Shown piece after piece: positions 1 through 64,000 of a stretch of 64,000 bases of DNA. The position numbers and the translations under genes were made by a program. The DNA comes from a virus. The stretch lies in the IMG/VR virus record IMGVR_UViG_3300042691_046823. The stretch is one strand, 5' to 3'. The notes beneath the pieces were generated by a model that saw nothing but the letters and a program-made list of their open reading frames with translations, searched no databases and was not told the origin of the DNA. Position 1 is the stretch's first letter, and each line of letters opens with the position of its first letter.

Positions 1-60
1 CGATTCGAGGATCCTCGAGATGCAGTGCTGTTCCGATTAAGGTGGACTCATGACACCTAA
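1..60 (+). CDS. 3' end of small hypothetical protein (RFEDPRDAVLFRLRWTHDT*)
   Basis: Open frame from base 1 to TAA 58-60; C-terminal F-x-L-x-W motif shared with other small ORFs in the window. Confidence 0.6.
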   Translation, partial: RFEDPRDAVLFRLRWTHDT

Positions 61-250
61 AGACATCATGGAATTTTTCTCTTTTGAACCCGTGGACGAG
101 GTCACCAGGGCCTTGATGCAACGGCGTTTGCAGATGGATTTCCCCGGTGACTATGAAGTCAGGATCTCGGAGGATCGATCCGGTTTCGAAATCATTTTTG
201 ACTCACCAGAATCGCAGACACTTTGGATGCTAACACATGGACCCCTGTGA
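50..250 (+). CDS. small hypothetical phage protein
   Basis: 66-aa ORF overlapping both neighbours; similar C-terminal motif (FDSPESQTLWMLTHG). Confidence 0.65.
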   Translation: MTPKDIMEFFSFEPVDEVTRALMQRRLQMDFPGDYEVRISEDRSGFEIIFDSPESQTLWMLTHGPL

Positions 251-572
251 CGAACCTGAAATTTGGCGTGTCTTGCGTGGCCAACAAAAGGTAGTGATCA
301 ACACCTGTCACGGCGGGTTCGGTCTCAGCCGAGATGCCTGGGTGGTATATTGCATGAGGCATGGATGGGATCCCGATGATCAAAATCTACATGATCGAAT
401 GTTACAACGCGATGATCCCGATCTCGTGGCAGTGATCGAAGACCTGGGCACGGCTGCCGATGGCGAGTTTGCCCAACTCAAGATAGTAAAAGTACCCAGA
501 GAAGTGTCTTGGGTGATCGAAGAGTATGATGGCATGGAATGGGTAGCCGAACGGCATAGGACTTGGCGCTGA
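237..572 (+). CDS. conserved hypothetical phage protein
   Basis: KVVINxCHGGFGLS, RDDPDLVAVIEDLG and IEEYDGxEWVAE motifs, recognised as a common phage family. Confidence 0.8.
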   Translation: MDPCDEPEIWRVLRGQQKVVINTCHGGFGLSRDAWVVYCMRHGWDPDDQNLHDRMLQRDDPDLVAVIEDLGTAADGEFAQLKIVKVPREVSWVIEEYDGMEWVAERHRTWR

Positions 573-575
573 ATC

Positions 576-1001
576 ATGCTAAAATACTGTATGAAATCTT
601 TTGTGTTTGCGTTTTTCTTGATCCTGGCCATGCCTGCCAGTGCCCAGACTTGGTTGCATGTGTATGGACTCAGCAAACATGAGTCCTCGGGATACCAAGA
701 AATCAACACTGGCATTGGTATCGAACGCCAATTTACCGATGATTGGACCTGGGCCATAGGAACTTATCGCAACAGCATATATCGGCAGAGCGTGATCGGT
801 ATGGCGAAATATCAGTGGTATCAGCAGGGTGATTTCAGTATCAACATCCAGATGGGTGTGGTCACTGGTTATCGCAGATATGCCGTGGCGCCTGTGATCT
901 TGCCCGAAACCTGCTGGTCATGGATCTGTGGCATGTTCGTGCCCAGGATAGAAAATGAAACTCGGGCCGCTGTGGCCGTTTATTTGAGGATACCGCTATG
1001 A
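576..1001 (+). CDS. exported beta-barrel protein, PagP-like (lipid A palmitoyltransferase-like)
   Basis: Signal peptide ending ASA-Q; SKH, NTGIGIE, YRNS, GVVTGY motifs; amphipathic C-terminal strand. Confidence 0.55.
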   Translation: MLKYCMKSFVFAFFLILAMPASAQTWLHVYGLSKHESSGYQEINTGIGIERQFTDDWTWAIGTYRNSIYRQSVIGMAKYQWYQQGDFSINIQMGVVTGYRRYAVAPVILPETCWSWICGMFVPRIENETRAAVAVYLRIPL

Positions 1002-1209
1002 AATGGTTTGATCAGTGGTTCGCCCGCAAGTAGACTTAGCTGAAAAATCCATAAGTCCACGGATGCGGTTCCTTGCGTTTATACTCGCTTTCGTCGCTGG
1101 CACATCTTCGGCCAACGCCGGTGATGTCATGGTCTATAATAGCAGCCGATAATAAATATAAAATGTACAGAGACAGCCATGACCACACAACTATGCATGA
1201 GAAACTACA

Positions 1210-2829
1210 TTGACATCGCTGAGTACAATAACGAAACTTAGCATGCATTCAACACTAAATCATTATGACTTTAAAGAAATAATATACCTTAAAAAGTTTT
1301 TATTTCTTCCAAGCTCGAGCTTGTATAAAACTCTCAAACAACATTATAAAAGCGAGTATGCGCCAAATGAAAGAATAGTGTTGGCATTCCAAGGCCAAAT
1401 TCCATACGACTTATTGGCTCATCTTCAACGAGTAGTTCAGCAATTAGACATTACAAATTTTTTTATAGTGTTGTGTAATACTGATAGCAAAACTCAGGAA
1501 ACACTAAATCTTGTTCACGGAAAATACAGCTCCGATCCAACAAAAATTGAATTATGTGCCATAGAAATCGACGACAACCATCAGCTTGAGGGAATTATAA
1601 ATCATCGCCCTTTGTTAAATCCACCGGAAACGATGTGTATGTACCCGTGGAATAATTTAGAATTCAAACCAAACGGGACGGTCAGACCTTGTTGTCTATA
1701 CGCTGAGCCAATTGTCGACTCAAGTGGAAAACAATTTAATATGACAAATAAAAAATCATTTTCAGTTGATGACATTTATCTTTCTCCGGCAATGAAAACC
1801 CTAAGGCAGAATTTTCGAGATGGGATTAAACCAAATGGATGTAAAAAATGCTGGAAGGAGGAGGACGCAGGTAAAAAAAGCGACAGGATGTTGTATAATT
1901 GGGTCCTAAGAGATCAACTATACAATATTGATTATGAATCAGAACAAATAGAAAATATCACTTCAATAGATCTTAAATTAGGAAACTTATGTAATTTAAG
2001 TTGTAGAATTTGTGATGACCAGAGTAGTTCAACATGGGCAACAGAAACATTGTCTAATTTACCCGTCCTAACCGAAAAGAAAAAACACCCAGCATATATT
2101 TCTTTACGCCAGGGAGAATGGCCAAAAACTCAACTGTCTTTTTGGGACGAGTTTGTTAAACTTCTTCCAAATTTAATTTATTGCCAATTTGCTGGAGGAG
2201 AGCCGTTGATGCTTCCTTATCAATTTGATGTGCTACGAAAAGCTATAGAATTAGATTGCGCAAAAAATATAACTCTACGTTATAATACCAACGGAACCCA
2301 GTGCCCGGATGCAATTTTTGATTTATGGCGGGAATTCAAATTAGTGCATCTTGATGTTAGCATAGACGATGTCGGAGATCGATTTGAATATCAACGCAAC
2401 GGTGCTTCCTGGAACCAAGTTATAAAAAACATTCGGCGATTTAATCAAGAAAGAAGACCAAATTTTAAAACACAAGTCAGCACAGCGGTAAACATTATGA
2501 ATGTGTTATATTTGCCAGAAATCTGTGAATGGTATAATTCAGAAAATTTTGATAGTTGGTGGATCAATGTTGTCTGGACTCCAACTCAGTTTTGCATTAC
2601 GAACATGACACAATCGGCCAGAGACTTGGTATTAGACCGACTTACAAAATATAATTTTGGAGAACATCAAAGTCAACTCGATGTGATTATATCGATAATA
2701 CAAAATAGTGATTCTAAAAACAATACTGGGTTTATCAACACTATAAAGGAGATTGACTCGATTAGAGATCAAGATCTTCGATTGGCACACCAAGAGATTG
2801 CTTATGCCATGGGGCATGTGTTTACCTAA
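1210..2829 (+). CDS. radical SAM protein with Cys-rich twitch/SPASM-like region and an N-terminal extension
   Basis: CNLSCRIC, GGEP, YNTNGT, SID motifs; CMYPW..PCC..CKKCW; visibly AT-richer than its flanks; exact start uncertain. Confidence 0.9.
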   Translation: MTSLSTITKLSMHSTLNHYDFKEIIYLKKFLFLPSSSLYKTLKQHYKSEYAPNERIVLAFQGQIPYDLLAHLQRVVQQLDITNFFIVLCNTDSKTQETLNLVHGKYSSDPTKIELCAIEIDDNHQLEGIINHRPLLNPPETMCMYPWNNLEFKPNGTVRPCCLYAEPIVDSSGKQFNMTNKKSFSVDDIYLSPAMKTLRQNFRDGIKPNGCKKCWKEEDAGKKSDRMLYNWVLRDQLYNIDYESEQIENITSIDLKLGNLCNLSCRICDDQSSSTWATETLSNLPVLTEKKKHPAYISLRQGEWPKTQLSFWDEFVKLLPNLIYCQFAGGEPLMLPYQFDVLRKAIELDCAKNITLRYNTNGTQCPDAIFDLWREFKLVHLDVSIDDVGDRFEYQRNGASWNQVIKNIRRFNQERRPNFKTQVSTAVNIMNVLYLPEICEWYNSENFDSWWINVVWTPTQFCITNMTQSARDLVLDRLTKYNFGEHQSQLDVIISIIQNSDSKNNTGFINTIKEIDSIRDQDLRLAHQEIAYAMGHVFT

Positions 2830-2862
2830 CACTTATGAGTCTATTCTGGATTGGAGGATGTG

Positions 2863-3024
2863 ATGTCCTGGATCTTTGTTATGTTCATGAATGGTTGGAT
2901 CATAGATGTTGACGCTTTTGTCTCGCAGGTACAATGTGAAGACAGGGTGCGTATCTATAACGCCGCGGCCCGGCAGAGTGGTAGCCAATATCTGGTCTGG
3001 TGCGAAGCGAGGCCACGAGCATGA
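2863..3024 (+). CDS. small hypothetical protein (53 aa, MSWIFVMFMNGW...)
   Basis: GGAGG Shine-Dalgarno; ATGA overlap with the next gene. Confidence 0.6.
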   Translation: MSWIFVMFMNGWIIDVDAFVSQVQCEDRVRIYNAAARQSGSQYLVWCEARPRA

Positions 3025-3365
3025 TCCGTATGTGGCAAGAGTTGACTGGGCAGGATCGCACTCAGGTGCTGTGGACCTTGGTCATGGTCTTGGTGGCCAC
3101 CATCGTGGTATTGTATGCCATAGCTGCCAGCCGCGGACAGGATGTGGATTATTTCAAGACCCGATTGGGACTCATGGAACAGCGGCTCAACAACATGGAT
3201 CAAAAGATCGACCGTGTGGCCCAGGGCCAGCACGATCAGAAAGAACATCACGCAGAACTTCGCAGACTGCATGAAGCACAGCAACGACTGGTAGAAGATC
3301 AGCAGCGTTGGATCGAGCACTGGAAAAACTTACCACAACTCCCTAAACCAGCAACCAAGAGGTAA
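3021..3365 (+). CDS. membrane-anchored coiled-coil protein
   Basis: One hydrophobic segment followed by a heptad-rich region. Confidence 0.7.
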   Translation: MIRMWQELTGQDRTQVLWTLVMVLVATIVVLYAIAASRGQDVDYFKTRLGLMEQRLNNMDQKIDRVAQGQHDQKEHHAELRRLHEAQQRLVEDQQRWIEHWKNLPQLPKPATKR

Positions 3366-3367
3366 TC

Positions 3368-3883
3368 ATGGAAAAGTTATATCGCATCACACCACTGGAG
3401 AAAAAATCCGTGGAGTATTTCGTAGATGTATTTGAACGGCTGCCCGATGGCCGTATCCGCGGGTTTGATGTCACAGAAACCTGGCGATGGGGTTTCGGAT
3501 TCCGCGAGGAAGACGATCCTGTATGGAAGTTTGAAGCCGAAGGCCGTGTTAACTGCCGTCCTGAAACAGGCTGGGGTTGCGAACTGGATGATTTGATATC
3601 TGTGTATGTGAATTTTGGATGTTGGGACATGGATGGCAACATTTACGAGGATGGGTTTACAGACGAAGAAAAGGCCCAGATCGAAGCCATCTTGCGTGGG
3701 GAAGAAGAAGATGAAGATGGCCGCTGGGGCACTGCCTGGTTGTATGATGGTGATCATGCCTGGGAGATAGAAGACGATCATGTGTGTATTCTCGGTCCTG
3801 TGAAGATAGATTTGGTAGATGCTGATGGCTATGGGGATTCGGCCATCCTGGAAGAAAATGTCCAGCCTTACAACCAAGATTGA
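3368..3883 (+). CDS. acidic hypothetical protein
   Basis: GAGG SD; 171-aa ORF in operon. Confidence 0.8.
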   Translation: MEKLYRITPLEKKSVEYFVDVFERLPDGRIRGFDVTETWRWGFGFREEDDPVWKFEAEGRVNCRPETGWGCELDDLISVYVNFGCWDMDGNIYEDGFTDEEKAQIEAILRGEEEDEDGRWGTAWLYDGDHAWEIEDDHVCILGPVKIDLVDADGYGDSAILEENVQPYNQD

Positions 3884-4253
3884 TCGCACTCACAACCTTG
3901 ACATGGATGTGTGCCAATGCAACTGGTTGGTAGAGAAAATACGCCAGGATGATGCTTATGCCCAGAACTTTTATGCGGCCCTGTGTAATCAGGCATGGTA
4001 TGAAAAGGATGCCTGGGAAATCTTACAAAATCGAACTTGGTCCTGTTCCTGGCGTGGAGCCGGAGGCATCGTGGCCGACATCCGCGGATCGGGCGACTAC
4101 ATGGATTGGTATTGCTCGGGCATGATGACCAGTCATCCCAGTGATTATGTTGAAACTTTGACCGAACGCCGGTACGTCAGTGAAGGCACAGTGGCCACAC
4201 AAATCCGGGAAGATCTTGCCTGTCTGGGCTGGTATCCAGTGGTTGACCAATAA
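3858..4253 (+). CDS. conserved hypothetical phage protein
   Basis: YAQNFYAALCN, WSCSWRGAGGIVAD and GDYMDWYCSG motifs. Confidence 0.8.
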   Translation: MSSLTTKIDRTHNLDMDVCQCNWLVEKIRQDDAYAQNFYAALCNQAWYEKDAWEILQNRTWSCSWRGAGGIVADIRGSGDYMDWYCSGMMTSHPSDYVETLTERRYVSEGTVATQIREDLACLGWYPVVDQ

Positions 4254-4272
4254 TTCCAGAATCTGCTATAAT
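4243..4272 (+). promoter_or_regulatory. sigma70-type early promoter
   Basis: TTGACC-18 nt-TATAAT with extended -10 TG; same motif recurs across the window. Confidence 0.8.
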
Positions 4273-4304
4273 TAGGTATCGTTGCAATTATAGGAGCATC
4301 ACTG

Positions 4305-4562
4305 ATGAATATACGTGGTTATCTACGCTGGCAGTTTGAAGGCACGCTGTCCAGTCCTTGTTTTTATGGTTTCTGTCTTACTATGTTAGGAGCCATTGCC
4401 CTTTTTTTTGGTTGTCCAGCACCATGGCCCATGATCACGAGCCTCACAGGTCTGGCTATCGTGGTGATCGATTCAGCCAGGTCCTGGATTAGATTCAGTT
4501 ACAGTATCTACGACTTGGAACAGAAACAGATCGAACGCGAACTCAAAAGGAAATCTCAATGA
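4305..4562 (+). CDS. small membrane protein
   Basis: AGGAG SD; two hydrophobic segments. Confidence 0.7.
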   Translation: MNIRGYLRWQFEGTLSSPCFYGFCLTMLGAIALFFGCPAPWPMITSLTGLAIVVIDSARSWIRFSYSIYDLEQKQIERELKRKSQ

Positions 4563-4711
4563 AAATTCTCTCTATCTTGATCGCTGGCGCGGCTGGCGCC
4601 ATGATGGCTCTTACCTGGAATACTACAGAAGCCATGGCCTGGGCTGTGGCTTTCGCTGGCTGGGTACCGCATTGTTTTGCAGACAGCGAGGTAGCACATG
4701 GCAACTCGTAA
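4559..4711 (+). CDS. small hydrophobic protein (50 aa)
   Basis: ATGA coupling to the previous gene; AGGA SD. Confidence 0.55.
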   Translation: MKILSILIAGAAGAMMALTWNTTEAMAWAVAFAGWVPHCFADSEVAHGNS

Positions 4712-5633
4712 ACAAAAAGAAGATCTCGTCAAGGCGTTAAAATTTACACCCCGAGACATCACTATCAGCCTTTCGGGGTACGGTGGTGAGATCGTGCTGG
4801 GCCGGATCACAGAAGAGCAACACGACTTCTGGAAAGATAGAGATGACCTTTCAGATTTTATCTATGACTGGGATAACGAGATGGATGTGCCCGCTGATAT
4901 GAAGTTCTGTACCGACGGTGCATGGCACGATGTGGATGATCTCTGTCATGAGTCCGGCTGTGAAGCATCAGACTGCTGTACCATCACTGTGTATGATGAG
5001 TTGGAAGGTCAAGATCTCTGGGAATCAAATCTCGACATTGACAATCTCGAAGACCAAGGAGTCAATATCAGTAGCCATTGGCATTGCCGCCCTGAAGACG
5101 ATCAACCCAACGGAACCTGTGTTTTCTTAGGTCAGAACTTTGAAAAGGGTACGTTTTTTTCAGGTAGCATCCGCATCACCCAACCTTTTGATCACAAGAA
5201 ATTGAGCGTGAGTTGGAACGACTGCGATGGCTGGCGACTGATTGGTGGTGTTGAGTACGACGGCGAAGACGTAGAAGGATTTGATGGTTATTCAACCACA
5301 GGCAAGAGCATGGATTTCAAAGTATATCGTGTAGAAAACGACAACGCAGAATTGGATACTGCTTCGGAAATGGACAAGATCGAAGTGCCTGTGCTGGAAG
5401 GTGAAGAAGAGTGGGCGCAGAGAGTCATCGATGAAAGCCAACTGAGTCCGTGGTATGCCGCTGACCTAAATCCGGTACGCAAAGGCGTTTACGAAGTAGA
5501 ATACAAGACTGGATCATGGCCTTGGCCCATGACAGCACACATTGAATGGACTGGCCGAAAATGGAAGTATGATCGATCAGAGAACACAGAAATAAAAAGA
5601 TGGCGTGGATTGAATTACGATCCTGCCGAATAA
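4698..5633 (+). CDS. acidic hypothetical protein
   Basis: GAGG SD; 311 aa; C-terminal PVRKGVYEV...WRGL module. Confidence 0.8.
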   Translation: MATRKQKEDLVKALKFTPRDITISLSGYGGEIVLGRITEEQHDFWKDRDDLSDFIYDWDNEMDVPADMKFCTDGAWHDVDDLCHESGCEASDCCTITVYDELEGQDLWESNLDIDNLEDQGVNISSHWHCRPEDDQPNGTCVFLGQNFEKGTFFSGSIRITQPFDHKKLSVSWNDCDGWRLIGGVEYDGEDVEGFDGYSTTGKSMDFKVYRVENDNAELDTASEMDKIEVPVLEGEEEWAQRVIDESQLSPWYAADLNPVRKGVYEVEYKTGSWPWPMTAHIEWTGRKWKYDRSENTEIKRWRGLNYDPAE

Positions 5634-5640
5634 AGCACAT

Positions 5641-5882
5641 GCCGCGTAGCAACGGCTACTCTGACCCAGAGGATGAAGTGGTGTAGCAGCCACGGGTGGT
5701 TCCAGTCCGACCTAACTGGCGTTGGCAATACGACAACGGACCCTGCCGAGGAGCGGAGGCTTATCACTGTCTTAGATGTGCCTGCTGAGGGACTGCGATG
5801 TCGATGGACAGAGCAGGTAGCAAACCAACCAGGACGCAGTGGAGTGTAAAACACCGCCGGGGGTCGTCAGAGCAGTTTTTTT
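5641..5882 (+). ncRNA. candidate structured ncRNA of unknown family
   Basis: Intergenic; closing helix CTACTCTGAC 5656-5665 / GTCAGAGCAG 5866-5875 followed by a T-run; several internal hairpins. Confidence 0.55.
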
Positions 5883-5897
5883 ATACAGGAGATCACA

Positions 5898-6230
5898 ATG
5901 AAAAATTTATTCTTAATCTGTGTAATGATTCCCTGTTTGGTCTGGGCCCAATCACCACGCTATGCCAGCAGATCCTCGGCCGATGAAGCCTTTGAGGCAC
6001 GCCCCAAAGAAACGCCCAGTGTGATCCGATGGATCGTGGTCGACGATCCTGATGCAGAATGCCGGGCAGGTCTCAAAGCCGGCAACCAATTTGCAGAACG
6101 GCGCGGTGCGATCAAGGCATGCGCCCGATACACATCCAAGACCTGTACCATAATCACCGGAGCCGAAACCAGCCATGCCATATTAGGACACGAGCTACGC
6201 CATTGTTTCGAGGGACGATTCCACGATTGA
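5898..6230 (+). CDS. exported protein with HExxH motif
   Basis: Signal peptide; GHELRHCF; AGGAG SD. Confidence 0.7.
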   Translation: MKNLFLICVMIPCLVWAQSPRYASRSSADEAFEARPKETPSVIRWIVVDDPDAECRAGLKAGNQFAERRGAIKACARYTSKTCTIITGAETSHAILGHELRHCFEGRFHD

Positions 6231-6233
6231 CTC

Positions 6234-6321
6234 ATAGATTTTTCCAATTATCTTCATAAAAAAATATTCAGACAAAATCTATTAAAATCGCTTGATCAAT
6301 AGGTTTTTTCTGCTATATAAT
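6234..6321 (+). promoter_or_regulatory. ahpC promoter with OxyR/LysR-like binding site
   Basis: ATAG-N7-CAAT-N7-ATAA ... TCAG-N7-CTAT upstream of TTGATC-18-TATAAT. Confidence 0.55.
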
Positions 6322-6367
6322 ATCGTTATGTTGCTCAGCAACATCTTTCAAACTTCAAGGAGAAAAA

Positions 6368-6928
6368 ATGAAAACAGTAGGAGATAAACTCACCCCGTTC
6401 GCCGTCACTGGTGTAAACCCAGGCAAGGACGATTTCTTTACCATCGATGAAAAGTCATTTCCAGGCAAATGGAAAGTCATCGTTTACTATCCCAAAGACT
6501 TTACTTTTGTATGCCCCACAGAGATCGTAGCCTACGATAAGTTATTCCAAGACTTTGCTGATCGCGATGCAGTATTGCTCACAGGTAGCACAGACAATGA
6601 GTTCTGTAAACTGGCATGGCAAGCCGCGCATGAGGATCTCAAGAAGATCAAGCATATCCAATTCGCTGACACACAGCGCCCATCCTACAGCGTCAAAGAG
6701 GGCGAGCAGAATCTGAGCCTGGTAGAACAACTGGGTGTGTTTTTCCATCCAGCAGGTGCCGCACTTCGCGCAACATTCATCGTCGACCCGGACAATGTTA
6801 TCCAGCATGTCACTGTAAACAACTTGAACGTGGGTCGTAGTCCAGAAGAAACACTTCGTGTCTTGGATGCGCTACAAACCGGCGAGAAGTGCGCATGTAA
6901 CCGCGCTGTTGGTGGGGAGACTTTGTGA
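6368..6928 (+). CDS. ahpC: peroxiredoxin, alkyl hydroperoxide reductase C
   Basis: YPKDFTFVCPTE peroxidatic motif, RATFIVDP, GRSPEETLRVLDALQTG. Confidence 0.97.
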   Translation: MKTVGDKLTPFAVTGVNPGKDDFFTIDEKSFPGKWKVIVYYPKDFTFVCPTEIVAYDKLFQDFADRDAVLLTGSTDNEFCKLAWQAAHEDLKKIKHIQFADTQRPSYSVKEGEQNLSLVEQLGVFFHPAGAALRATFIVDPDNVIQHVTVNNLNVGRSPEETLRVLDALQTGEKCACNRAVGGETL

Positions 6929-7029
6929 TGCCTTCAGACAAATGTGTTGAGCAGGCTCGCGCACGCGGTGCCTTGATCTGGATTTGTGGTGTGGCTGTTA
7001 TTGCCGCGTTCATCATAGTGAACCTTTAA
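6928..7029 (+). CDS. 33-aa membrane peptide between ahpC and ahpD
   Basis: TGATG coupling to ahpC; hydrophobic C-terminal half. Confidence 0.45.
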   Translation: MPSDKCVEQARARGALIWICGVAVIAAFIIVNL

Positions 7030-7040
7030 GGAGGCCACCA

Positions 7041-7556
7041 ATGACTGCCTGGGTTGACACTCTCAAAGAAGGCATGCCCGACTATGCCAAGGACACGCGG
7101 CTAAACATTGACGCTGTGATCAAGCGAAGCACCCTGCCCACGGAAGAAGCAGAAGCCATTGCCTTGGCCGCGGCTTTTGCCACGGGTAACACAAAACTGT
7201 GGACTTGGATGCAGAGCCAACTCACAGATCAACGGGAAGCCGAAGCAGCCATCACAGCGGCCAGCCTCATGGCCATGAACAATGTATGGTATCCTTATGT
7301 TGAAATGGCCGAAGATCCCAATCTCAGCGGGTTGCCACCGCAATTGCGCATGAATGCCATAACCTCCCATGGAGGTACAACCAAAGCCAGATTTGAAGCC
7401 TATGCACTGGCAGCTTCTATCGTGGGCAAATGCCATTTCTGCGTGAAAGCGCACTATGAAACGCTGAAAAAAGAAGGTTACTCGGTAGAACAACTACGTG
7501 ATGTAGGGCGCATAGCCTCAGTGATCACAGCAGTTGGTCGAGTGATGGCCAGCTGA
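7041..7556 (+). CDS. ahpD: alkyl hydroperoxide reductase D
   Basis: PDYAKDTRLN, MAMNNVWY, GKCHFCVKAH; AAGGAGG SD. Confidence 0.95.
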   Translation: MTAWVDTLKEGMPDYAKDTRLNIDAVIKRSTLPTEEAEAIALAAAFATGNTKLWTWMQSQLTDQREAEAAITAASLMAMNNVWYPYVEMAEDPNLSGLPPQLRMNAITSHGGTTKARFEAYALAASIVGKCHFCVKAHYETLKKEGYSVEQLRDVGRIASVITAVGRVMAS

Positions 7557-7599
7557 TATCACCAAAATGCACTGCTAACACTTGGTATTAGAATTTAGG

Positions 7600-7654
7600 T
7601 ATAAATATCTATACCAAGTTCTTGGCAGTCCACACTACCGCAACGGTATAAATA
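7600..7654 (+). promoter_or_regulatory. two T4-like late promoter motifs
   Basis: TATAAATA at 7600-7607 and 7647-7654. Confidence 0.5.
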
Positions 7655-7680
7655 ACTTTAGAAGCATTTTGGAGAAATCA

Positions 7681-8700
7681 ATGACCGCACCAAAAAAAAT
7701 CCGCTGGCTGATCGCACATCAACCACAACATCTTTTCGTCCGTACTGCACGAGCCTTCAATGAAGAATTAGAACGCTTGATGCCTGGGCAGTTTGAAGTA
7801 GAAATCCTGACCTACCAAGATTACAAAGATCGCTACGGCGATATTGAGGGTCTTGCAGGGTTAGACGCAGTAGATGAAGCCGGTGATCACAATTGGGAAA
7901 AATACGGCACACTGATGACCCAGGGCATGAACGCATTTTGGCGTGCTATCCAAGATGGGGCATTTGAAATGAGCCAGATCCAGGTAAATCGTGTAGGCGA
8001 GATCAGCAATGATTTCGCGGCCTTGGACCTGCCCTTTTTGTTTGATGATCACGACCATGTCAGTCGAGTAGTGGATGGTGAAATTGGCCGAGAGATGCTG
8101 GCCAAACTGAGCCAAGAATCTGGAGTGCGTGGATTAGCATTCACTTACAGCGGCGGGTATCGAGTGATCGGCAGCAACGAACCTATCACGAGTCTGGATG
8201 ATCTTCAAGCATTCAAGGTGGTGGTAGAAAATGATATTTCAATCCAGCAAACGTTGAATTCGTTAAATGTACCGTCGGTCGTCATGCCGTCGAGCTTGTG
8301 GAAAAAATTTGATCCTATCAACAGCGGCAAGGCAGACGCCATGGAAACCACTTATCTGCGCTTCTATGGCAAGCATGTGCTCAAAACAAATCATAGTGTG
8401 TTCATGACCACAGTTTTGGCCAACAACCATTTCTGGCACAGCCTTGATGAAGACCAACAACAGGCGTTTTTATCAGCGGCCCAATCTACCGCGGCTATAG
8501 AGCGCCGCTGGAGTTTGGAGGATGCCGAAAAGTTCGAACGCGATGCAAAAGCCAATGGCGTGACGATACACGATATGACCGAATCTGACAAACAAAAATT
8601 GCGCAAGCATGCTCGGATCAGTTATGTTGCTGCCACGACCAAGACCAAGAATGGTGTTTCACCTGAATTGGTATCTCGCATCCGCCGTACTGTACACTGA
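7681..8700 (+). CDS. TRAP transporter substrate-binding protein, DctP-like, without signal peptide
   Basis: LDLPFLFDDHDH, GGYRVI, PITSLDDL, FWHSLDEDQQQAF motifs; GGAG SD before ATG 7681. Confidence 0.85.
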   Translation: MTAPKKIRWLIAHQPQHLFVRTARAFNEELERLMPGQFEVEILTYQDYKDRYGDIEGLAGLDAVDEAGDHNWEKYGTLMTQGMNAFWRAIQDGAFEMSQIQVNRVGEISNDFAALDLPFLFDDHDHVSRVVDGEIGREMLAKLSQESGVRGLAFTYSGGYRVIGSNEPITSLDDLQAFKVVVENDISIQQTLNSLNVPSVVMPSSLWKKFDPINSGKADAMETTYLRFYGKHVLKTNHSVFMTTVLANNHFWHSLDEDQQQAFLSAAQSTAAIERRWSLEDAEKFERDAKANGVTIHDMTESDKQKLRKHARISYVAATTKTKNGVSPELVSRIRRTVH

Positions 8701-9858
8701 TCATTCCAAAGCATAGATATTGATACAGCCCTTGACCCCTTTGGTGGGGTCAAGTGGATCGTTCAACCAATAATTTCCCAATCGTCGGACCCACTCTCTA
8801 ATGCCTGACTTGGCAAGGTCCACGGTGGCATTGTTTTGCTGGCGCCAGAACCATTCGTCCCTATGTCCAACCAACATATCACGAGGTTTGGGCTGAACCA
8901 ATGTGGATGAATCCCATCCAGGATAGATCAATTCGTTGAAAGCGTTGATGCTAAGATACCTACCGTGTCGACGACTCCGAGGACAAAATCCCGATTCGGG
9001 ATGATCGGTATACCAGGCAGGATCAGCATGATCATGTTCTAACACACGCCGTAACACATGGCACTGTTTGGCCACCAAGGCAGCGGTGTATGGGCTCCAG
9101 TAGAACCATTCATCGAAATAACCCTGGTCAGCCAAACTCTGGATTCGTATGTTGGTTTCACTGAATGAATCCTGGAACATCACATGATAGCGGTTGTCTT
9201 TCAATGTCATGCGAGGTTTTTCTGTGCCCCAGACAAAGACCATCCTGCGACCCGAATCCATGATTCGACGATAGTCAGCAATGTCATCGCGTAGATAGCT
9301 GCGGGCCAGGCTGTTGGCCGAAGCCATGCTCTTGGTATTGTAGATAAAATCAAATCTGATATCATGCCGAGAGTACAGCCCATCAATGCAGTCGCTGAGA
9401 TCTATCACGCGATGTCGTATGTTGGGGTACCGTTGCACTATTTCTTGCGTGCGCGGTATAGCAGTAAAAAAGGTTTCCTCGTTGAAATCGCTGTGCTTGT
9501 TGCCGCCATCAGCTTTGAGGCTGTGGCAGTGTGCGATTTCGTCGATGGGTATGTTATTTGATAGAAAGGAGTTAAGAATGTTCCATGAATCAGCACCACC
9601 GCTGTACCATATAACCACGTAGTCATAGCTGTCTCTTATCTGTTGCGCACGCTGGCGATATAACTCATTCAGGGGTTGGGGTGGTTCTTGCAACCAATTA
9701 TGGCTGCTCATCTGGATCTCGTTGAAATGCCATTCCAGATGTTGGCCCGTGCGGCGCATTTCTTCGATGGCCAAAAGTTTGCTGTGGGTCCGGAACCTAT
9801 CACCTACTGTGTAGTAACCAAACTGATCGCCGGAATATTGTATGGTCTGGAGTGTCAT
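8701..9858 (-). CDS. PP-loop (adenine nucleotide alpha-hydrolase-like) protein
   Basis: YSGGADS motif; paralogue of 17433-18665. Confidence 0.75.
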   Translation of the reverse strand: MTLQTIQYSGDQFGYYTVGDRFRTHSKLLAIEEMRRTGQHLEWHFNEIQMSSHNWLQEPPQPLNELYRQRAQQIRDSYDYVVIWYSGGADSWNILNSFLSNNIPIDEIAHCHSLKADGGNKHSDFNEETFFTAIPRTQEIVQRYPNIRHRVIDLSDCIDGLYSRHDIRFDFIYNTKSMASANSLARSYLRDDIADYRRIMDSGRRMVFVWGTEKPRMTLKDNRYHVMFQDSFSETNIRIQSLADQGYFDEWFYWSPYTAALVAKQCHVLRRVLEHDHADPAWYTDHPESGFCPRSRRHGRYLSINAFNELIYPGWDSSTLVQPKPRDMLVGHRDEWFWRQQNNATVDLAKSGIREWVRRLGNYWLNDPLDPTKGVKGCINIYALE

Positions 9859-9901
9859 GCAATATATATTTTACACTTTTTCAACCAAGGAATAAACTCA
9901 A

Positions 9902-10792
9902 ATGAAAAAACTCGTATTAGCAGTAGTCATGTTAGTATCATCCCACGTGGCCATGGCCAAAGACACCTTGTCGATCATCTGGCCTTTTGGCCCGGTGGCT
10001 GCCACCTTGCCTGTAAGGAGCATGATAGATAATCACAACCGTACAGGGCAATCTCCCACACTGATCTTGGAGTTCAAACAAGGTGCCGGCGGAGTGGTAG
10101 CCACGCAACATGTGCTGTCCAGTTCCGAACCCATTATCTACTATGCGTCGGCCGGATTTTTTTTGTACAATGCCTTTGCAGAAAAACAGGCCTATGATGT
10201 GAACAAGTTCATGACCCTTAAACATCTTTGCGACTTGCCAGTGACCGTGGCCAGCAAGAAGTTTCCTTCCATGCGAGCTATCCCATCTGATCGCCCTGTG
10301 ACCGTGGCTACCACCGGCACAGGCAACGGTTTCCATTTGGTATTCAAGGCCTTGCAACGACAGTATCCTAACATGATCGAGATTGCCTACAAGGGCAGTG
10401 CAGATGGCATCAAAGATCTGCTGGGCGATCATGTGGACATGATCATTGCCACACCGGGAGATACCTTTCCGTTGGAGGACAACAAACTGGCCAAGAACAT
10501 TGGCGTGACCGGTTCCAGCCGCGTGCGCAGTATCCCTACGCTGACCGAATCTTTGATTCCAAACACTCAGCGCCTGACCATAGGTTACTATTTCTTCCTG
10601 GACCAGAGATTCGCTGATCGTGCCGAATCCTATCGCAAGATTTTGGACACCAGTGTGGACAACAACACCAAGGAGATCATGGCTAAGAATCACTGTGTAC
10701 CGGCCACTACCTCTGCGGCACAACTGCCAGGCTTCATCCAGAACGCCCAGACTTTTTGGAACCAACAAGCGGCTGCTGTGCGCACCAAATAA
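9902..10792 (+). CDS. Bug/TctC-family tripartite tricarboxylate transporter substrate-binding protein
   Basis: Signal peptide; GAGGVVA, YKGSADGIKDLLGDHVD, IPTLTE motifs. Confidence 0.85.
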   Translation: MKKLVLAVVMLVSSHVAMAKDTLSIIWPFGPVAATLPVRSMIDNHNRTGQSPTLILEFKQGAGGVVATQHVLSSSEPIIYYASAGFFLYNAFAEKQAYDVNKFMTLKHLCDLPVTVASKKFPSMRAIPSDRPVTVATTGTGNGFHLVFKALQRQYPNMIEIAYKGSADGIKDLLGDHVDMIIATPGDTFPLEDNKLAKNIGVTGSSRVRSIPTLTESLIPNTQRLTIGYYFFLDQRFADRAESYRKILDTSVDNNTKEIMAKNHCVPATTSAAQLPGFIQNAQTFWNQQAAAVRTK

Positions 10793-10857
10793 GCACTATG
10801 CGTTCCAGATGTTTTTTATCAAGATCAGATCTTGATAGGTTTCGGAAAAACTCAAGG

Positions 10858-10886
10858 TTGACAAGATATAAATAAACCCATACAAT
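10858..10886 (+). promoter_or_regulatory. sigma70 promoter with nested late-promoter motif, driving the leader and tRNA array
   Basis: TTGACA-17-TACAAT; TATAAATA at 10867-10874. Confidence 0.75.
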
Positions 10887-10896
10887 AGATACTATT

Positions 10897-11025
10897 ATGG
10901 AACTTAGCACTTCATTATCAATATCGCACAAGCATCTGATGTTTGGTTGTCAGCCAACATGGGTTGGATGCCTATCAGTGTATACTCGTGCGATCGAGGA
11001 CAATGATAGTGGAGGGTCTGTGTAG
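10897..11025 (+). CDS. putative attenuator leader peptide (42 aa, all 20 amino acids)
   Basis: MELSTSLSISHKHLMFGCQPTWVGCLSVYTRAIEDNDSGGSV*; starts about 4 nt after the predicted TSS; stop lies in the antiterminator arm. Confidence 0.7.
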   Translation: MELSTSLSISHKHLMFGCQPTWVGCLSVYTRAIEDNDSGGSV

Positions 11026-11058
11026 ATAACTTAGTATCAAGTTTTTTACAAAGACCCT
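11013..11058 (+). promoter_or_regulatory. antiterminator hairpin
   Basis: 11013-11032 pairs with 11039-11058 at 18 of 20 positions in one register and overlaps the 5' arm of the terminator. Confidence 0.75.
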
Positions 11059-11088
11059 GGATCGAAAGATACCAGGGTTTTTTATTTT
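11050..11088 (+). terminator. intrinsic terminator (attenuator)
   Basis: ACCCTGG-ATC-GAAA-GAT-A-CCAGGGT followed by TTTTTATTTT. Confidence 0.85.
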
Positions 11089-11094
11089 ACAAGG

Positions 11095-11271
11095 ATGAAG
11101 ATGAACAATGTTTGTGAATTTGGATGTGAATGCGATAGCTCGGTGTTCAAAAATTTTGAGACAGTATTAGATCCCATGGATCTCGACCGATTGATACAGG
11201 ATAAGATAGCCAGAGCTCGCAGATACATCGAACTACAGGAGAACATCGGCAAAAAAGTTCAAGCCGATTGA
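11095..11271 (+). CDS. small hypothetical protein, first gene after the attenuator
   Basis: 58-aa ORF (alternative start 11101 with AAGGA SD); CEFGCEC near the N-terminus. Confidence 0.55.
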   Translation: MKMNNVCEFGCECDSSVFKNFETVLDPMDLDRLIQDKIARARRYIELQENIGKKVQAD

Positions 11272-11419
11272 TTTCTAAGACGCCTAAACGCAACGAGGGT
11301 GAGTGCCGGCGTCAAATAAATTGGCCTAACGGGCGGACCGGTGGATGGAGTTCTTCTTGTAGAACAAAAAATACCGGCGATAGCCAAGCACATTCCAACA
11401 AGTGTGCTTCGCTATCTAT

Positions 11420-11493
11420 CGCGGGTTAGAGAAATGGTATCTCGGGAGTCTCATAAGCTCCAGTTGGCGGTTCAACTCCGTCACCCGCAACCA
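11420..11493 (+). tRNA. tRNA-Met(CAT), initiator-like
   Basis: Cloverleaf, anticodon CAT, C1-A72 mismatch, encoded CCA. Confidence 0.9.
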
Positions 11494-11497
11494 ACAT

Positions 11498-11581
11498 GGA
11501 GAAGAAGCATCAATGGTGATGCACTGGACTGTAAATCCGGCGCCTCGGGCACGACTGGTTCGATCCCAGTATTCTCCACCA
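11498..11581 (+). tRNA. tRNA-Tyr(GTA)
   Basis: Cloverleaf with long variable arm, loop CTGTAAA, encoded CCA. Confidence 0.93.
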
Positions 11582-11585
11582 ATAA

Positions 11586-11660
11586 GGTCCTATAGTTTAT
11601 CGGTTAGAATTCCGCCCTGTCACGGCGGGGGGACGAGTTCGATTCTCGTTGGGACCGCCA
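11586..11660 (+). tRNA. tRNA-Asp(GTC)
   Basis: Loop CTGTCAC, TTCGA T-loop, GCCA end. Confidence 0.93.
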
Positions 11661-11667
11661 TTTGTAT

Positions 11668-11741
11668 TCCGGTGTGGTATAATGGCATTATGGCGGTCTC
11701 CAAAACCGTTGATGGGGGTTCGATTCCCTCCACCGGAGCCA
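11668..11741 (+). tRNA. tRNA-Trp(CCA)
   Basis: Loop CTCCAAA, GCCA end. Confidence 0.92.
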
Positions 11742-11749
11742 AGTTTTAT

Positions 11750-11824
11750 GCACCGTTCGTCTATCGGTTAGGACACCGCCCTTTCACGGCGGGAAGAGGA
11801 GTTCGATTCTCCTACGGTGTACCA
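11750..11824 (+). tRNA. tRNA-Glu(TTC)
   Basis: Loop CTTTCAC, ACCA end. Confidence 0.93.
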
Positions 11825-11831
11825 CAACAAT

Positions 11832-11909
11832 GCATCGGTACCAGAGAGGCCCAATGGCGAGGTCTGCAAAACCTTCGATTCGCTGGTTCGAATCCAGCCC
11901 GATGCTCCA
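11832..11909 (+). tRNA. tRNA-Cys(GCA)
   Basis: Loop CTGCAAA, U73 discriminator, CCA end. Confidence 0.92.
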
Positions 11910-11998
11910 ACAGATCTATGTCAACGAAACATCTGAGCAAGGCGTTAAATGTATACACAGTCGACAATCTTCTGTGCTCAACCCGAAAGGAAAATACC

Positions 11999-12220
11999 AT
12001 GAAACTCTTGACCGCAATCGTTGCATCCGCATTTGCTGTAACCGCTTTCGCACAAGCACCAGCACCTGCCAAGAAAGACGAAAAGAAAGCCGCGCCTGCT
12101 GCCGCAACCGCATCTGCAAAGGATGCCAAGCCGGCCGCTCCTAAAAGTGACGCTAAAGCAGCCCCTGCCAAAAGCGACGCTAAAAAGGACGATAAAAAAG
12201 CCGAAGCCGCTAAGAAGTAA
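11999..12220 (+). CDS. exported Ala/Lys/Pro-rich low-complexity protein
   Basis: AAAGGAAA SD; signal peptide ending AFA-Q; KSDAK repeats. Confidence 0.85.
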   Translation: MKLLTAIVASAFAVTAFAQAPAPAKKDEKKAAPAAATASAKDAKPAAPKSDAKAAPAKSDAKKDDKKAEAAKK

Positions 12221-12434
12221 TCCTTCGAGGTATCTTCTACTACATGTACAGAACGATGACTTTGGTTTTTGGATCGATGACGAATCCATACATGTAGGAT
12301 ATAGAAAACCTTCGTTGACAAAGAAAGACATTCCCGTTGATGATCTTTCTGAACAAGTGAAGTTCCGTTTGTGGTTGGCCAGGCAACTGGCCCTTATGAA
12401 AGCAAGCGGGTATGACCTGAGAACCCAGATCTAA
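12123..12434 (+). CDS. hypothetical protein overlapping the preceding gene in another frame
   Basis: Protein-like C-terminus DDLSEQVKFRLWLARQLAL ending at a terminator; start uncertain. Confidence 0.45.
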   Translation: MPSRPLLKVTLKQPLPKATLKRTIKKPKPLRSNPSRYLLLHVQNDDFGFWIDDESIHVGYRKPSLTKKDIPVDDLSEQVKFRLWLARQLALMKASGYDLRTQI

Positions 12435-12452
12435 TCTGGGTTTTCTTTTTTT
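12421..12452 (+). terminator. intrinsic terminator
   Basis: AACCCAGAT-CTA-ATCTGGGTT followed by a T-run. Confidence 0.8.
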
Positions 12453-12537
12453 AAAAACCGGGGTGTATTGAATCCCGGTTATATCGATTTACTTTGGGAG
12501 CAGGACACCGCAGGGACGAATTGTTCCTGGGACACCA

Positions 12538-12566
12538 TTGACACACATATCAAGATATAGTATAAT
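12538..12566 (+). promoter_or_regulatory. sigma70 promoter
   Basis: TTGACA-17-TATAAT perfect consensus. Confidence 0.85.
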
Positions 12567-12595
12567 TACTTGTCGTCACTATCAAGGAAAAAAAC

Positions 12596-12832
12596 ATGGC
12601 AAGGATCACCAGCGAAGAAGCCAGTGCGGCTGTAGGCAGTCATTATGATCTCGTGCTCATAGCCAGTCGGCGTGTGCGCGAATTGAGAAATGGATATGCT
12701 CCTGAGATCACCGATGTACACAGAAGTGAAATCGTGACTGCATTGAGAGAGATTGAGCAGGAAAAAATCGGCAGAGATTATCTACTAAAAAATCCCGAAA
12801 TCCAACGCGACACCAAAAGGAAAGCCAAATGA
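12596..12832 (+). CDS. rpoZ: RNA polymerase omega subunit
   Basis: MARIT..., YDLVLIASRRVREL, VTALREIE. Confidence 0.9.
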   Translation: MARITSEEASAAVGSHYDLVLIASRRVRELRNGYAPEITDVHRSEIVTALREIEQEKIGRDYLLKNPEIQRDTKRKAK

Positions 12833-12990
12833 AAAAACCTGGATCAAATTACAAGATGAGCAAGGCCGGCAAGATCAGTCTTGCGGTGAACTGGAATCGT
12901 CCGCACAAGTCCGCACGTCGTCGAGGAATAGTGCAGGCCGAGTTGTACGGTTCAGAAGTGATCAAAAGCAAACGAGAAAACCAAAAGTAG
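12829..12990 (+). CDS. small basic protein (53 aa)
   Basis: ATGA coupling to rpoZ. Confidence 0.55.
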   Translation: MKKPGSNYKMSKAGKISLAVNWNRPHKSARRRGIVQAELYGSEVIKSKRENQK

Positions 12991-12999
12991 ATACGGTTC

Positions 13000-13073
13000 G
13001 CCCCTTTAGTTAAATGGTATAACAGTTGATTTGTAATCATCAATTGGCAGTTCGATTCTGTCAAGGGGCACCA
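13000..13073 (+). tRNA. tRNA-Thr(TGT)
   Basis: Loop TTTGTAA, acceptor GCCCCTT/AAGGGGC, ACCA end. Confidence 0.9.
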
Positions 13074-13276
13074 TGCATGAGCCGGTGAGAGAAAGCAGGC
13101 TCGCCACCATCTCAACTGTGAGAGAATGTACCACCCTGGACTTCTGTAGCCGTGATAGGCCATGCTCCGTGGCTGGAGATAAACATGTCTCAGGGGATCT
13201 GCACGCCGTCTGGAAAACGGCTTGAGCTGAGCGATCAGTGTGAAGATCTTAAACACAGCACAGTCGGTTCATGCAT
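13074..13276 (+). ncRNA. candidate ~200-nt structured ncRNA
   Basis: Closing helix TGCATGAGCCGG/TCGGTTCATGCA directly after the tRNA-Thr CCA; multiple internal helices. Confidence 0.55.
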
Positions 13277-13446
13277 GGATCAAGGGCAATGCTTTAGCAG
13301 TCGTCGGGCAGGACCAATTTGGCAAAATGCCCGGGCCACTTGCCCCCATGGTTTCAACGACATGGACCATCAGCGATACAAGGAAGACAAACTAACCGCG
13401 TCACTCGCTGCCATGTTTTTTATCATTTGTCATATATACGCAGATA

Positions 13447-13884
13447 ATGTTAAGAATAATCACAGACATCGCCGATCCATTGTTGGACTTCCTCAAGGAT
13501 GATCCGGTGCGGCCAGAAATCCCACGTGAGTTCCGTGTGACTGAACATCGATTTGTGGCAGCCTTGGTCGACGGAAAACCTCGAGCCATGGTCTGTGTCA
13601 GCCTCCGAGATAATGTACCCGCGGGAGTAAGCGATCTCCATGGTGATTGCAATAATCCTACTACTGCGGTATTTTATACCATATGGAGTTATGTTTCTGG
13701 TGCCGCATCTGAATTGCTTTTTGACACAGTGCAGGCTATACAAGAACAGTTTCCCACCGTGACGAGATTCGTTACCCTAAGTCCAAAAACTGACATGGCT
13801 TACAAGTTCCATATACGCAATGGTGCCCATGTGTTGAGAGAAAACACAGACACTGTCAATTATGAATACGTGATAGGAGGATGA
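13447..13884 (+). CDS. conserved phage protein, possible GNAT-like fold
   Basis: DDPVRP, AVFYTIWSY, VTLSPKT, FHIRNGA motifs. Confidence 0.7.
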   Translation: MLRIITDIADPLLDFLKDDPVRPEIPREFRVTEHRFVAALVDGKPRAMVCVSLRDNVPAGVSDLHGDCNNPTTAVFYTIWSYVSGAASELLFDTVQAIQEQFPTVTRFVTLSPKTDMAYKFHIRNGAHVLRENTDTVNYEYVIGG

Positions 13885-13885
13885 A

Positions 13886-14056
13886 ATGTCCGAGAAAAAG
13901 ATAAACAATCATGTACTGGCACTGAAGCAAGCTCTGGCACGCAAACATGGTGCGTCTCATCCCGATGCCGAGGGCAAAGAACAAACTACCAAACCCGGAA
14001 AACCTCCGGTGTTTACCAACAAACCCCAGAAACGAGTCACTGGTCGTGGTCGATAA
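13886..14056 (+). CDS. small basic protein (56 aa)
   Basis: AGGAGG SD; ends KRVTGRGR. Confidence 0.6.
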   Translation: MSEKKINNHVLALKQALARKHGASHPDAEGKEQTTKPGKPPVFTNKPQKRVTGRGR

Positions 14057-14149
14057 TCTAAGTTGGTGGCAAATAGTATTGTGTTTGGCTGTGCCTGCCA
14101 ATTACTTTTATTGGATAGTCTTACATCAAATGCTTTTTCCAGAAAACAG

Positions 14150-14178
14150 TTGACCAGAAACGGCCTGGCCAGTATAAT
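14150..14178 (+). promoter_or_regulatory. sigma70 promoter, probably giving a leaderless transcript
   Basis: TTGACC-17-TATAAT; ATG 7 nt after the -10 box. Confidence 0.75.
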
Positions 14179-14184
14179 CCTTGC

Positions 14185-14550
14185 ATGGACTTTTACATAG
14201 ACGAAGCGTATCTCACTGACATTGTAGTGCGGTCCGAATATCCACGCTACAATGATCGCACGGAGCTCACTGCAGAAGAATTGATTTCAATCATAAAGAA
14301 TCCTATGCCCACAGTCTGCGTTGGCACCAAAGATCATCCTGAGTTTACGTGTCTTCGTGAGCAGTTGGAACAACAAGGATATATTCAAGTTCAACGTAGA
14401 TGGTGGAACGGTGATCGTGTGCTAAAGCCGTTTAAGTTAAACGGTGTGAAATTTAAAAAAGATGAGCAGTTTCCCTGTGCCGCGGCCATGAAAGGTCATC
14501 TAAAGTTTCAAAGAAAATATTTAGGAGTACAGATTGAAAATTCAATTTAG
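14185..14550 (+). CDS. hypothetical protein
   Basis: DHPEF, WWNGDRVLKPF motifs. Confidence 0.75.
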   Translation: MDFYIDEAYLTDIVVRSEYPRYNDRTELTAEELISIIKNPMPTVCVGTKDHPEFTCLREQLEQQGYIQVQRRWWNGDRVLKPFKLNGVKFKKDEQFPCAAAMKGHLKFQRKYLGVQIENSI

Positions 14551-14695
14551 CAAGGATACCATGCCTGATGAATTGTACAATGCGTTGCTAAAACATTTTG
14601 TACATGAAGCAGTGGGGTTGGGCGTAGATGTATCGGGTGCTACTCAGTTTGAAAACTGGGTGGTAGAATGCGAAGTAAAAAACGCAGTTCATTAA
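14534..14695 (+). CDS. small hypothetical protein
   Basis: AGGAG SD before TTG; fills the gap between genes. Confidence 0.55.
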   Translation: MKIQFSKDTMPDELYNALLKHFVHEAVGLGVDVSGATQFENWVVECEVKNAVH

Positions 14696-14716
14696 CTAAC
14701 ATGAAAGGAGCACATT

Positions 14717-15322
14717 ATGCCTAGCGTATTTTTAGTTAGCGACACGCACTTTGGTCACGCTGGCGTGTGCCGCTTTACCCGCGACGATGGAACCAAACTA
14801 CGTCCTTGGAACGATCCTGTAGAGATGGACGAAGACATGGTCAAGGCCTGGAACGAACGAGTTCGACCCAACGATAAAGTATATCACTTGGGCGATGCGG
14901 TAATCAACCGTAAAGCCTTGAAGACTTTAGGCAGGCTCAATGGTGACAAGGTCCTGATCCGTGGTAACCACGACATCTTCCGTGACACCGAATACAATCA
15001 ATACTTCCGTGAACTAAGGGCCTATCATGTGATGAATGGCATGATCCTGAGCCACATTCCAGTTCACGAAGCGTCATTGGGCCGCTTTGGTGTGAACATA
15101 CACGGGCACTTGCACTATCAGCGTGTGAGGCGGCCTCGTGGTGTAGATGCTCGCACAGGCGAAGTATTGTATGGTGCGGAAATTGACACACGGTATCATT
15201 GCGTGTGTGTGGAACAGACTCCGGACTTTGCACCTATCTTATTCGAAGACGTTGTCAAACGCATCAAAGAGGAGGGCGGCGTGGTTGGATTTAATAACGG
15301 TAATGGACCCATAGTGGATTAA
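14717..15322 (+). CDS. calcineurin-like metallophosphoesterase
   Basis: DTHFGH, HLGD, GNHD, SHIP, HGHLH motifs. Confidence 0.92.
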   Translation: MPSVFLVSDTHFGHAGVCRFTRDDGTKLRPWNDPVEMDEDMVKAWNERVRPNDKVYHLGDAVINRKALKTLGRLNGDKVLIRGNHDIFRDTEYNQYFRELRAYHVMNGMILSHIPVHEASLGRFGVNIHGHLHYQRVRRPRGVDARTGEVLYGAEIDTRYHCVCVEQTPDFAPILFEDVVKRIKEEGGVVGFNNGNGPIVD

Positions 15323-15330
15323 ATATGGCT

Positions 15331-15489
15331 ATGAAATTATGGGAAGCCACTGTGAGAGATCCCGGACCCGGAACACAAGAACGTACCGTGCGCATAGGGG
15401 CCGAAACTGCCGAAGAAGCCCGGCACCGATTGCAGGAGTTGTATGGACCAAGATCGATTCCCTATCTGCCTCGACTGGTTCCGCAATAA
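15331..15489 (+). CDS. small hypothetical protein (52 aa)
   Basis: MKLWEATVRDP...LQELYGPR; preceded by TAAATA. Confidence 0.55.
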   Translation: MKLWEATVRDPGPGTQERTVRIGAETAEEARHRLQELYGPRSIPYLPRLVPQ

Positions 15490-15499
15490 GTAGTACAGT

Positions 15500-15830
15500 A
15501 GTGATATTGTTGTATGAAGCAAGCCGAAAAATGTGCAAGACGCGGGGGCAGCACCCGCCGGCTCCACCAAGAGAGGATTTGACATGGAACTATATACCGA
15601 ACGCGATTGGCAACGTATCGTAGGCTGGGGTATGTGTCCAGAACATCTCAAGATCAAGTCTTCTGTTGATGGGGCCGAACCAGGATCGATTGTGCAAAGA
15701 GTAAGTGAGCAGACAACACGAGAGTCGACTGACGTAATCAGCGAAAAACCATAAACGCCAACGACGACGTTTACGCATTGGCCGCTTGACGGCTTGCTGA
15801 GGTAGGACATACCAAGAAACAGAAAACACC
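15500..15830 (+). ncRNA. ssrA: circularly permuted two-piece tmRNA
   Basis: Acceptor piece ends GGCTCCACCA (15569); coding piece starts GGGGCCGA (15671); tag ANDDVYALAA* at 15757-15789; AGCAAGCCG/CGGCTTGCT inter-piece helix; outer ends approximate. Confidence 0.9.
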
Positions 15831-15853
15831 AGCCCGCCTTGGCGGGCTTTTTC
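15831..15853 (+). terminator. intrinsic terminator
   Basis: AGCCCGCC-TT-GGCGGGCT followed by TTTT. Confidence 0.8.
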
Positions 15854-15869
15854 AGCAAATTATCACAAC

Positions 15870-16832
15870 ATGAAAAAAATCTTTGTTTCTATTTTGATCA
15901 TCGTGGTCACTTGGCCAGCCTGGGCTTGGACACCACAACGATCCATCACTGTGTATATTGGTTACAGCGCCGGCAGCACAAACGAGCAAGTGTTTCGTAA
16001 AGTCACTGAGATAGTCACAGAAAACAATCCAGATGTCAAGTTCTTGATACAAACACGCCCTGGAGCCGATGGTGTCATAGCACAGAATCACTTGTCTACC
16101 CAGCCCGCTGATGGATACCATATCTCGGTGCCCAGCGTGGTCAGCTTGTTCGTGGCCAATGATATCTGGCAAAAGTCCACTAAAACCTATGACTGGGATA
16201 GTTTCATTAATCTGGCTATCATGGGAGAAACTCCTTCGGCTGTGATAGCCCACATAGACAGCAAGATCAACTCACCCCGTGACTTGGTGACCTATTTCAA
16301 AAATCCACAACGTCCAGTCAACGTGGCTATATCCGGAGGTACAGGACGAATCGCTTACGAATATTTCATGCATGTGATCAGCGGAGATCGTGACAAGATC
16401 CAGCATGTGAACTATCAAAACGCTGGACAGACTGTGTTAGCAGTGGCCAGCAAAGAAGTCGATTACAGTTTCGTACCAGTGACCGCGGCCAGGGCTGCCG
16501 TGGATTCTGGCAAGGTAAAGATAATTGCTGTCACATCCTCGGCTCGCTTGACAGCCCTATCTGAAGTCAGCATCTTGGCAGACGTGTTACCAGGATTTGA
16601 AATCTATTCTGGTTGGTTCGTGACCTTGCCAAAACAAACTGATCCGGCTGCCGTTGCCTGGTATCAGAGAGAATTCAGTCGGGCCATACGTAGCGATAAG
16701 TACAGGCGCTGGGCCGATGCTAATCTTATCATAGTAAACGAGCGGAGATTGGATCCAGTATCTGTGAAATCATATGCCGAAAAAATCAGGCGAGATCTTT
16801 TGCCTGCCACACAAAAAATCCGTCCCGAATAA
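15870..16832 (+). CDS. Bug/TctC-family substrate-binding protein
   Basis: Signal peptide; RPGADGVIA, PADGY, GKVKIIAVTS motifs. Confidence 0.88.
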   Translation: MKKIFVSILIIVVTWPAWAWTPQRSITVYIGYSAGSTNEQVFRKVTEIVTENNPDVKFLIQTRPGADGVIAQNHLSTQPADGYHISVPSVVSLFVANDIWQKSTKTYDWDSFINLAIMGETPSAVIAHIDSKINSPRDLVTYFKNPQRPVNVAISGGTGRIAYEYFMHVISGDRDKIQHVNYQNAGQTVLAVASKEVDYSFVPVTAARAAVDSGKVKIIAVTSSARLTALSEVSILADVLPGFEIYSGWFVTLPKQTDPAAVAWYQREFSRAIRSDKYRRWADANLIIVNERRLDPVSVKSYAEKIRRDLLPATQKIRPE

Positions 16833-16834
16833 TC

Positions 16835-17431
16835 ATGCATACTATAGCCAAACCTTTTTATTATAGCACGCTGCCGAATCTTCCACATCCGCCTGAACGT
16901 TTCGTGGAAGCCATAAGCCTGGATCCCAATGACTTTCCCACTACCAGTCCATTCCATGAAGTACGAGTCCGATTCTGCCGTAGGCAAGGCAAGCAATTCT
17001 TGGCCAGCCCAAGCGTGCGAGCAGAATTGCCCGCAGATCTCCAATCTGAATTTGAACAATGGGTTCGAGACAATATCATCTCAGAATTTGTTCATGCCGG
17101 AGTTAATTACCGCCACTTTAATGCAGATACCGGTGGCATACATACCGATACCAGCCGGCAGTTCAGCCTGACATACAACATCGACAACGGCGGACCCAAC
17201 GCAGGAATAACCTGGTGGCGAGAAAAAAATAAACCTTTGCTAAGAGAATCTGGCGTGCAGATATTGGATTTTGATCTTGTTGATCCTGTCATGGACTTCC
17301 GCGGGTATGAGCAAGGGTGGTTTTTCCATGACGCACGCATCTTACATAGCACCGAAGGCATAGAACGGCCTCGTGTGCAGTTCCAAGTCAGCCTCAATCT
17401 TGATCAGGTGCCTCCACACTGGTTTGATTGA
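16835..17431 (+). CDS. putative 2OG-Fe(II) dioxygenase-like (DSBH) protein
   Basis: IHTD ... LHSTEG..RPR, an HxD...H...R arrangement. Confidence 0.55.
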   Translation: MHTIAKPFYYSTLPNLPHPPERFVEAISLDPNDFPTTSPFHEVRVRFCRRQGKQFLASPSVRAELPADLQSEFEQWVRDNIISEFVHAGVNYRHFNADTGGIHTDTSRQFSLTYNIDNGGPNAGITWWREKNKPLLRESGVQILDFDLVDPVMDFRGYEQGWFFHDARILHSTEGIERPRVQFQVSLNLDQVPPHWFD

Positions 17432-17432
17432 C

Positions 17433-18665
17433 ATGTGGCGTGCTGACAATCCTAAGAACAGATTCGGATACTATTCTTCAGGTACGTTTCGTACCTACTC
17501 AAAATTTGAAGCCATGGATCATGCCATGGCACACGGTGGCAGTATCAAATGGCACTTCAACGAAGATTCATTTTCTCAAGTTCCGTGGACCCAAGAGCCG
17601 TCACAGTCTTTAGAAACCCTGTACAGGATAAGAGCACAGCAGATCCGAGACCGGTATGATTATGTAGTCTTGATGTACAGCGGAGGCATTGACAGTACAA
17701 ACATGGTCCGGGTGTTTTTTGAAAACAACATCCTGCCGGATGAAATTTGTAGCGTACATGAGCATCAAGGTACCGACGACAAACATGCCTTCCTGACAGG
17801 GGAAATATTCCATTCAGCCTTGCCTTATGTAAATGCCAATGTGGGATCGCGCCATCATACCAAACTGCGCATAGTAGACAGTGCCCGGGCACAGTACCAA
17901 GCAGTAGAGTCTCTCACGCCAGACTCGATCACTGCTACCATGTATCACTGGAACGTAGCACACAATTTAGGCAATCTGGCCAGATTTGATGTAAGGCGCC
18001 TGGTTCCTGAGTACAAATATATCATAGATTCAGGTCGCAGCCTATGCCTGGTCTGGGCTGAATGCAAACCACGCATAGATTACAACAGCACCACAGGCCG
18101 TCATCAAGTGCATTTTAATGAATCGGGGTTTGACATGATCTGTAACGCATATCATCAAGACACCGCGGATCCCACACGGCATGATGAATTGTTTTATACC
18201 ACACCGGACATGCCCGAGATAGTGGCCAAACAGTGCCATGTCTTGCTGGATCTCATGCGTAATCCTGTGACGTTCTCTGATATCATGACCAACAAAAGCA
18301 TAGCAGACCAGCCCATTGACAGTCCACATGCCCCGGGATTCAAGATAGACAATCCTCTTTCAAGCATGATAGTAACCTATAGAAATCGACAATGGTGGTG
18401 CATGAAACCTGCGGTAGTTAACCAGACTATCTACGCTGGTACAGATCCTGTGATTTACAATCAAGGCAAAAACGTAGATCGCCTCATACATCCCAGAGAT
18501 CAATGGATAAGAGACAAACTGCCCGCACACAGTCGACAATTCTACACTGAGTTTGCCAGATTCGCCAAACGATATAAACCCGTCTTGGGTAACGTGGACA
18601 GAAATCAAAGATTCGGTTTGGTAAAGACCAGCAATGGATACGACTTAGAATCAGTGATCCCTTGA
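17433..18665 (+). CDS. PP-loop (adenine nucleotide alpha-hydrolase-like) protein
   Basis: YSGGIDS; shares FGYY, RAQQIRDxYDYVV, FY and AKQCHVL blocks with 8701-9858. Confidence 0.75.
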   Translation: MWRADNPKNRFGYYSSGTFRTYSKFEAMDHAMAHGGSIKWHFNEDSFSQVPWTQEPSQSLETLYRIRAQQIRDRYDYVVLMYSGGIDSTNMVRVFFENNILPDEICSVHEHQGTDDKHAFLTGEIFHSALPYVNANVGSRHHTKLRIVDSARAQYQAVESLTPDSITATMYHWNVAHNLGNLARFDVRRLVPEYKYIIDSGRSLCLVWAECKPRIDYNSTTGRHQVHFNESGFDMICNAYHQDTADPTRHDELFYTTPDMPEIVAKQCHVLLDLMRNPVTFSDIMTNKSIADQPIDSPHAPGFKIDNPLSSMIVTYRNRQWWCMKPAVVNQTIYAGTDPVIYNQGKNVDRLIHPRDQWIRDKLPAHSRQFYTEFARFAKRYKPVLGNVDRNQRFGLVKTSNGYDLESVIP

Positions 18666-18839
18666 AAATCTAAGCACTGTATACAGGTTGACCAAAAATT
18701 CTCGTTGTCGTAACATAAGCACAATGAAGAACATACTCCACTCCCGGCAGTCAACCAGGGTTGTTAATCACGTAAATCCTAAGCCCGGGATCATGGTTGA
18801 CGTAGGTAAGTGCTTGCTAACCACTTGTTTTTAGGGTGG

Positions 18840-18868
18840 TTGACCAGAAATTGCCATTTTGCTATACT
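18840..18868 (+). promoter_or_regulatory. sigma70 early promoter (a second copy lies at 18688-18716)
   Basis: TTGACC-17-TATACT with extended -10 TG. Confidence 0.75.
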
Positions 18869-18900
18869 ATTGATATCATAACACACATAGGAGCCCTACT

Positions 18901-19152
18901 ATGAAAAATCTTAAATCTTACGTGGAACAGAAAAACCGTTGGAACGCTATCTTTGGTGGCCGACCATTGGTCATTGGCCCGGACAATCAAAAGATCGCCA
19001 ACATGATCGACTCCGAGTTGTCTCCCGAAAATCTCACCTGTGATGGTGAACTCAGTCGCACCGAAGTCAACCGTCGCTATCGCCAACTCACTACCGCGGC
19101 CAGCGAACTGCAGAAGTTAGATCCCAGCGTCAAGTTCTACGAATTCGCCTAA
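18901..19152 (+). CDS. conserved hypothetical phage protein
   Basis: LSPENLTCDGE motif; AGGAG SD. Confidence 0.8.
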   Translation: MKNLKSYVEQKNRWNAIFGGRPLVIGPDNQKIANMIDSELSPENLTCDGELSRTEVNRRYRQLTTAASELQKLDPSVKFYEFA

Positions 19153-19161
19153 GGACCAGCC

Positions 19162-19485
19162 ATGCAGAGCCGAGACTTAGACACCCAGCAGGCCCCGAAT
19201 CGGTGGTGGGCATCAAGAGACGCCCGGATGCGGAACATTGTAATGGCATCCACCTGGGATCAATCTAAACTGATCCAGGCCGAATCCATGAAGCAGGTGT
19301 TGCCCTTGGTTTATGCCTGCCGCGAAGTATATGTGAACCCGCGCCAGAAGTTTATCACCATCAAGGTAGAAAATGGTCGTGTACGTGATCAACGCAATCT
19401 TGATCTGCTGGAGGCCGAGTGGGAAGCCAAAGGAATCAAAAAGTGCGAGTCTGCGCAGGGAGTCATCTATCGCATACCACGATAG
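19162..19485 (+). CDS. hypothetical protein
   Basis: AAGGA SD; 107-aa ORF. Confidence 0.7.
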   Translation: MQSRDLDTQQAPNRWWASRDARMRNIVMASTWDQSKLIQAESMKQVLPLVYACREVYVNPRQKFITIKVENGRVRDQRNLDLLEAEWEAKGIKKCESAQGVIYRIPR

Positions 19486-19551
19486 GTTGACCAATAATAC
19501 CAATATCTTTTACAATAGTATTTCAATAATTAAACAAGAAAGGCATAGCCC

Positions 19552-20643
19552 ATGTCAGTAGAAAACCGCACCGTTACCGCGATTGGTGCTCGCAAAGCAG
19601 TCAAGAAGTGCTTTAACAAAAAACGCCCCATGTTCCTGTGGGGTCCTCCCGGAATCGGTAAATCCGAGGTAGTGGCCGATATCACCCGTGAACTGGGAGG
19701 CTTCATGATCGACCTGCGCCTGGGCCAGATGGATCCCACAGACATCCGTGGCATTCCGTTCTATAACAAAGAATTGGGCAAGATGGACTGGGCACCGCCC
19801 ATCGACTTGCCCGATGCGGAACTGGCCAGCCAGTATCCCGTGATCGTGCTATTCATGGACGAGATGAATTCTGCGGCGCCCGCAGTACAGGCCGCGGCCT
19901 ATCAGTTGGTGTTGAACCGACGCATCGGCAAATATGTCATGCCCGACAATGTGGTCATGATTGCCGCAGGTAACCGTGAGAGCGACAAAGGTGTTACCTA
20001 TCGCATGCCCACGCCCTTGGCCAACCGCTTCGTTCACATCGAGATGCGCCCTGACTTTGCAGTATGGCAAGAGTGGGCCGTGCTCAACGGCATCCACAAG
20101 GATGTAGTGGGTTATCTCAGTTTCGCCAAGCAGGATTTATATGACTTTGATGCCAAGAGTTCCAGCCGTGCATTCGCTACACCACGCTCTTGGACCTTTG
20201 TCAGCGAACTGCTCGAAGATGAAGATCTCGACGACGCTTCGGCCACTGATCTTATCGCAGGCACTGTGGGCGAAGGCCTGGCAGTGAAGTTCCAAGCACA
20301 TCGCAAGATCGCAGGCAAATTACCCAAGCCCGAAGACATCTTGTCAGGCAAGGAAAAAGACCTGGCAGTGAAAGAAGTGTCGGCCATGTACAGCCTGGTG
20401 ATTAGCCTGTGCTATGAACTCAAAGATGCCTTGGAAGTCCGCAAGGTCAAAGATTCGGAGTTCCATGGCATGGCCGATAACTTCTTCGCTTACATGATGA
20501 AGAACTTCGAGACTGAACTGGTGGTCATGGGTGCCCGTATTGCACTTACCACCTACAACTTACCGTTCCAGCCTACCAAGTTGAAGAACTTCGACGAGTT
20601 CCATCAGCGTTATGGCAAGTACATCTTGCAAGCCAACTCCTAA
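19552..20643 (+). CDS. MoxR-like AAA+ ATPase
   Basis: GPPGIGKS Walker A, LFMDE Walker B, AAGN, LANRF, TPRSW; promoter TTGACC-18-TACAAT at 19487-19516. Confidence 0.92.
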   Translation: MSVENRTVTAIGARKAVKKCFNKKRPMFLWGPPGIGKSEVVADITRELGGFMIDLRLGQMDPTDIRGIPFYNKELGKMDWAPPIDLPDAELASQYPVIVLFMDEMNSAAPAVQAAAYQLVLNRRIGKYVMPDNVVMIAAGNRESDKGVTYRMPTPLANRFVHIEMRPDFAVWQEWAVLNGIHKDVVGYLSFAKQDLYDFDAKSSSRAFATPRSWTFVSELLEDEDLDDASATDLIAGTVGEGLAVKFQAHRKIAGKLPKPEDILSGKEKDLAVKEVSAMYSLVISLCYELKDALEVRKVKDSEFHGMADNFFAYMMKNFETELVVMGARIALTTYNLPFQPTKLKNFDEFHQRYGKYILQANS

Positions 20644-20669
20644 GAGCCAACAGGGCGAGGTCTATCGCG

Positions 20670-20936
20670 ATGAGCGAACATAGGGCTATGTCTGACCTCG
20701 CCCTTCCCATCTTCCAGCAACCACCCATACGGGTGGTTTTTCGTCCTTACGATCATGACGCTGTGCAGACCATGCTCCGACAGGTGGCAAGTGATTTTGG
20801 GCGTCCCAGCGATCGTTGGAAATATCGTAGTCCCGACCCATTAGAAGCGGCTGATGAACCCAACGCATGGCAGTTGGATTTCTACTTTGCTGATGCACAT
20901 GATGCCATGATATTCAGCCTTAAATATCAGCGATGA
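20670..20936 (+). CDS. small hypothetical protein
   Basis: C-terminal FADAHDAMIFSLKY motif. Confidence 0.65.
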   Translation: MSEHRAMSDLALPIFQQPPIRVVFRPYDHDAVQTMLRQVASDFGRPSDRWKYRSPDPLEAADEPNAWQLDFYFADAHDAMIFSLKYQR

Positions 20937-21310
20937 AATACGAAATAGTGAAATTGGATGGTCGTTTTACCTACCGCGACTTGTTTGGGTACTGCATCAA
21001 GTTCTCAAATCGCATGGCTGTAGATAATGGTCCACTCAAGTTCAATGATGCCATGCGATGGTTCACAGACACCTATGGCTGGAGTGCCGAGATCCGTGAC
21101 TACTCTAAAATGCACAAATGGACCCGCCAGGCCACACAATGGATGGGTTCTCCGCGGCTCCAAGCGGCATCAGGTTTGTTAGAAGAAGTGCCTGATCATT
21201 GCAACCCACATTGGTCCTGGACTAATGGCTACGACGATCTCCGAATCTATGTGGCCACAGATCGAGAACTGAATTTTTTCCAGCTGAGATGGCCTAATCA
21301 AAACTCATGA
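20933..21310 (+). CDS. hypothetical protein
   Basis: ATGA coupling; C-terminal ELNFFQLRW. Confidence 0.75.
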   Translation: MKYEIVKLDGRFTYRDLFGYCIKFSNRMAVDNGPLKFNDAMRWFTDTYGWSAEIRDYSKMHKWTRQATQWMGSPRLQAASGLLEEVPDHCNPHWSWTNGYDDLRIYVATDRELNFFQLRWPNQNS

Positions 21311-21984
21311 TAATAATCATAGGCGATTCTTGGGGAGTAGGTGAGTGGGATCGATGCTGTAATCTCGGTGGACCGAGATTTGGCCAATACTTGATGTTGC
21401 ACGATCAGGTATGTAATCTCAGCCTGGGTGCAGGTAGTAATACCGATTCCCTGGATCGTCTATCCCAATTTTTAAAAAAATTCAAGGCAGACCAGTACGA
21501 TACCATATATTGGATCGTGACCTGTCCCAGTAGAGATATAGATATTGACCAGTGCCTGCCAGATTCTGAATCATTGAAACAAAAACTGATTGATTATTTG
21601 TTTCAATCTCTGGATACCGCACAAAAACTTGCCGACCATCATGGTGTGAGGATCAACTTGATAGGTGGATTGTGCGATTTAAATGTGATAGATATTTCTA
21701 AATATGAACATCTCGATGTAAGTGTAGCGAGTTGGGGACAGTTGTTGGACCAACAATACAGCATCGGTTTATTTTATCCTGGATCCTGGACAGACATCGG
21801 GCTGACAATAAAAACACAATACCCGCATCATTTGGATGACTGGAATGACATCGCAGACATGGTAATCGCAAAAAATCAAAGTTGGAATAAAATTTTCCAT
21901 ACCGACGGATCACATCCAGATCGCACTGGTCATAAGATTTTACATAACTATCTTTATCCCGAATGGGCATGGAAACTGGGATGA
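21307..21984 (+). CDS. SGNH/GDSL hydrolase-like protein
   Basis: IIIGDSW, GAGSN, DGSHP motifs. Confidence 0.7.
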   Translation: MIIIIGDSWGVGEWDRCCNLGGPRFGQYLMLHDQVCNLSLGAGSNTDSLDRLSQFLKKFKADQYDTIYWIVTCPSRDIDIDQCLPDSESLKQKLIDYLFQSLDTAQKLADHHGVRINLIGGLCDLNVIDISKYEHLDVSVASWGQLLDQQYSIGLFYPGSWTDIGLTIKTQYPHHLDDWNDIADMVIAKNQSWNKIFHTDGSHPDRTGHKILHNYLYPEWAWKLG

Positions 21985-22229
21985 GCAACGATCTCTACCG
22001 AGACCGCGACTCAAGACTGGACACCATAGTAGGTGATAATAAATCTTACTTCGCCATGTTGGGTCGTATCATGTTTACCAGTGAAAGTACTGATATGGTG
22101 TTCCAAGACTGGTGCGAAACCCAGCACGGGTTCCGCCCTATATACGACGAGAATGGAGCAATAACTGGAAAACCGGAGATCACAGACCCCCAGAAATACA
22201 CCTTGTGCGTGCTGAAATATGGCGGTTGA
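21981..22229 (+). CDS. small hypothetical protein
   Basis: ATGA coupling; C-terminal DPQKYTLCVLKYG. Confidence 0.65.
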   Translation: MSNDLYRDRDSRLDTIVGDNKSYFAMLGRIMFTSESTDMVFQDWCETQHGFRPIYDENGAITGKPEITDPQKYTLCVLKYGG

Positions 22230-22277
22230 CCAGAAATGCCCATTTTGCTATAATATAGATATAATCAAGGAGCGACT

Positions 22278-23567
22278 ATGACAGCACAAGCCACAGCCAC
22301 AGTAGATTCAGCCAACAAAGACGACGCCAAAAGATTCGCTGAACTTATCGGTCCCATGGATCCCAAAGTAGATCGCGAAGTGCGCGAGATGCTGGTCACT
22401 GCCCGTGTGGGAATGTTACTCCGGGCCAGTTTCTTTGGCAATCTGGCCACCCGTCTTAAACTGGTCAACGCCGATGAATGGTGTGCCACCGCCGCCACAG
22501 ACGGCAGGAACTTCTATTACAACAGCCGATTCATCAAGATGCTCAAGCCCAAAGAGATCGAGTTCTTGTTTGGTCACGAGGTACTCCACTGTGTGTATGA
22601 TCACTTTGGACGCCGTGGCAATCGTGATCCTCAGTTATTCAACATCGCCAATGACTACTGTGTCAATGCCGACTTGAAAAAACATCGTGTGGGCGAATTC
22701 ATCACTTCAGTGCCTTGCTTATATGACAGCAAGTTCGAAGGCAAATCGTCAGAAGAGATCTATGACTACCTATACGAGAATGCTGAAAAGATCAATATCA
22801 ATGATTTGATCGATCGCATCTTAGACGAGCACATGGATGGCGATGACGGTGATGGCTCTGGCTCCGGGCAAGATGAAGGCAAGGGCAAAGGTCGTCCCAA
22901 GTTGAGCCAAGAAGAGCGTGACAAGATTCGCGACGAGATCAAAGAAGCCATGCTGTCAGCCGCACAGACCTGCGATGCTGGTAACTTGCCTTTGGGTGTC
23001 AAGCGACTGATCCAGCAACTCACCGAACCCAAAATGAACTGGCGCGAACTGCTCCGCATGCAGTTAGAGAGCACTATCAAGTCAGACTACACTTGGCTCA
23101 GATCCAGCCGCAAGGGTTGGCATGTAGATGCTGTGATGCCTGGCATGAAGACCACAGACGCCATTGACATCGCAGTGGCCATAGACACATCGGGTTCGAT
23201 CTCAGACAAACAGGCCCGAGACTTCCTCAGCGAGATCCGTGGCATCATGGAGTCGTTCGATTCCTACAAGATCCATGTGTTCACCTTCGATACCAAATGC
23301 TACAATCCGCAGATTTATACTTCGGACAATTTAGAAGACATCGAAGACTACGATATCCAAGGCGGTGGCGGTACTGACTTCGAAGCAATCTTTGAGTTCA
23401 TGAAAGCCGAAGACATTGAGCCACGAAAACTGGTGGTGTTCACTGATGGGTATCCGTTTGGATCCTGGGGTGATCCCAACTACTGTGACACAGTATGGAT
23501 CATTCATGGCAATAAACAGCCTGACCCGCCGTTTGGTGTCTGGGCCGAGTACGGCGAGCAAGACTAA
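22278..23567 (+). CDS. metallopeptidase (HExxH) plus VWA-domain protein, DUF2201-like
   Basis: TAATDG, HEVLH, DTSGSI MIDAS, GGGGTDF, FTDGY; promoter TTGACC-17-TATAAT at 22226-22254. Confidence 0.9.
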   Translation: MTAQATATVDSANKDDAKRFAELIGPMDPKVDREVREMLVTARVGMLLRASFFGNLATRLKLVNADEWCATAATDGRNFYYNSRFIKMLKPKEIEFLFGHEVLHCVYDHFGRRGNRDPQLFNIANDYCVNADLKKHRVGEFITSVPCLYDSKFEGKSSEEIYDYLYENAEKININDLIDRILDEHMDGDDGDGSGSGQDEGKGKGRPKLSQEERDKIRDEIKEAMLSAAQTCDAGNLPLGVKRLIQQLTEPKMNWRELLRMQLESTIKSDYTWLRSSRKGWHVDAVMPGMKTTDAIDIAVAIDTSGSISDKQARDFLSEIRGIMESFDSYKIHVFTFDTKCYNPQIYTSDNLEDIEDYDIQGGGGTDFEAIFEFMKAEDIEPRKLVVFTDGYPFGSWGDPNYCDTVWIIHGNKQPDPPFGVWAEYGEQD

Positions 23568-23583
23568 TTTAGCCAAAACCCGC

Positions 23584-23618
23584 AAAAACCCCGGTCATTT
23601 ACGTGGCCGGGGTTTTTT
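23584..23618 (+). terminator. intrinsic terminator
   Basis: AAAACCCCGGTCA...TGGCCGGGGTTTTTT. Confidence 0.8.
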
Positions 23619-23636
23619 GTTGACGTAAATATCTAC

Positions 23637-23843
23637 ATGAGTGAGTCTGCCCAGCCTTTGTCTTTAAACGATCTTATCGTGGTCAAAAACATGATAGAAT
23701 TGGCCTGTCAACGTGGTACTTGGCAAGCCGGTGAAATGCGCACGGTTGGTGAGATATATGACAAACTATCCGCCTTCCTCGACTACATTGTTCAACAAGC
23801 CGAGCAGGCTCCACAAACAACCCAAGGAGAAACAAATGCTTAA
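23637..23843 (+). CDS. conserved small phage protein
   Basis: LNDL..IELACQRG..EM..VG..YDKL motif; TAAATA 5 nt upstream. Confidence 0.75.
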   Translation: MSESAQPLSLNDLIVVKNMIELACQRGTWQAGEMRTVGEIYDKLSAFLDYIVQQAEQAPQTTQGETNA

Positions 23844-24516
23844 ACACATCGGCAAACAACAAGATCGCAAGGTAGCGATCGTGTTCCGTGAAGTGCCGGG
23901 CGAGGAGCACATGGCTCTGGTCATCTATCCAGATATCTTGCCTGTACACATGCATGACACCATCATGAAAGTGCTGGAATCAGAGGTAGGACAACAAGCA
24001 GAAAATTTCGGCGATGCTTTGTTCCGCAGTCTATTGCCAGATGGACGTCCTATTTTGACAACCTTGCATCAAGAAGGCATGATCAAAAAAGTACAGACCA
24101 AGAACATCACTGTGACACCCACTGCTACCAGCCATGTCAAACTGGATGAGATGAATGCTATCCTGCGTGAAATGAAGATGGGAGAAGATGCGGTCAAGCG
24201 CCTGGCAGAATTAGATAGTCAGCGTGGTATGACTGGCGCTGTGCGACGCAAAGATGATTTTGGTCGCGAAGTAGGCGCACCCAATGATCGGTTGCGCGGC
24301 GCACAAGTGGCAGGCAGTGATGCGGCCAAAGCACTGGATGACCGAAGCATTGCTGGTGACCTCATGGCTCAAGCTCAAAAGATGGAGCGTGAAGCCAAAG
24401 GCCTGATCGCAGAAGCCGCGAGATTGGCCAAAGAGGCAGCAGCTTTGGCGGGTGGCGACGGTGCCAGACCCAAGGCAGGTAGACCCAAAAAGGTCAAGTC
24501 TGCCGATGCAGCTTGA
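23836..24516 (+). CDS. hypothetical protein (MLKHIGK...)
   Basis: AAGGAG SD; helical region and basic tail. Confidence 0.8.
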   Translation: MLKHIGKQQDRKVAIVFREVPGEEHMALVIYPDILPVHMHDTIMKVLESEVGQQAENFGDALFRSLLPDGRPILTTLHQEGMIKKVQTKNITVTPTATSHVKLDEMNAILREMKMGEDAVKRLAELDSQRGMTGAVRRKDDFGREVGAPNDRLRGAQVAGSDAAKALDDRSIAGDLMAQAQKMEREAKGLIAEAARLAKEAAALAGGDGARPKAGRPKKVKSADAA

Positions 24517-24808
24517 TCACGACTTCCAAAAAAGATGGGAACAGATAGTCAACGATGTTGACAAAGATCATATTCCCATCCATTGTGTAAAAAAGGTGGT
24601 GTTCAAAACCACCGACCGGCGGCAGCGCAGTATCAACATCCGCAATTTGCGCAAGCAAGGCATAGATGAGGACAGCATAGAAAAATGTGTGAGCAGTTTC
24701 ATTGCCCAGCATGAAGAGACCATACTCAGCATGGAACTGGTCTTAGATGTAGAAGCCATTGCCGGTATCGTCCAACCCGAAACTGACAAATTGTTGAAAG
24801 GCATGTGA
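24506..24808 (+). CDS. hypothetical protein
   Basis: Overlap-coupled ORF. Confidence 0.7.
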   Translation: MQLDHDFQKRWEQIVNDVDKDHIPIHCVKKVVFKTTDRRQRSINIRNLRKQGIDEDSIEKCVSSFIAQHEETILSMELVLDVEAIAGIVQPETDKLLKGM

Positions 24809-25494
24809 TGCATGTTCGTTTGGTATCCTACAGCCAACCCACAGACCAATATAGAGATCTGGGCATCTCGGATGCGCAGGAACTCATTGCGTATTGCGCC
24901 CGTGTGTCCAATCCCTCAAATCAGCTTAACACTGAATCATCAGAGAAACTCATCCGATACTTGGTCAAGCATCAACACTGGAGCCCACTCGAAATGGTCT
25001 CAGCCTGCTGTGAAATCACCACAACCAGAGACATCGCCCGACAAATCTTGCGACATAGGAGTTTTAGTTTCCAAGAGTTCAGCCAGCGATATGCTGACCC
25101 TACTCGAGACCTCGATTTTGTTCGTAAAGAAGCACGATTGCAAGACACAAAAAATCGACAGAACTCCACAACTCTTGACATGTCCAACGCAAACGATCGA
25201 GAACTTGCCCGGTTATGGCAAGAAAAACAAGATCAAGTCATACGAGTCAGTAGAGATGTCTATACCTGGGCTATCGCTAATGGCATAGCCAAAGAACAAG
25301 CCCGTGCTGTGTTGCCCGAAGGTCTCACTGAAAGCAGACTTTATATGAACGGCACGCTAAGATCATGGATACACTTTATTGAACTGCGTTCAGGCCACGG
25401 TACTCAACTGGAACACATGCAAGTAGCCCATGCCTGTGCTGACGTTATAGCACAGATCTTCCCCATGAGTGCCGAATTCGTCGAAAAATCCTAA
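24805..25494 (+). CDS. thyX: flavin-dependent thymidylate synthase
   Basis: RHRSFSFQEFSQRY signature; HWSPLE; KEQARAVLP. Confidence 0.96.
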   Translation: MMHVRLVSYSQPTDQYRDLGISDAQELIAYCARVSNPSNQLNTESSEKLIRYLVKHQHWSPLEMVSACCEITTTRDIARQILRHRSFSFQEFSQRYADPTRDLDFVRKEARLQDTKNRQNSTTLDMSNANDRELARLWQEKQDQVIRVSRDVYTWAIANGIAKEQARAVLPEGLTESRLYMNGTLRSWIHFIELRSGHGTQLEHMQVAHACADVIAQIFPMSAEFVEKS

Positions 25495-25514
25495 GTTTAT
25501 TGTTATAATAAAGT

Positions 25515-25748
25515 ATGAGGATAGTATTCCATTCCTTTACCATGGGTGATGTAGATGATGTTGACATTTACGTGGCTCCGCCTTTGTTTGATTGGCAAAA
25601 AACCGAGCAAGGCAAATGGGTCATGGAAAATGCCCATGATCTTTCCTACGATGTCAGGCCAGACTTTAGATCATTTGGCTCTTTGGTCACAGTTACGGGT
25701 ATATTGCCAGACATCAAAGCTACAGAATACTTTTTGAAATGGGGATAA
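25515..25748 (+). CDS. small hypothetical protein
   Basis: MGDVDDVDIYVA motif; ends YFLKWG; TATAAT 5 nt upstream. Confidence 0.7.
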   Translation: MRIVFHSFTMGDVDDVDIYVAPPLFDWQKTEQGKWVMENAHDLSYDVRPDFRSFGSLVTVTGILPDIKATEYFLKWG

Positions 25749-26725
25749 TGACACGATTTTTAGTTACCGGTGGACTGGGTCTGATCGGTCACAATGTGGT
25801 GCGCCGACTGCTGGACCTTGGGCATGAAGTGTGCATTACAGACACCCAGACCAATTACGGAATCATTCCACAAGCGGAATTAGATTATCTTATCCGTGAG
25901 CGTCGGGCCAAGATACCCGAAATGGATCTACGCACGCATAGAATTGACATAGCCGATCAACCAGGTATAGATTGGTTGCTCAGTCACTATAAACCCGAAG
26001 TAATCATACACATGGCCAGTTTTCCCAGACAAAAAGTTGTGAATGTCAACCCCATGACAGGCAGCAGAGCCATGAGCGAGGGATTGCTGAACCTGTGCGA
26101 ATCTGCGGCAAAGCACAAGGTAAGTAAATTTGTGTATATTTCGTCCAGCATGGTCTATGGTGATTTTACTGATGATGTACGAGAAGATGCTATATGCCGT
26201 CCACAAGGGCAGTATGGCATAATGAAACTGGCAGGAGAGTGGCTTGTCAAAGATTATAGTCGGCGTGGTTGTTTTGATCATGTTATTATCCGTCCTTCCG
26301 CTGTATACGGAGAACTCGATGTTGAAGATCGTGTTATCTCAAAGTTTCTGCTGACAGCCATGCGTGGTGGCACACTCAAAGTCAACGGTGCATCTGAAAC
26401 CCTGGACTTTACCTATGTGGCAGATGCCGCTGATGGTATCGTTGCGGCAGCATTGAGTCCTACTGCCAATAATAAACCTTACAATATAACCAAGAGCCAT
26501 AGTTGGAGCCTGTTGGATGCGGCCAATCTGGCAGTAAAAATCGTGGGGCAAGGTTCGGTAGAAGTGCGTGACAAAGATGCCGACTTCCCCAGCAGAGGTG
26601 CGCTCAACATCGAAGCCGCTCGTAGAGATTTCGGGTATGATCCTAAGGTAGACATTGAAGAAGGTTTCCAGCGATACTATGAATGGCTTAACAATTCCGT
26701 TTACTGGTCTAAAAAAACAGTATAG
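25748..26725 (+). CDS. NAD-dependent NDP-sugar epimerase/dehydratase
   Basis: TGGLGLIG, SSSMVYG, YGIMK, DFTYVAD. Confidence 0.93.
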   Translation: MTRFLVTGGLGLIGHNVVRRLLDLGHEVCITDTQTNYGIIPQAELDYLIRERRAKIPEMDLRTHRIDIADQPGIDWLLSHYKPEVIIHMASFPRQKVVNVNPMTGSRAMSEGLLNLCESAAKHKVSKFVYISSSMVYGDFTDDVREDAICRPQGQYGIMKLAGEWLVKDYSRRGCFDHVIIRPSAVYGELDVEDRVISKFLLTAMRGGTLKVNGASETLDFTYVADAADGIVAAALSPTANNKPYNITKSHSWSLLDAANLAVKIVGQGSVEVRDKDADFPSRGALNIEAARRDFGYDPKVDIEEGFQRYYEWLNNSVYWSKKTV

Positions 26726-27779
26726 CAATCTCCGGCAAGAAATACTCGATGCTACCGATGAAGTCTTGCGTAGCGGACAGTTAATGAACGGTAACAACAC
26801 AGCAGAATTTGAAAATTGGCTGTCCAAGAAAAACAGCGTCAAGTATGCAGTCTGCGTGCATTCTGGAACATCGGCATTGGAAGCCATCGCAGAATATTAT
26901 GCCACAGACCAACTGTCACCAGATCCACCCACTGTATTGATTCCCAGTCTGACTTATGCGGCCACTGCCAATGCTTTTATGCGTGCAGGATGGAACATAC
27001 AGTTTATCGACACAGATCATAATGGAGTTTTTGATGTCAGAAAAATTCCGGATGTCAGTTATCAAGCGGCGGTATTGGTGGGTCTCTATGGAGCCAGCAT
27101 AACCCACTTAGGAGATATCAACACCTGGAGGCAATGGACTCTATCAGACAAGATAATCATAGAAGATGCGGCACAGCATTGGTTATCTGCCGATGCCCAA
27201 CGCATTGGCAAGGCTGCCGCGATAAGTTTTGATCCAATGAAAAATCTTCCTTGTTATGGCAACGGTGGGGCTGTGGTCACCAATGACAGCGATGTATTCC
27301 ATTTTGTTCGTGCTTGGAGAGACAATGGAAAATCGTCGCACGCCACTACCGGAACCAACAGTCGCATGAGTGAAATAGACTGTGCTCATCTAATGGTCAA
27401 ATCAAGATACATAGACCAATGGCAAAAGCGGCGCCAGGACATATCAGGATACTGGCGTTCAAAATTAAAAAATACCGAAATCAGATGCCTCATCGACAAT
27501 GATAACTATCATGATCATTCGTGTCACAAATTTGTGATTGATGTTAATAATCGAGACATACTACAACGAAACCTTTCAATCCGCAAGATTGAAACCAAGA
27601 TTCATTATTCACAACCGTTGCACGAAATGGGTGTATTTAGACAATACCAAGGACCTGACATCCTTAGTTGTGCCAGTGCTTTAAGCCGTCGGGTGTTGAG
27701 TTTGCCAATCTATCCAGAACTCACTGATTTAGAAGTCGAGTATGTCATTGATCAGGTCTTGGACTGTGTAAACAGTTGA
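26679..27779 (+). CDS. DegT/DnrJ/EryC1/StrS PLP-dependent aminotransferase
   Basis: SGTSAL, IEDAAQ, SFDPMKNL..GNGG, LSLPIYP. Confidence 0.93.
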   Translation: MNGLTIPFTGLKKQYSNLRQEILDATDEVLRSGQLMNGNNTAEFENWLSKKNSVKYAVCVHSGTSALEAIAEYYATDQLSPDPPTVLIPSLTYAATANAFMRAGWNIQFIDTDHNGVFDVRKIPDVSYQAAVLVGLYGASITHLGDINTWRQWTLSDKIIIEDAAQHWLSADAQRIGKAAAISFDPMKNLPCYGNGGAVVTNDSDVFHFVRAWRDNGKSSHATTGTNSRMSEIDCAHLMVKSRYIDQWQKRRQDISGYWRSKLKNTEIRCLIDNDNYHDHSCHKFVIDVNNRDILQRNLSIRKIETKIHYSQPLHEMGVFRQYQGPDILSCASALSRRVLSLPIYPELTDLEVEYVIDQVLDCVNS

Positions 27780-29356
27780 GGATGTAGCATCATGGCATAC
27801 GATGCCAACCAATCCCATTCGTAACTTTTCTTGATGTCGTCAAATCGACCCTGCACTCGATCGTAATAATCAACTGCATCATTGGCCCCTTTTGTTGACC
27901 AGTATCCATTGACACCGTCACCTTTGTCTAACCATTCAGTCAAGCGATATTCATTCTCAACATCAGGAAGGCTGTGGCGCAGCTTCAACGCCTCACGGAA
28001 AGCAGTTCGCCAGCAGGTCCAGGGATCATTGTCATAGTAAGCCGTGCCTGATATTATCGGTACTACTTCATGAGGTTGATCAAGAGTAAAGTCCAGGCCC
28101 TGGCCGGTGTTTTCCAAGACCAATCTCCGGTTGTATGCGATCATGGCCTGATGTCCATACACAAGATGATTCACTGGATTGTACGCATGGAAGATGTAGT
28201 GTTTGGCTTCTTGTAATCTATCAGGCTGCCAAGACCAATCAAAATCTTCATTTACCTGCAACTTGGCAAACACAGCAAAGAACCAATCGGTGCCACTACA
28301 TTTGGCTGCCGCTTGGTATGACGCCACCCTACCTTTTATACCGTCCACGCGATGCAAACGATTTGGAGTGCCAGCCACTGCCTGTTCCAAAATTTTCCAA
28401 TTATGGTCTGCCCCGTATTCTCCGTTGCTGATAAACACTATGTCCATAGCATGGCTGGTCTGAGGCTGGCTCTGTCTATCTATCACTGGATAATCATATA
28501 GTTGGGTGTCAAGGAAATTTTTAGCATCGCGAGGAACCAACACAGATTCTCCTCCCCGACGCAGAGGATGCACAGATCGTGTTGCAGGTCTCCAAAGATT
28601 GACAGTAGGCACAGATTCTGCGGACTCATAGCGATAAAATTCAACCACGGGTTCAGTGAACTCATGTTGCCACACAGCCGGTACCACGGAATCAGTTTCA
28701 TAGGCGATGGCCGGTGGTCTTGATCTGCTGACACTGTGGGATACGAAGTTTATAGTATCATACCATTCCAATAGAGCAAGGTCACTACTGCCGTCCAAAA
28801 AACTGGGTACATGCACATAGAAAGTGTCACCAAACTTTTGTTCGTTGCTGGCCCAGACATGTAACATGCGATCCTGCCATTCGCTGGGGTGCCAGGTCCA
28901 ATCAAAATCTGTATAATCACACACGTCCGTGGTCACCCAACAGTAATGCCAATCCACGCGATTCAAGGCTCTGCGTAGTGTTCCAAGGTAGTCTGAAATA
29001 AAACGTGTGTTGATATCACCCTGATCGGGACTGCGAGGATTGTGTTTGATATGTAATCGAGGCACAGTGCCACGCCTTGGAACCATGCTGTGTTCACGAT
29101 TGATATCGGTCACAGCATGCTTGGGCACTAACATGGTCCCACCACTGTCCTGGTGTTGGCTGGGCCATACATGTATTTGATTGGCCTGCCAGGGCACGGG
29201 TTCCCACAACCAATCGAACTGAGAATAGTCATTATGCCTATCCACGATCCATAAGTACCTTGTGCGGCTGAGTCCTCGGGCGTGTTCAATACTATCTACC
29301 CGCTGTTCATGCGGAAAGAGTCCAGTAGGTCGATCTAAATAAAAAACGTCAAACAT
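27752..29356 (-). CDS. glycosyltransferase-like protein
   Basis: C-terminal half resembles 45214-46137 (VDGIKG, AAA, LVYGH, WRTAFRE). Confidence 0.6.
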   Translation of the reverse strand: MFDVFYLDRPTGLFPHEQRVDSIEHARGLSRTRYLWIVDRHNDYSQFDWLWEPVPWQANQIHVWPSQHQDSGGTMLVPKHAVTDINREHSMVPRRGTVPRLHIKHNPRSPDQGDINTRFISDYLGTLRRALNRVDWHYCWVTTDVCDYTDFDWTWHPSEWQDRMLHVWASNEQKFGDTFYVHVPSFLDGSSDLALLEWYDTINFVSHSVSRSRPPAIAYETDSVVPAVWQHEFTEPVVEFYRYESAESVPTVNLWRPATRSVHPLRRGGESVLVPRDAKNFLDTQLYDYPVIDRQSQPQTSHAMDIVFISNGEYGADHNWKILEQAVAGTPNRLHRVDGIKGRVASYQAAAKCSGTDWFFAVFAKLQVNEDFDWSWQPDRLQEAKHYIFHAYNPVNHLVYGHQAMIAYNRRLVLENTGQGLDFTLDQPHEVVPIISGTAYYDNDPWTCWRTAFREALKLRHSLPDVENEYRLTEWLDKGDGVNGYWSTKGANDAVDYYDRVQGRFDDIKKSYEWDWLASYAMMLHPQLFTQSKT

Positions 29357-30425
29357 GATTAGAATAGATGAAATTTATTATAACGTATTTGCTTCGGCAA
29401 TGCGACAGAAATCCGCTGTGGCGCTGCATTGGTTTGACCCTTTTGGTTCAAAAGATTTCCATGACTTGGTAGCCTATCCTGCTATAGTGCAGGGGCATAG
29501 GATTTTGTTTTGGGATCAAGAACCCGTGTATAAAGATTCGGCCAAGGTATTTTTCGATCAGTTTTGCAAGATATATCGAACACGGAGACGTCCCAATTAC
29601 CATACCACACTAACTCTGGTTACCAGCGAATGTGATAGCAAAGATGTACAATGGTTGCAAGATACTTATAAAATTGAAAATATCGCACACTATTTCTTCC
29701 ATGGTTGGGCAGCGTTAGATTGGTACCGAGGATACAATCACAGCTACCTTGGTCAGCCGTGGATGCAACGCAGTTTTGACAAACTTTATATCTGTCCCAA
29801 TAACATAGTCAGCGGTAACCGGCAACATCGTCTGAGTTTACTACACGAATTTTCCCAGCGAGGTCTACTTTCCGATGGCATGATGAGTTTTCCAGCAACT
29901 TGTCCTTATTCCGGGCAATCAGTGCAGGAGTTGATGAGAGATCATGGATGGAACCTCCCAACTTCAATCTCTTTACCGTTGATCATCGACACACAAAAAA
30001 ATCACGCACATGACAGCCACAAGATTGATTTTTGGGATGAAGCCATGCGATGCTTCAGTCACGTGGTCACAGAAACTGTGTACGTCAGCGATCGAATCCA
30101 TCTCACTGAAAAAACATTCAAACCGATAGTTTTACAACAGCCGTTTTTGTTAATATCTGCCAAACACAGTCTGGCTTATCTACGTAGATACGGATTTAAA
30201 ACCTTTGATTGCATCTGGGACGAAAGTTATGACAATCTCGATGACGATAAGAGAATATCTGCAATAGCAGATATATGCCAACAGATTCAACAGTGGTCAC
30301 CGACACAGATGCGGCAAGCGCAGGAGCGAGCATGGCCGATAATCAAACACAACTTTGAATGGTTTTATGGAGATTTCCAACAGGTGCTTTGGAAGGAAAC
30401 ACAACAAATGATCGAGCAATGGTAA
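29355..30425 (+). CDS. glycosyltransferase-like protein (ET...TEKTxK...GFxTF...DESYD family)
   Basis: Conserved C-terminal motif shared by four paralogues in the window. Confidence 0.6.
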   Translation: MIRIDEIYYNVFASAMRQKSAVALHWFDPFGSKDFHDLVAYPAIVQGHRILFWDQEPVYKDSAKVFFDQFCKIYRTRRRPNYHTTLTLVTSECDSKDVQWLQDTYKIENIAHYFFHGWAALDWYRGYNHSYLGQPWMQRSFDKLYICPNNIVSGNRQHRLSLLHEFSQRGLLSDGMMSFPATCPYSGQSVQELMRDHGWNLPTSISLPLIIDTQKNHAHDSHKIDFWDEAMRCFSHVVTETVYVSDRIHLTEKTFKPIVLQQPFLLISAKHSLAYLRRYGFKTFDCIWDESYDNLDDDKRISAIADICQQIQQWSPTQMRQAQERAWPIIKHNFEWFYGDFQQVLWKETQQMIEQW

Positions 30426-31576
30426 ATTTTTGCTATGACAATCTTGGGCAGTATCGCATAGGCTACCCAAATTTGGCCCGGCCGGATCTGCATCCCAATG
30501 AATTTGATCATGTGTGGCCGCGGACCACTCCGTTGCGTTTGCTGATGTACTTGCAAACACAAGGCATACCAGTGGCACACCACACGGTTGATGTCTGCCC
30601 CGGAGGATCGTGGTATCCAGTGTCGCTGGCGTGGCATGATTTTGAATGTGACTATTTTGCATTAATGAGCTCCCATGTGCGCGACTCAATAAAAAAATTT
30701 CGTGTGCGTGTGCTGTTTTATTACCATGAAGCAGATGCACCAAGCAAGATAAAACTCCGCATGGATCATCTTTGCGATTTACATGATCTACCAAAGACCT
30801 ATCTATTTGTCAGCGCCAACACAGCGGCTACCATCATAGAAAATTTCTATCACTTCCCCGATCATGAATATTTTTTCCGCTATGTCAATCGGAATCAATC
30901 ACCTCGAGACAAAACAATGCCGCAACGAGATTTCAGCCTGCTGAATCGCACTCATAAGACATGGCGTGCCAATGTCGTGGCCGATCTACGAGCCCAGCAT
31001 GTGCTGGACAACAGCCTGTGGAGTTACAACACAGATTTTACCATGCCAGACGCCGACGTAGTAAATCCCCTGCGTACCAGTGAGTTGCCCTATTGGGATC
31101 AAATCACCCAAGAGTTTTTGTCTCAGGGTCCTTATCATGTAGACGGTGCAGATAGTGATGTTCACAACGATCATGCCTTGGTCAATACCGATCTCTACAC
31201 CCAATCTTGGTGCCATATCATAGTCGAGACCATGATGGACGCTGATGGCAGCGGCGGAAGTTTCTTGACCGAAAAAACCTATAAATGTATCAAGTATGGA
31301 CAGCCTTTTGTGATCATTGGCACCGCGGGCAGCCTGGCACAGTTGCGCGATAACGGATATCGCACTTTTGATACAGTGATAGATTCCAGTTATGATACCA
31401 TCCAGGACACCACAGAACGATATTTACGCATCCGAAACTTGCTTAAAGACCTGCGTGGACAGTTGGGGCCGGCATGGCATCATCGATGTCAAGAAGATAT
31501 TGCACACAATCAAGAATTATTTCTTTCCATGCGCAATCCGGCCTTAAGTAAACTTGCCATGAGATTACAAACATGA
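30419..31576 (+). CDS. glycosyltransferase-like protein (same family)
   Basis: IVET, TEKTYK, GQPF, GYRTF, DSSYD. Confidence 0.6.
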   Translation: MVNFCYDNLGQYRIGYPNLARPDLHPNEFDHVWPRTTPLRLLMYLQTQGIPVAHHTVDVCPGGSWYPVSLAWHDFECDYFALMSSHVRDSIKKFRVRVLFYYHEADAPSKIKLRMDHLCDLHDLPKTYLFVSANTAATIIENFYHFPDHEYFFRYVNRNQSPRDKTMPQRDFSLLNRTHKTWRANVVADLRAQHVLDNSLWSYNTDFTMPDADVVNPLRTSELPYWDQITQEFLSQGPYHVDGADSDVHNDHALVNTDLYTQSWCHIIVETMMDADGSGGSFLTEKTYKCIKYGQPFVIIGTAGSLAQLRDNGYRTFDTVIDSSYDTIQDTTERYLRIRNLLKDLRGQLGPAWHHRCQEDIAHNQELFLSMRNPALSKLAMRLQT

Positions 31577-32619
31577 ATTTACCAGTACAAGCCTATACTT
31601 CTTGGCAACCTCTGGAAGCAGTCATAGTCGGACGTGTGTATACCGCAGATTACTTTGATTTTGTCGAAGATCCGCAGGTGCGCGGACAACTTCAGCAAAT
31701 TTTACAAGAAAGTGCAGAAGACCTTGACAATCTCACTCAGACAATCATACAGTATGGTGCCGAAGTCTACAGACCCGACCTACCAGACAAAGATTACTGG
31801 ATCAACGTCCAAACCAGCGAATCTCCTACCAGCGCACCTTTGCCGCCATTGACACCAAGAGATTGGCAAATCACCCTGGGCGAACATCTGTTGCGTGTGC
31901 TGAGTCTGCGCGAATTAGATCCGATTTGCCATGTCATCGATGCCACCAAACCCGGCACAGTGATCGATCCGCATTGCGGGGGATGGAATGCAGATCATGT
32001 AATGTCCAGTGCTGTGGCAAGCTGCATAGTTCGAGTGGGCACCGACATATTTTTTGACAACAGTCAATGGTTGACCACTGAGCAAATGGAATGGATCAGA
32101 GAAAATGTGTTGGATGATCGTTTTCGGCTAAGACGTGCTGTGACCGAAGGGCATGGAGATGCGGTTTTTGCTATTTTAAAACCCGGCTTGATACTCAGTA
32201 CCATGCATGACTCCAATATCAATTATCAACAGGATTTTCCTGGCTGGGAGGTCTTGCGGATCAATGACAGTTCGATCAATGCTGCCATGGCGGTGGGCAA
32301 GTTCCGCTACGAGACCATGGATGGCCGCTGGTACTTGCCCGGGGTCAAACCTACAAAAAACTTTGCACGATTTGTTGACACATATTTGAAGGATTGGACT
32401 GGTTTTGTTAAAGAGACAGTGTTTGATGTCAACTGTTTGGTGTTAGACGAGCAACACGTGGTATTCAGCGGCTACAACAAAGCCGTGTTCGATCTTTGTG
32501 AAAAACACGGTATTACACCAATCATCTGCGAACTCAGGCACAAATATTTTTGGGATGGTGGAATATCCTGCGTGACACAGGATTTGCGTAGGCGCGGCCC
32601 TTTAGAAAACTATTTCTGA
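31573..32619 (+). CDS. amidinotransferase (glycine/inosamine-phosphate family)
   Basis: WQPLEAVIVGR, PRD, GHGD, GGISCVT catalytic Cys region. Confidence 0.8.
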   Translation: MNLPVQAYTSWQPLEAVIVGRVYTADYFDFVEDPQVRGQLQQILQESAEDLDNLTQTIIQYGAEVYRPDLPDKDYWINVQTSESPTSAPLPPLTPRDWQITLGEHLLRVLSLRELDPICHVIDATKPGTVIDPHCGGWNADHVMSSAVASCIVRVGTDIFFDNSQWLTTEQMEWIRENVLDDRFRLRRAVTEGHGDAVFAILKPGLILSTMHDSNINYQQDFPGWEVLRINDSSINAAMAVGKFRYETMDGRWYLPGVKPTKNFARFVDTYLKDWTGFVKETVFDVNCLVLDEQHVVFSGYNKAVFDLCEKHGITPIICELRHKYFWDGGISCVTQDLRRRGPLENYF

Positions 32620-32822
32620 CGACCAAAATCTGTTCTGTTCCACAACCGTTCGTGCAGGTAATAAAGCACAGTATTAGTCATGGCCTGTATCAGAGCAAGT
32701 GCACCGGCCACACCTATATCTCCGGTGACGAGCCAAGCGATGACAGCAGTGCTGGTGCTTCCAGTCACCCGCCACGACACGGTTTTTAAAAAACTGCGTT
32801 GAGATTTTTCATTCATGAGCAA
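32610..32822 (-). CDS. DUF2061-like small membrane protein
   Basis: RSFLKTVSWR ... YYLHERLW. Confidence 0.8.
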   Translation of the reverse strand: MLMNEKSQRSFLKTVSWRVTGSTSTAVIAWLVTGDIGVAGALALIQAMTNTVLYYLHERLWNRTDFGRQK

Positions 32823-34294
32823 ACCACGACACCATAGTTCTTTTCAAATCTATCAGCATCTGATCGATCGTTGACCATGGGCTCTCCACGGATGTTGAGG
32901 CTGGTATTCAAAAGCATGGGACAGCCCGTGAGCAGGTACCATTGTTCTAACAACTGTCTGATGCCCGAGCCATCTGCTGGAACTGTCTGTACTCGGCTGG
33001 TTCCATCGACATGGCATATAGCAGGAAAACGATCAGGCTCGCGGCAATGAGCGACTGACTGCATATAGCGACAACGATTCCACCCAAGAGACATAACAAA
33101 ATACTCATCAGCCAGTTCTTCCAATATGACCGGTGCGAACGGTCTAAATTTCTGTCTGCGTTTGATTTCATTCACTCGATCCTTGATCTCCCACCCGCGC
33201 GGGTCGGCTAACAAACTACGATTGCCCAAGGCTCGTGGTCCCCATTCGGCTCTTCCTGATGCTACTCCTACTATCTTGTCTCGGAGCAGATGATCCAACA
33301 AAGGTTTGACAGGGTAATCTCCGGATATCCGGTGTCCAAGATACGCATCTCGCCAACGCAGGCGACCACCATGAGCTAATGCGGCTGCACCAAGACTGCT
33401 ACCAGCATCACCGGGATTGGGCATGATCCAAACTCTATCAAAATACTTGCCGAGATGCGCATTGGCCACGCAGTTCAAAGCGACGCCGCCCATGTAAACT
33501 AAGTTTTCGCAGCCAGTCAATTCTTTGGCACGACGCATGATTGACTTGATTAAATGTTCTGCCAGTGCCTGCGCCGATGCCGCGATATCTTCCTTGCTGG
33601 CAAAACTCAACTCATCATCAAATCCAATGTGCAGATTTTGTTTGAATTGCATAGCAATATCATCTTCAACAAACTGATCTCGCATCCATGCACACCCCAG
33701 TCGATTACCATAGGCTGCCATGCCCATGGTGATGTATTCTTCATCCATGGGTCGCAGTCCCACTGCCTTGGTTATGGCCGAATAAAATAGCCCTATTGAG
33801 TGTGGATATCGTTGTCCCCACATTTTTTTATAGTGCGCACGACCTTGGTTATCGTAGGCAGCACTATAAATCGACACAGTATCAAGTTCGCCAATGGCGT
33901 CGATGACCACTACTGCGGCCTGATCAAATGGTGATGTCTGGAATCCGGCCGCGGCATGACTGAGGTGATGGGCAAAGCACAACTCACGATGAGCTGGATG
34001 TTGATACCATGAGCCGAGATGCTTTTTCAGCGCACCGCTCGCTGTCCATGGTCCATACAACTTTTGCCCCGATCTCCATTGCTGGATGTTGTGCATCCAT
34101 GGACGTTCATAAAAAGCCACGGTATCATAATCCCATTCACAGCATTCTTCCATGAGCGCTGGATGAATGTTGGGATCATTCTTGATCTTGCTGTATCGTT
34201 CGCTGTGTCCAGCAAACACGATCTCCCCATCACCACGCACGATACTGACCGCGGCGTCATGAAAACCCGCCGAAACTCCTAAAATGTGTTTCAT
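32813..34294 (-). CDS. carbamoyltransferase (NodU/CmcH/TobZ family)
   Basis: HDAA, HHLSHAA, GGVALNC, GPRALGNRS, RPFAP, LNTSLN. Confidence 0.95.
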   Translation of the reverse strand: MKHILGVSAGFHDAAVSIVRGDGEIVFAGHSERYSKIKNDPNIHPALMEECCEWDYDTVAFYERPWMHNIQQWRSGQKLYGPWTASGALKKHLGSWYQHPAHRELCFAHHLSHAAAGFQTSPFDQAAVVVIDAIGELDTVSIYSAAYDNQGRAHYKKMWGQRYPHSIGLFYSAITKAVGLRPMDEEYITMGMAAYGNRLGCAWMRDQFVEDDIAMQFKQNLHIGFDDELSFASKEDIAASAQALAEHLIKSIMRRAKELTGCENLVYMGGVALNCVANAHLGKYFDRVWIMPNPGDAGSSLGAAALAHGGRLRWRDAYLGHRISGDYPVKPLLDHLLRDKIVGVASGRAEWGPRALGNRSLLADPRGWEIKDRVNEIKRRQKFRPFAPVILEELADEYFVMSLGWNRCRYMQSVAHCREPDRFPAICHVDGTSRVQTVPADGSGIRQLLEQWYLLTGCPMLLNTSLNIRGEPMVNDRSDADRFEKNYGVVVCS

Positions 34295-34392
34295 TTGTAA
34301 ATGAAAGGGTCGCGTTTGCGCAGTTCTTTGAGCTTTCTACGATAACGAATTTCTAATTTAATTTTGGCTACCAATCTTCTAAACCAGTTCAT
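34291..34392 (-). CDS. 33-aa basic peptide ending RDPFIYK
   Basis: MNWFRRLVAKIKLEIRYRRKLKELRKRDPFIYK*; ATGA-coupled to the carbamoyltransferase. Confidence 0.7.
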   Translation of the reverse strand: MNWFRRLVAKIKLEIRYRRKLKELRKRDPFIYK

Positions 34393-34395
34393 ATT

Positions 34396-35508
34396 TTATC
34401 CTTGTTTCAAAATTTCAATCTGTCTCTGTATGTAATCCTCGTCACTCCAGTGATAAGCATAATGTGCCCTATGGCGCAAGGTGCGCACTTCACTTACGTC
34501 AAGATGTTGGTTCAACATTGCCCAGATTTTTTGCGGATCTTCTGTACCAAAAGAGACCTTTAGATCTACCTGTGCTATCTTAGGATGGCCAATGGTCAAT
34601 TCAGGATCCTCAGGGTCAAACCCATTGATGGTAAGCCAATGTCGGAAGTCTTCCAACATTTTCGTCTGCCAGGGGAAATCTTTGGGATTGCGCCCCCACT
34701 CTATATCAAAGTCTGCGGCTGCTTCGGACTGATTGCGCAAGGCGCTGGTTGTCAATTCTCCGATCCTGCTATCACGTCCTTCATCCTGGAACACTTCCCA
34801 ATGATGTTTGCCCACGGCTTTGTTCACGCCTATGTATACGCCGCCAAGATCACGATTGATAGTGTCCACCCCGAACAAATCAAGATCTTCAATTTCCAAA
34901 GCAAAACGTGGAGCACTGAGCCAGCACATGAGTTGGCTGGGCCTTTGCCAATCTGGGGCCTCGATCTGCTTGCGATAAGACAAGGCCCAAGACTCGAATT
35001 CGTGGCACAGTAGATTAAGTTGCCGGATATGCCATCTTATTTCGTGATCCGCCTTGATGTAGAAATCACTCATGCGGCCGCTACTGCCCTGTAAATCTTC
35101 AAAATATCTATGGAGCATGTTGAGACGGTGTTGTACGATGTTCCTGCCTTTTGTACGATTGCCTTGGGGTTCGTCTGTCATGGTGTTGGCCATAGTAAAC
35201 CAATCATCAATATGGTAACCAATGTCGGCATCATTGATATATAAAATGCTTGCGTTGACTCGATCCAAGATCATCTGGCCATCTCGATCGCTGTCAGCAA
35301 AGCCGAGGAAACAATAATTTTTTTCCAAATGTAACTCGTTGAATAGCACATGATCCAATGCTTGTATCCACTTACGACCCAGATTATGATCAATGACATC
35401 AATTTTTACTGTGATGACATGCTGTGATCGACGATCTATCAGATCTATTTCAACAGGATATTTCTTGCCACCATGCATGTATTTCTTCGTCCTCTTTGGT
35501 AATATCAT
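34396..35508 (-). CDS. hypothetical protein
   Basis: Long ORF in operon; LNMLHRYFE, LCHEFE, VGKH motifs; start uncertain. Confidence 0.75.
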   Translation of the reverse strand: MILPKRTKKYMHGGKKYPVEIDLIDRRSQHVITVKIDVIDHNLGRKWIQALDHVLFNELHLEKNYCFLGFADSDRDGQMILDRVNASILYINDADIGYHIDDWFTMANTMTDEPQGNRTKGRNIVQHRLNMLHRYFEDLQGSSGRMSDFYIKADHEIRWHIRQLNLLCHEFESWALSYRKQIEAPDWQRPSQLMCWLSAPRFALEIEDLDLFGVDTINRDLGGVYIGVNKAVGKHHWEVFQDEGRDSRIGELTTSALRNQSEAAADFDIEWGRNPKDFPWQTKMLEDFRHWLTINGFDPEDPELTIGHPKIAQVDLKVSFGTEDPQKIWAMLNQHLDVSEVRTLRHRAHYAYHWSDEDYIQRQIEILKQG

Positions 35509-36751
35509 TCCAGGTGTATGTATCTTTTCGTATAGACTCTAATTTTAACACACGTCTTTTGCCATCAACAAGACCTTGTTGCCAGGAATCTGGCCATGCT
35601 TCCTGGAAAGTAGGCCTATGTTTCAATTGACACAGCACATCTTTTAACGCCCCGGGTGGTAAATCTTCCAGCAAATTATTGATTTTCTTGTCGAGAAGCC
35701 ATCGTGGCAATGCAAGAGGACTCATCACTATATCGGGTGAAAACCCAAACACTACTTTGGCAAGGATGTCAACTCCGAATTCGTCAGCGAGCGTTTGTAT
35801 TCTTCTGATTTCAAACAGTCCAGGTAAAGTGAGTGTGAAATCGATTCGCATCTGGCGGCGATTCTTGCATAGGTCCAATCCTCGGGCAAAGTTATGTCGC
35901 CATTGTTCATAGTCGAGTCCGGTTCGGATGTATTCTCCTGTGGCTCCGGTTCCGTCAAGGCTGGCACAGATTTGCCAGTCGCGAACATGTCCAAGAATAT
36001 CGTCATAAAGATCAATCCCACGATAGTGGATACGAGAAAGATTGGTGTTATATCTGGCATAGAGTTTGGGCCCGTCACCCAGGTCAATTATTCTTTTCAT
36101 GTACCGCCAATGCTGTTCGTACATCAACGGTTCGCCGCCCACCCAGTAAACCTCTTCCACACGATGCTGTTCCACTGCATCAGCAAACTCTTGTTCTATC
36201 TGGGTGTCTTGAAACTTACTTATTTGTGCTCTGACGGCGGGGAGCATCCAGTTGTTTTTGGTATTAGACCAGTCAATCATGTTATGCTGTCTCTGTTCAC
36301 TTTCCCAGGCCGAACTTAACATGTCACCACACATCCTGCATTTGAAATTGCAAAGATTTGAAAATCTATAGTCCCAGCTCACCGGTTGCATGGTAGTGGA
36401 TCCATCCTCGGCTGTGGATGCCATGGCCTGCTCATATTTGTGTGCAAACAAACGATTGAAATAATCTCTGTAAACGTCTGTGTTTAACAATTTTTCATTG
36501 CAAACTTCACACTCGGGCAAGATTTCGCCAGCCATCATGCGACGACGCACACTACGCATGTGCTCGCTGTTCCAATGGTCGTCTAATGTAATAGGAATAT
36601 AACGACCGGTGCCTGCAGCTGTGTCAATGTATTGCTGGAAATTTTGAGCAGGCTCTCTACTGGCACAACACATCCTTCGCTCAGTCTGCGGCGAAAGATA
36701 AGTGTGTGTCCACGGCGCAAGGCACAAGGTGTTAGGTTTAGAGGAAATCAT
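35450..36751 (-). CDS. radical SAM protein (twitch-type)
   Basis: CLAPW..CC, CNFKCRMC, GGEP, YNTN. Confidence 0.92.
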   Translation of the reverse strand: MISSKPNTLCLAPWTHTYLSPQTERRMCCASREPAQNFQQYIDTAAGTGRYIPITLDDHWNSEHMRSVRRRMMAGEILPECEVCNEKLLNTDVYRDYFNRLFAHKYEQAMASTAEDGSTTMQPVSWDYRFSNLCNFKCRMCGDMLSSAWESEQRQHNMIDWSNTKNNWMLPAVRAQISKFQDTQIEQEFADAVEQHRVEEVYWVGGEPLMYEQHWRYMKRIIDLGDGPKLYARYNTNLSRIHYRGIDLYDDILGHVRDWQICASLDGTGATGEYIRTGLDYEQWRHNFARGLDLCKNRRQMRIDFTLTLPGLFEIRRIQTLADEFGVDILAKVVFGFSPDIVMSPLALPRWLLDKKINNLLEDLPPGALKDVLCQLKHRPTFQEAWPDSWQQGLVDGKRRVLKLESIRKDTYTWNDITKEDEEIHAWWQEISC

Positions 36752-37943
36752 AATCTATAGCAAATGCAAATTCGGGAGCCACTTGATTGAGATTTTGTCC
36801 GCGTCTCTGATCGACCTCGTAGACGCTTCTTCTAAGATCGCTACCATCAGTGCTGGTACCTTGATTCATAAAATCAATGATGCGTTGTATCTCAGTATCG
36901 TGTTTGACACTGAATCGGCCGCTCCTTAATCGGGCCTGCGTGATTTCTTTGGCTTTGGCCGGCAGATTGGCTATACAGAATTGCGGAGCATCATGCAACA
37001 TATTCCAGTAAACAAAATCAAAATCCTGCTGATCTATCCAGGCAGCCACATCTTCAAGATACATCACGTTAAACACATTGACCGTGGTACAAACCTGCAG
37101 GGTTATATTTTTGTTCCTTGCACGCATTTGACGGAATAGTTCTACATGACCATTCACGGCAGTCCAGTCGGCTCCGGCCCGTTGATATTCAAATCTTTCG
37201 GACACATCATCAATGCTGAACGCTATTTCTACGTGCCGGAAGTTTTTCCACAGTGCTTCTGCTCCTACAGGATACATGGTACCATTGGTGTTGTAGTGTA
37301 TATCAATGTTGGCAGCCAAGCCTCGATCAACCAACTTGGCCAGGAGATCAAAATGTTCTTGTATCATGAATGGTTCACCTCCGGTGAATTCAAGATATCG
37401 TAAACTTTCGAGGTTAGACTCGAGATCTTGCCAGAATCTCTGTTCTTCTCTGGGCCAGCGACCCAACTTCATCATGACATAATGGAAGTTATTTTTCTTT
37501 TCTTGCTGATATTTTATTTCTTCGGCTGCATAGGTCGATGATGACCATGATCCGCAAATGCGGCATTTAAGATTGCATATATTACCCAGTTTGAGATCCA
37601 AGAACATCAAGGGTTCGGGTTGATCTGTCCATTGTTCAGTGTCCACGACGTGTTTCAGGCGATCCAAAGTATGCATGCGTTTGCTGGTTCGGCCCGCACG
37701 TTCTTCGTTCCAACAACGTTCACAGTCAGGGGTCTGTTGTCCTTGCAAGAAAGATTTTCGTAGTTCTTGCATGTGCTGGCTTTGTCTGATAGTCTGGATA
37801 GACGTTTCCCCCAGGCCGAACTTGGTACCATGTTCGTCCACTATCTCGTTGCGAGACAAACAGCAAGGTCTCACGGTGCCGATAGGACTGGCTTCAAGGC
37901 TTATCCAAGGCAACACGCAAAACTTGTCGTGAGGAACCTTCAT
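36738..37943 (-). CDS. radical SAM protein (twitch-type)
   Basis: CVLPW..PCC, CNLKCRIC, GGEP, YNTNGT. Confidence 0.92.
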   Translation of the reverse strand: MKVPHDKFCVLPWISLEASPIGTVRPCCLSRNEIVDEHGTKFGLGETSIQTIRQSQHMQELRKSFLQGQQTPDCERCWNEERAGRTSKRMHTLDRLKHVVDTEQWTDQPEPLMFLDLKLGNICNLKCRICGSWSSSTYAAEEIKYQQEKKNNFHYVMMKLGRWPREEQRFWQDLESNLESLRYLEFTGGEPFMIQEHFDLLAKLVDRGLAANIDIHYNTNGTMYPVGAEALWKNFRHVEIAFSIDDVSERFEYQRAGADWTAVNGHVELFRQMRARNKNITLQVCTTVNVFNVMYLEDVAAWIDQQDFDFVYWNMLHDAPQFCIANLPAKAKEITQARLRSGRFSVKHDTEIQRIIDFMNQGTSTDGSDLRRSVYEVDQRRGQNLNQVAPEFAFAIDYDFL

Positions 37944-39202
37944 CGGAGCGCCTCTAATTCAGGAAGAGCAGTGGCAATGTTTTGCGATCTGATTCGATCA
38001 AGTTCTTGGGTCTTTTGCCAAAAGGTATCGACTAGATCAGATCTATCAGATGCCATCATGAAATTTATGGCTGATTGTAGTCCCACAGTAACACGAGAAA
38101 GACTGTCTCGACCGCGCAACCACTCAATGTGTTCCTCAAACTTGATGCGTAATCTTTGCTTGTACTTGACGGGCGCAATATCCAATCTATACCATGCTGG
38201 ATCTTGCAATATGTTTATATTACAATCTTGAGGTCGTATGAGTCCTCGATCAACCCAATGTCGGTGGAAATCTGGTAAATGCCAGGCATTGAGTATACTC
38301 AAAGTAGGACTGATATAAAAATCTACATTGGGGCAGATATCTATCATGCGGCGTCTATTTTCTTCTACCTGCTGCCAGTCTGTACCGTTACGTATATACT
38401 CAGCACGTGATCCCATGGCATCAAGGCTGGCTCCCACTGCTACGCTGTCGAATTTTTTCCAATAGTCAAACACATACCTATCTTTTAATCTTACCTGGGT
38501 AAAATTGGTATTGTAAATCAGTCGCACATCAAATCGGCCTCTGCGTTCCAATTCTTCCAAGATACGATAATGTTCGTCCATCATCAATGGCTCACCACCG
38601 GCAAAATAAATCTGCTCCACATAATCTATGTGTGGCAACAACTGCTCCCACATGTCGTTGGCGGTTCGCCCAGCGATGTTCAGAGCGCGATTCTTTGATG
38701 CCCAGTCGGTGCCCGCCAGTTTGGCCTGATCCTGATACCACGAACTGCTGAAAATATGTCCACAACTGCGACAACTGAGATTGCAAAGATTAGAAAAGCG
38801 TATGTCCCAGTAAGTCATTTCAAAAGGATTAGTTGATAACTTTTTTATATGATGTCCATGATGCTTGTTGGCCGACTGCCTACCACTGAAAAAACCTGCA
38901 GACTCCTGTTCATAGCAACGTTGGCAAGCTTTGCTTTTGATGTCATGCAACATATTGTCGCGCAACTGGCCCATGGCATCACCGGTCCAGATTTCTTGCA
39001 GAGTCTGAGACCTACAATCTCCAACCTGTCCCACTTTCATTTCTGCATGACAACAAGGATAGGCTTCTCCCGTGGGATATGCATGTAAATGTATCCAGGG
39101 ATAGATACAAAAAGTCTTTGATTCTTTCAATAAAAAATTTTCGCGCTCGGTAAGATCCACCGGCTTCAATAAATCAGGGCTGTTATATTTGTATTGAGTC
39201 AT
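37940..39202 (-). CDS. radical SAM protein (twitch-type)
   Basis: CIYPW..PCC, CNLSCRSC, GGEP. Confidence 0.92.
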   Translation of the reverse strand: MTQYKYNSPDLLKPVDLTERENFLLKESKTFCIYPWIHLHAYPTGEAYPCCHAEMKVGQVGDCRSQTLQEIWTGDAMGQLRDNMLHDIKSKACQRCYEQESAGFFSGRQSANKHHGHHIKKLSTNPFEMTYWDIRFSNLCNLSCRSCGHIFSSSWYQDQAKLAGTDWASKNRALNIAGRTANDMWEQLLPHIDYVEQIYFAGGEPLMMDEHYRILEELERRGRFDVRLIYNTNFTQVRLKDRYVFDYWKKFDSVAVGASLDAMGSRAEYIRNGTDWQQVEENRRRMIDICPNVDFYISPTLSILNAWHLPDFHRHWVDRGLIRPQDCNINILQDPAWYRLDIAPVKYKQRLRIKFEEHIEWLRGRDSLSRVTVGLQSAINFMMASDRSDLVDTFWQKTQELDRIRSQNIATALPELEALR

Positions 39203-40520
39203 ACCATGATACCAAGTTAGGAAAAGTTCGGCGGAAGTTGTGATTTCTCCGTTTGTCATATTGCTCATAGAATGCACGGAAATCATTGTGTAGTCGGGGC
39301 ATGTCAAAGGCCTCAGAATGTGGTGTCTTGACCACATCGAGGTAATCAATCAGTCTCTGCACATGATTGCGTTCGTGTGGTTGCAAACAGATGTTATGAT
39401 TCCATCGATCTAACCAGGCCTGCAATCTGTCTCTATGGTGCATGCGTATGCGATCTGGCAACACCAAGGGACTTTGGAAACTGGGGAATCTGAGTATGTT
39501 CAAGGTAAAGTTCGGAAAGTCTGCACCAAAATCCTGTTTCCATAACATGAGATAGTGCAAGAACTCTGGCAGGCTTTCCAGGCACAAGGCATTGACTGTA
39601 CACATCACATGCAACGCACGCACTTTCTTGGTTTGCATGATATGTTCCATGTTGTAGGTCCACTGTCCGTAATTCAACCCATCGCGGATGTATTCTGCGT
39701 GCGGTCCTATACTTTCGTTAGAAGTGTATAGATCTAATTCTACACCTTCACAGCCATCTATGGCACGCTGTATCACATCTCCTTCCATGCCAAGATTGGA
39801 ATTGATAGCCAGGCGGGTATGACTACGACCAGGATTGTCTCTGAACCAGTCTATGAGTTTCCAGGTATAGCCCGACATCAGTGGCTCGCCACCGGTGATG
39901 CGTAGTTCGTCTAAGGTCCTGTGGAGGTCCGATTCCCACCACTGGAAGAACGCTTCCACATATGGATTGGTTTGCCCATAACGGTATAACTGAGCACTGT
40001 CATGAGCATGAGTAAAGTGGTTCCTGCCGTCGCTAATGAGTCCTGTATAAGGTCCGTGCTTGCGGATATCGTTGACCCAAGAAGTGCTAAAAGCAGGATT
40101 GCAGTAACTACATGCAAACTGACATGTGCGATCAAAACTGATCTCCAGAGTGCGGAGATCAACATCTGTTTCCACTGGTGCTTTAGCCGCATGATTGAGA
40201 TCCTCGATCTTGTATATCTTGCTCTTGTAAACTCTGTCCGACACAGCATCTCGACCCATGTCCTCGATCTTCCAGCAATATTCACAGCCCGGCGGGCGTT
40301 CTCCTGCCTGCATCATCTTGCGATCTTGTTTCTTCTGTGCTGTGTTGTGTATGGCTTTGGGATTGGTGCTGAATTCTGGTCCAATGGCATGTGCTGGAGG
40401 ATGATGGCACGAAGTGGTCTGTCCTGAACCCAGCCAAATGGTCGCATTGTACCACTTAGCACCACAGAAGCTGTTAGAGATTGGGTCCAGCACCTGCTGG
40501 CGGAATTCAAGGTCGTCCAT
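39183..40520 (-). CDS. radical SAM protein
   Basis: CGAKW..SCHHP, CEYCW, CQFACSYC, GGEP. Confidence 0.92.
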   Translation of the reverse strand: MDDLEFRQQVLDPISNSFCGAKWYNATIWLGSGQTTSCHHPPAHAIGPEFSTNPKAIHNTAQKKQDRKMMQAGERPPGCEYCWKIEDMGRDAVSDRVYKSKIYKIEDLNHAAKAPVETDVDLRTLEISFDRTCQFACSYCNPAFSTSWVNDIRKHGPYTGLISDGRNHFTHAHDSAQLYRYGQTNPYVEAFFQWWESDLHRTLDELRITGGEPLMSGYTWKLIDWFRDNPGRSHTRLAINSNLGMEGDVIQRAIDGCEGVELDLYTSNESIGPHAEYIRDGLNYGQWTYNMEHIMQTKKVRALHVMCTVNALCLESLPEFLHYLMLWKQDFGADFPNFTLNILRFPSFQSPLVLPDRIRMHHRDRLQAWLDRWNHNICLQPHERNHVQRLIDYLDVVKTPHSEAFDMPRLHNDFRAFYEQYDKRRNHNFRRTFPNLVSWYDSIQI

Positions 40521-41646
40521 GATTTATCAAAGAAAAAAATTGTTGGGGGATTTGCGCACGATGTTCCTTTTGGAATTCTCGCAATCGCTGTTGATTGTAT
40601 TTACAGATAGGTTCACAGGCCTGTAGGAAAGACTGTAGATCTTGGCCTACAAGATCCACTACGATATCATGTATGCGATCCAATCTCTGTTGGTTGTCTT
40701 CTATGCTATCAAAACTTTCGTCGATCACGGATCCAAAAGTCTGGAATCCAAGATCGCGCATGTCTCTATAAAAATATTGATTGGCAGCACAGATCCAGGG
40801 ATGCCCCATGGCAATAACTTTGGCTATTTTTTCGGTGCGAAAACTGTAAGGCACATCATACACAGTTTCCGTAACTAAACTGAAATAGGTATCCACATAG
40901 CCCTGGGGTTCAAGATAGATCTCACCCCAGGTATTTTGGAACATGTCTTGTTTGATAAAAGCGCGATCGGGCATGTCTACCATGATCTCAGTGTCACGGT
41001 AATCGCGATATTCATACAGCGCAGGCAATCTACGCAAGGGTGTGGGTGTGGCCATTACATTGACATCACCACGCATGAGTTTCAACTCGCGATCTATACA
41101 AGGCCGGCTTTCAAGCATGGTCCAGAGACTTTGATCAAGAATCTGGCTTTCACGGAATCTCTCCCAGAGATACTTGCGATGAGGTCTGGCTCTTCCGTTG
41201 AGGAACATAAAGGTGTATGGTTTTGGATTTCCAGCAAAGATCTCATCGGTACGCTGTTGAGCTTGTATGTTTTCTTGGTAATCCAGGATGTGGACTAAAA
41301 AATGATCTATTCGTGTATAAGCATAGGCCGGATCCATGTCGCCACCACCAATGATGCGCAGATTACCACCTCGAGCATGAGATTCTAAATTCATGCTCCG
41401 CAGTTGATCCATGAGGGTACGGCTTCCTTCGAATGCATTGTCAAATACCACAGTGACGTCGGGTCTTGTCAGCAACATCTCAATCATGGGTCGATATTCT
41501 ACAAACAACTTGCGACCTATGACATACACACTGTTGGCCACGATGTCATGATTCTCCAGAGTCCAAAATTCGTGTGTGATCCAGGGCCGGAGATCTCTGT
41601 ACACCAAGCTGAAAGTATCTACTACGAGATTACGACCGTTGAGCAT
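40507..41646 (-). CDS. glycosyltransferase-like protein (TEK family)
   Basis: FLNGRARPHR, LVTET, TEKIAK, GFQTF, DESFD. Confidence 0.6.
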   Translation of the reverse strand: MLNGRNLVVDTFSLVYRDLRPWITHEFWTLENHDIVANSVYVIGRKLFVEYRPMIEMLLTRPDVTVVFDNAFEGSRTLMDQLRSMNLESHARGGNLRIIGGGDMDPAYAYTRIDHFLVHILDYQENIQAQQRTDEIFAGNPKPYTFMFLNGRARPHRKYLWERFRESQILDQSLWTMLESRPCIDRELKLMRGDVNVMATPTPLRRLPALYEYRDYRDTEIMVDMPDRAFIKQDMFQNTWGEIYLEPQGYVDTYFSLVTETVYDVPYSFRTEKIAKVIAMGHPWICAANQYFYRDMRDLGFQTFGSVIDESFDSIEDNQQRLDRIHDIVVDLVGQDLQSFLQACEPICKYNQQRLREFQKEHRAQIPQQFFSLINHGRP

Positions 41647-43039
41647 GTCCACGACACTCCTCCCACCATTGGCGCATCTGTGGAAAAGTAGCCAGGAAGT
41701 CTGTACCGCGTCGCCGATCGTGCTCGGCAAAAAACCTATAGAAGTCTGCCCTATTCCTGCTTTGATCCTGTGTCAGTCCTTGCTTCATCCAGGCAATGTC
41801 ACGTCGTAATCTTTGTATTTCAAAGTCTCGGAATCCATGCATGGGATCTTGATTCAATTCCATCCAGTCGGCAGTGCGTTCCAGCACGGCCGAATAACTT
41901 TCAGGCAAGGTCTGCAAACTCTGCCAGGCCGGTTGGCGCAGTACCGGAGTGTCAAACCACACACGCTGATAAGTGCTACTGTATTTTTTGCGCAGATCCA
42001 ATATCCATTGCAGGAGATCTTGCAATCCCAACACTGACAGATTGTTCATAGTAACGATAAAAGTCAGACTGTTGCGCCGAGGAGCTTCGCCAAGATAGCG
42101 ATGTACGTAGTCCCATAGTCGTCGGAACTGCAGACCATTCCTGATATATTGAGCTTGGCCGGGATTGCCAGAATCAATGCTGACATACTGCATGAAATGT
42201 TCGATATTGGTATCACACAATTTTTTAACATAGTCAAGATAGCGATTAAACAGCGCAGGTTCCACTGAGAAATTGCTGGTCACATTGAGATGCAAATCGG
42301 GCTTGGGCAAGGCCAGCACATAATCAAATACCCGATATGTGTTTCGATCCATGAGAGGTTCGCCGCCGGTCATGCGGAAATGTCTCAATCGAGGATACAG
42401 AGTAGGCCACCATGCCCAAAATGCCTCCACATAGGGATTGTGTTCTCTTGCAGGGATAGGGAGTCGAGATCCTGAGAAATGCTCAGGACTGTTATGAGGA
42501 GTAGCAGTAGGGTAGGATCCATGACGCTGAATTTCGTCCATCCACGATGACGAAAATTGTGGACTGCAATAACTACAGCGGAGATTACAAGCACTGTTGA
42601 AATTAACTTCAACATAACTGGGGACGACATCATCTTCGTTACCAGTAGAACCTGCGATATGATCAAAATCTATGGCAGCCCAAGATTCGCCGGAACGATA
42701 ATGTCGATCGCTCATCTCACCAAGATCTTCCATGTTCCAGCAATACTGGCATTCTGCGGGACGTTGTCCTTGTAACATCATGCGTCGTTGTTGTTTCTTA
42801 TGCGAAGTATTGTGCAAGGCTCCAGGATCTCTTCCAATTTCTTCAATAGATATCTGATGTAACGGTGGATGATAACATGAATTGTTCATGCCCGTGGTTA
42901 GATGCAGACTAACCTGTTTCCATTTGGCCAGACACAAACTGGGACTCACTGAGTCCAGACGTTGTTTCATCACTTCGGCGTCGCTGAGAAATTTTGATTT
43001 AAAATTCTGCGCTATTTCATTGTCTTTATTTTGCGGCAT
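41630..43039 (-). CDS. radical SAM protein
   Basis: CLAKW..SCYHP, CQYCW, CNLRCSYC, GGEP. Confidence 0.92.
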   Translation of the reverse strand: MPQNKDNEIAQNFKSKFLSDAEVMKQRLDSVSPSLCLAKWKQVSLHLTTGMNNSCYHPPLHQISIEEIGRDPGALHNTSHKKQQRRMMLQGQRPAECQYCWNMEDLGEMSDRHYRSGESWAAIDFDHIAGSTGNEDDVVPSYVEVNFNSACNLRCSYCSPQFSSSWMDEIQRHGSYPTATPHNSPEHFSGSRLPIPAREHNPYVEAFWAWWPTLYPRLRHFRMTGGEPLMDRNTYRVFDYVLALPKPDLHLNVTSNFSVEPALFNRYLDYVKKLCDTNIEHFMQYVSIDSGNPGQAQYIRNGLQFRRLWDYVHRYLGEAPRRNSLTFIVTMNNLSVLGLQDLLQWILDLRKKYSSTYQRVWFDTPVLRQPAWQSLQTLPESYSAVLERTADWMELNQDPMHGFRDFEIQRLRRDIAWMKQGLTQDQSRNRADFYRFFAEHDRRRGTDFLATFPQMRQWWEECRGHAQRS

Positions 43040-43207
43040 TGAATGTACTTTCCAGATCTTAGTCAGTCAGTTCGAAGAATCTTTTGGTATGTTCCAAGAT
43101 CGATTCCGTGTCTTCGAACTTGACATTATCAAAGCGATTACAACAGATGCTTGTAGAATGATATGCATTGGTGATGTAAAATCCAGCATATGGTACGGAG
43201 GATTTTT

Positions 43208-44179
43208 TTAGTCGCAAAAAAATTCCGTAGACATTATTTTTTGATCCGTTAATTCCTGGAGGCATCTCACATTGTGTGCCAGTACTGGTTGCATTTCGTC
43301 GTACCATTGCTTTATTCGTTGATCTGGTTGAAGGGCGATGTAATCTATGCCATCACACAGTGTGTCATATCTGGCATCAGAGGGATCTTGATCATAGCCT
43401 TCGTCCCACCAGGTGTCAAAGGTCTTGAATCCCAATGATTTGAGATTTTTCAAGTAGTGAATGGGTCCTTGCACGATGAAGGGCCTGCGGTTTATGATAC
43501 ACCGCAATGTCTTTTCTGTGATAAAAAATGTGCGACCTGTAAAATAAGTTTCACATACGATTTCTATGAATACAGAGCGATACTGTTGGGTAAGACCAAA
43601 CCCCTGCTCGTTCCATAGTATAGGATAAGTTTGCTCATCGTGTTTGATGGGCAAATGTTTAAGAAATTCATATACATGTTTACTTTTGTCCCAATGCTTG
43701 TGTACAAATTCTTCTAAACCCAGATTGTTTCGATGGAATTCAAGATTGTGGTCATAATGAAAGGTCATCACAGTCCGATCTCTGTATTTTTGATGCAGAT
43801 GTGCGGCCAGTCCTAATCGCTGCCAATTACTGCGCCCTATGAATATTCCAAACAGGTGTTTGAGTGTGCTGGATACTGGTTGCGATTGTTGGATAAGATT
43901 CTTGGCCAGATTCAGTTCAACAAACTTGGTCCTGATCTCTGGATATGCACTGGACTTGATTTGATTGCTTGTGCGTATTAGAAAATGATCTTTGGGCAGA
44001 TCCAACAATTCACGCACTTGGTCAATGACAGCATCAATGCCGGCTGCCACACAATCCGGTCCTTCGTGCAGTAGATCTATGATCACAGGCCCTTGTTGTG
44101 CAGCCGAGATTAGGTCAAACACAAACTGTTGCTTGTTCCATAACAAAGAGTCACTTGTAATTGCTTTAACGATCATCAA
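43208..44179 (-). CDS. glycosyltransferase-like protein (TEK family)
   Basis: VCET, TEKTLR, PF, GFKTF, DEGYD. Confidence 0.6.
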   Translation of the reverse strand: MMIVKAITSDSLLWNKQQFVFDLISAAQQGPVIIDLLHEGPDCVAAGIDAVIDQVRELLDLPKDHFLIRTSNQIKSSAYPEIRTKFVELNLAKNLIQQSQPVSSTLKHLFGIFIGRSNWQRLGLAAHLHQKYRDRTVMTFHYDHNLEFHRNNLGLEEFVHKHWDKSKHVYEFLKHLPIKHDEQTYPILWNEQGFGLTQQYRSVFIEIVCETYFTGRTFFITEKTLRCIINRRPFIVQGPIHYLKNLKSLGFKTFDTWWDEGYDQDPSDARYDTLCDGIDYIALQPDQRIKQWYDEMQPVLAHNVRCLQELTDQKIMSTEFFCD

Positions 44180-45212
44180 CTAACCAATCCAGGCCGGGCC
44201 TGCCTCGTTCAGGAAAGTAGTCAGGGCAAGAACCACTTCTGCGGATATCGTTGGTTAAACAATGCATGCCTCCATCCCAAAAATTCCTACATCTAAAATC
44301 AAACGCATGTACATTGTACCCTTGGCGGTGCAAGAATTCAAAGGTATCATCATCGTCGCCTATGCTGAGAATGTTTTTGTCATCTACTATCAACAAGTTT
44401 ACATCAAATACAGTTTCTTGATAACTGCCCACCCAGTCCTGTGCCTTGGTTTGGACATGCTGTTGGAATTCTTTGTTGGCGCCAATTTTGACATCTGGCA
44501 CTTCCCATTGGTGGAAACCGCTGCCCATGTTCAAAGGTTTTTTGCGGTTGTGATGATTGATATTGTATATGTCCCATCCAGGAAATGTGGTGTCGTAAGA
44601 TTTTTTGTAATCCGTGGTCATGATCAGACCTTCTCTCACTGGACAAAATACACAATCGCTGTGCCCGTCAATCATACTAACATGCACACGATACTGCTTG
44701 GCTAACTCTACCAATGGTTCTGTGACCATACCCCATACATGTTCATGATATATCCAATCAATATATAAATCACGACCAATGCGTACCATGCAAGGTGGAC
44801 TCAAACAGGCCCAGGGTGTTCCTTCATTGTACTCTAACACTGTAGCACCGCTGTTTCTATAATCATCAATGGCATGTTGCCATGGGTTGCGCCGGAATTG
44901 ATTCCTCAAATGATACATGGTTGATCCCAGTACCAGGGTATCATCGCGTGCGGCCACTACTGGCTTTAGTAAATTATCGTTGGTATTTAAACAGTCATCT
45001 ATGCTGTGATATTCGGGCCTGCGAACAACCACTCCAAGTTCCGTCAACTTATTGTGTATCTTGGTCAAATCTTGTTTTGTCCATGCAGTGATGGTTTGGA
45101 AGGCGTCACGCACCGGGGTGGATAAATGATCATAAAACTGTTCAGGGTATACGTCCCCTAACCATACTTCTTGCAATGGAGCAAACCCACAATGGCTGTT
45201 GACCAAACTCAT
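44166..45212 (-). CDS. amidinotransferase (second paralogue)
   Basis: PLQEVWLG, ARD, GHSD, ETVFDVN, GGMHCLT. Confidence 0.8.
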   Translation of the reverse strand: MSLVNSHCGFAPLQEVWLGDVYPEQFYDHLSTPVRDAFQTITAWTKQDLTKIHNKLTELGVVVRRPEYHSIDDCLNTNDNLLKPVVAARDDTLVLGSTMYHLRNQFRRNPWQHAIDDYRNSGATVLEYNEGTPWACLSPPCMVRIGRDLYIDWIYHEHVWGMVTEPLVELAKQYRVHVSMIDGHSDCVFCPVREGLIMTTDYKKSYDTTFPGWDIYNINHHNRKKPLNMGSGFHQWEVPDVKIGANKEFQQHVQTKAQDWVGSYQETVFDVNLLIVDDKNILSIGDDDDTFEFLHRQGYNVHAFDFRCRNFWDGGMHCLTNDIRRSGSCPDYFPERGRPGLDWLVDDR

Positions 45213-45213
45213 A

Positions 45214-46137
45214 TCACCATCCTTCTTGTCTGCGTATCACGTCTATCTCGCGGATCATGATACCTTGGTTGTGCCAATTTGATCGATAATGATGTTTAAA
45301 GAATGCACTTTGTTTTTTATCCAACAAACTCATCGGGAGATCTAATTGACCGCTCAACGACTGTGAATAAGTGTCTGTGGCTTCATAAGGATCCACATGT
45401 CGTTCAACTTGCCAGATCTTTTCGAGGGCATCAAATGATTGTACATCTCGATAATCCCAGTCTGTGAGCATGGTCATATAGGTGCCCATCCTGGCGCCCA
45501 TGATAGCCCAGATACCATGCTCAATGTCATCTCCGACATTGTGCCAAACAGTGAGATGATCAAGATTGCGTTGGTGCACCCTGTCTCGGAATTCTGTCAC
45601 ACTAGGTCTGGCACCCTTGTTTAGACACATTTTAACCCCTTCACGGAAGCCAGCACGCCAAGCATGCTTGGCGCTGCCGTTGGGATATGTAGAAGAGTAA
45701 CAGTCATGCATGGACCAATACAAAGGATCAAAACAAAATTCAACCACGGTTTCATCTCGCCCATCAGTGTTCTCATGGGTTCGCATGCCTTTAACAAAAG
45801 TCTTGGTCCAACTACTGAGCCCGCCATTGCCATACGTAAGACCGTTGATGTGATTCCTTGCACGCCAGCGGAATACTGCACTTTGCCAATGCTCGTCTTG
45901 CAAGTCTAATGTAAGGTTAAAAAAACCTTCGTCGGGGATGTTGTCTCCGTCGATCAGTATGAATCGATCGGTGCCACTGGCTTCAGCCGCAGCTTTGTGC
46001 GCGGCGTCTGATCCTTTGACTCCGTCTACACGCTTGGCCCAAGGAACCATGTTACGTATACGCACCCAAAATTCTTCTTTCTGCGGTTCGTCATAACTGA
46101 GATAGATGCAATCAAGGTCGGCCACGTCAATTTTCAT
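45214..46137 (-). CDS. glycosyltransferase-like protein (GT-A-like)
   Basis: YLSYDEP, VDGVKGSDAAH, IDGDN (DxD), AWRAGFREG. Confidence 0.65.
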   Translation of the reverse strand: MKIDVADLDCIYLSYDEPQKEEFWVRIRNMVPWAKRVDGVKGSDAAHKAAAEASGTDRFILIDGDNIPDEGFFNLTLDLQDEHWQSAVFRWRARNHINGLTYGNGGLSSWTKTFVKGMRTHENTDGRDETVVEFCFDPLYWSMHDCYSSTYPNGSAKHAWRAGFREGVKMCLNKGARPSVTEFRDRVHQRNLDHLTVWHNVGDDIEHGIWAIMGARMGTYMTMLTDWDYRDVQSFDALEKIWQVERHVDPYEATDTYSQSLSGQLDLPMSLLDKKQSAFFKHHYRSNWHNQGIMIREIDVIRRQEGW

Positions 46138-46465
46138 AGCGGATTTTCCATCTTTGGTTTGTTTGATCGGGCGACACTACTATGGTTATGTCTTCAGGAT
46201 GACAAGGTGTACCAGATTCATTATCATGCACCAATTTGCGAGATGTGGTGCCGTTAAGTTTATGTATGCGTCCGTTTATCACCCGCACACGTAAATCGGC
46301 CAATTGATATTCTTCTGGTGTGACGTCAATCCAAGTACCTGGCAGATCTTCCATAGAATAACAGATAGGCTGCCCTTGACCGTCATGATACAGTCGCCAG
46401 AACACTGGTTTGATATCCGGCCATGCGTGAGTTTGCCAAAACTTCAAGAATTCTTGTTCATCCAT
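46127..46465 (-). CDS. hypothetical protein
   Basis: Overlap-coupled ORF (WRLYHD..YSMEDLPG). Confidence 0.7.
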   Translation of the reverse strand: MDEQEFLKFWQTHAWPDIKPVFWRLYHDGQGQPICYSMEDLPGTWIDVTPEEYQLADLRVRVINGRIHKLNGTTSRKLVHDNESGTPCHPEDITIVVSPDQTNQRWKIRYEN

Positions 46466-47201
46466 ATGGCCTCCATGTCTTGACATTGTAGTGTACCGCT
46501 CCCCACTGGCTCACGGTGTTGATCCTGAGATCTCCTTGATGCAACTCCCAGACAAGGCCTTGTGTCCAATCTTTGATCTTGGTAGGCAATATGCCCGGCT
46601 TCATATGCACGATGCGAGGATGTTCGGCCCAGCACTGGGTGATTTTTTCTGGACCCATGATCTGTGCTGCCATAGCATATACAAGATCGGTGTTAGGTTC
46701 GTCGTCGGCAAATTTTAGCAAGGTACGATATTGTGCCCAATTCTCAAATATGGTGCGCACCCAGGTCCAGAATTCCTGCGCCACTGGGCATCGACGCCAA
46801 TACGTGATGGCATTGTAAACATCGGGCAAATGATTTTCGTCAAATACTCTACGATATTGCCGCGATACTGCCGGTTTGTCATAGATGTCTCGAGCACCAG
46901 TGCTCACAACCACATCATTTTTTTCAAACATAGACCACCAATGATCGCAAGGGCTGGCCATGAACATGTCGGCTTCGAGTTTGATGGTTTGCCTGTAAGG
47001 TGACACCCACCAGGCTTGCCAATCGTTGGCGAAACCTTGACGGTGCCCGTGAGGTAATTGATCTCGTGTGACAATGGTTATGTCAGCATCAGGGTGCCAA
47101 TGGCGTATGCTCCGTGCCAGAGTATGGGCACAAGATTCATAATCTGTCTCTGTGCTGTTGATGGCCATGATCACATAGCCACGTTCACGGTTGGCTGGCA
47201 A
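46458..47201 (-). CDS. GT8-like glycosyltransferase
   Basis: SPYRQTIKLEADM, HMKP motifs. Confidence 0.6.
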   Translation of the reverse strand: MPANRERGYVIMAINSTETDYESCAHTLARSIRHWHPDADITIVTRDQLPHGHRQGFANDWQAWWVSPYRQTIKLEADMFMASPCDHWWSMFEKNDVVVSTGARDIYDKPAVSRQYRRVFDENHLPDVYNAITYWRRCPVAQEFWTWVRTIFENWAQYRTLLKFADDEPNTDLVYAMAAQIMGPEKITQCWAEHPRIVHMKPGILPTKIKDWTQGLVWELHQGDLRINTVSQWGAVHYNVKTWRPYG

Positions 47202-47985
47202 TCATTTCTCCTAAAGATCTTTTGTTCATGGCATGCAGGTCTAAATTTTTGACCACGATGTAACCAGGTTTGGATTCTCTATTGATATAATCTATCCGGA
47301 AAGAGTCTTGGTCCAAGGCCGTAATCTTGTACGCAGGATCAACATTGGCCATGCTGCCATGGAATCCAGGCCAGGTGGGTGCATGACCGTTGGCCAAGCT
47401 ACAGGCTATGCTCATAGCATGATCGTTGCGATAAGGACTGCGACCTACTCCGTAGATCTCTTTATAATGGGTCCAGTTTTGTTTGACCATGTGCATGACA
47501 TCAAATATTTGTCTCGTGTGCTTGGTTTTGCGGAACATCATGACCGTGGCCCAACTCATAGGCATGGCATGTTTGCCAAAAGTGTTCAGAGTCCTGTAAT
47601 CATTGAGTGCAGCTACATCATAGGCTGTGCAGTAACATAAAAAATCCAAGTCACTGTGCCAGTATTGACCCAGCACATCTGACGCCACAATGTAATCAGC
47701 ATCCAATACCAGAGTATGATCGTAGGGTGTTACGTCAAAGGCCAAGGGCCTGGACTTGTTATGCCAGGAAACCTTTTTCGCAACATCGGCAAAATAACGT
47801 GGATCAGATGGTTCAGGTTCGACCACGATTACCTTGTCAAATACACGATTATCAACATAGGCGTCAGTGATCAAGGTCACCGGTATATCCAGCCAGCGTT
47901 GTACCCGAGCTGCGGCCCAAGCAGCCATGCCAACGTAATCAAATGATTCGTTGTTGAATGCAAAGATCAAAGCACCACGTGTCAT
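47185..47985 (-). CDS. GT8-like glycosyltransferase
   Basis: TPYDHTLVLDADY (DxD), WATV, RNDHA, HAMNK. Confidence 0.65.
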   Translation of the reverse strand: MTRGALIFAFNNESFDYVGMAAWAAARVQRWLDIPVTLITDAYVDNRVFDKVIVVEPEPSDPRYFADVAKKVSWHNKSRPLAFDVTPYDHTLVLDADYIVASDVLGQYWHSDLDFLCYCTAYDVAALNDYRTLNTFGKHAMPMSWATVMMFRKTKHTRQIFDVMHMVKQNWTHYKEIYGVGRSPYRNDHAMSIACSLANGHAPTWPGFHGSMANVDPAYKITALDQDSFRIDYINRESKPGYIVVKNLDLHAMNKRSLGEMIASQP

Positions 47986-48287
47986 CGCTGGGTGTTTTGT
48001 GTTTCCAGATCGATCAACCAACCTATCATTTGTTCTTGCCAGCGTTGGTATGCCAGATCGCGTAATTCATTTACTTGTACACGCACCGGAGTTTCGTAAA
48101 GGTCTAACAGCACTACTTCGGCATCCGTGCATACATGGAGGGTGGTCAACAATTCTGGACCGGCACGCCACATGCCACCAGCATGAGCAAAAATCAGTTT
48201 TGCCTGATATTTTTCTTTAAGAACGCGACGTGCGGCCTGATGATCAAAACGGGCCCGTGCGTGTTGGAATAGTTTGTCTGTGTCCAT
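47982..48287 (-). CDS. hypothetical protein
   Basis: ATGA-coupled ORF; GGMW..LLDLYETPV. Confidence 0.75.
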   Translation of the reverse strand: MDTDKLFQHARARFDHQAARRVLKEKYQAKLIFAHAGGMWRAGPELLTTLHVCTDAEVVLLDLYETPVRVQVNELRDLAYQRWQEQMIGWLIDLETQNTQR

Positions 48288-48302
48288 GCAGTTATTTTAC
48301 AG

Positions 48303-48342
48303 GAAAAAAACATAAAAGTAAAGGACCCGTGGGTCCTTTACC
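48303..48342 (-). terminator. intrinsic terminator after the structural genes
   Basis: GTAAAGGACC/GGTCCTTTAC inverted repeat followed by T-runs on the minus strand. Confidence 0.7.
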
Positions 48343-48363
48343 GATTCACCCAATCAGCGCAGA

Positions 48364-49359
48364 TTAGGTCACTGAGGCTGCTATGGTAGGCGTGCCCCAG
48401 GATGCTGTGAGATAGGTAGTAGATGGCGGAATATATGTTACCAAAGTGGTAGGCGCGGTTCCGGTGATCGTGGTCGACGGTGATGAAGTGGCTGTGCCGC
48501 CCGAAATAGTGTCATCTGATCCTGGTCCTGATAAACCGGTATCGGCCCAGGTCGTGGTCAGCACCAATTGTGTTCCTGTACCTGCGGTCTTGGCCTGTAC
48601 CTGGATAAAGTCCAAGGTATAAGGAACAGTATCCGCGAACTGCTTGTAAAGGGTTGTGTCACTTGTGGTCAAGTCGAACCATCCCACATTGGTGTTTAAG
48701 GTATTAGGTGTACCTGTGCCGCCAATCTTGGTGGTACCGGTATAACTCGTGCCGTTGATGGTGTGTGTGCCACCTTCGCCATGGCTGATGTAGATATCGC
48801 CGCACAAAGTCTCGGCTAGATCATTCCACTCGTCGTCGGCTGCTGTACCTGTGCTGGTCTTGCCAAACTGTATCCTGATCAGGCCGCCGGCATTGAAAAA
48901 ATACCGCACTGCATCGGCTGATGACCAAGTGATGGTGTGGGTAAAGGTTATGGTCCATGGTGTTGATCCCGAACCTGTGCCCGTGGTCTTGCTGGTGGTG
49001 CCGCTGAAGGTTCCGAACTGCGTGCCTGCAGAAGAGGCGTTGCCAACGTTGTTATAGCAGTTGGCAAGATCTGACCCAAGATTGCTCAAGATGGTGATCA
49101 CATTACCTGCCACAGGTGCTGTGCGTGAAGTCAGCGTGGTTCCTTGGTGAGCCCCGATGTTAGAGACAGTGTTTACAAGACTGGCCCATTGTGCCGCTGT
49201 GATGTTGCCAGCGGCCGATACCGTGGATAGAGCAGTCTGGCCATAACCATCTGCGCCGGCACCTGTGCTCCAAATCACGTTGACGTTGCCACCCAGGGTG
49301 GTACTTACGAATCCGTTGTAATCCGCTGCTGATATTAGGTTGCCTACAGAATATGTCAT
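48364..49359 (-). CDS. virion structural protein (tail/baseplate associated)
   Basis: Thr/Gly-rich; GYGQ and RYFFNAGG motifs. Confidence 0.7.
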   Translation of the reverse strand: MTYSVGNLISAADYNGFVSTTLGGNVNVIWSTGAGADGYGQTALSTVSAAGNITAAQWASLVNTVSNIGAHQGTTLTSRTAPVAGNVITILSNLGSDLANCYNNVGNASSAGTQFGTFSGTTSKTTGTGSGSTPWTITFTHTITWSSADAVRYFFNAGGLIRIQFGKTSTGTAADDEWNDLAETLCGDIYISHGEGGTHTINGTSYTGTTKIGGTGTPNTLNTNVGWFDLTTSDTTLYKQFADTVPYTLDFIQVQAKTAGTGTQLVLTTTWADTGLSGPGSDDTISGGTATSSPSTTITGTAPTTLVTYIPPSTTYLTASWGTPTIAASVT

Positions 49360-49369
49360 GCTTGTTTCC

Positions 49370-50749
49370 TTATTTGATCATCACGATGGCTTCGATGGTA
49401 CCTGCATCATGATCTGATTTATCTTGCAAGGCTCGCCCAATTGTGTTGAAAGGAGTCGCTTCACCTGGCTTGGCTGCTCGGGCGATACCACCTCCGGCTG
49501 ATACCAATCTGTCGCCTTTGTTGATCTGGCCTATGACTCTGACCGGCACACGTCCTGTGACTGCCACGGCTGGGTGTGTTTCGTCTGTACCAGCGCCAGC
49601 GTTCATTAGATAAGCTGCTCGAGTACTTACCACACCGAATACATTTTCACTGAGTTCCTGCTGAGAAATAGTGATTTCTTTCAAACCACCAAGCTCAACC
49701 ACTGATCCTGGAGAGATTGCTGTGTCAGATTCAAAGCGTTCTGCTACGTCAGCGTACAAAGCAGTGGTTGCTGTGGCAAACACTGTGTTGAAAGGAGAGC
49801 CTGAAGTTCCTATGTTGCCAGCACCGCCTCCCTGGCCGTTTAAAATGCCTGACTGCACAGTCAGGGCCTGTGGTAGTACCACTTCACCTGTGGTACCATT
49901 GATACTGATGGCCGGTGTGTCTACTCCCCCAGCATTGACACGGATACTGAGGTTGCCGTTCTGTGTCTGGTTGCGTAGGATTACCGCCGAATTAGCTGTG
50001 ATGACTTGCGCCTGGAAATCTTGATCCACGCCCACGGTCAGTCCAGTGTCATTGAGTATGCCCAGCGTACCCGATGTAGTGTCGTTGCTGGTCGAGCTCA
50101 AGAAACCTGTGCTATCAATGCCGTCAAGCAGTTGTGCATCTGTAGATGTGCCACGGAACAGCGCAGAACTTACCGTGCTGGAAAGTTGTATACCAGGACC
50201 GATTGTGGCAAATCCAGTGATGGCCACCTGCGGAGTAAAGGTAGCATCTTTAGACACAATGGCCACTATGGTGTTGTTCACGTACAATTGGACCACCACG
50301 TGATCCACTGACGTGTTGTCAGTGACCGTGACGACGATGGCACCCGAAGTGCCCTGACCGGACGTGGATGCTGGACCTACCAGGATAAATGTGCTACCAT
50401 TGTAGACTTTTAACTGACCGTTGACTGTGTCAAACCAAAGATCGCCAGCCACGTTGCTGGTTGGTGCTGTGGCACTGGCAGTCGAGGCTGAAATCACCTT
50501 GAAAGTCGTACCATTATACACCTTCATGGTGCTGGTGCTTTTGTCCCACCAGAGCTGACCTGTCAACGGAGCTCCTGGTGCCGAAGTGTTGGCTCCGCTT
50601 TCCAACAAGTGTATGAAGTTTTCGTCGAGGAATTCTCCATAGCCTGCGTAATTCTTACCAACCAGCGTCATACTGGAACTGGTGTTGATGGTACCGTCTG
50701 CTATGGTAGCAAATATGGTACCGTCTGTTAAGTTAATGGTATATGCCAT
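49370..50749 (-). CDS. tail fibre/baseplate protein
   Basis: LVGKNYAGYGE, repeated GQLWWD/GDLWFD..LKVY, C-terminal ADVAE..GRVPV..GDRLVS module; TATAAATA at 50773-50780 (minus strand). Confidence 0.75.
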   Translation of the reverse strand: MAYTINLTDGTIFATIADGTINTSSSMTLVGKNYAGYGEFLDENFIHLLESGANTSAPGAPLTGQLWWDKSTSTMKVYNGTTFKVISASTASATAPTSNVAGDLWFDTVNGQLKVYNGSTFILVGPASTSGQGTSGAIVVTVTDNTSVDHVVVQLYVNNTIVAIVSKDATFTPQVAITGFATIGPGIQLSSTVSSALFRGTSTDAQLLDGIDSTGFLSSTSNDTTSGTLGILNDTGLTVGVDQDFQAQVITANSAVILRNQTQNGNLSIRVNAGGVDTPAISINGTTGEVVLPQALTVQSGILNGQGGGAGNIGTSGSPFNTVFATATTALYADVAERFESDTAISPGSVVELGGLKEITISQQELSENVFGVVSTRAAYLMNAGAGTDETHPAVAVTGRVPVRVIGQINKGDRLVSAGGGIARAAKPGEATPFNTIGRALQDKSDHDAGTIEAIVMIK

Positions 50750-50800
50750 GTGTCGTTACTCCGTCCTGTCAGTATTTATAGGCGTATTTTCTACCCATAT

Positions 50801-51406
50801 TTATGTTGCACTCAGATTTGTTAGGGTCTGTATACGCACAGTATAATCAATCTGTATCTGGCGATTCAAACTCTTCTGCACTGGGTGGAAAATCACATGG
50901 GTCAGCAGTAAAAGATCATCTGCTGATCCTTCCCATGCTTTGAGACCCAGTTCGTCAAAAACAAACTCCCCATTGAAGTTGGTACTATTGTCAAAAGCCT
51001 GCTGTCCGGCAGGCTCGCCGTAGTCCAACAAACAACTTACTAAAACATCAGTGTAAACCTGTCCTGATGTGTGTAACACGGTCATGTTATTCTGCGTAGG
51101 ATCAGTGTTGGCTGCTGAGTTAGCATCAACTACTTTGGCATAGGTCTGATTGTATAAATCGGCATTTTGTCCCGTGGTATTAGGGGGCAAATAAGTGATC
51201 ACTCCAGTGGGATCCACTGAGCTGCCGCCGTTGCCAAAGGCCATCTCGTAGATGTACCCGATGTTCTTGTTTGCTATGCTCTGTGCCAGAGCCACGCTCA
51301 TGTTTTCGTAGTGGATGGCGTTCTTTTTTTCTACGAAAATTTCTTGGCTGTTAGGATCAAAAATCTTGATCCGACCTTCGATCAACCATGGAGATAACTG
51401 GATCAT
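50801..51406 (-). CDS. virion structural protein
   Basis: NAIHYENMS, FDELGL, HVIFHPVQKSLNR motifs; lies among structural genes. Confidence 0.7.
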   Translation of the reverse strand: MIQLSPWLIEGRIKIFDPNSQEIFVEKKNAIHYENMSVALAQSIANKNIGYIYEMAFGNGGSSVDPTGVITYLPPNTTGQNADLYNQTYAKVVDANSAANTDPTQNNMTVLHTSGQVYTDVLVSCLLDYGEPAGQQAFDNSTNFNGEFVFDELGLKAWEGSADDLLLLTHVIFHPVQKSLNRQIQIDYTVRIQTLTNLSAT

Positions 51407-51552
51407 CCTCTCTTCTCCAAAATAACTTTTTGTGTTTGTGGATCCGTGATTTTCACGAATTCATCTATGTTCAATCCACTGTGTTCATTAGGGCGCTGAG
51501 GCATGACCGGTTTCTGTGTTTGGCTCAGGGTTTGTTGTTTATTATCGTCCAT
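51403..51552 (-). CDS. 49-aa protein resembling the N-terminus of the downstream gene
   Basis: MDDNKQ...NIDEFVKITDPQTQKVILEKRG*; TAAATA just upstream; ATGA overlap. Confidence 0.65.
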   Translation of the reverse strand: MDDNKQQTLSQTQKPVMPQRPNEHSGLNIDEFVKITDPQTQKVILEKRG

Positions 51553-51568
51553 GACTTATTTACCTGCG

Positions 51569-54500
51569 TTATTCGCCCCGGATGAACCTCGCAGCCAGGG
51601 TATCCGTGACCTGCAGTGGTTGTCCATTGCTGGGTGTACCGTTTCCGGGTTGATACCAACTCTGGGCTATGGTTGTGGGCATGTCGTAGTTGCTAAGATC
51701 GTACCCACCTATGCCAAATCCGGGATATGTTTGATTCTGATACTGTGCAGGTAAGAGGTTGCCCAAACCAATATCATATACCCAGGCTCCGGGTGCATGC
51801 TCTGACGCACCAGTGCCAGCGGTACCACGGCGCAGACCAAACACTGCTCCCGCAATGGTGAACGACACACGCACAGTGTAACCTATGGGTGGGACTGTAA
51901 GGAATTGTACTGCTATCCAATCGTCGTTGTTCAACACCACATAGGGCGCGGAAACTTCGACGCCGCCGGGTGTGACCAATACGGCTGTCAAGATACCTTG
52001 TCCAAGCAGGGTATAGTTGGCTCCGCCCAAGGTATAGATCGATGCTCCTGTGCTGATCTCTTCTAAGGCAGCGGTTTCACGGAAGCGATAAGTGATTCGC
52101 TCACCGTCTATAGTGATCTGTCCAAATATGCCATCCGGTAGATTGGGTTGACTCAGATGACTGACCTGTTCTACATAGACCACATCTGATGTGCTCATGA
52201 CCTGTGCCACGGTCTTGGTCGTGGTCTCTGGGGTTATGCGATAAACCAACTGTTCTCCACGCATGTCTTGGAATATGCGGAAAGCTTCAGCATCAGGTGT
52301 GATGCTCTGTGTGAAGTTTGTAATGGCCACCACGGATGCTGGGTTGATCGGTGGTCCGGATATGACCACGGCTGTGCCATCCACGTACCAATCTTGATAG
52401 GGGAATAGATATTCGTTGTCAATGGTAATCAGGAGTCTGTTTGGATTGTCAATGACTCGTCCGGTATCAAACACATTGGTCAGTATTATGGTTCCTGTTC
52501 CTTCATCAAATGTGGAATCCACAAACGGTGTGCCTTGATCATAGCGTGTGGTATCATAGCCAACGTTGATCTGTGAGCCCTGTGTAGTAGGGCCTACAAA
52601 GACTTGGGTTAGGATATTTTGCTGGCTGGTATCGTTGAAAGTAGTGAATGTCACTACATCTCCCAACAGCGGCAAGAGACTGGCCGTGGGTTTATAGATT
52701 AGTGTAGATCCATCAAGATAGTAATCTGCGGCATGATCCACAGAGATCAGAAGTTGAGCGCCAGGCTCAGGATCAAAACTCAAGGTGATAGTACGGTCTG
52801 AACTGCCATCATATGGATCTAACACAAACTGCACACCATAGGTCAAAGGAGTGTTGTCGATCCAGGCGTAAACTTCGTTGTTACCTATGAGTCCTTGATC
52901 GTATCCACCTCGATTGGGCAAGAAATATGTTCGGCTACTGCCATCCACGGTCCACTGAATGCCTTCGGGTGGTCTGGCTCTACGCCCGTTGATTTCAACC
53001 ACGAGATTGGCAGGGTTGGTACCTTGCACACTGTTGTCCAAGGTCCAGGTCAGTGTGCTGCCGTCGGCGATTTCAGCCTGTATGACCGGAGAACTCCAAT
53101 CGTGTGTATATGAATCTTCTTCCAGGCCCATGGCTGCTATGGTCAGCAATTGTGTGTCGTTGTAAGTATTGTTCAGGGTCAGCAAGGTCTGTGTAGTAGA
53201 GTATTGGCTGAATGTATAAGCAGTAGTTGGTTCTCCATTGACATAGATAGCAAATCTATCAATCTGCGCATATGGATACTCCACTATGACGCCATCGTTG
53301 ACTTGATCTCCAATGATGCTGTTTTTCCAAACCTGATTGCCGCCACCCAGGCCATACACATTGATCTGCAGGCTTTCGCCATCCACGATGCCACCCAATA
53401 TGGTCACTGTGCGTGTCGGCCAATTTACAATAAATTGAACGTCTCTTATGAGTCGTAGACCCCAGGTAGCGTTGTAGATTTCAATGACTGTGGGATAATC
53501 TACCAGGTTGGCCCAACTGTACACAGGGCTGGTACTGTCATAAGTGTAGCCCAGCACACGCAAGGGGAATCCATGACCGTCCATCTGCCAGTCTGCACCC
53601 GGTGTGGTAAACACACGCAGATCCAGGGTATCAAATATTATGCCAGGAACCAACTCTTCCGGTGCATGGCTTTCATAGGTATCTACGAAAGCGCCGCCGT
53701 CAACATTGATATCCGTGTCGGCTGTGCCCGTGGGTATTGGGCCTGTGGCCGGCGTTCCAAAGTAACTTTCATAGATAGCATCCAGGATCGCTGGATCGTA
53801 TGTAGGGCGCCCCTCAGGACCATAACTGATGTTGTCATAAGGATTGATGTCATAATTGCCCACATCAAATCCGGTGTTCTGATTGAAATCTGGCGCATCT
53901 ACCTGAACTCCTGGATAGTCTATGCCAGTCATCAACAGCGCAAGATCCAGACCAGGCTCGTTGGGGCCAGGAGTGTAGTAACCTTGGGTGCGATCAACGC
54001 CATTGAGATCCCCTGCTGGTACCAGAGTCCATTGTTGCGGATCAAAAGTTGGGCCCACCACGGCAGTGCTGTCGGTGCTGGAAGCCGACCAAACTTTATC
54101 TGCGTATCGTACCAAGGTACCATCCTCGTACTGCACATTTGGTTCCCAGTTAACTACCTGGCTTGTGTACTCATATCGATCAAACTTGATGGTAGTAGTA
54201 AAAGATCGCACCAGTGTGTAATAGATCTCAGTGGGGTCTGTAGGATCCCCAGCACTGAAGTCACGTCCGATACCGGTTCCTGTCATCACAGGCACAGCCA
54301 CAGCACCCTGACCGTTGCCGCCTTCCAAGGTCACAGCAGGTGTTACGATATAGCCACTGCCGGGCACAACGATTTCGATCTGCCCTACTTGACCACCGCC
54401 CAACAGACGTGCCACAGCCAATGTACGGGTACCCGCATAGGCCAGTGTGGTTGTACCGTTGACCCTGCTGCCACTGGTAAATCTTGGTTCGCTTTGGCCC

Positions 54501-57500
54501 GAAACCCCGGCCACTGTAACGGTATACAGATTGTTGTTGAAGAACAACTGCTGGCCTTGAGCGTAGGCTGTGTTTTTCTGCCATTCTGTTCCCACTATCA
54601 CTGTGGGAGGCACGGTGTATCCTGTGCCACCATCGACCGTGGTTATAGACTGTACTGCCAGGGTGTAATTGTTGAACCATTGATCCCAGGGGAACGTTGT
54701 CCAGACTGGATCTGTGCTTGGCACGCTGGATGTTGTGCTGAGAGGCTCTAATGGATCATCATCTAACACCGGTGATATAAACATGGATTCAGCGGTGTCA
54801 TAATAAGCCGGTAGATCAAAGTCAGTCAGGCTGCCTTGATATGCATCATTGCCTCGATATATGAGATTGAACTCGCGTATTTGCACGTGATATGGTTTGA
54901 CCTCTTGGATGTAATCTAGCACAAAGTCTTGATTGTCTCGGCGATATATTTGATATGGTTCAAGGTCTCGAATCACATGGTCTACGTCAATCAATGACGT
55001 CTTGGTCAACCAAAGTGGTGCCACTTGTTCTTGCAAGATAAAGTTGAACATCAACACTAACAGACGATTTCGCTCGATGCCAAGATCATCTATGAAAATT
55101 TCTTCATTGAGACTGCGGATGATGTTGCGGGTTTCAATCACGGGTTCTTGGTCAAAATATTGTGCATCAAATACTTCGACGTCAAAACCAAAACGTCCAA
55201 TGCTGTAATCCCAGATCTCTGCTTTTATTTCTATGGTACCGTCTTGTAACCCTACCCGAGTCCAGGTCGTGTTTTCCAGGAGATATATCTCCCATTTGTT
55301 GCCGCCGTTTGTAGTGACCTTGGCAGCACTGCCTGGTGGCAGATCCAACTGTGCCAGATCATTGAAATTGGCCACTTCTGCGCTGATCAGCTGGCGAGAA
55401 TTATATCCTGGCAAATACCAATCAATGTAGTTCCAATATAGATTGGTGTCATAGGTTTGTACCCGGACCAACAACAATTCTTTGCTGCCAAACGATGCGC
55501 CAGATACCACTTCATAGATAGTCCATAGGCCACTGTTGGTGCTGTCTGTGACCACCAGATACTTGTAGCCAATGGGCACGATTTCTAAATCTTGATAGGT
55601 AAGTTCGGCATAATCTGCCACTCGTTTGTTCCACTGACCACTGCTGACCGTGGGTTCGGGTTCTTGGCTTTGCAACAACGGGAATGTGCGTATCTCGCTG
55701 ATAGGATACAAGGACATCACTCTGTTGGCTCTTGTTAAGTAGTTTTCCAAGGCCAAGAATCTGTTGGCATACATGCTCTGACGAGGCCTGAACTGTACAC
55801 CATACAACTCGCTCACTGGCAAGAAAGGATCCGGAACCTTGTGTCCTTCGATGTCGGCACCACAGAAGCTGTCAAGGAACTTGCGATACAATAGGTCTGT
55901 GAGGAATCCGTCACGTCGATCTTGCGCAATAAGTTGGTATTCTACATACACTGGGGCATCGTTGGCTGTTTCATCAAATTCCACATGCAAAACTGTGTCT
56001 TGTGCTACGATGTATGGAAGGCCGTTGTATATGGCCACAGTGCTGGCATTGATAGGCGCGATATAAGCTATGCCCGAAGTCTTAGGATCCTGGATATAAC
56101 GGGCCACTGTTTCAATGCTGAGTGTTTTACGAGCCTTGCGATTGACTTCACGTATGCCGCTGACCCAGAAATAATACTGTGTACCAAATAAGCCTGCTTC
56201 GTTGATACTACTCAAAACAACATAGTTGTTGGTACTGCGCACTTGCCCAGGACCAGCATACTGTGCCGGAGGCACATCGCTGACCACCCATTGATAAACT
56301 TCTATAGTCGATCCTGGGAACAATTGAGCCCAGCGCCGGCTGGCATAAACGATATCATTCTGATTGGGATCGATGAATCGTGCATTTGTGGTATCCCACC
56401 AAATCTTGCCTACATAGCTTTCGCCCCAGCGCTCGCCATAGTTGTTCAGTGTACCCACATTGTACGCCGCAGGATCAACGCTACCTGTGTAGTCAATGTT
56501 TTGCTGTGCGGCTCCGAGTATCTTGCCCTGTAAAGGATCAATAAAATCAAAATACTGCCTCGAGGCTCCGCTGAATCTATCATACATGAACACGCTGTTT
56601 AATCGTGTGATATCAACCACGGGATTTTGGGTTCGTTTGGCCTGCCAGGCCGGTAGTCTCGCTATGTTAGCAAACTGTTGCACCTGTCCATAATTGGCTT
56701 CGGTAGAATCACCAAGATCTTCTCCTGGAGCACCAACCAATAATATGCCTGTGGTGTAATCTACTGCTGTGCCAAATCTTTCTAACGCAGTGATATCTGA
56801 ACTGTAAATCTGTTGGCCGAACACAAACTGACCTTGATTGGTTGCCGAAGCTGATGCCGCTGGCAAGAAGTCAAATATGTAGACCGCTCCGCTTTGTGTC
56901 ACGGTGTTGCTGAAAACACAGGTGTTGGCATCAAACACAGTGGTATTGTCATCAAAGGTTGCAAAACCTATGGTGCTGGCATCAGGCGCTCCTACCACAA
57001 GATTGGTGGCGGTTTCAGAAACAAACAAAGACTGTCCAAAATGTGCATAATCTTGCAACAACGGTGCGGTGATAGTTTGCACATCGATATAGGTCGTCAA
57101 CCCAAGATCCTGGAACACGGTTCCGGTGCCAGGCCCAACTCTCAATCTGTTAAATGTGAGGGTGGCATTGGCATTTTTTACAGAGATCGTGATGCGGCCA
57201 CCGATCACATTGATCTTGGTGTCATAGGCCGGTGTGAGATTGAATGTAATGGTCTGAGTGTCGTTGTTATAGGTGTAGTTTGTGTTCAATGTTTGCAATA
57301 CATTGTCCAAATATACCAATGGCGTGTAGCTATCGGCAGCGCTGTAAAGATCACCAATATTGAATTGTTGAGTGCGTCCGTTACTGATGAATTCTCTATT
57401 TTCCCCCACAGAAACTGTTACATTGGCCACGGCTGCATCCACGATGTCTTGGGCCAGCACAGTGGACCAGTTCACTGGTTTCCAGTATACTGTGTCAGTT

Positions 57501-60500
57501 ATGGCAGTTCCCACGGGTACTGTAACACGCGATTGATAGAGATCGCTGCCAATGGAAACTATGATATCTTTGGCATAGGCCAATCCACTGTTCCAGGCGG
57601 CAGGAGATGACACTTCTACAAAGATATTGTTTACAGACAGGTACTGTCCGGGTGTAAGCACGCAATTGCTTATGCTCGAAGTCAAGGTACCATATACACG
57701 ACCTTGATTGATCTTGTAATCCACATGGCCATGTTCTGGTATATCTTCGCCATAGTATGGTGCGCCAATGTAGAGACTGCAATCGTTGACGCACTGGTCC
57801 ACAGCATAACCATATTGATCGGCCGCCGCGGCTGCTGGATCCACGAGAGTCTGTTCTAAAGTGAATTGATTGGTTTCTACTGTGAGCACGTCTCCCACGG
57901 CAGGTGCTGTAACCATGGTGATTGTGTTGCCTGAAATAGAATATTGTCCACCCACGTTGTTTGCTTCGTCGACAAGCAATACGCTGTTGAGGAACACGTT
58001 GATTGGTTCCCCAGGATTAGACAGGCTCTGAACTGTAGTAAACGTGGTATTGGTGCTGGTCTGTTGCACAAAGTTTTGTGTTGACCGGTCAAACACATAA
58101 ACCAATCCTTGATTGTTGGTTGCTCCAGGCGCGCCCACGATGAGTTTTCGACCATCGGTGGAAGTGCTTACCGAATAACCAAATCTCGCATCGGCAGATA
58201 AGCCAGCCACTGAGATCGAAGATACCTGTTTCCAATGTGTTTGACAAACCACATTGATAACTGCACCGTTGGTTGGGGCCTGGGTGAATACCAGATCTAT
58301 ACTGCTATCAGCACCAAAGGTATAATCGTAGTGAGGACGTTGGATCACATCGTTGATGTAAACCGAGAACGATTCTATGCTTGTTGCAAGGTATAAATTG
58401 TCCAACGAGTAAGTGGTAGTAGATCCGTCGCCTATGAAAAGCTCGCCCACTCGACGACTGATGACCAGGGTCTGTCCTTGTGTGGGCGTTGCCAACAGAT
58501 TAACGTTGGTGCCAGACACTGTGAAATCCACTCCCAAAGTTAGATTCACGTTGTTGAGATTCACTGCTAACTGTGTGCCATTGTTTACTACCACATGATC
58601 GCTGTAATTAAATTGTGATGTGCTACCGTCGCAAACATAACGAACGCTTTGCAATTGTATATCTTGCCGGCCGTAACAATACACGCGATTGATTCCAGGG
58701 CAGCCTACATACAACCAATACTCGTCTCGAGCCATGGTCACACTTTGACCAAACAATGCTCCAGGGGCTGTTTCACCGTCTGGCAACAACAATATCTGTG
58801 ATTGTAAGAAGGCATTAGTGGCCACAGGATTGTATATCACATAGGCATAACCACGATCACCAAGACTGCGTGGTGCTCCGACTACGGCATAGGTTTGATC
58901 GCCCATGTCCATGCTGCGACCAAAATCTTTTAATCCCTCGGTCAATGGCTCGATTAGGATACCTTGCTCATAGGCGTTGGTTGCCGCGGTCTTGACATAG
59001 GTGTAGACTGCACCAGTGGCCAACAAGGTGCTGTCATCCACGGCCTGTAGATATCCAGGGGCTCCCACCATGGCAGCAAGATTATTGAATCCTTGAGTCA
59101 CGCTGGCACCAAATTGACTACTGCTTTCAGGTTGCGCGATAGGCAACACATCACTGTATGTGAATGGATCGGTTTTTTCCAACACTGTCCAACGGCCGAA
59201 ACCGTTGTCATCTACCCAGACCTTGGCACCGGATCGGAGCACATTAACATAACTTAGAGTGCTGACATCTGATGCTTGAGCGACACGGGAAGTGGCCAAG
59301 GTAAATGCCACACCTTCTCCTATGATCTGTGTCTGGGTGCCCAAAAAAGCCAAGCCAATCAGCAAGGTGTCGAGACTGGGCACACCTAAAACTCGATATG
59401 TGCCATCAACCACAGGATCAAAATATCTGATCACGATGTAATCATTGACCTTTAAGCCATGTTGCGCAGTCATGGTTACCAAGGATCTGCCATTTAAATT
59501 ATCGCTGACCTGCACTACATCGCCAGGAACTTCCTGCAAACGATAGACTCCCCAGTCGTAGCGATTTTTCTTGGCCGTCCATATGGTATCACCTTCTGAA
59601 AGCTCATCGATCTGTTGATCCAGTGCCAATGAAGTGGCAGCAAAATCTTCAAGATCAAACACAGTAAAATCTACATCTTCAAGATCAACATATCCTGCCG
59701 ATGGAAGACTTGCATCTGTCTCTGGTTCCAACGTGGTTGGCATGATATTGGTAGTAGTGAATTTTTCGCTGGATTTCCACAAATCCTGTAGCAACACAGC
59801 CTGATCAGCTTCACTGATCTGCTGTGTTTGTACGATTTCTACCAGGCTGGGATCGGCACGCAATCTTGCTTCATTGAGCAAGATTTCAAAGTAATTGCGA
59901 TTGGCAGTGGCACCATAACTGCTACGCAACATGGCCCAGTATTCATAGATATTGTATTCTGCTGTTTCTTTGCCAAGATCTGCACGGTTGAATTGTTCCA
60001 GCGCACCAATGGTGCCTTTGGTTCCCAGGAACTGTTGATACAACTGTACCTGGCTGACATCGTCCAGGTTTAAATCCGACATGTACTGTCGCGGACGGAA
60101 TCCAATTAAACCATAGCTAAAGAGATCTACATCGGTTTCGAGATTGGCCTGGCTGACATCGTAGGCAGTGGCCAATTGATCGCTGGCATTGGCTGCATTG
60201 GGCAACAGCCCTTTCTGTATGAGATCGTAATCGGCCCGGATCCAGATGCTGTAGTCAAACTTGGCCGCGGGCTCGATGATACGGCTTGCCGTCCAATAAT
60301 CGTTCTTAAACAGCACTATCTCGCCCTTGGTATACTGCCGATTTGGTTGCCATTCTATGATGTTGTCAAGATTCAGCACGAATCCTGGTGCATTCACTGT
60401 GCCATTCCAGTCGCCGCTGATGATACCCGACGCTTGCACGCGGCTCTGCCGCGCCCCAGTCACAGGTGAGTAAATTAAATCAGCAAATATGCTGACATTG

Positions 60501-63500
60501 TCCAAGACCACTGTGCTTTCAAACTGTGTGAGTCTGGTGCTTAGGAAGTTGATCGTATTTTCGTTCAGCGTGGTCACGCTGAAGGTATTGTCCATGCGCT
60601 CTATGACCATCTGTTCCGATTTGATCGGGACACGGTTCTGATTGAGGATAAGATTTTCTGGTCGAGGTTCGGCCATGCTGTCTACTACGTAGCCAGGAGT
60701 ATCAAGAGTGGCCTTGATAGCCGATGGATTGAGGTTGATGATAGATCCTGGGGCCCAGCCTTGACCGCTCCAATAAAGGAATTCCTCGGCCATTTGGTAC
60801 CAATCCATGGTGTAGCCGTTTTCGCGTGTGGCGAATGTGAAGCCATTCAGCGTGAGATAACGACCATAGCTCAGTAAGAAATCACAAACAGCATTGACAT
60901 TGGTAAAGGTATAGCCATAGGGCACTTGCGCTGTATTATCACTATAGTCTACAGACACTCTGGCAGTGACATCGCCTGCTGTGATCAAGCGTAGATTGCC
61001 ATTGGGCAGGCTGGCATAGACAGTGAAATAGGGTTTGATCTGATTGTAACCAAACACCTGCCATCCTGTGTCACTGCGCTGGATGATCACGGAACTGTAG
61101 GTTATTTCGCGTGAGGTTTGATTTTTATACAACAGAACAGTATAACTTTCATCCGGCAGCAAGAGGCTGGCATTGAGACTGTTGGGTGTGCTACGCTCTG
61201 TGAATATCTTGAGATATCGCTTGTCACTGAAACCGCCCAGTCTCCAACACAATCTCACTCCAAGGTTAGACAGATCGATTTCAAGTTTTTTAGTACCGTT
61301 GGTACCCAACTGCCGATTGTAGTCGATGATCCAGTTGATATAACTTGCTTTGCTGGTGCCGTCACCATACAGTGGTGCCAAGCGTGTAGCATCTAATCGA
61401 TAGCGATTATTATAGAGATACTGATCCAACTCGCTGTTGAATGTATACAGATCTCTGTCGGCGAACAGGCTGAAAAATTTGGCTGGTTGTGTCAGCGCCA
61501 GCAATCGCATTACAGCAAACGGCCATGCGCTGGAGGTGCGCCAGGTATTTTCTACAGGGCCATCATCGCCAAACGCCCAGGATCTGCGGAAACTGGTGGC
61601 ATCATAGTTGCTGACCACGCTGTCTAATGGTGATACCAAGGCTCCCTCAGAGCCCGCCGGAATCACTGCCGACAGATCCGGACGTGCGTAGCGAGGTTTG
61701 TAATAAGGTTGCACGGGATCTCTAACCAGGCCCTGCGCCAGGTCATCCCACAGAACCAAGTTGCCATCGGTATAAGGAGCCGGTCCATAGTATGATTCCC
61801 ACCAATAGGGTTGTTGGCTGAATCCCAGCAGCTCCCAAGGTCTGGTATTGGGATATATTGTGTCATAAAAATAGTTGTAGATCCCGCGCCAAGCGCCCAG
61901 CAAAGGCTGCCGATTGAGTTTGTTTTGGCTCTGTGAATAATTGTAGGTAAACGGATCATCGCCAAGATAAGTCTGGCTTGGATAATCCAACTTGTTCCAA
62001 CCTACCCATGCCAAGAAGTCAGGTGCCAGGATGCTGTTGATCTCTGACAGAGAATAATCTGTGGTGCGGAACTGCCCAGGAATAACGTCTACCAGAGACA
62101 GCGGAATCTCTGTAACGATCTTGACGTTGTTAAAGATGCGTGTTTCAAATTCCAATAACACCTGATCTCGATAGTCACCAAACGCAACGGTAACGGAACC
62201 ATCATGCCCACGGATGACCATGGTCGGCGTGACAAAAGTTTCATCCAGGTACATCTCAGGTCTATACACCGGGTACAGTCCCATCTTGGATGGTGTGTTG
62301 GGCACAAAGCTACCATAGGTGGTAGTATACTCGCGGATCTTGATGACGTCACCTACTTGCAAAGGAATCAACACCGTGAGAGTTGGTGTGTCCACTCCCA
62401 CGGTATATTCCGCGCCACGTTGTAGTATGGTGCCGTTGTAGTAAACCGATAGTCCTCGATAGTTGCTGTCGGTAAAATTAAAAGTTTCAGTGAGATCAAA
62501 CACATTGTCACTGATGTCGGTGAAATCGTATATCAGTTCAGTATAGGTTTGACCCCAGGGCAACATGTCCGACCAATAGAAAGGACTAACGCTGTCTCTT
62601 CCGGTGGCTATTTCTGATATTACCGAATCCAAGACCTGTGTGGGTGTGCTGTTGACATAATTGCCTCGGCTGGCAGCATCCAATAATCTTGCCTTGTATT
62701 TTTCATATTCCCGGCTGTTGAATTCTATAGCCGAGATCACTTCAAACTGACGCTGTCTCAAGAATGGCCCTAGCAAAGGCATAGGGCTGGCATGTTGCAC
62801 GATGTTTTCGCCGTAGCGCGAGATATCGCCAAGGTCGCGTGTGTTGTTGGAACCATCGATAGCGCCGCTGATGTTTTTGAGGTTTTGTCCAACGGTCTGG
62901 TAATGTGATCTAATGGTACCCAGGGTAAATTGATCACTGTTTTCATTCAGCGGGTTGTTGCTAAGATTTATTGGAACCTGGTAAAATCCTATGTCGCTGG
63001 CTACATCGCTCAAGACCTGTACTTCGATAACGGTACCAATGGCCGGAGGATTGATCAAGGTCACAGTGGTTTGGCTACCAGAAACAGTAACGACATAATC
63101 CTGCGGATTCAAGAATGATGCTTGCTGGAATACTTTGACCGACGGAAACACGCTGTCAGTGTCTGCTGGCACATCTAAAATCAAAGGCTCATTGTTGTAA
63201 ACAAATCTAAACTGCTGTCTGCTTCGTGCTGTTCCTGCAGCCGATTCCCAACCAATAAGACTGGTAAATGACACACGATCTATGTACTGCCGTGCAAATC
63301 CAAGACTGATGTTGACTTCTTTGCTGACCGAATCGGTGACATACAAAAAGGTGTCTTTGTAGAAGTTGTTTTCAAACAGTATGTCGCCAACGTTATTGAT
63401 GTTCAAGAATTTGAGACTGAACCCTAAGATCTGATCAACGATATCAGTTTCGCCAATGGCATAACTGAAAAGTTTAGTTCCAGCAAAGGTTGTGCTGGGA

Positions 63501-64000
63501 TAGGTAGCAGTGTTGCTGAGGCTGATACCATTGTTATCAAATACATCAAACAGCGGGGCCTGGTTCACGCTGATTTTTTGTTGTGCTGAAATCCAATCTG
63601 ATCCATTAAACCAAAAACTTTTGCCTTGCAGGGTATTGCCAGACAAGCACACCACGGTCTGGCCTTCCCGAGCCAGACCATTGAGCACAGGCTCAAGGTC
63701 GATGATAAAGGTTCCTGACAAGTTTGGATCAATGAATTGAACTTCATAGATCTGATTGCGCACAGCTGGGTCAGAATCATTGGCAAAAATTACGCGGGTA
63801 CCATTGATGAAATTATATCCGTCTAAACTGTATCCAGTTTGACCATTGATGTTGCTAAAGGCATCAGTTGCGTTGAGATCGATGATGTCAATCGGGGTCT
63901 TGCCCTGCGTTCCAAAATTAAAAAGATCAATGTTGGCCCGGAACTCCAAGATGGGACGCTTGCCTTGTTGGCCCTGATTCAACACAGCTATCTGATTATT
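51569..64000 (-). CDS. giant virion protein (>4138 aa, baseplate wedge/tail-associated), 5' end outside the window
   Basis: Uninterrupted frame; FG..V..GAP propeller-like repeats, V.xNG...DY...T.F...P repeats, W....Y..G..V modules. Confidence 0.8.
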   Translation of the reverse strand, partial: NNQIAVLNQGQQGKRPILEFRANIDLFNFGTQGKTPIDIIDLNATDAFSNINGQTGYSLDGYNFINGTRVIFANDSDPAVRNQIYEVQFIDPNLSGTFIIDLEPVLNGLAREGQTVVCLSGNTLQGKSFWFNGSDWISAQQKISVNQAPLFDVFDNNGISLSNTATYPSTTFAGTKLFSYAIGETDIVDQILGFSLKFLNINNVGDILFENNFYKDTFLYVTDSVSKEVNISLGFARQYIDRVSFTSLIGWESAAGTARSRQQFRFVYNNEPLILDVPADTDSVFPSVKVFQQASFLNPQDYVVTVSGSQTTVTLINPPAIGTVIEVQVLSDVASDIGFYQVPINLSNNPLNENSDQFTLGTIRSHYQTVGQNLKNISGAIDGSNNTRDLGDISRYGENIVQHASPMPLLGPFLRQRQFEVISAIEFNSREYEKYKARLLDAASRGNYVNSTPTQVLDSVISEIATGRDSVSPFYWSDMLPWGQTYTELIYDFTDISDNVFDLTETFNFTDSNYRGLSVYYNGTILQRGAEYTVGVDTPTLTVLIPLQVGDVIKIREYTTTYGSFVPNTPSKMGLYPVYRPEMYLDETFVTPTMVIRGHDGSVTVAFGDYRDQVLLEFETRIFNNVKIVTEIPLSLVDVIPGQFRTTDYSLSEINSILAPDFLAWVGWNKLDYPSQTYLGDDPFTYNYSQSQNKLNRQPLLGAWRGIYNYFYDTIYPNTRPWELLGFSQQPYWWESYYGPAPYTDGNLVLWDDLAQGLVRDPVQPYYKPRYARPDLSAVIPAGSEGALVSPLDSVVSNYDATSFRRSWAFGDDGPVENTWRTSSAWPFAVMRLLALTQPAKFFSLFADRDLYTFNSELDQYLYNNRYRLDATRLAPLYGDGTSKASYINWIIDYNRQLGTNGTKKLEIDLSNLGVRLCWRLGGFSDKRYLKIFTERSTPNSLNASLLLPDESYTVLLYKNQTSREITYSSVIIQRSDTGWQVFGYNQIKPYFTVYASLPNGNLRLITAGDVTARVSVDYSDNTAQVPYGYTFTNVNAVCDFLLSYGRYLTLNGFTFATRENGYTMDWYQMAEEFLYWSGQGWAPGSIINLNPSAIKATLDTPGYVVDSMAEPRPENLILNQNRVPIKSEQMVIERMDNTFSVTTLNENTINFLSTRLTQFESTVVLDNVSIFADLIYSPVTGARQSRVQASGIISGDWNGTVNAPGFVLNLDNIIEWQPNRQYTKGEIVLFKNDYWTASRIIEPAAKFDYSIWIRADYDLIQKGLLPNAANASDQLATAYDVSQANLETDVDLFSYGLIGFRPRQYMSDLNLDDVSQVQLYQQFLGTKGTIGALEQFNRADLGKETAEYNIYEYWAMLRSSYGATANRNYFEILLNEARLRADPSLVEIVQTQQISEADQAVLLQDLWKSSEKFTTTNIMPTTLEPETDASLPSAGYVDLEDVDFTVFDLEDFAATSLALDQQIDELSEGDTIWTAKKNRYDWGVYRLQEVPGDVVQVSDNLNGRSLVTMTAQHGLKVNDYIVIRYFDPVVDGTYRVLGVPSLDTLLIGLAFLGTQTQIIGEGVAFTLATSRVAQASDVSTLSYVNVLRSGAKVWVDDNGFGRWTVLEKTDPFTYSDVLPIAQPESSSQFGASVTQGFNNLAAMVGAPGYLQAVDDSTLLATGAVYTYVKTAATNAYEQGILIEPLTEGLKDFGRSMDMGDQTYAVVGAPRSLGDRGYAYVIYNPVATNAFLQSQILLLPDGETAPGALFGQSVTMARDEYWLYVGCPGINRVYCYGRQDIQLQSVRYVCDGSTSQFNYSDHVVVNNGTQLAVNLNNVNLTLGVDFTVSGTNVNLLATPTQGQTLVISRRVGELFIGDGSTTTYSLDNLYLATSIESFSVYINDVIQRPHYDYTFGADSSIDLVFTQAPTNGAVINVVCQTHWKQVSSISVAGLSADARFGYSVSTSTDGRKLIVGAPGATNNQGLVYVFDRSTQNFVQQTSTNTTFTTVQSLSNPGEPINVFLNSVLLVDEANNVGGQYSISGNTITMVTAPAVGDVLTVETNQFTLEQTLVDPAAAAADQYGYAVDQCVNDCSLYIGAPYYGEDIPEHGHVDYKINQGRVYGTLTSSISNCVLTPGQYLSVNNIFVEVSSPAAWNSGLAYAKDIIVSIGSDLYQSRVTVPVGTAITDTVYWKPVNWSTVLAQDIVDAAVANVTVSVGENREFISNGRTQQFNIGDLYSAADSYTPLVYLDNVLQTLNTNYTYNNDTQTITFNLTPAYDTKINVIGGRITISVKNANATLTFNRLRVGPGTGTVFQDLGLTTYIDVQTITAPLLQDYAHFGQSLFVSETATNLVVGAPDASTIGFATFDDNTTVFDANTCVFSNTVTQSGAVYIFDFLPAASASATNQGQFVFGQQIYSSDITALERFGTAVDYTTGILLVGAPGEDLGDSTEANYGQVQQFANIARLPAWQAKRTQNPVVDITRLNSVFMYDRFSGASRQYFDFIDPLQGKILGAAQQNIDYTGSVDPAAYNVGTLNNYGERWGESYVGKIWWDTTNARFIDPNQNDIVYASRRWAQLFPGSTIEVYQWVVSDVPPAQYAGPGQVRSTNNYVVLSSINEAGLFGTQYYFWVSGIREVNRKARKTLSIETVARYIQDPKTSGIAYIAPINASTVAIYNGLPYIVAQDTVLHVEFDETANDAPVYVEYQLIAQDRRDGFLTDLLYRKFLDSFCGADIEGHKVPDPFLPVSELYGVQFRPRQSMYANRFLALENYLTRANRVMSLYPISEIRTFPLLQSQEPEPTVSSGQWNKRVADYAELTYQDLEIVPIGYKYLVVTDSTNSGLWTIYEVVSGASFGSKELLLVRVQTYDTNLYWNYIDWYLPGYNSRQLISAEVANFNDLAQLDLPPGSAAKVTTNGGNKWEIYLLENTTWTRVGLQDGTIEIKAEIWDYSIGRFGFDVEVFDAQYFDQEPVIETRNIIRSLNEEIFIDDLGIERNRLLVLMFNFILQEQVAPLWLTKTSLIDVDHVIRDLEPYQIYRRDNQDFVLDYIQEVKPYHVQIREFNLIYRGNDAYQGSLTDFDLPAYYDTAESMFISPVLDDDPLEPLSTTSSVPSTDPVWTTFPWDQWFNNYTLAVQSITTVDGGTGYTVPPTVIVGTEWQKNTAYAQGQQLFFNNNLYTVTVAGVSGQSEPRFTSGSRVNGTTTLAYAGTRTLAVARLLGGGQVGQIEIVVPGSGYIVTPAVTLEGGNGQGAVAVPVMTGTGIGRDFSAGDPTDPTEIYYTLVRSFTTTIKFDRYEYTSQVVNWEPNVQYEDGTLVRYADKVWSASSTDSTAVVGPTFDPQQWTLVPAGDLNGVDRTQGYYTPGPNEPGLDLALLMTGIDYPGVQVDAPDFNQNTGFDVGNYDINPYDNISYGPEGRPTYDPAILDAIYESYFGTPATGPIPTGTADTDINVDGGAFVDTYESHAPEELVPGIIFDTLDLRVFTTPGADWQMDGHGFPLRVLGYTYDSTSPVYSWANLVDYPTVIEIYNATWGLRLIRDVQFIVNWPTRTVTILGGIVDGESLQINVYGLGGGNQVWKNSIIGDQVNDGVIVEYPYAQIDRFAIYVNGEPTTAYTFSQYSTTQTLLTLNNTYNDTQLLTIAAMGLEEDSYTHDWSSPVIQAEIADGSTLTWTLDNSVQGTNPANLVVEINGRRARPPEGIQWTVDGSSRTYFLPNRGGYDQGLIGNNEVYAWIDNTPLTYGVQFVLDPYDGSSDRTITLSFDPEPGAQLLISVDHAADYYLDGSTLIYKPTASLLPLLGDVVTFTTFNDTSQQNILTQVFVGPTTQGSQINVGYDTTRYDQGTPFVDSTFDEGTGTIILTNVFDTGRVIDNPNRLLITIDNEYLFPYQDWYVDGTAVVISGPPINPASVVAITNFTQSITPDAEAFRIFQDMRGEQLVYRITPETTTKTVAQVMSTSDVVYVEQVSHLSQPNLPDGIFGQITIDGERITYRFRETAALEEISTGASIYTLGGANYTLLGQGILTAVLVTPGGVEVSAPYVVLNNDDWIAVQFLTVPPIGYTVRVSFTIAGAVFGLRRGTAGTGASEHAPGAWVYDIGLGNLLPAQYQNQTYPGFGIGGYDLSNYDMPTTIAQSWYQPGNGTPSNGQPLQVTDTLAARFIRGE

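Follow-up and report, generated by a model that had tools for sequence, protein, structure and literature searches.

Why would a phage place, at the head of its tRNA genes, a 42-codon open reading frame (ORF) that contains all 20 amino acids? The frame lies between a promoter and two overlapping hairpins in a stretch of 64,000 nucleotides from the viral record IMGVR_UViG_3300042691_046823, hereafter the window, and a sequence-only reading had proposed that it encodes the leader peptide of an attenuator controlling the tRNA array. We consider it likely, with good confidence, that the locus is a ribosome-controlled transcription attenuator gating a phage tRNA operon. The conserved frame, the geometry, selection for amino-acid coverage, the modelled sensing window and the tRNA output all support this part of the earlier reading; its claims about failed initiation and about a "universal" sensor need amendment.

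The window appears to come from a large tailed phage. The best relatives of its AAA ATPase are found in the Pseudomonas jumbo phages PA5oct and Paride (50%), Sinorhizobium phage Phosso and Agrobacterium phage Atu_ph07, and the window also encodes homologues of TctC, DctP and RNA polymerase omega. Its two-piece tmRNA is of betaproteobacterial type, from which we infer a betaproteobacterial host. The locus is laid out as follows.

10858-10886, + strand: predicted sigma70-type promoter, TTGACA-17-TACAAT, 11 of 12 consensus matches
10892-10905, + strand: predicted protector segment, where the start region can pair with the antiterminator 5' arm if the RNA is ribosome-free (fold)
10897-11025, + strand: near-leaderless leader ORF, 42 codons, all 20 amino acids
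10930-11004, + strand: codons 12-36, the shortest stretch with all 20 amino acids; its end is the edge of the modelled sensing window
11013-11058, + strand: antiterminator hairpin, 18 pairs, -20.0 kcal/mol (predicted fold)
11050-11088, + strand: intrinsic terminator, -18.4 kcal/mol, T-run from 11078 (predicted fold)
11095-11271, + strand: 58-aa ORF, first gene past the switch; homologues behind the leaders of loci L001, L013 and L415
11278-11400, + strand: probable structured RNA, non-coding and conserved; more than 12 leader loci have a similar segment
11420-11493, + strand: tRNA-Met(CAT), initiator-like C1-A72 mismatch (ARAGORN and Rfam)
11498-11581, + strand: tRNA-Tyr(GTA) (Rfam; relaxed ARAGORN)
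11586-11660, + strand: tRNA-Asp(GTC) (ARAGORN and Rfam)
11668-11741, + strand: tRNA-Trp(CCA) (ARAGORN and Rfam)
11750-11824, + strand: tRNA-Glu(TTC) (ARAGORN and Rfam)
11832-11909, + strand: tRNA-Cys(GCA) (ARAGORN and Rfam)
11999-12220, + strand: 73-aa Ala/Lys-rich ORF with a signal-peptide-like start and no Pfam match, probably on the same transcript
12419-12455, + strand: terminator, probably the end of the read-through transcript
12538-12566: next promoter beyond that terminator

The elements described at the outset (promoter, 42-codon ORF with 20 amino-acid types and 36 distinct codons, hairpin, terminator, small ORF and six tRNAs) were all recovered in place. A T4-late-type TATAAATA is embedded in the promoter at 10867-10874. 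The leader ATG lies 10 nt downstream of the -10 box and lacks a Shine-Dalgarno (SD) sequence; nine amino-acid types occur only once in the leader, which has no match in Pfam, NCBIfam or Rfam. A simple terminator scan of the window did not list the structure at 11050-11088. Farther downstream, the search of related loci returned no relative of the 58-aa ORF and its homologues in the protein collection are unnamed, the conserved non-coding segment has no Rfam match, and tRNA-Tyr was missed by ARAGORN at default settings and detected by Rfam.

How surprising is such a frame? The earlier reading gave a chance of 4.5e-5 for a 25-mer with all 20 amino acids; the arithmetic is correct, but the 25-residue stretch was chosen afterwards and the statistic is overstated. 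For any complete 25-residue stretch within a random 42-mer, P = 4.8e-4. The probability of finding all 20 anywhere in 42 residues is 0.053 at equal amino-acid frequencies; with phage proteins as the null it is 0.013, and with codon-position shuffles 0.045. One of the 144 ORFs of 35-50 aa in the window contains the full set. Because these values for a complete 42-mer span P = 0.013-0.053, the window locus alone is only suggestive. The homologues described below lift amino-acid completeness far beyond chance.

We searched for related loci with methods blind to amino-acid composition. A first search, which used only a DNA pattern of the hairpin arms, returned 22 viral loci; in 21 of these the promoter is followed by a near-leaderless ORF, 32-43 codons long, that stops 10-11 nt inside the antiterminator arm. 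Broader patterns, together with a search by neighbouring genes, extended the set to 83 distinct leaders. Because these patterns demanded part of the pairing, we added a promoter-only search; it yielded 27 ORFs with a terminator behind them, all of 31-49 aa and all with the upstream arm. In this promoter-only set the terminator lies 50-61 nt past the stop. All 12 loci with enough sequence have tRNAs downstream, compared with 9 of 56 for other ORFs. The 109 distinct leaders share one architecture (promoter, short ORF, stop inside the antiterminator arm, terminator, then tRNAs); 39 contain 20 amino-acid types and 93 contain at least 18, counts that are not fully independent since the leaders are related to one another. 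Among the 83 leaders not selected on the promoter, 68 have TAAATA within 40 nt upstream. An SD-like motif occurs in only 5 of the 109, and 68 begin with Met-Met. As the sequence-only reading had anticipated, related phages thus carry a conserved short ORF of unusual amino-acid completeness upstream of tRNAs, with the stop at +10/+11 of the antiterminator arm in most loci.

Direct blastn and tblastn searches of the leader region of the window against cultured phages gave nothing real, and the cultured examples were found by inspecting the start of the tRNA arrays in phages whose AAA ATPase is related to that of the window. The leader finders used recovered no such leader in Paride, DC31, Serratia BF or XacN1. 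A pattern scan of GTDB gave, among the matches listed, two contigs with phage-type leaders (L489 and L571) plus chance terminators, and no bacterial chromosomal leader was recognised among them. Pattern matches at the 3' ends of longer genes (e.g., L125 and L137) were dropped as chance.

A separate tRNA promoter downstream of the terminator had been named as evidence that would weigh against attenuation. The window has none between terminator and tRNAs (the best candidate matches 7 of 12 positions); a strong sigma70-type promoter does lie between terminator and first tRNA in 21 of 89 loci. One subfamily carries an extra promoter just 17-39 nt past the terminator, and its leader stands behind a late-type promoter only, so attenuation there can do no more than supplement early transcription or take over from it. 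In this subfamily the switch may gate late transcription alone.

If each leader serves as a list of amino acids, selection should be visible in its composition. In the 83-leader set the mean number of types per leader is 18.86, compared with 16.06 for phage proteins and 17.17 for shuffles, and 33 leaders are complete where 0.84 and 2.24, respectively, are expected. Random subsets below 50% identity retain the excess (10.9 of 30.6 complete versus 0.24 and 0.78 expected), as does the promoter-only set (7 of 27 versus 0.41). Among long genes that share this promoter, none is complete in its first 38 residues (0/26). The leader frame is open in all 83 leaders, whereas the two shifted frames carry 3-4 stops each and are complete in 0 and 1 cases. 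Together with a dN/dS of 0.38 (26 disjoint pairs), this comparison indicates that the leader is under selection as a reading frame.

The pattern of change points to what that selection preserves. Leader identity falls to about 20-30%, near the shuffled background of 21%. Residues present as a sole copy change about half as often as duplicated residues of the same amino acid (odds ratio, 0.55), and residues lost from aligned columns are regained elsewhere in 113 of 135 cases (78 expected), a count that alignment error can inflate. Among the closest relatives of the window, Phe occupies four different columns and His, Cys and Val also shift; the all-against-all regain count in these relatives is non-independent and serves as illustration only. 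Per-amino-acid counts are under-dispersed in non-redundant sets (variance/mean, 0.15-0.79). Comparison of the leaders thus shows selection to retain at least one codon for each monitored amino acid. The number of distinct codons per leader is also raised (31.5 versus 29.6 when resampled, with 72 of 83 above expectation; 36 versus 31.2 in the window), and this synonymous variety would fit a sampling of isoacceptors. Nearly all leaders (98%) retain a single Trp, usually within codons 18-24, and its position is tied to the start (standard deviation, 3.7 codons) over the switch (5.5) or the stop (6.3).

Can the RNA convert the position of a ribosome into a decision? In the window, the leader stop codon (11023-11025) sits within the antiterminator 5' arm, and nucleotides 11050-11058 are common to both hairpins, forming the antiterminator 3' arm and the terminator 5' arm. 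The whole region folds with z = -3.97. In family members, coding sequences are more stably folded than their codon shuffles (mean z = -1.9, with 13 of 30 below -2). In promoter-only loci the antiterminator helix beats shuffles in 19 of 27, and the interior of the hairpin, with its ends fixed, gives z = -3.6. Among 64 non-redundant leaders the shared arm co-varies with both partners: pair types swap at several positions, which bears out the expectation of covariation in both hairpins. In the same leaders 80% of antiterminator cells and 94% of terminator cells are paired, falling to 54-63% after a one-column slide; both percentages lean high because partners were chosen per sequence, and the terminator value derives in part from the selection of loci. 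These counts are from an anchored alignment, since the MAFFT alignment is one column out of register in some rows and its covariation, which agrees, is weak. The predicted antiterminator and terminator are, on this evidence, conserved and mutually exclusive.

We then modelled the fold with a ribosome at each codon, an equilibrium approximation that reproduces thrL, trpL and ilvL, and hisL poorly. In the window, the antiterminator is predicted to be available with the A-site at codons 2-35. The last sensing codon falls at 35-37 for footprints of 13-7 nt, leaving the final 6-7 codons outside the sensing window; the end of the complete stretch thus lies near the edge of a stalled ribosome in the model, as originally suggested. 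The amino-acid set is complete inside the modelled sensing window at a footprint of 7-11 nt, and at 13 nt its final Asn lies just outside. Of the 109 leaders, 23 have their set complete inside it at 13 nt and 62-65 at 7-9 nt. Over the 83 leaders, the share with the modelled antiterminator available stays at 78-100% as far as 8 codons ahead of the stop and drops to 8% with 7 codons left and to 4% at the stop itself. The availability measure is lenient (shuffled RNA scores 0.53 versus 0.86), so the informative part is where availability drops, and for many stall positions the model still favours the terminator once the RNA is full length. The model therefore suggests that a ribosome at the stop masks the antiterminator and that one stalled at the control codons would not.

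The same folds speak against one part of the original proposal, that failure to initiate would release the antiterminator. In ribosome-free nascent RNA of the window, the start region (10892-10905) is predicted to pair with the antiterminator 5' arm (P = 0.94 versus 0.56 in codon shuffles), favouring termination, so failed initiation may terminate transcription. The family gives a weaker and mixed picture: this protector pairing is 0.63 versus 0.65 in shuffles overall and 0.41 versus 0.19 for the first 30 nt.

Which amino acids does a leader list? We compared leaders with 46 arrays of at least 8 tRNAs, each read over 3.5 kb only and including relatives that are not independent. Amino acids that the leader lacks but whose tRNA is encoded downstream numbered 8 versus 22.5 expected (permutation p about 0.01), and 4.7 versus 12.5 below 50% identity. 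Loci with two leaders divide the set: the second leader of L124 has no C, E, H or Y, and the tRNAs for these four lie behind the first. The cultured Salicola phage SCTP-2 (MF360958.1) has four leaders, at 296520, 303694, 308741 and 316197, the first two annotated as hypothetical genes 335 and 351. They have no shared sequence, each is enriched most strongly for the amino acids that its own tRNA block serves (the best of the 24 possible assignments), and together they cover 20 of 20 amino acids. Runs of regulatory amino acids were seen only in split leaders such as these. Ralstonia phage RsoM2USA has one block-matched leader. Atu_ph07 gp469, on the minus strand of NC_042013.1 at about 339040-339320, has 18 types in 42 aa, and Phosso gene 599 has 19 types in 54 aa; both are near-complete leaders with the same switch, and each heads the main tRNA array of its phage. 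These comparisons suggest a rule by which each leader spells out the amino acids served by the tRNA block under its control, the pangram, a leader with all 20, being the one-leader case. The "universal" sensor of the earlier reading is retained in that all 20 are listed here, and it becomes the limit case of a block-matched rule. In the window, 20 types stand ahead of only six tRNAs, while the closest relative, L023 (leader 73% identical), has 16; the array may be reduced here, or the sensor may be broader than the supply.

Several other readings of these data deserve consideration. Chance or an artefact at the window locus is permitted by the ORF of the window alone (P = 0.013-0.053), but its probability is close to nil, as it is refuted by 109 distinct leaders and by replication in the promoter-only sample. 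An element acting only as RNA, either a constitutive leaky terminator or a protein-bound switch, would make the ORF incidental and its diversity a product of RNA structure or base composition. The folding of the coding region (mean z of -1.9, 13/30 below -2) and of the whole region (z = -3.97) would suit it; we nevertheless regard it as highly improbable, given a frame open in 83/83 with 3-4 stops and no completeness in the shifted frames, composition-matched shuffles that give 2.2 complete leaders rather than 33, and a stop fixed at +10/+11 of the arm in most loci. The peptide product might instead matter, as a ribosome-arrest peptide or a trans-acting small protein with diversity as a side effect; trans roles are known for peTrpL, as outlined in PMC7298713, and both the dN/dS of 0.38 and the Trp kept in 98% of leaders could be read this way. 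We think this very unlikely: leaders diverge to about 20-30% identity, residues move between columns, the Trp is tied to the start over the switch or stop, unlike a tunnel motif, and the SCTP-2 leaders have no common sequence.

An unlikely but better-matched alternative is a general translation-coupling sensor, which would respond to ribosome supply, initiation rate or drugs and in which even amino-acid use merely avoids bias. The near-leaderless start without an SD, the Met-Met in 68/109 leaders and the ability of the start region to pair with the switch are in keeping with it, and precedents are summarised for the E. coli toiL leader, which senses stalls at many positions (PMC12121999), and for the S. 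meliloti DUF1127 leader, which senses initiation (10.1101/2025.01.31.635925). Such a sensor, however, predicts neither that sole-copy residues are protected and, once lost, replaced nor that missing residues track missing tRNAs, and it offers no account of the leaders of SCTP-2 and RsoM2USA, which are strongly biased and block-matched. Both kinds of sensing may act together.

Under attenuation by amino-acid sensing, host RNA polymerase would start a few bases before the ATG with a ribosome trailing through the leader. If all codons are decoded promptly, the ribosome at the last 6-7 codons would cover the antiterminator 5' arm; in the model, the terminator then folds and transcription ends near 11080. 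If a charged tRNA is short, the ribosome would wait at any codon from about 2 to 35-37, the antiterminator is predicted to fold first, and polymerase would continue through the 58-aa ORF and the conserved RNA to the six tRNA genes. The outcome would be a negative feedback loop on tRNA supply and, because one leader lists all 20 amino acids, the switch would read out the state of the whole charged-tRNA pool. The most likely natural trigger would be tRNA loss during infection, whether through host anticodon nucleases, starvation or heavy late translation.

The closest parallels are the E. coli leaders trpL, hisL, thrL and ilvL, which likewise combine a short ORF, a stop in the antiterminator 5' arm and an arm shared with an intrinsic terminator, and the phage leader behaves as the enterobacterial attenuators do in the folding model. 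Enterobacterial leaders repeat one to three amino acids and contain 9-12 types (the multivalent cases being thrL for Thr/Ile and ilvL for Ile/Leu/Val), whereas the phage leader contains all 20, mostly once; it is also near-leaderless, and its output is tRNA genes rather than biosynthetic enzymes. No match at cut-off was found to the named Rfam or Pfam leader families (Trp, His, Thr, Leu and Phe); one SCTP-2 leader scored 31.8 bits (E = 0.0013) against Rfam Phe_leader, below the 55-bit cut-off. In E. coli pheM-pheST, attenuation controls a component of the translation machinery by feedback on charged tRNA; it senses Phe only and controls a synthetase. The phage leader would resemble it in charged-tRNA feedback and differ in gating tRNA genes. 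T-box riboswitches also use a terminator/antiterminator switch to report tRNA charging, binding one uncharged tRNA directly with no need of an ORF, whereas the phage frame is under selection; the window has no T-box match in Rfam at E up to 10. Upstream ORFs that sense stalls at several positions or initiation have also been described, in toiL-topAI, which acts through translation control and Rho and senses antibiotics (PMC12121999), in DUF1127 and in the leaderless mycobacterial poly-Cys attenuators (10.1101/834739); unlike the phage leader, their abstracts mention neither amino-acid completeness nor tRNA-gene output. The earlier statement that no such system has been described agrees with a literature search of incomplete journal coverage, in which the searchable text of papers on Atu_ph07, RsoM2USA and jumbo-phage genomics describes no such leader.

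Why phages carry tRNAs has been an open question for over 50 years, as PMC10264068 recounts. That paper presents phage tRNAs as replacements for tRNAs cut by host anticodon nucleases, which would be a reason for on-demand synthesis; a term search of it returned no promoter or on-demand control of phage tRNA genes. We propose that the phage probably reserves production of extra tRNAs for times when lack of a charged tRNA stalls ribosomes. With moderate confidence, we further suggest that large phages regulate tRNA genes by a class of attenuator absent from the literature searched, whose checklist leaders, from block-matched to pangram, answer tRNA-cutting defence or starvation. Attenuation would then cover all 20 amino acids instead of one to three and have tRNA genes for its output, with selection acting on the composition of a peptide, not its sequence. 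Cultured phages with laboratory hosts (Atu_ph07, Phosso, SCTP-2 and RsoM2USA) carry the leader, and a pangram leader of 200 nt would offer a simple means of reporting tRNase activity or amino-acid starvation. If the proposal is true, phage tRNAs are an on-demand rescue of a depleted pool, not a constitutive codon-usage supplement, and their purpose becomes testable: the stress that opens the switch would be the stress the tRNAs answer.

The tRNA array of the window contains a segment that also occurs in related phages:

11278-11400, conserved non-coding segment

It recurs in the collected loci L023, L355, L046, L210, L013, L331 and L021 and also in L001, L150, L201, L661, L266 and L018, lying inside tRNA arrays and frequently directly after the attenuator. 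The motifs AACGAGG and AACGGGCGG recur among the copies, the 3' part occurs in two variants, and the stems appear to covary. Rfam returned no match for this segment.

Elsewhere in the window, we identified the following features:

12538-13073, cluster of a perfect sigma70 promoter, an omega homologue, a small ORF and tRNA-Thr
12596-12832, RNA polymerase omega homologue (PF01192)
13000, separate tRNA-Thr(TGT)
15457-15854, two-piece (permuted) tmRNA (Rfam beta_tmRNA and tmRNA_permuted)
7582-8700, 9902-10792 and 15870-16832, DctP- and TctC-family solute-binding proteins (the last judged TctC-like by eye only)
51569-63985, minus strand, reading frame of >4,100 codons

The solute-binding protein genes adjoin genes for enzymes of 385 to 430 amino acids; the one tested (8701-9858) had no Pfam match. 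The long frame probably encodes a giant virion protein.

Leaders are also present in cultured phages, including four block-matched attenuators (leaders richest in the amino acids of their own downstream tRNA block) in Salicola phage SCTP-2 (MF360958.1):

L704 5521-5670, 12695-12826 and 17742-17855, first three SCTP-2 attenuators
L705 6198-6284, fourth SCTP-2 attenuator
L576 8119-8247, minus strand, gp469 leader of Agrobacterium jumbo phage Atu_ph07
L575 5755-5919, gene 599 leader of Sinorhizobium jumbo phage Phosso
L698, minus strand, leader of Ralstonia jumbo phage RsoM2USA

The first SCTP-2 leader is Asn-rich, yet its block has no called tRNA-Asn; one tRNA in this block was called with the anticodon ATA. 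An SD-like AAGGA lies upstream of the Atu_ph07 and Phosso leaders, unlike in the lake family. In Phosso, sequences resembling promoters occur in the interval from the terminator to the first tRNA. Leaders almost identical to viral ones occur inside bacterial bins on GTDB contigs L489 (assigned to a Haliscomenobacter MAG) and L571, which are probably phage contigs binned together with a bacterial genome.

Leaders of the family end in TAA (62) or TAG (46), with TGA almost absent (1). Val is the residue most frequently missing, and tRNA-Val is rare among the arrays. In an 11-locus subfamily (L222, L228, L230, L244, L266, L276, L284, L291, L299, L306 and L308), the leader follows a late-type promoter, and 22 to 39 nt downstream of the terminator there is a strong sigma70 promoter; tRNA transcription in these phages may be constitutive early and attenuated late.
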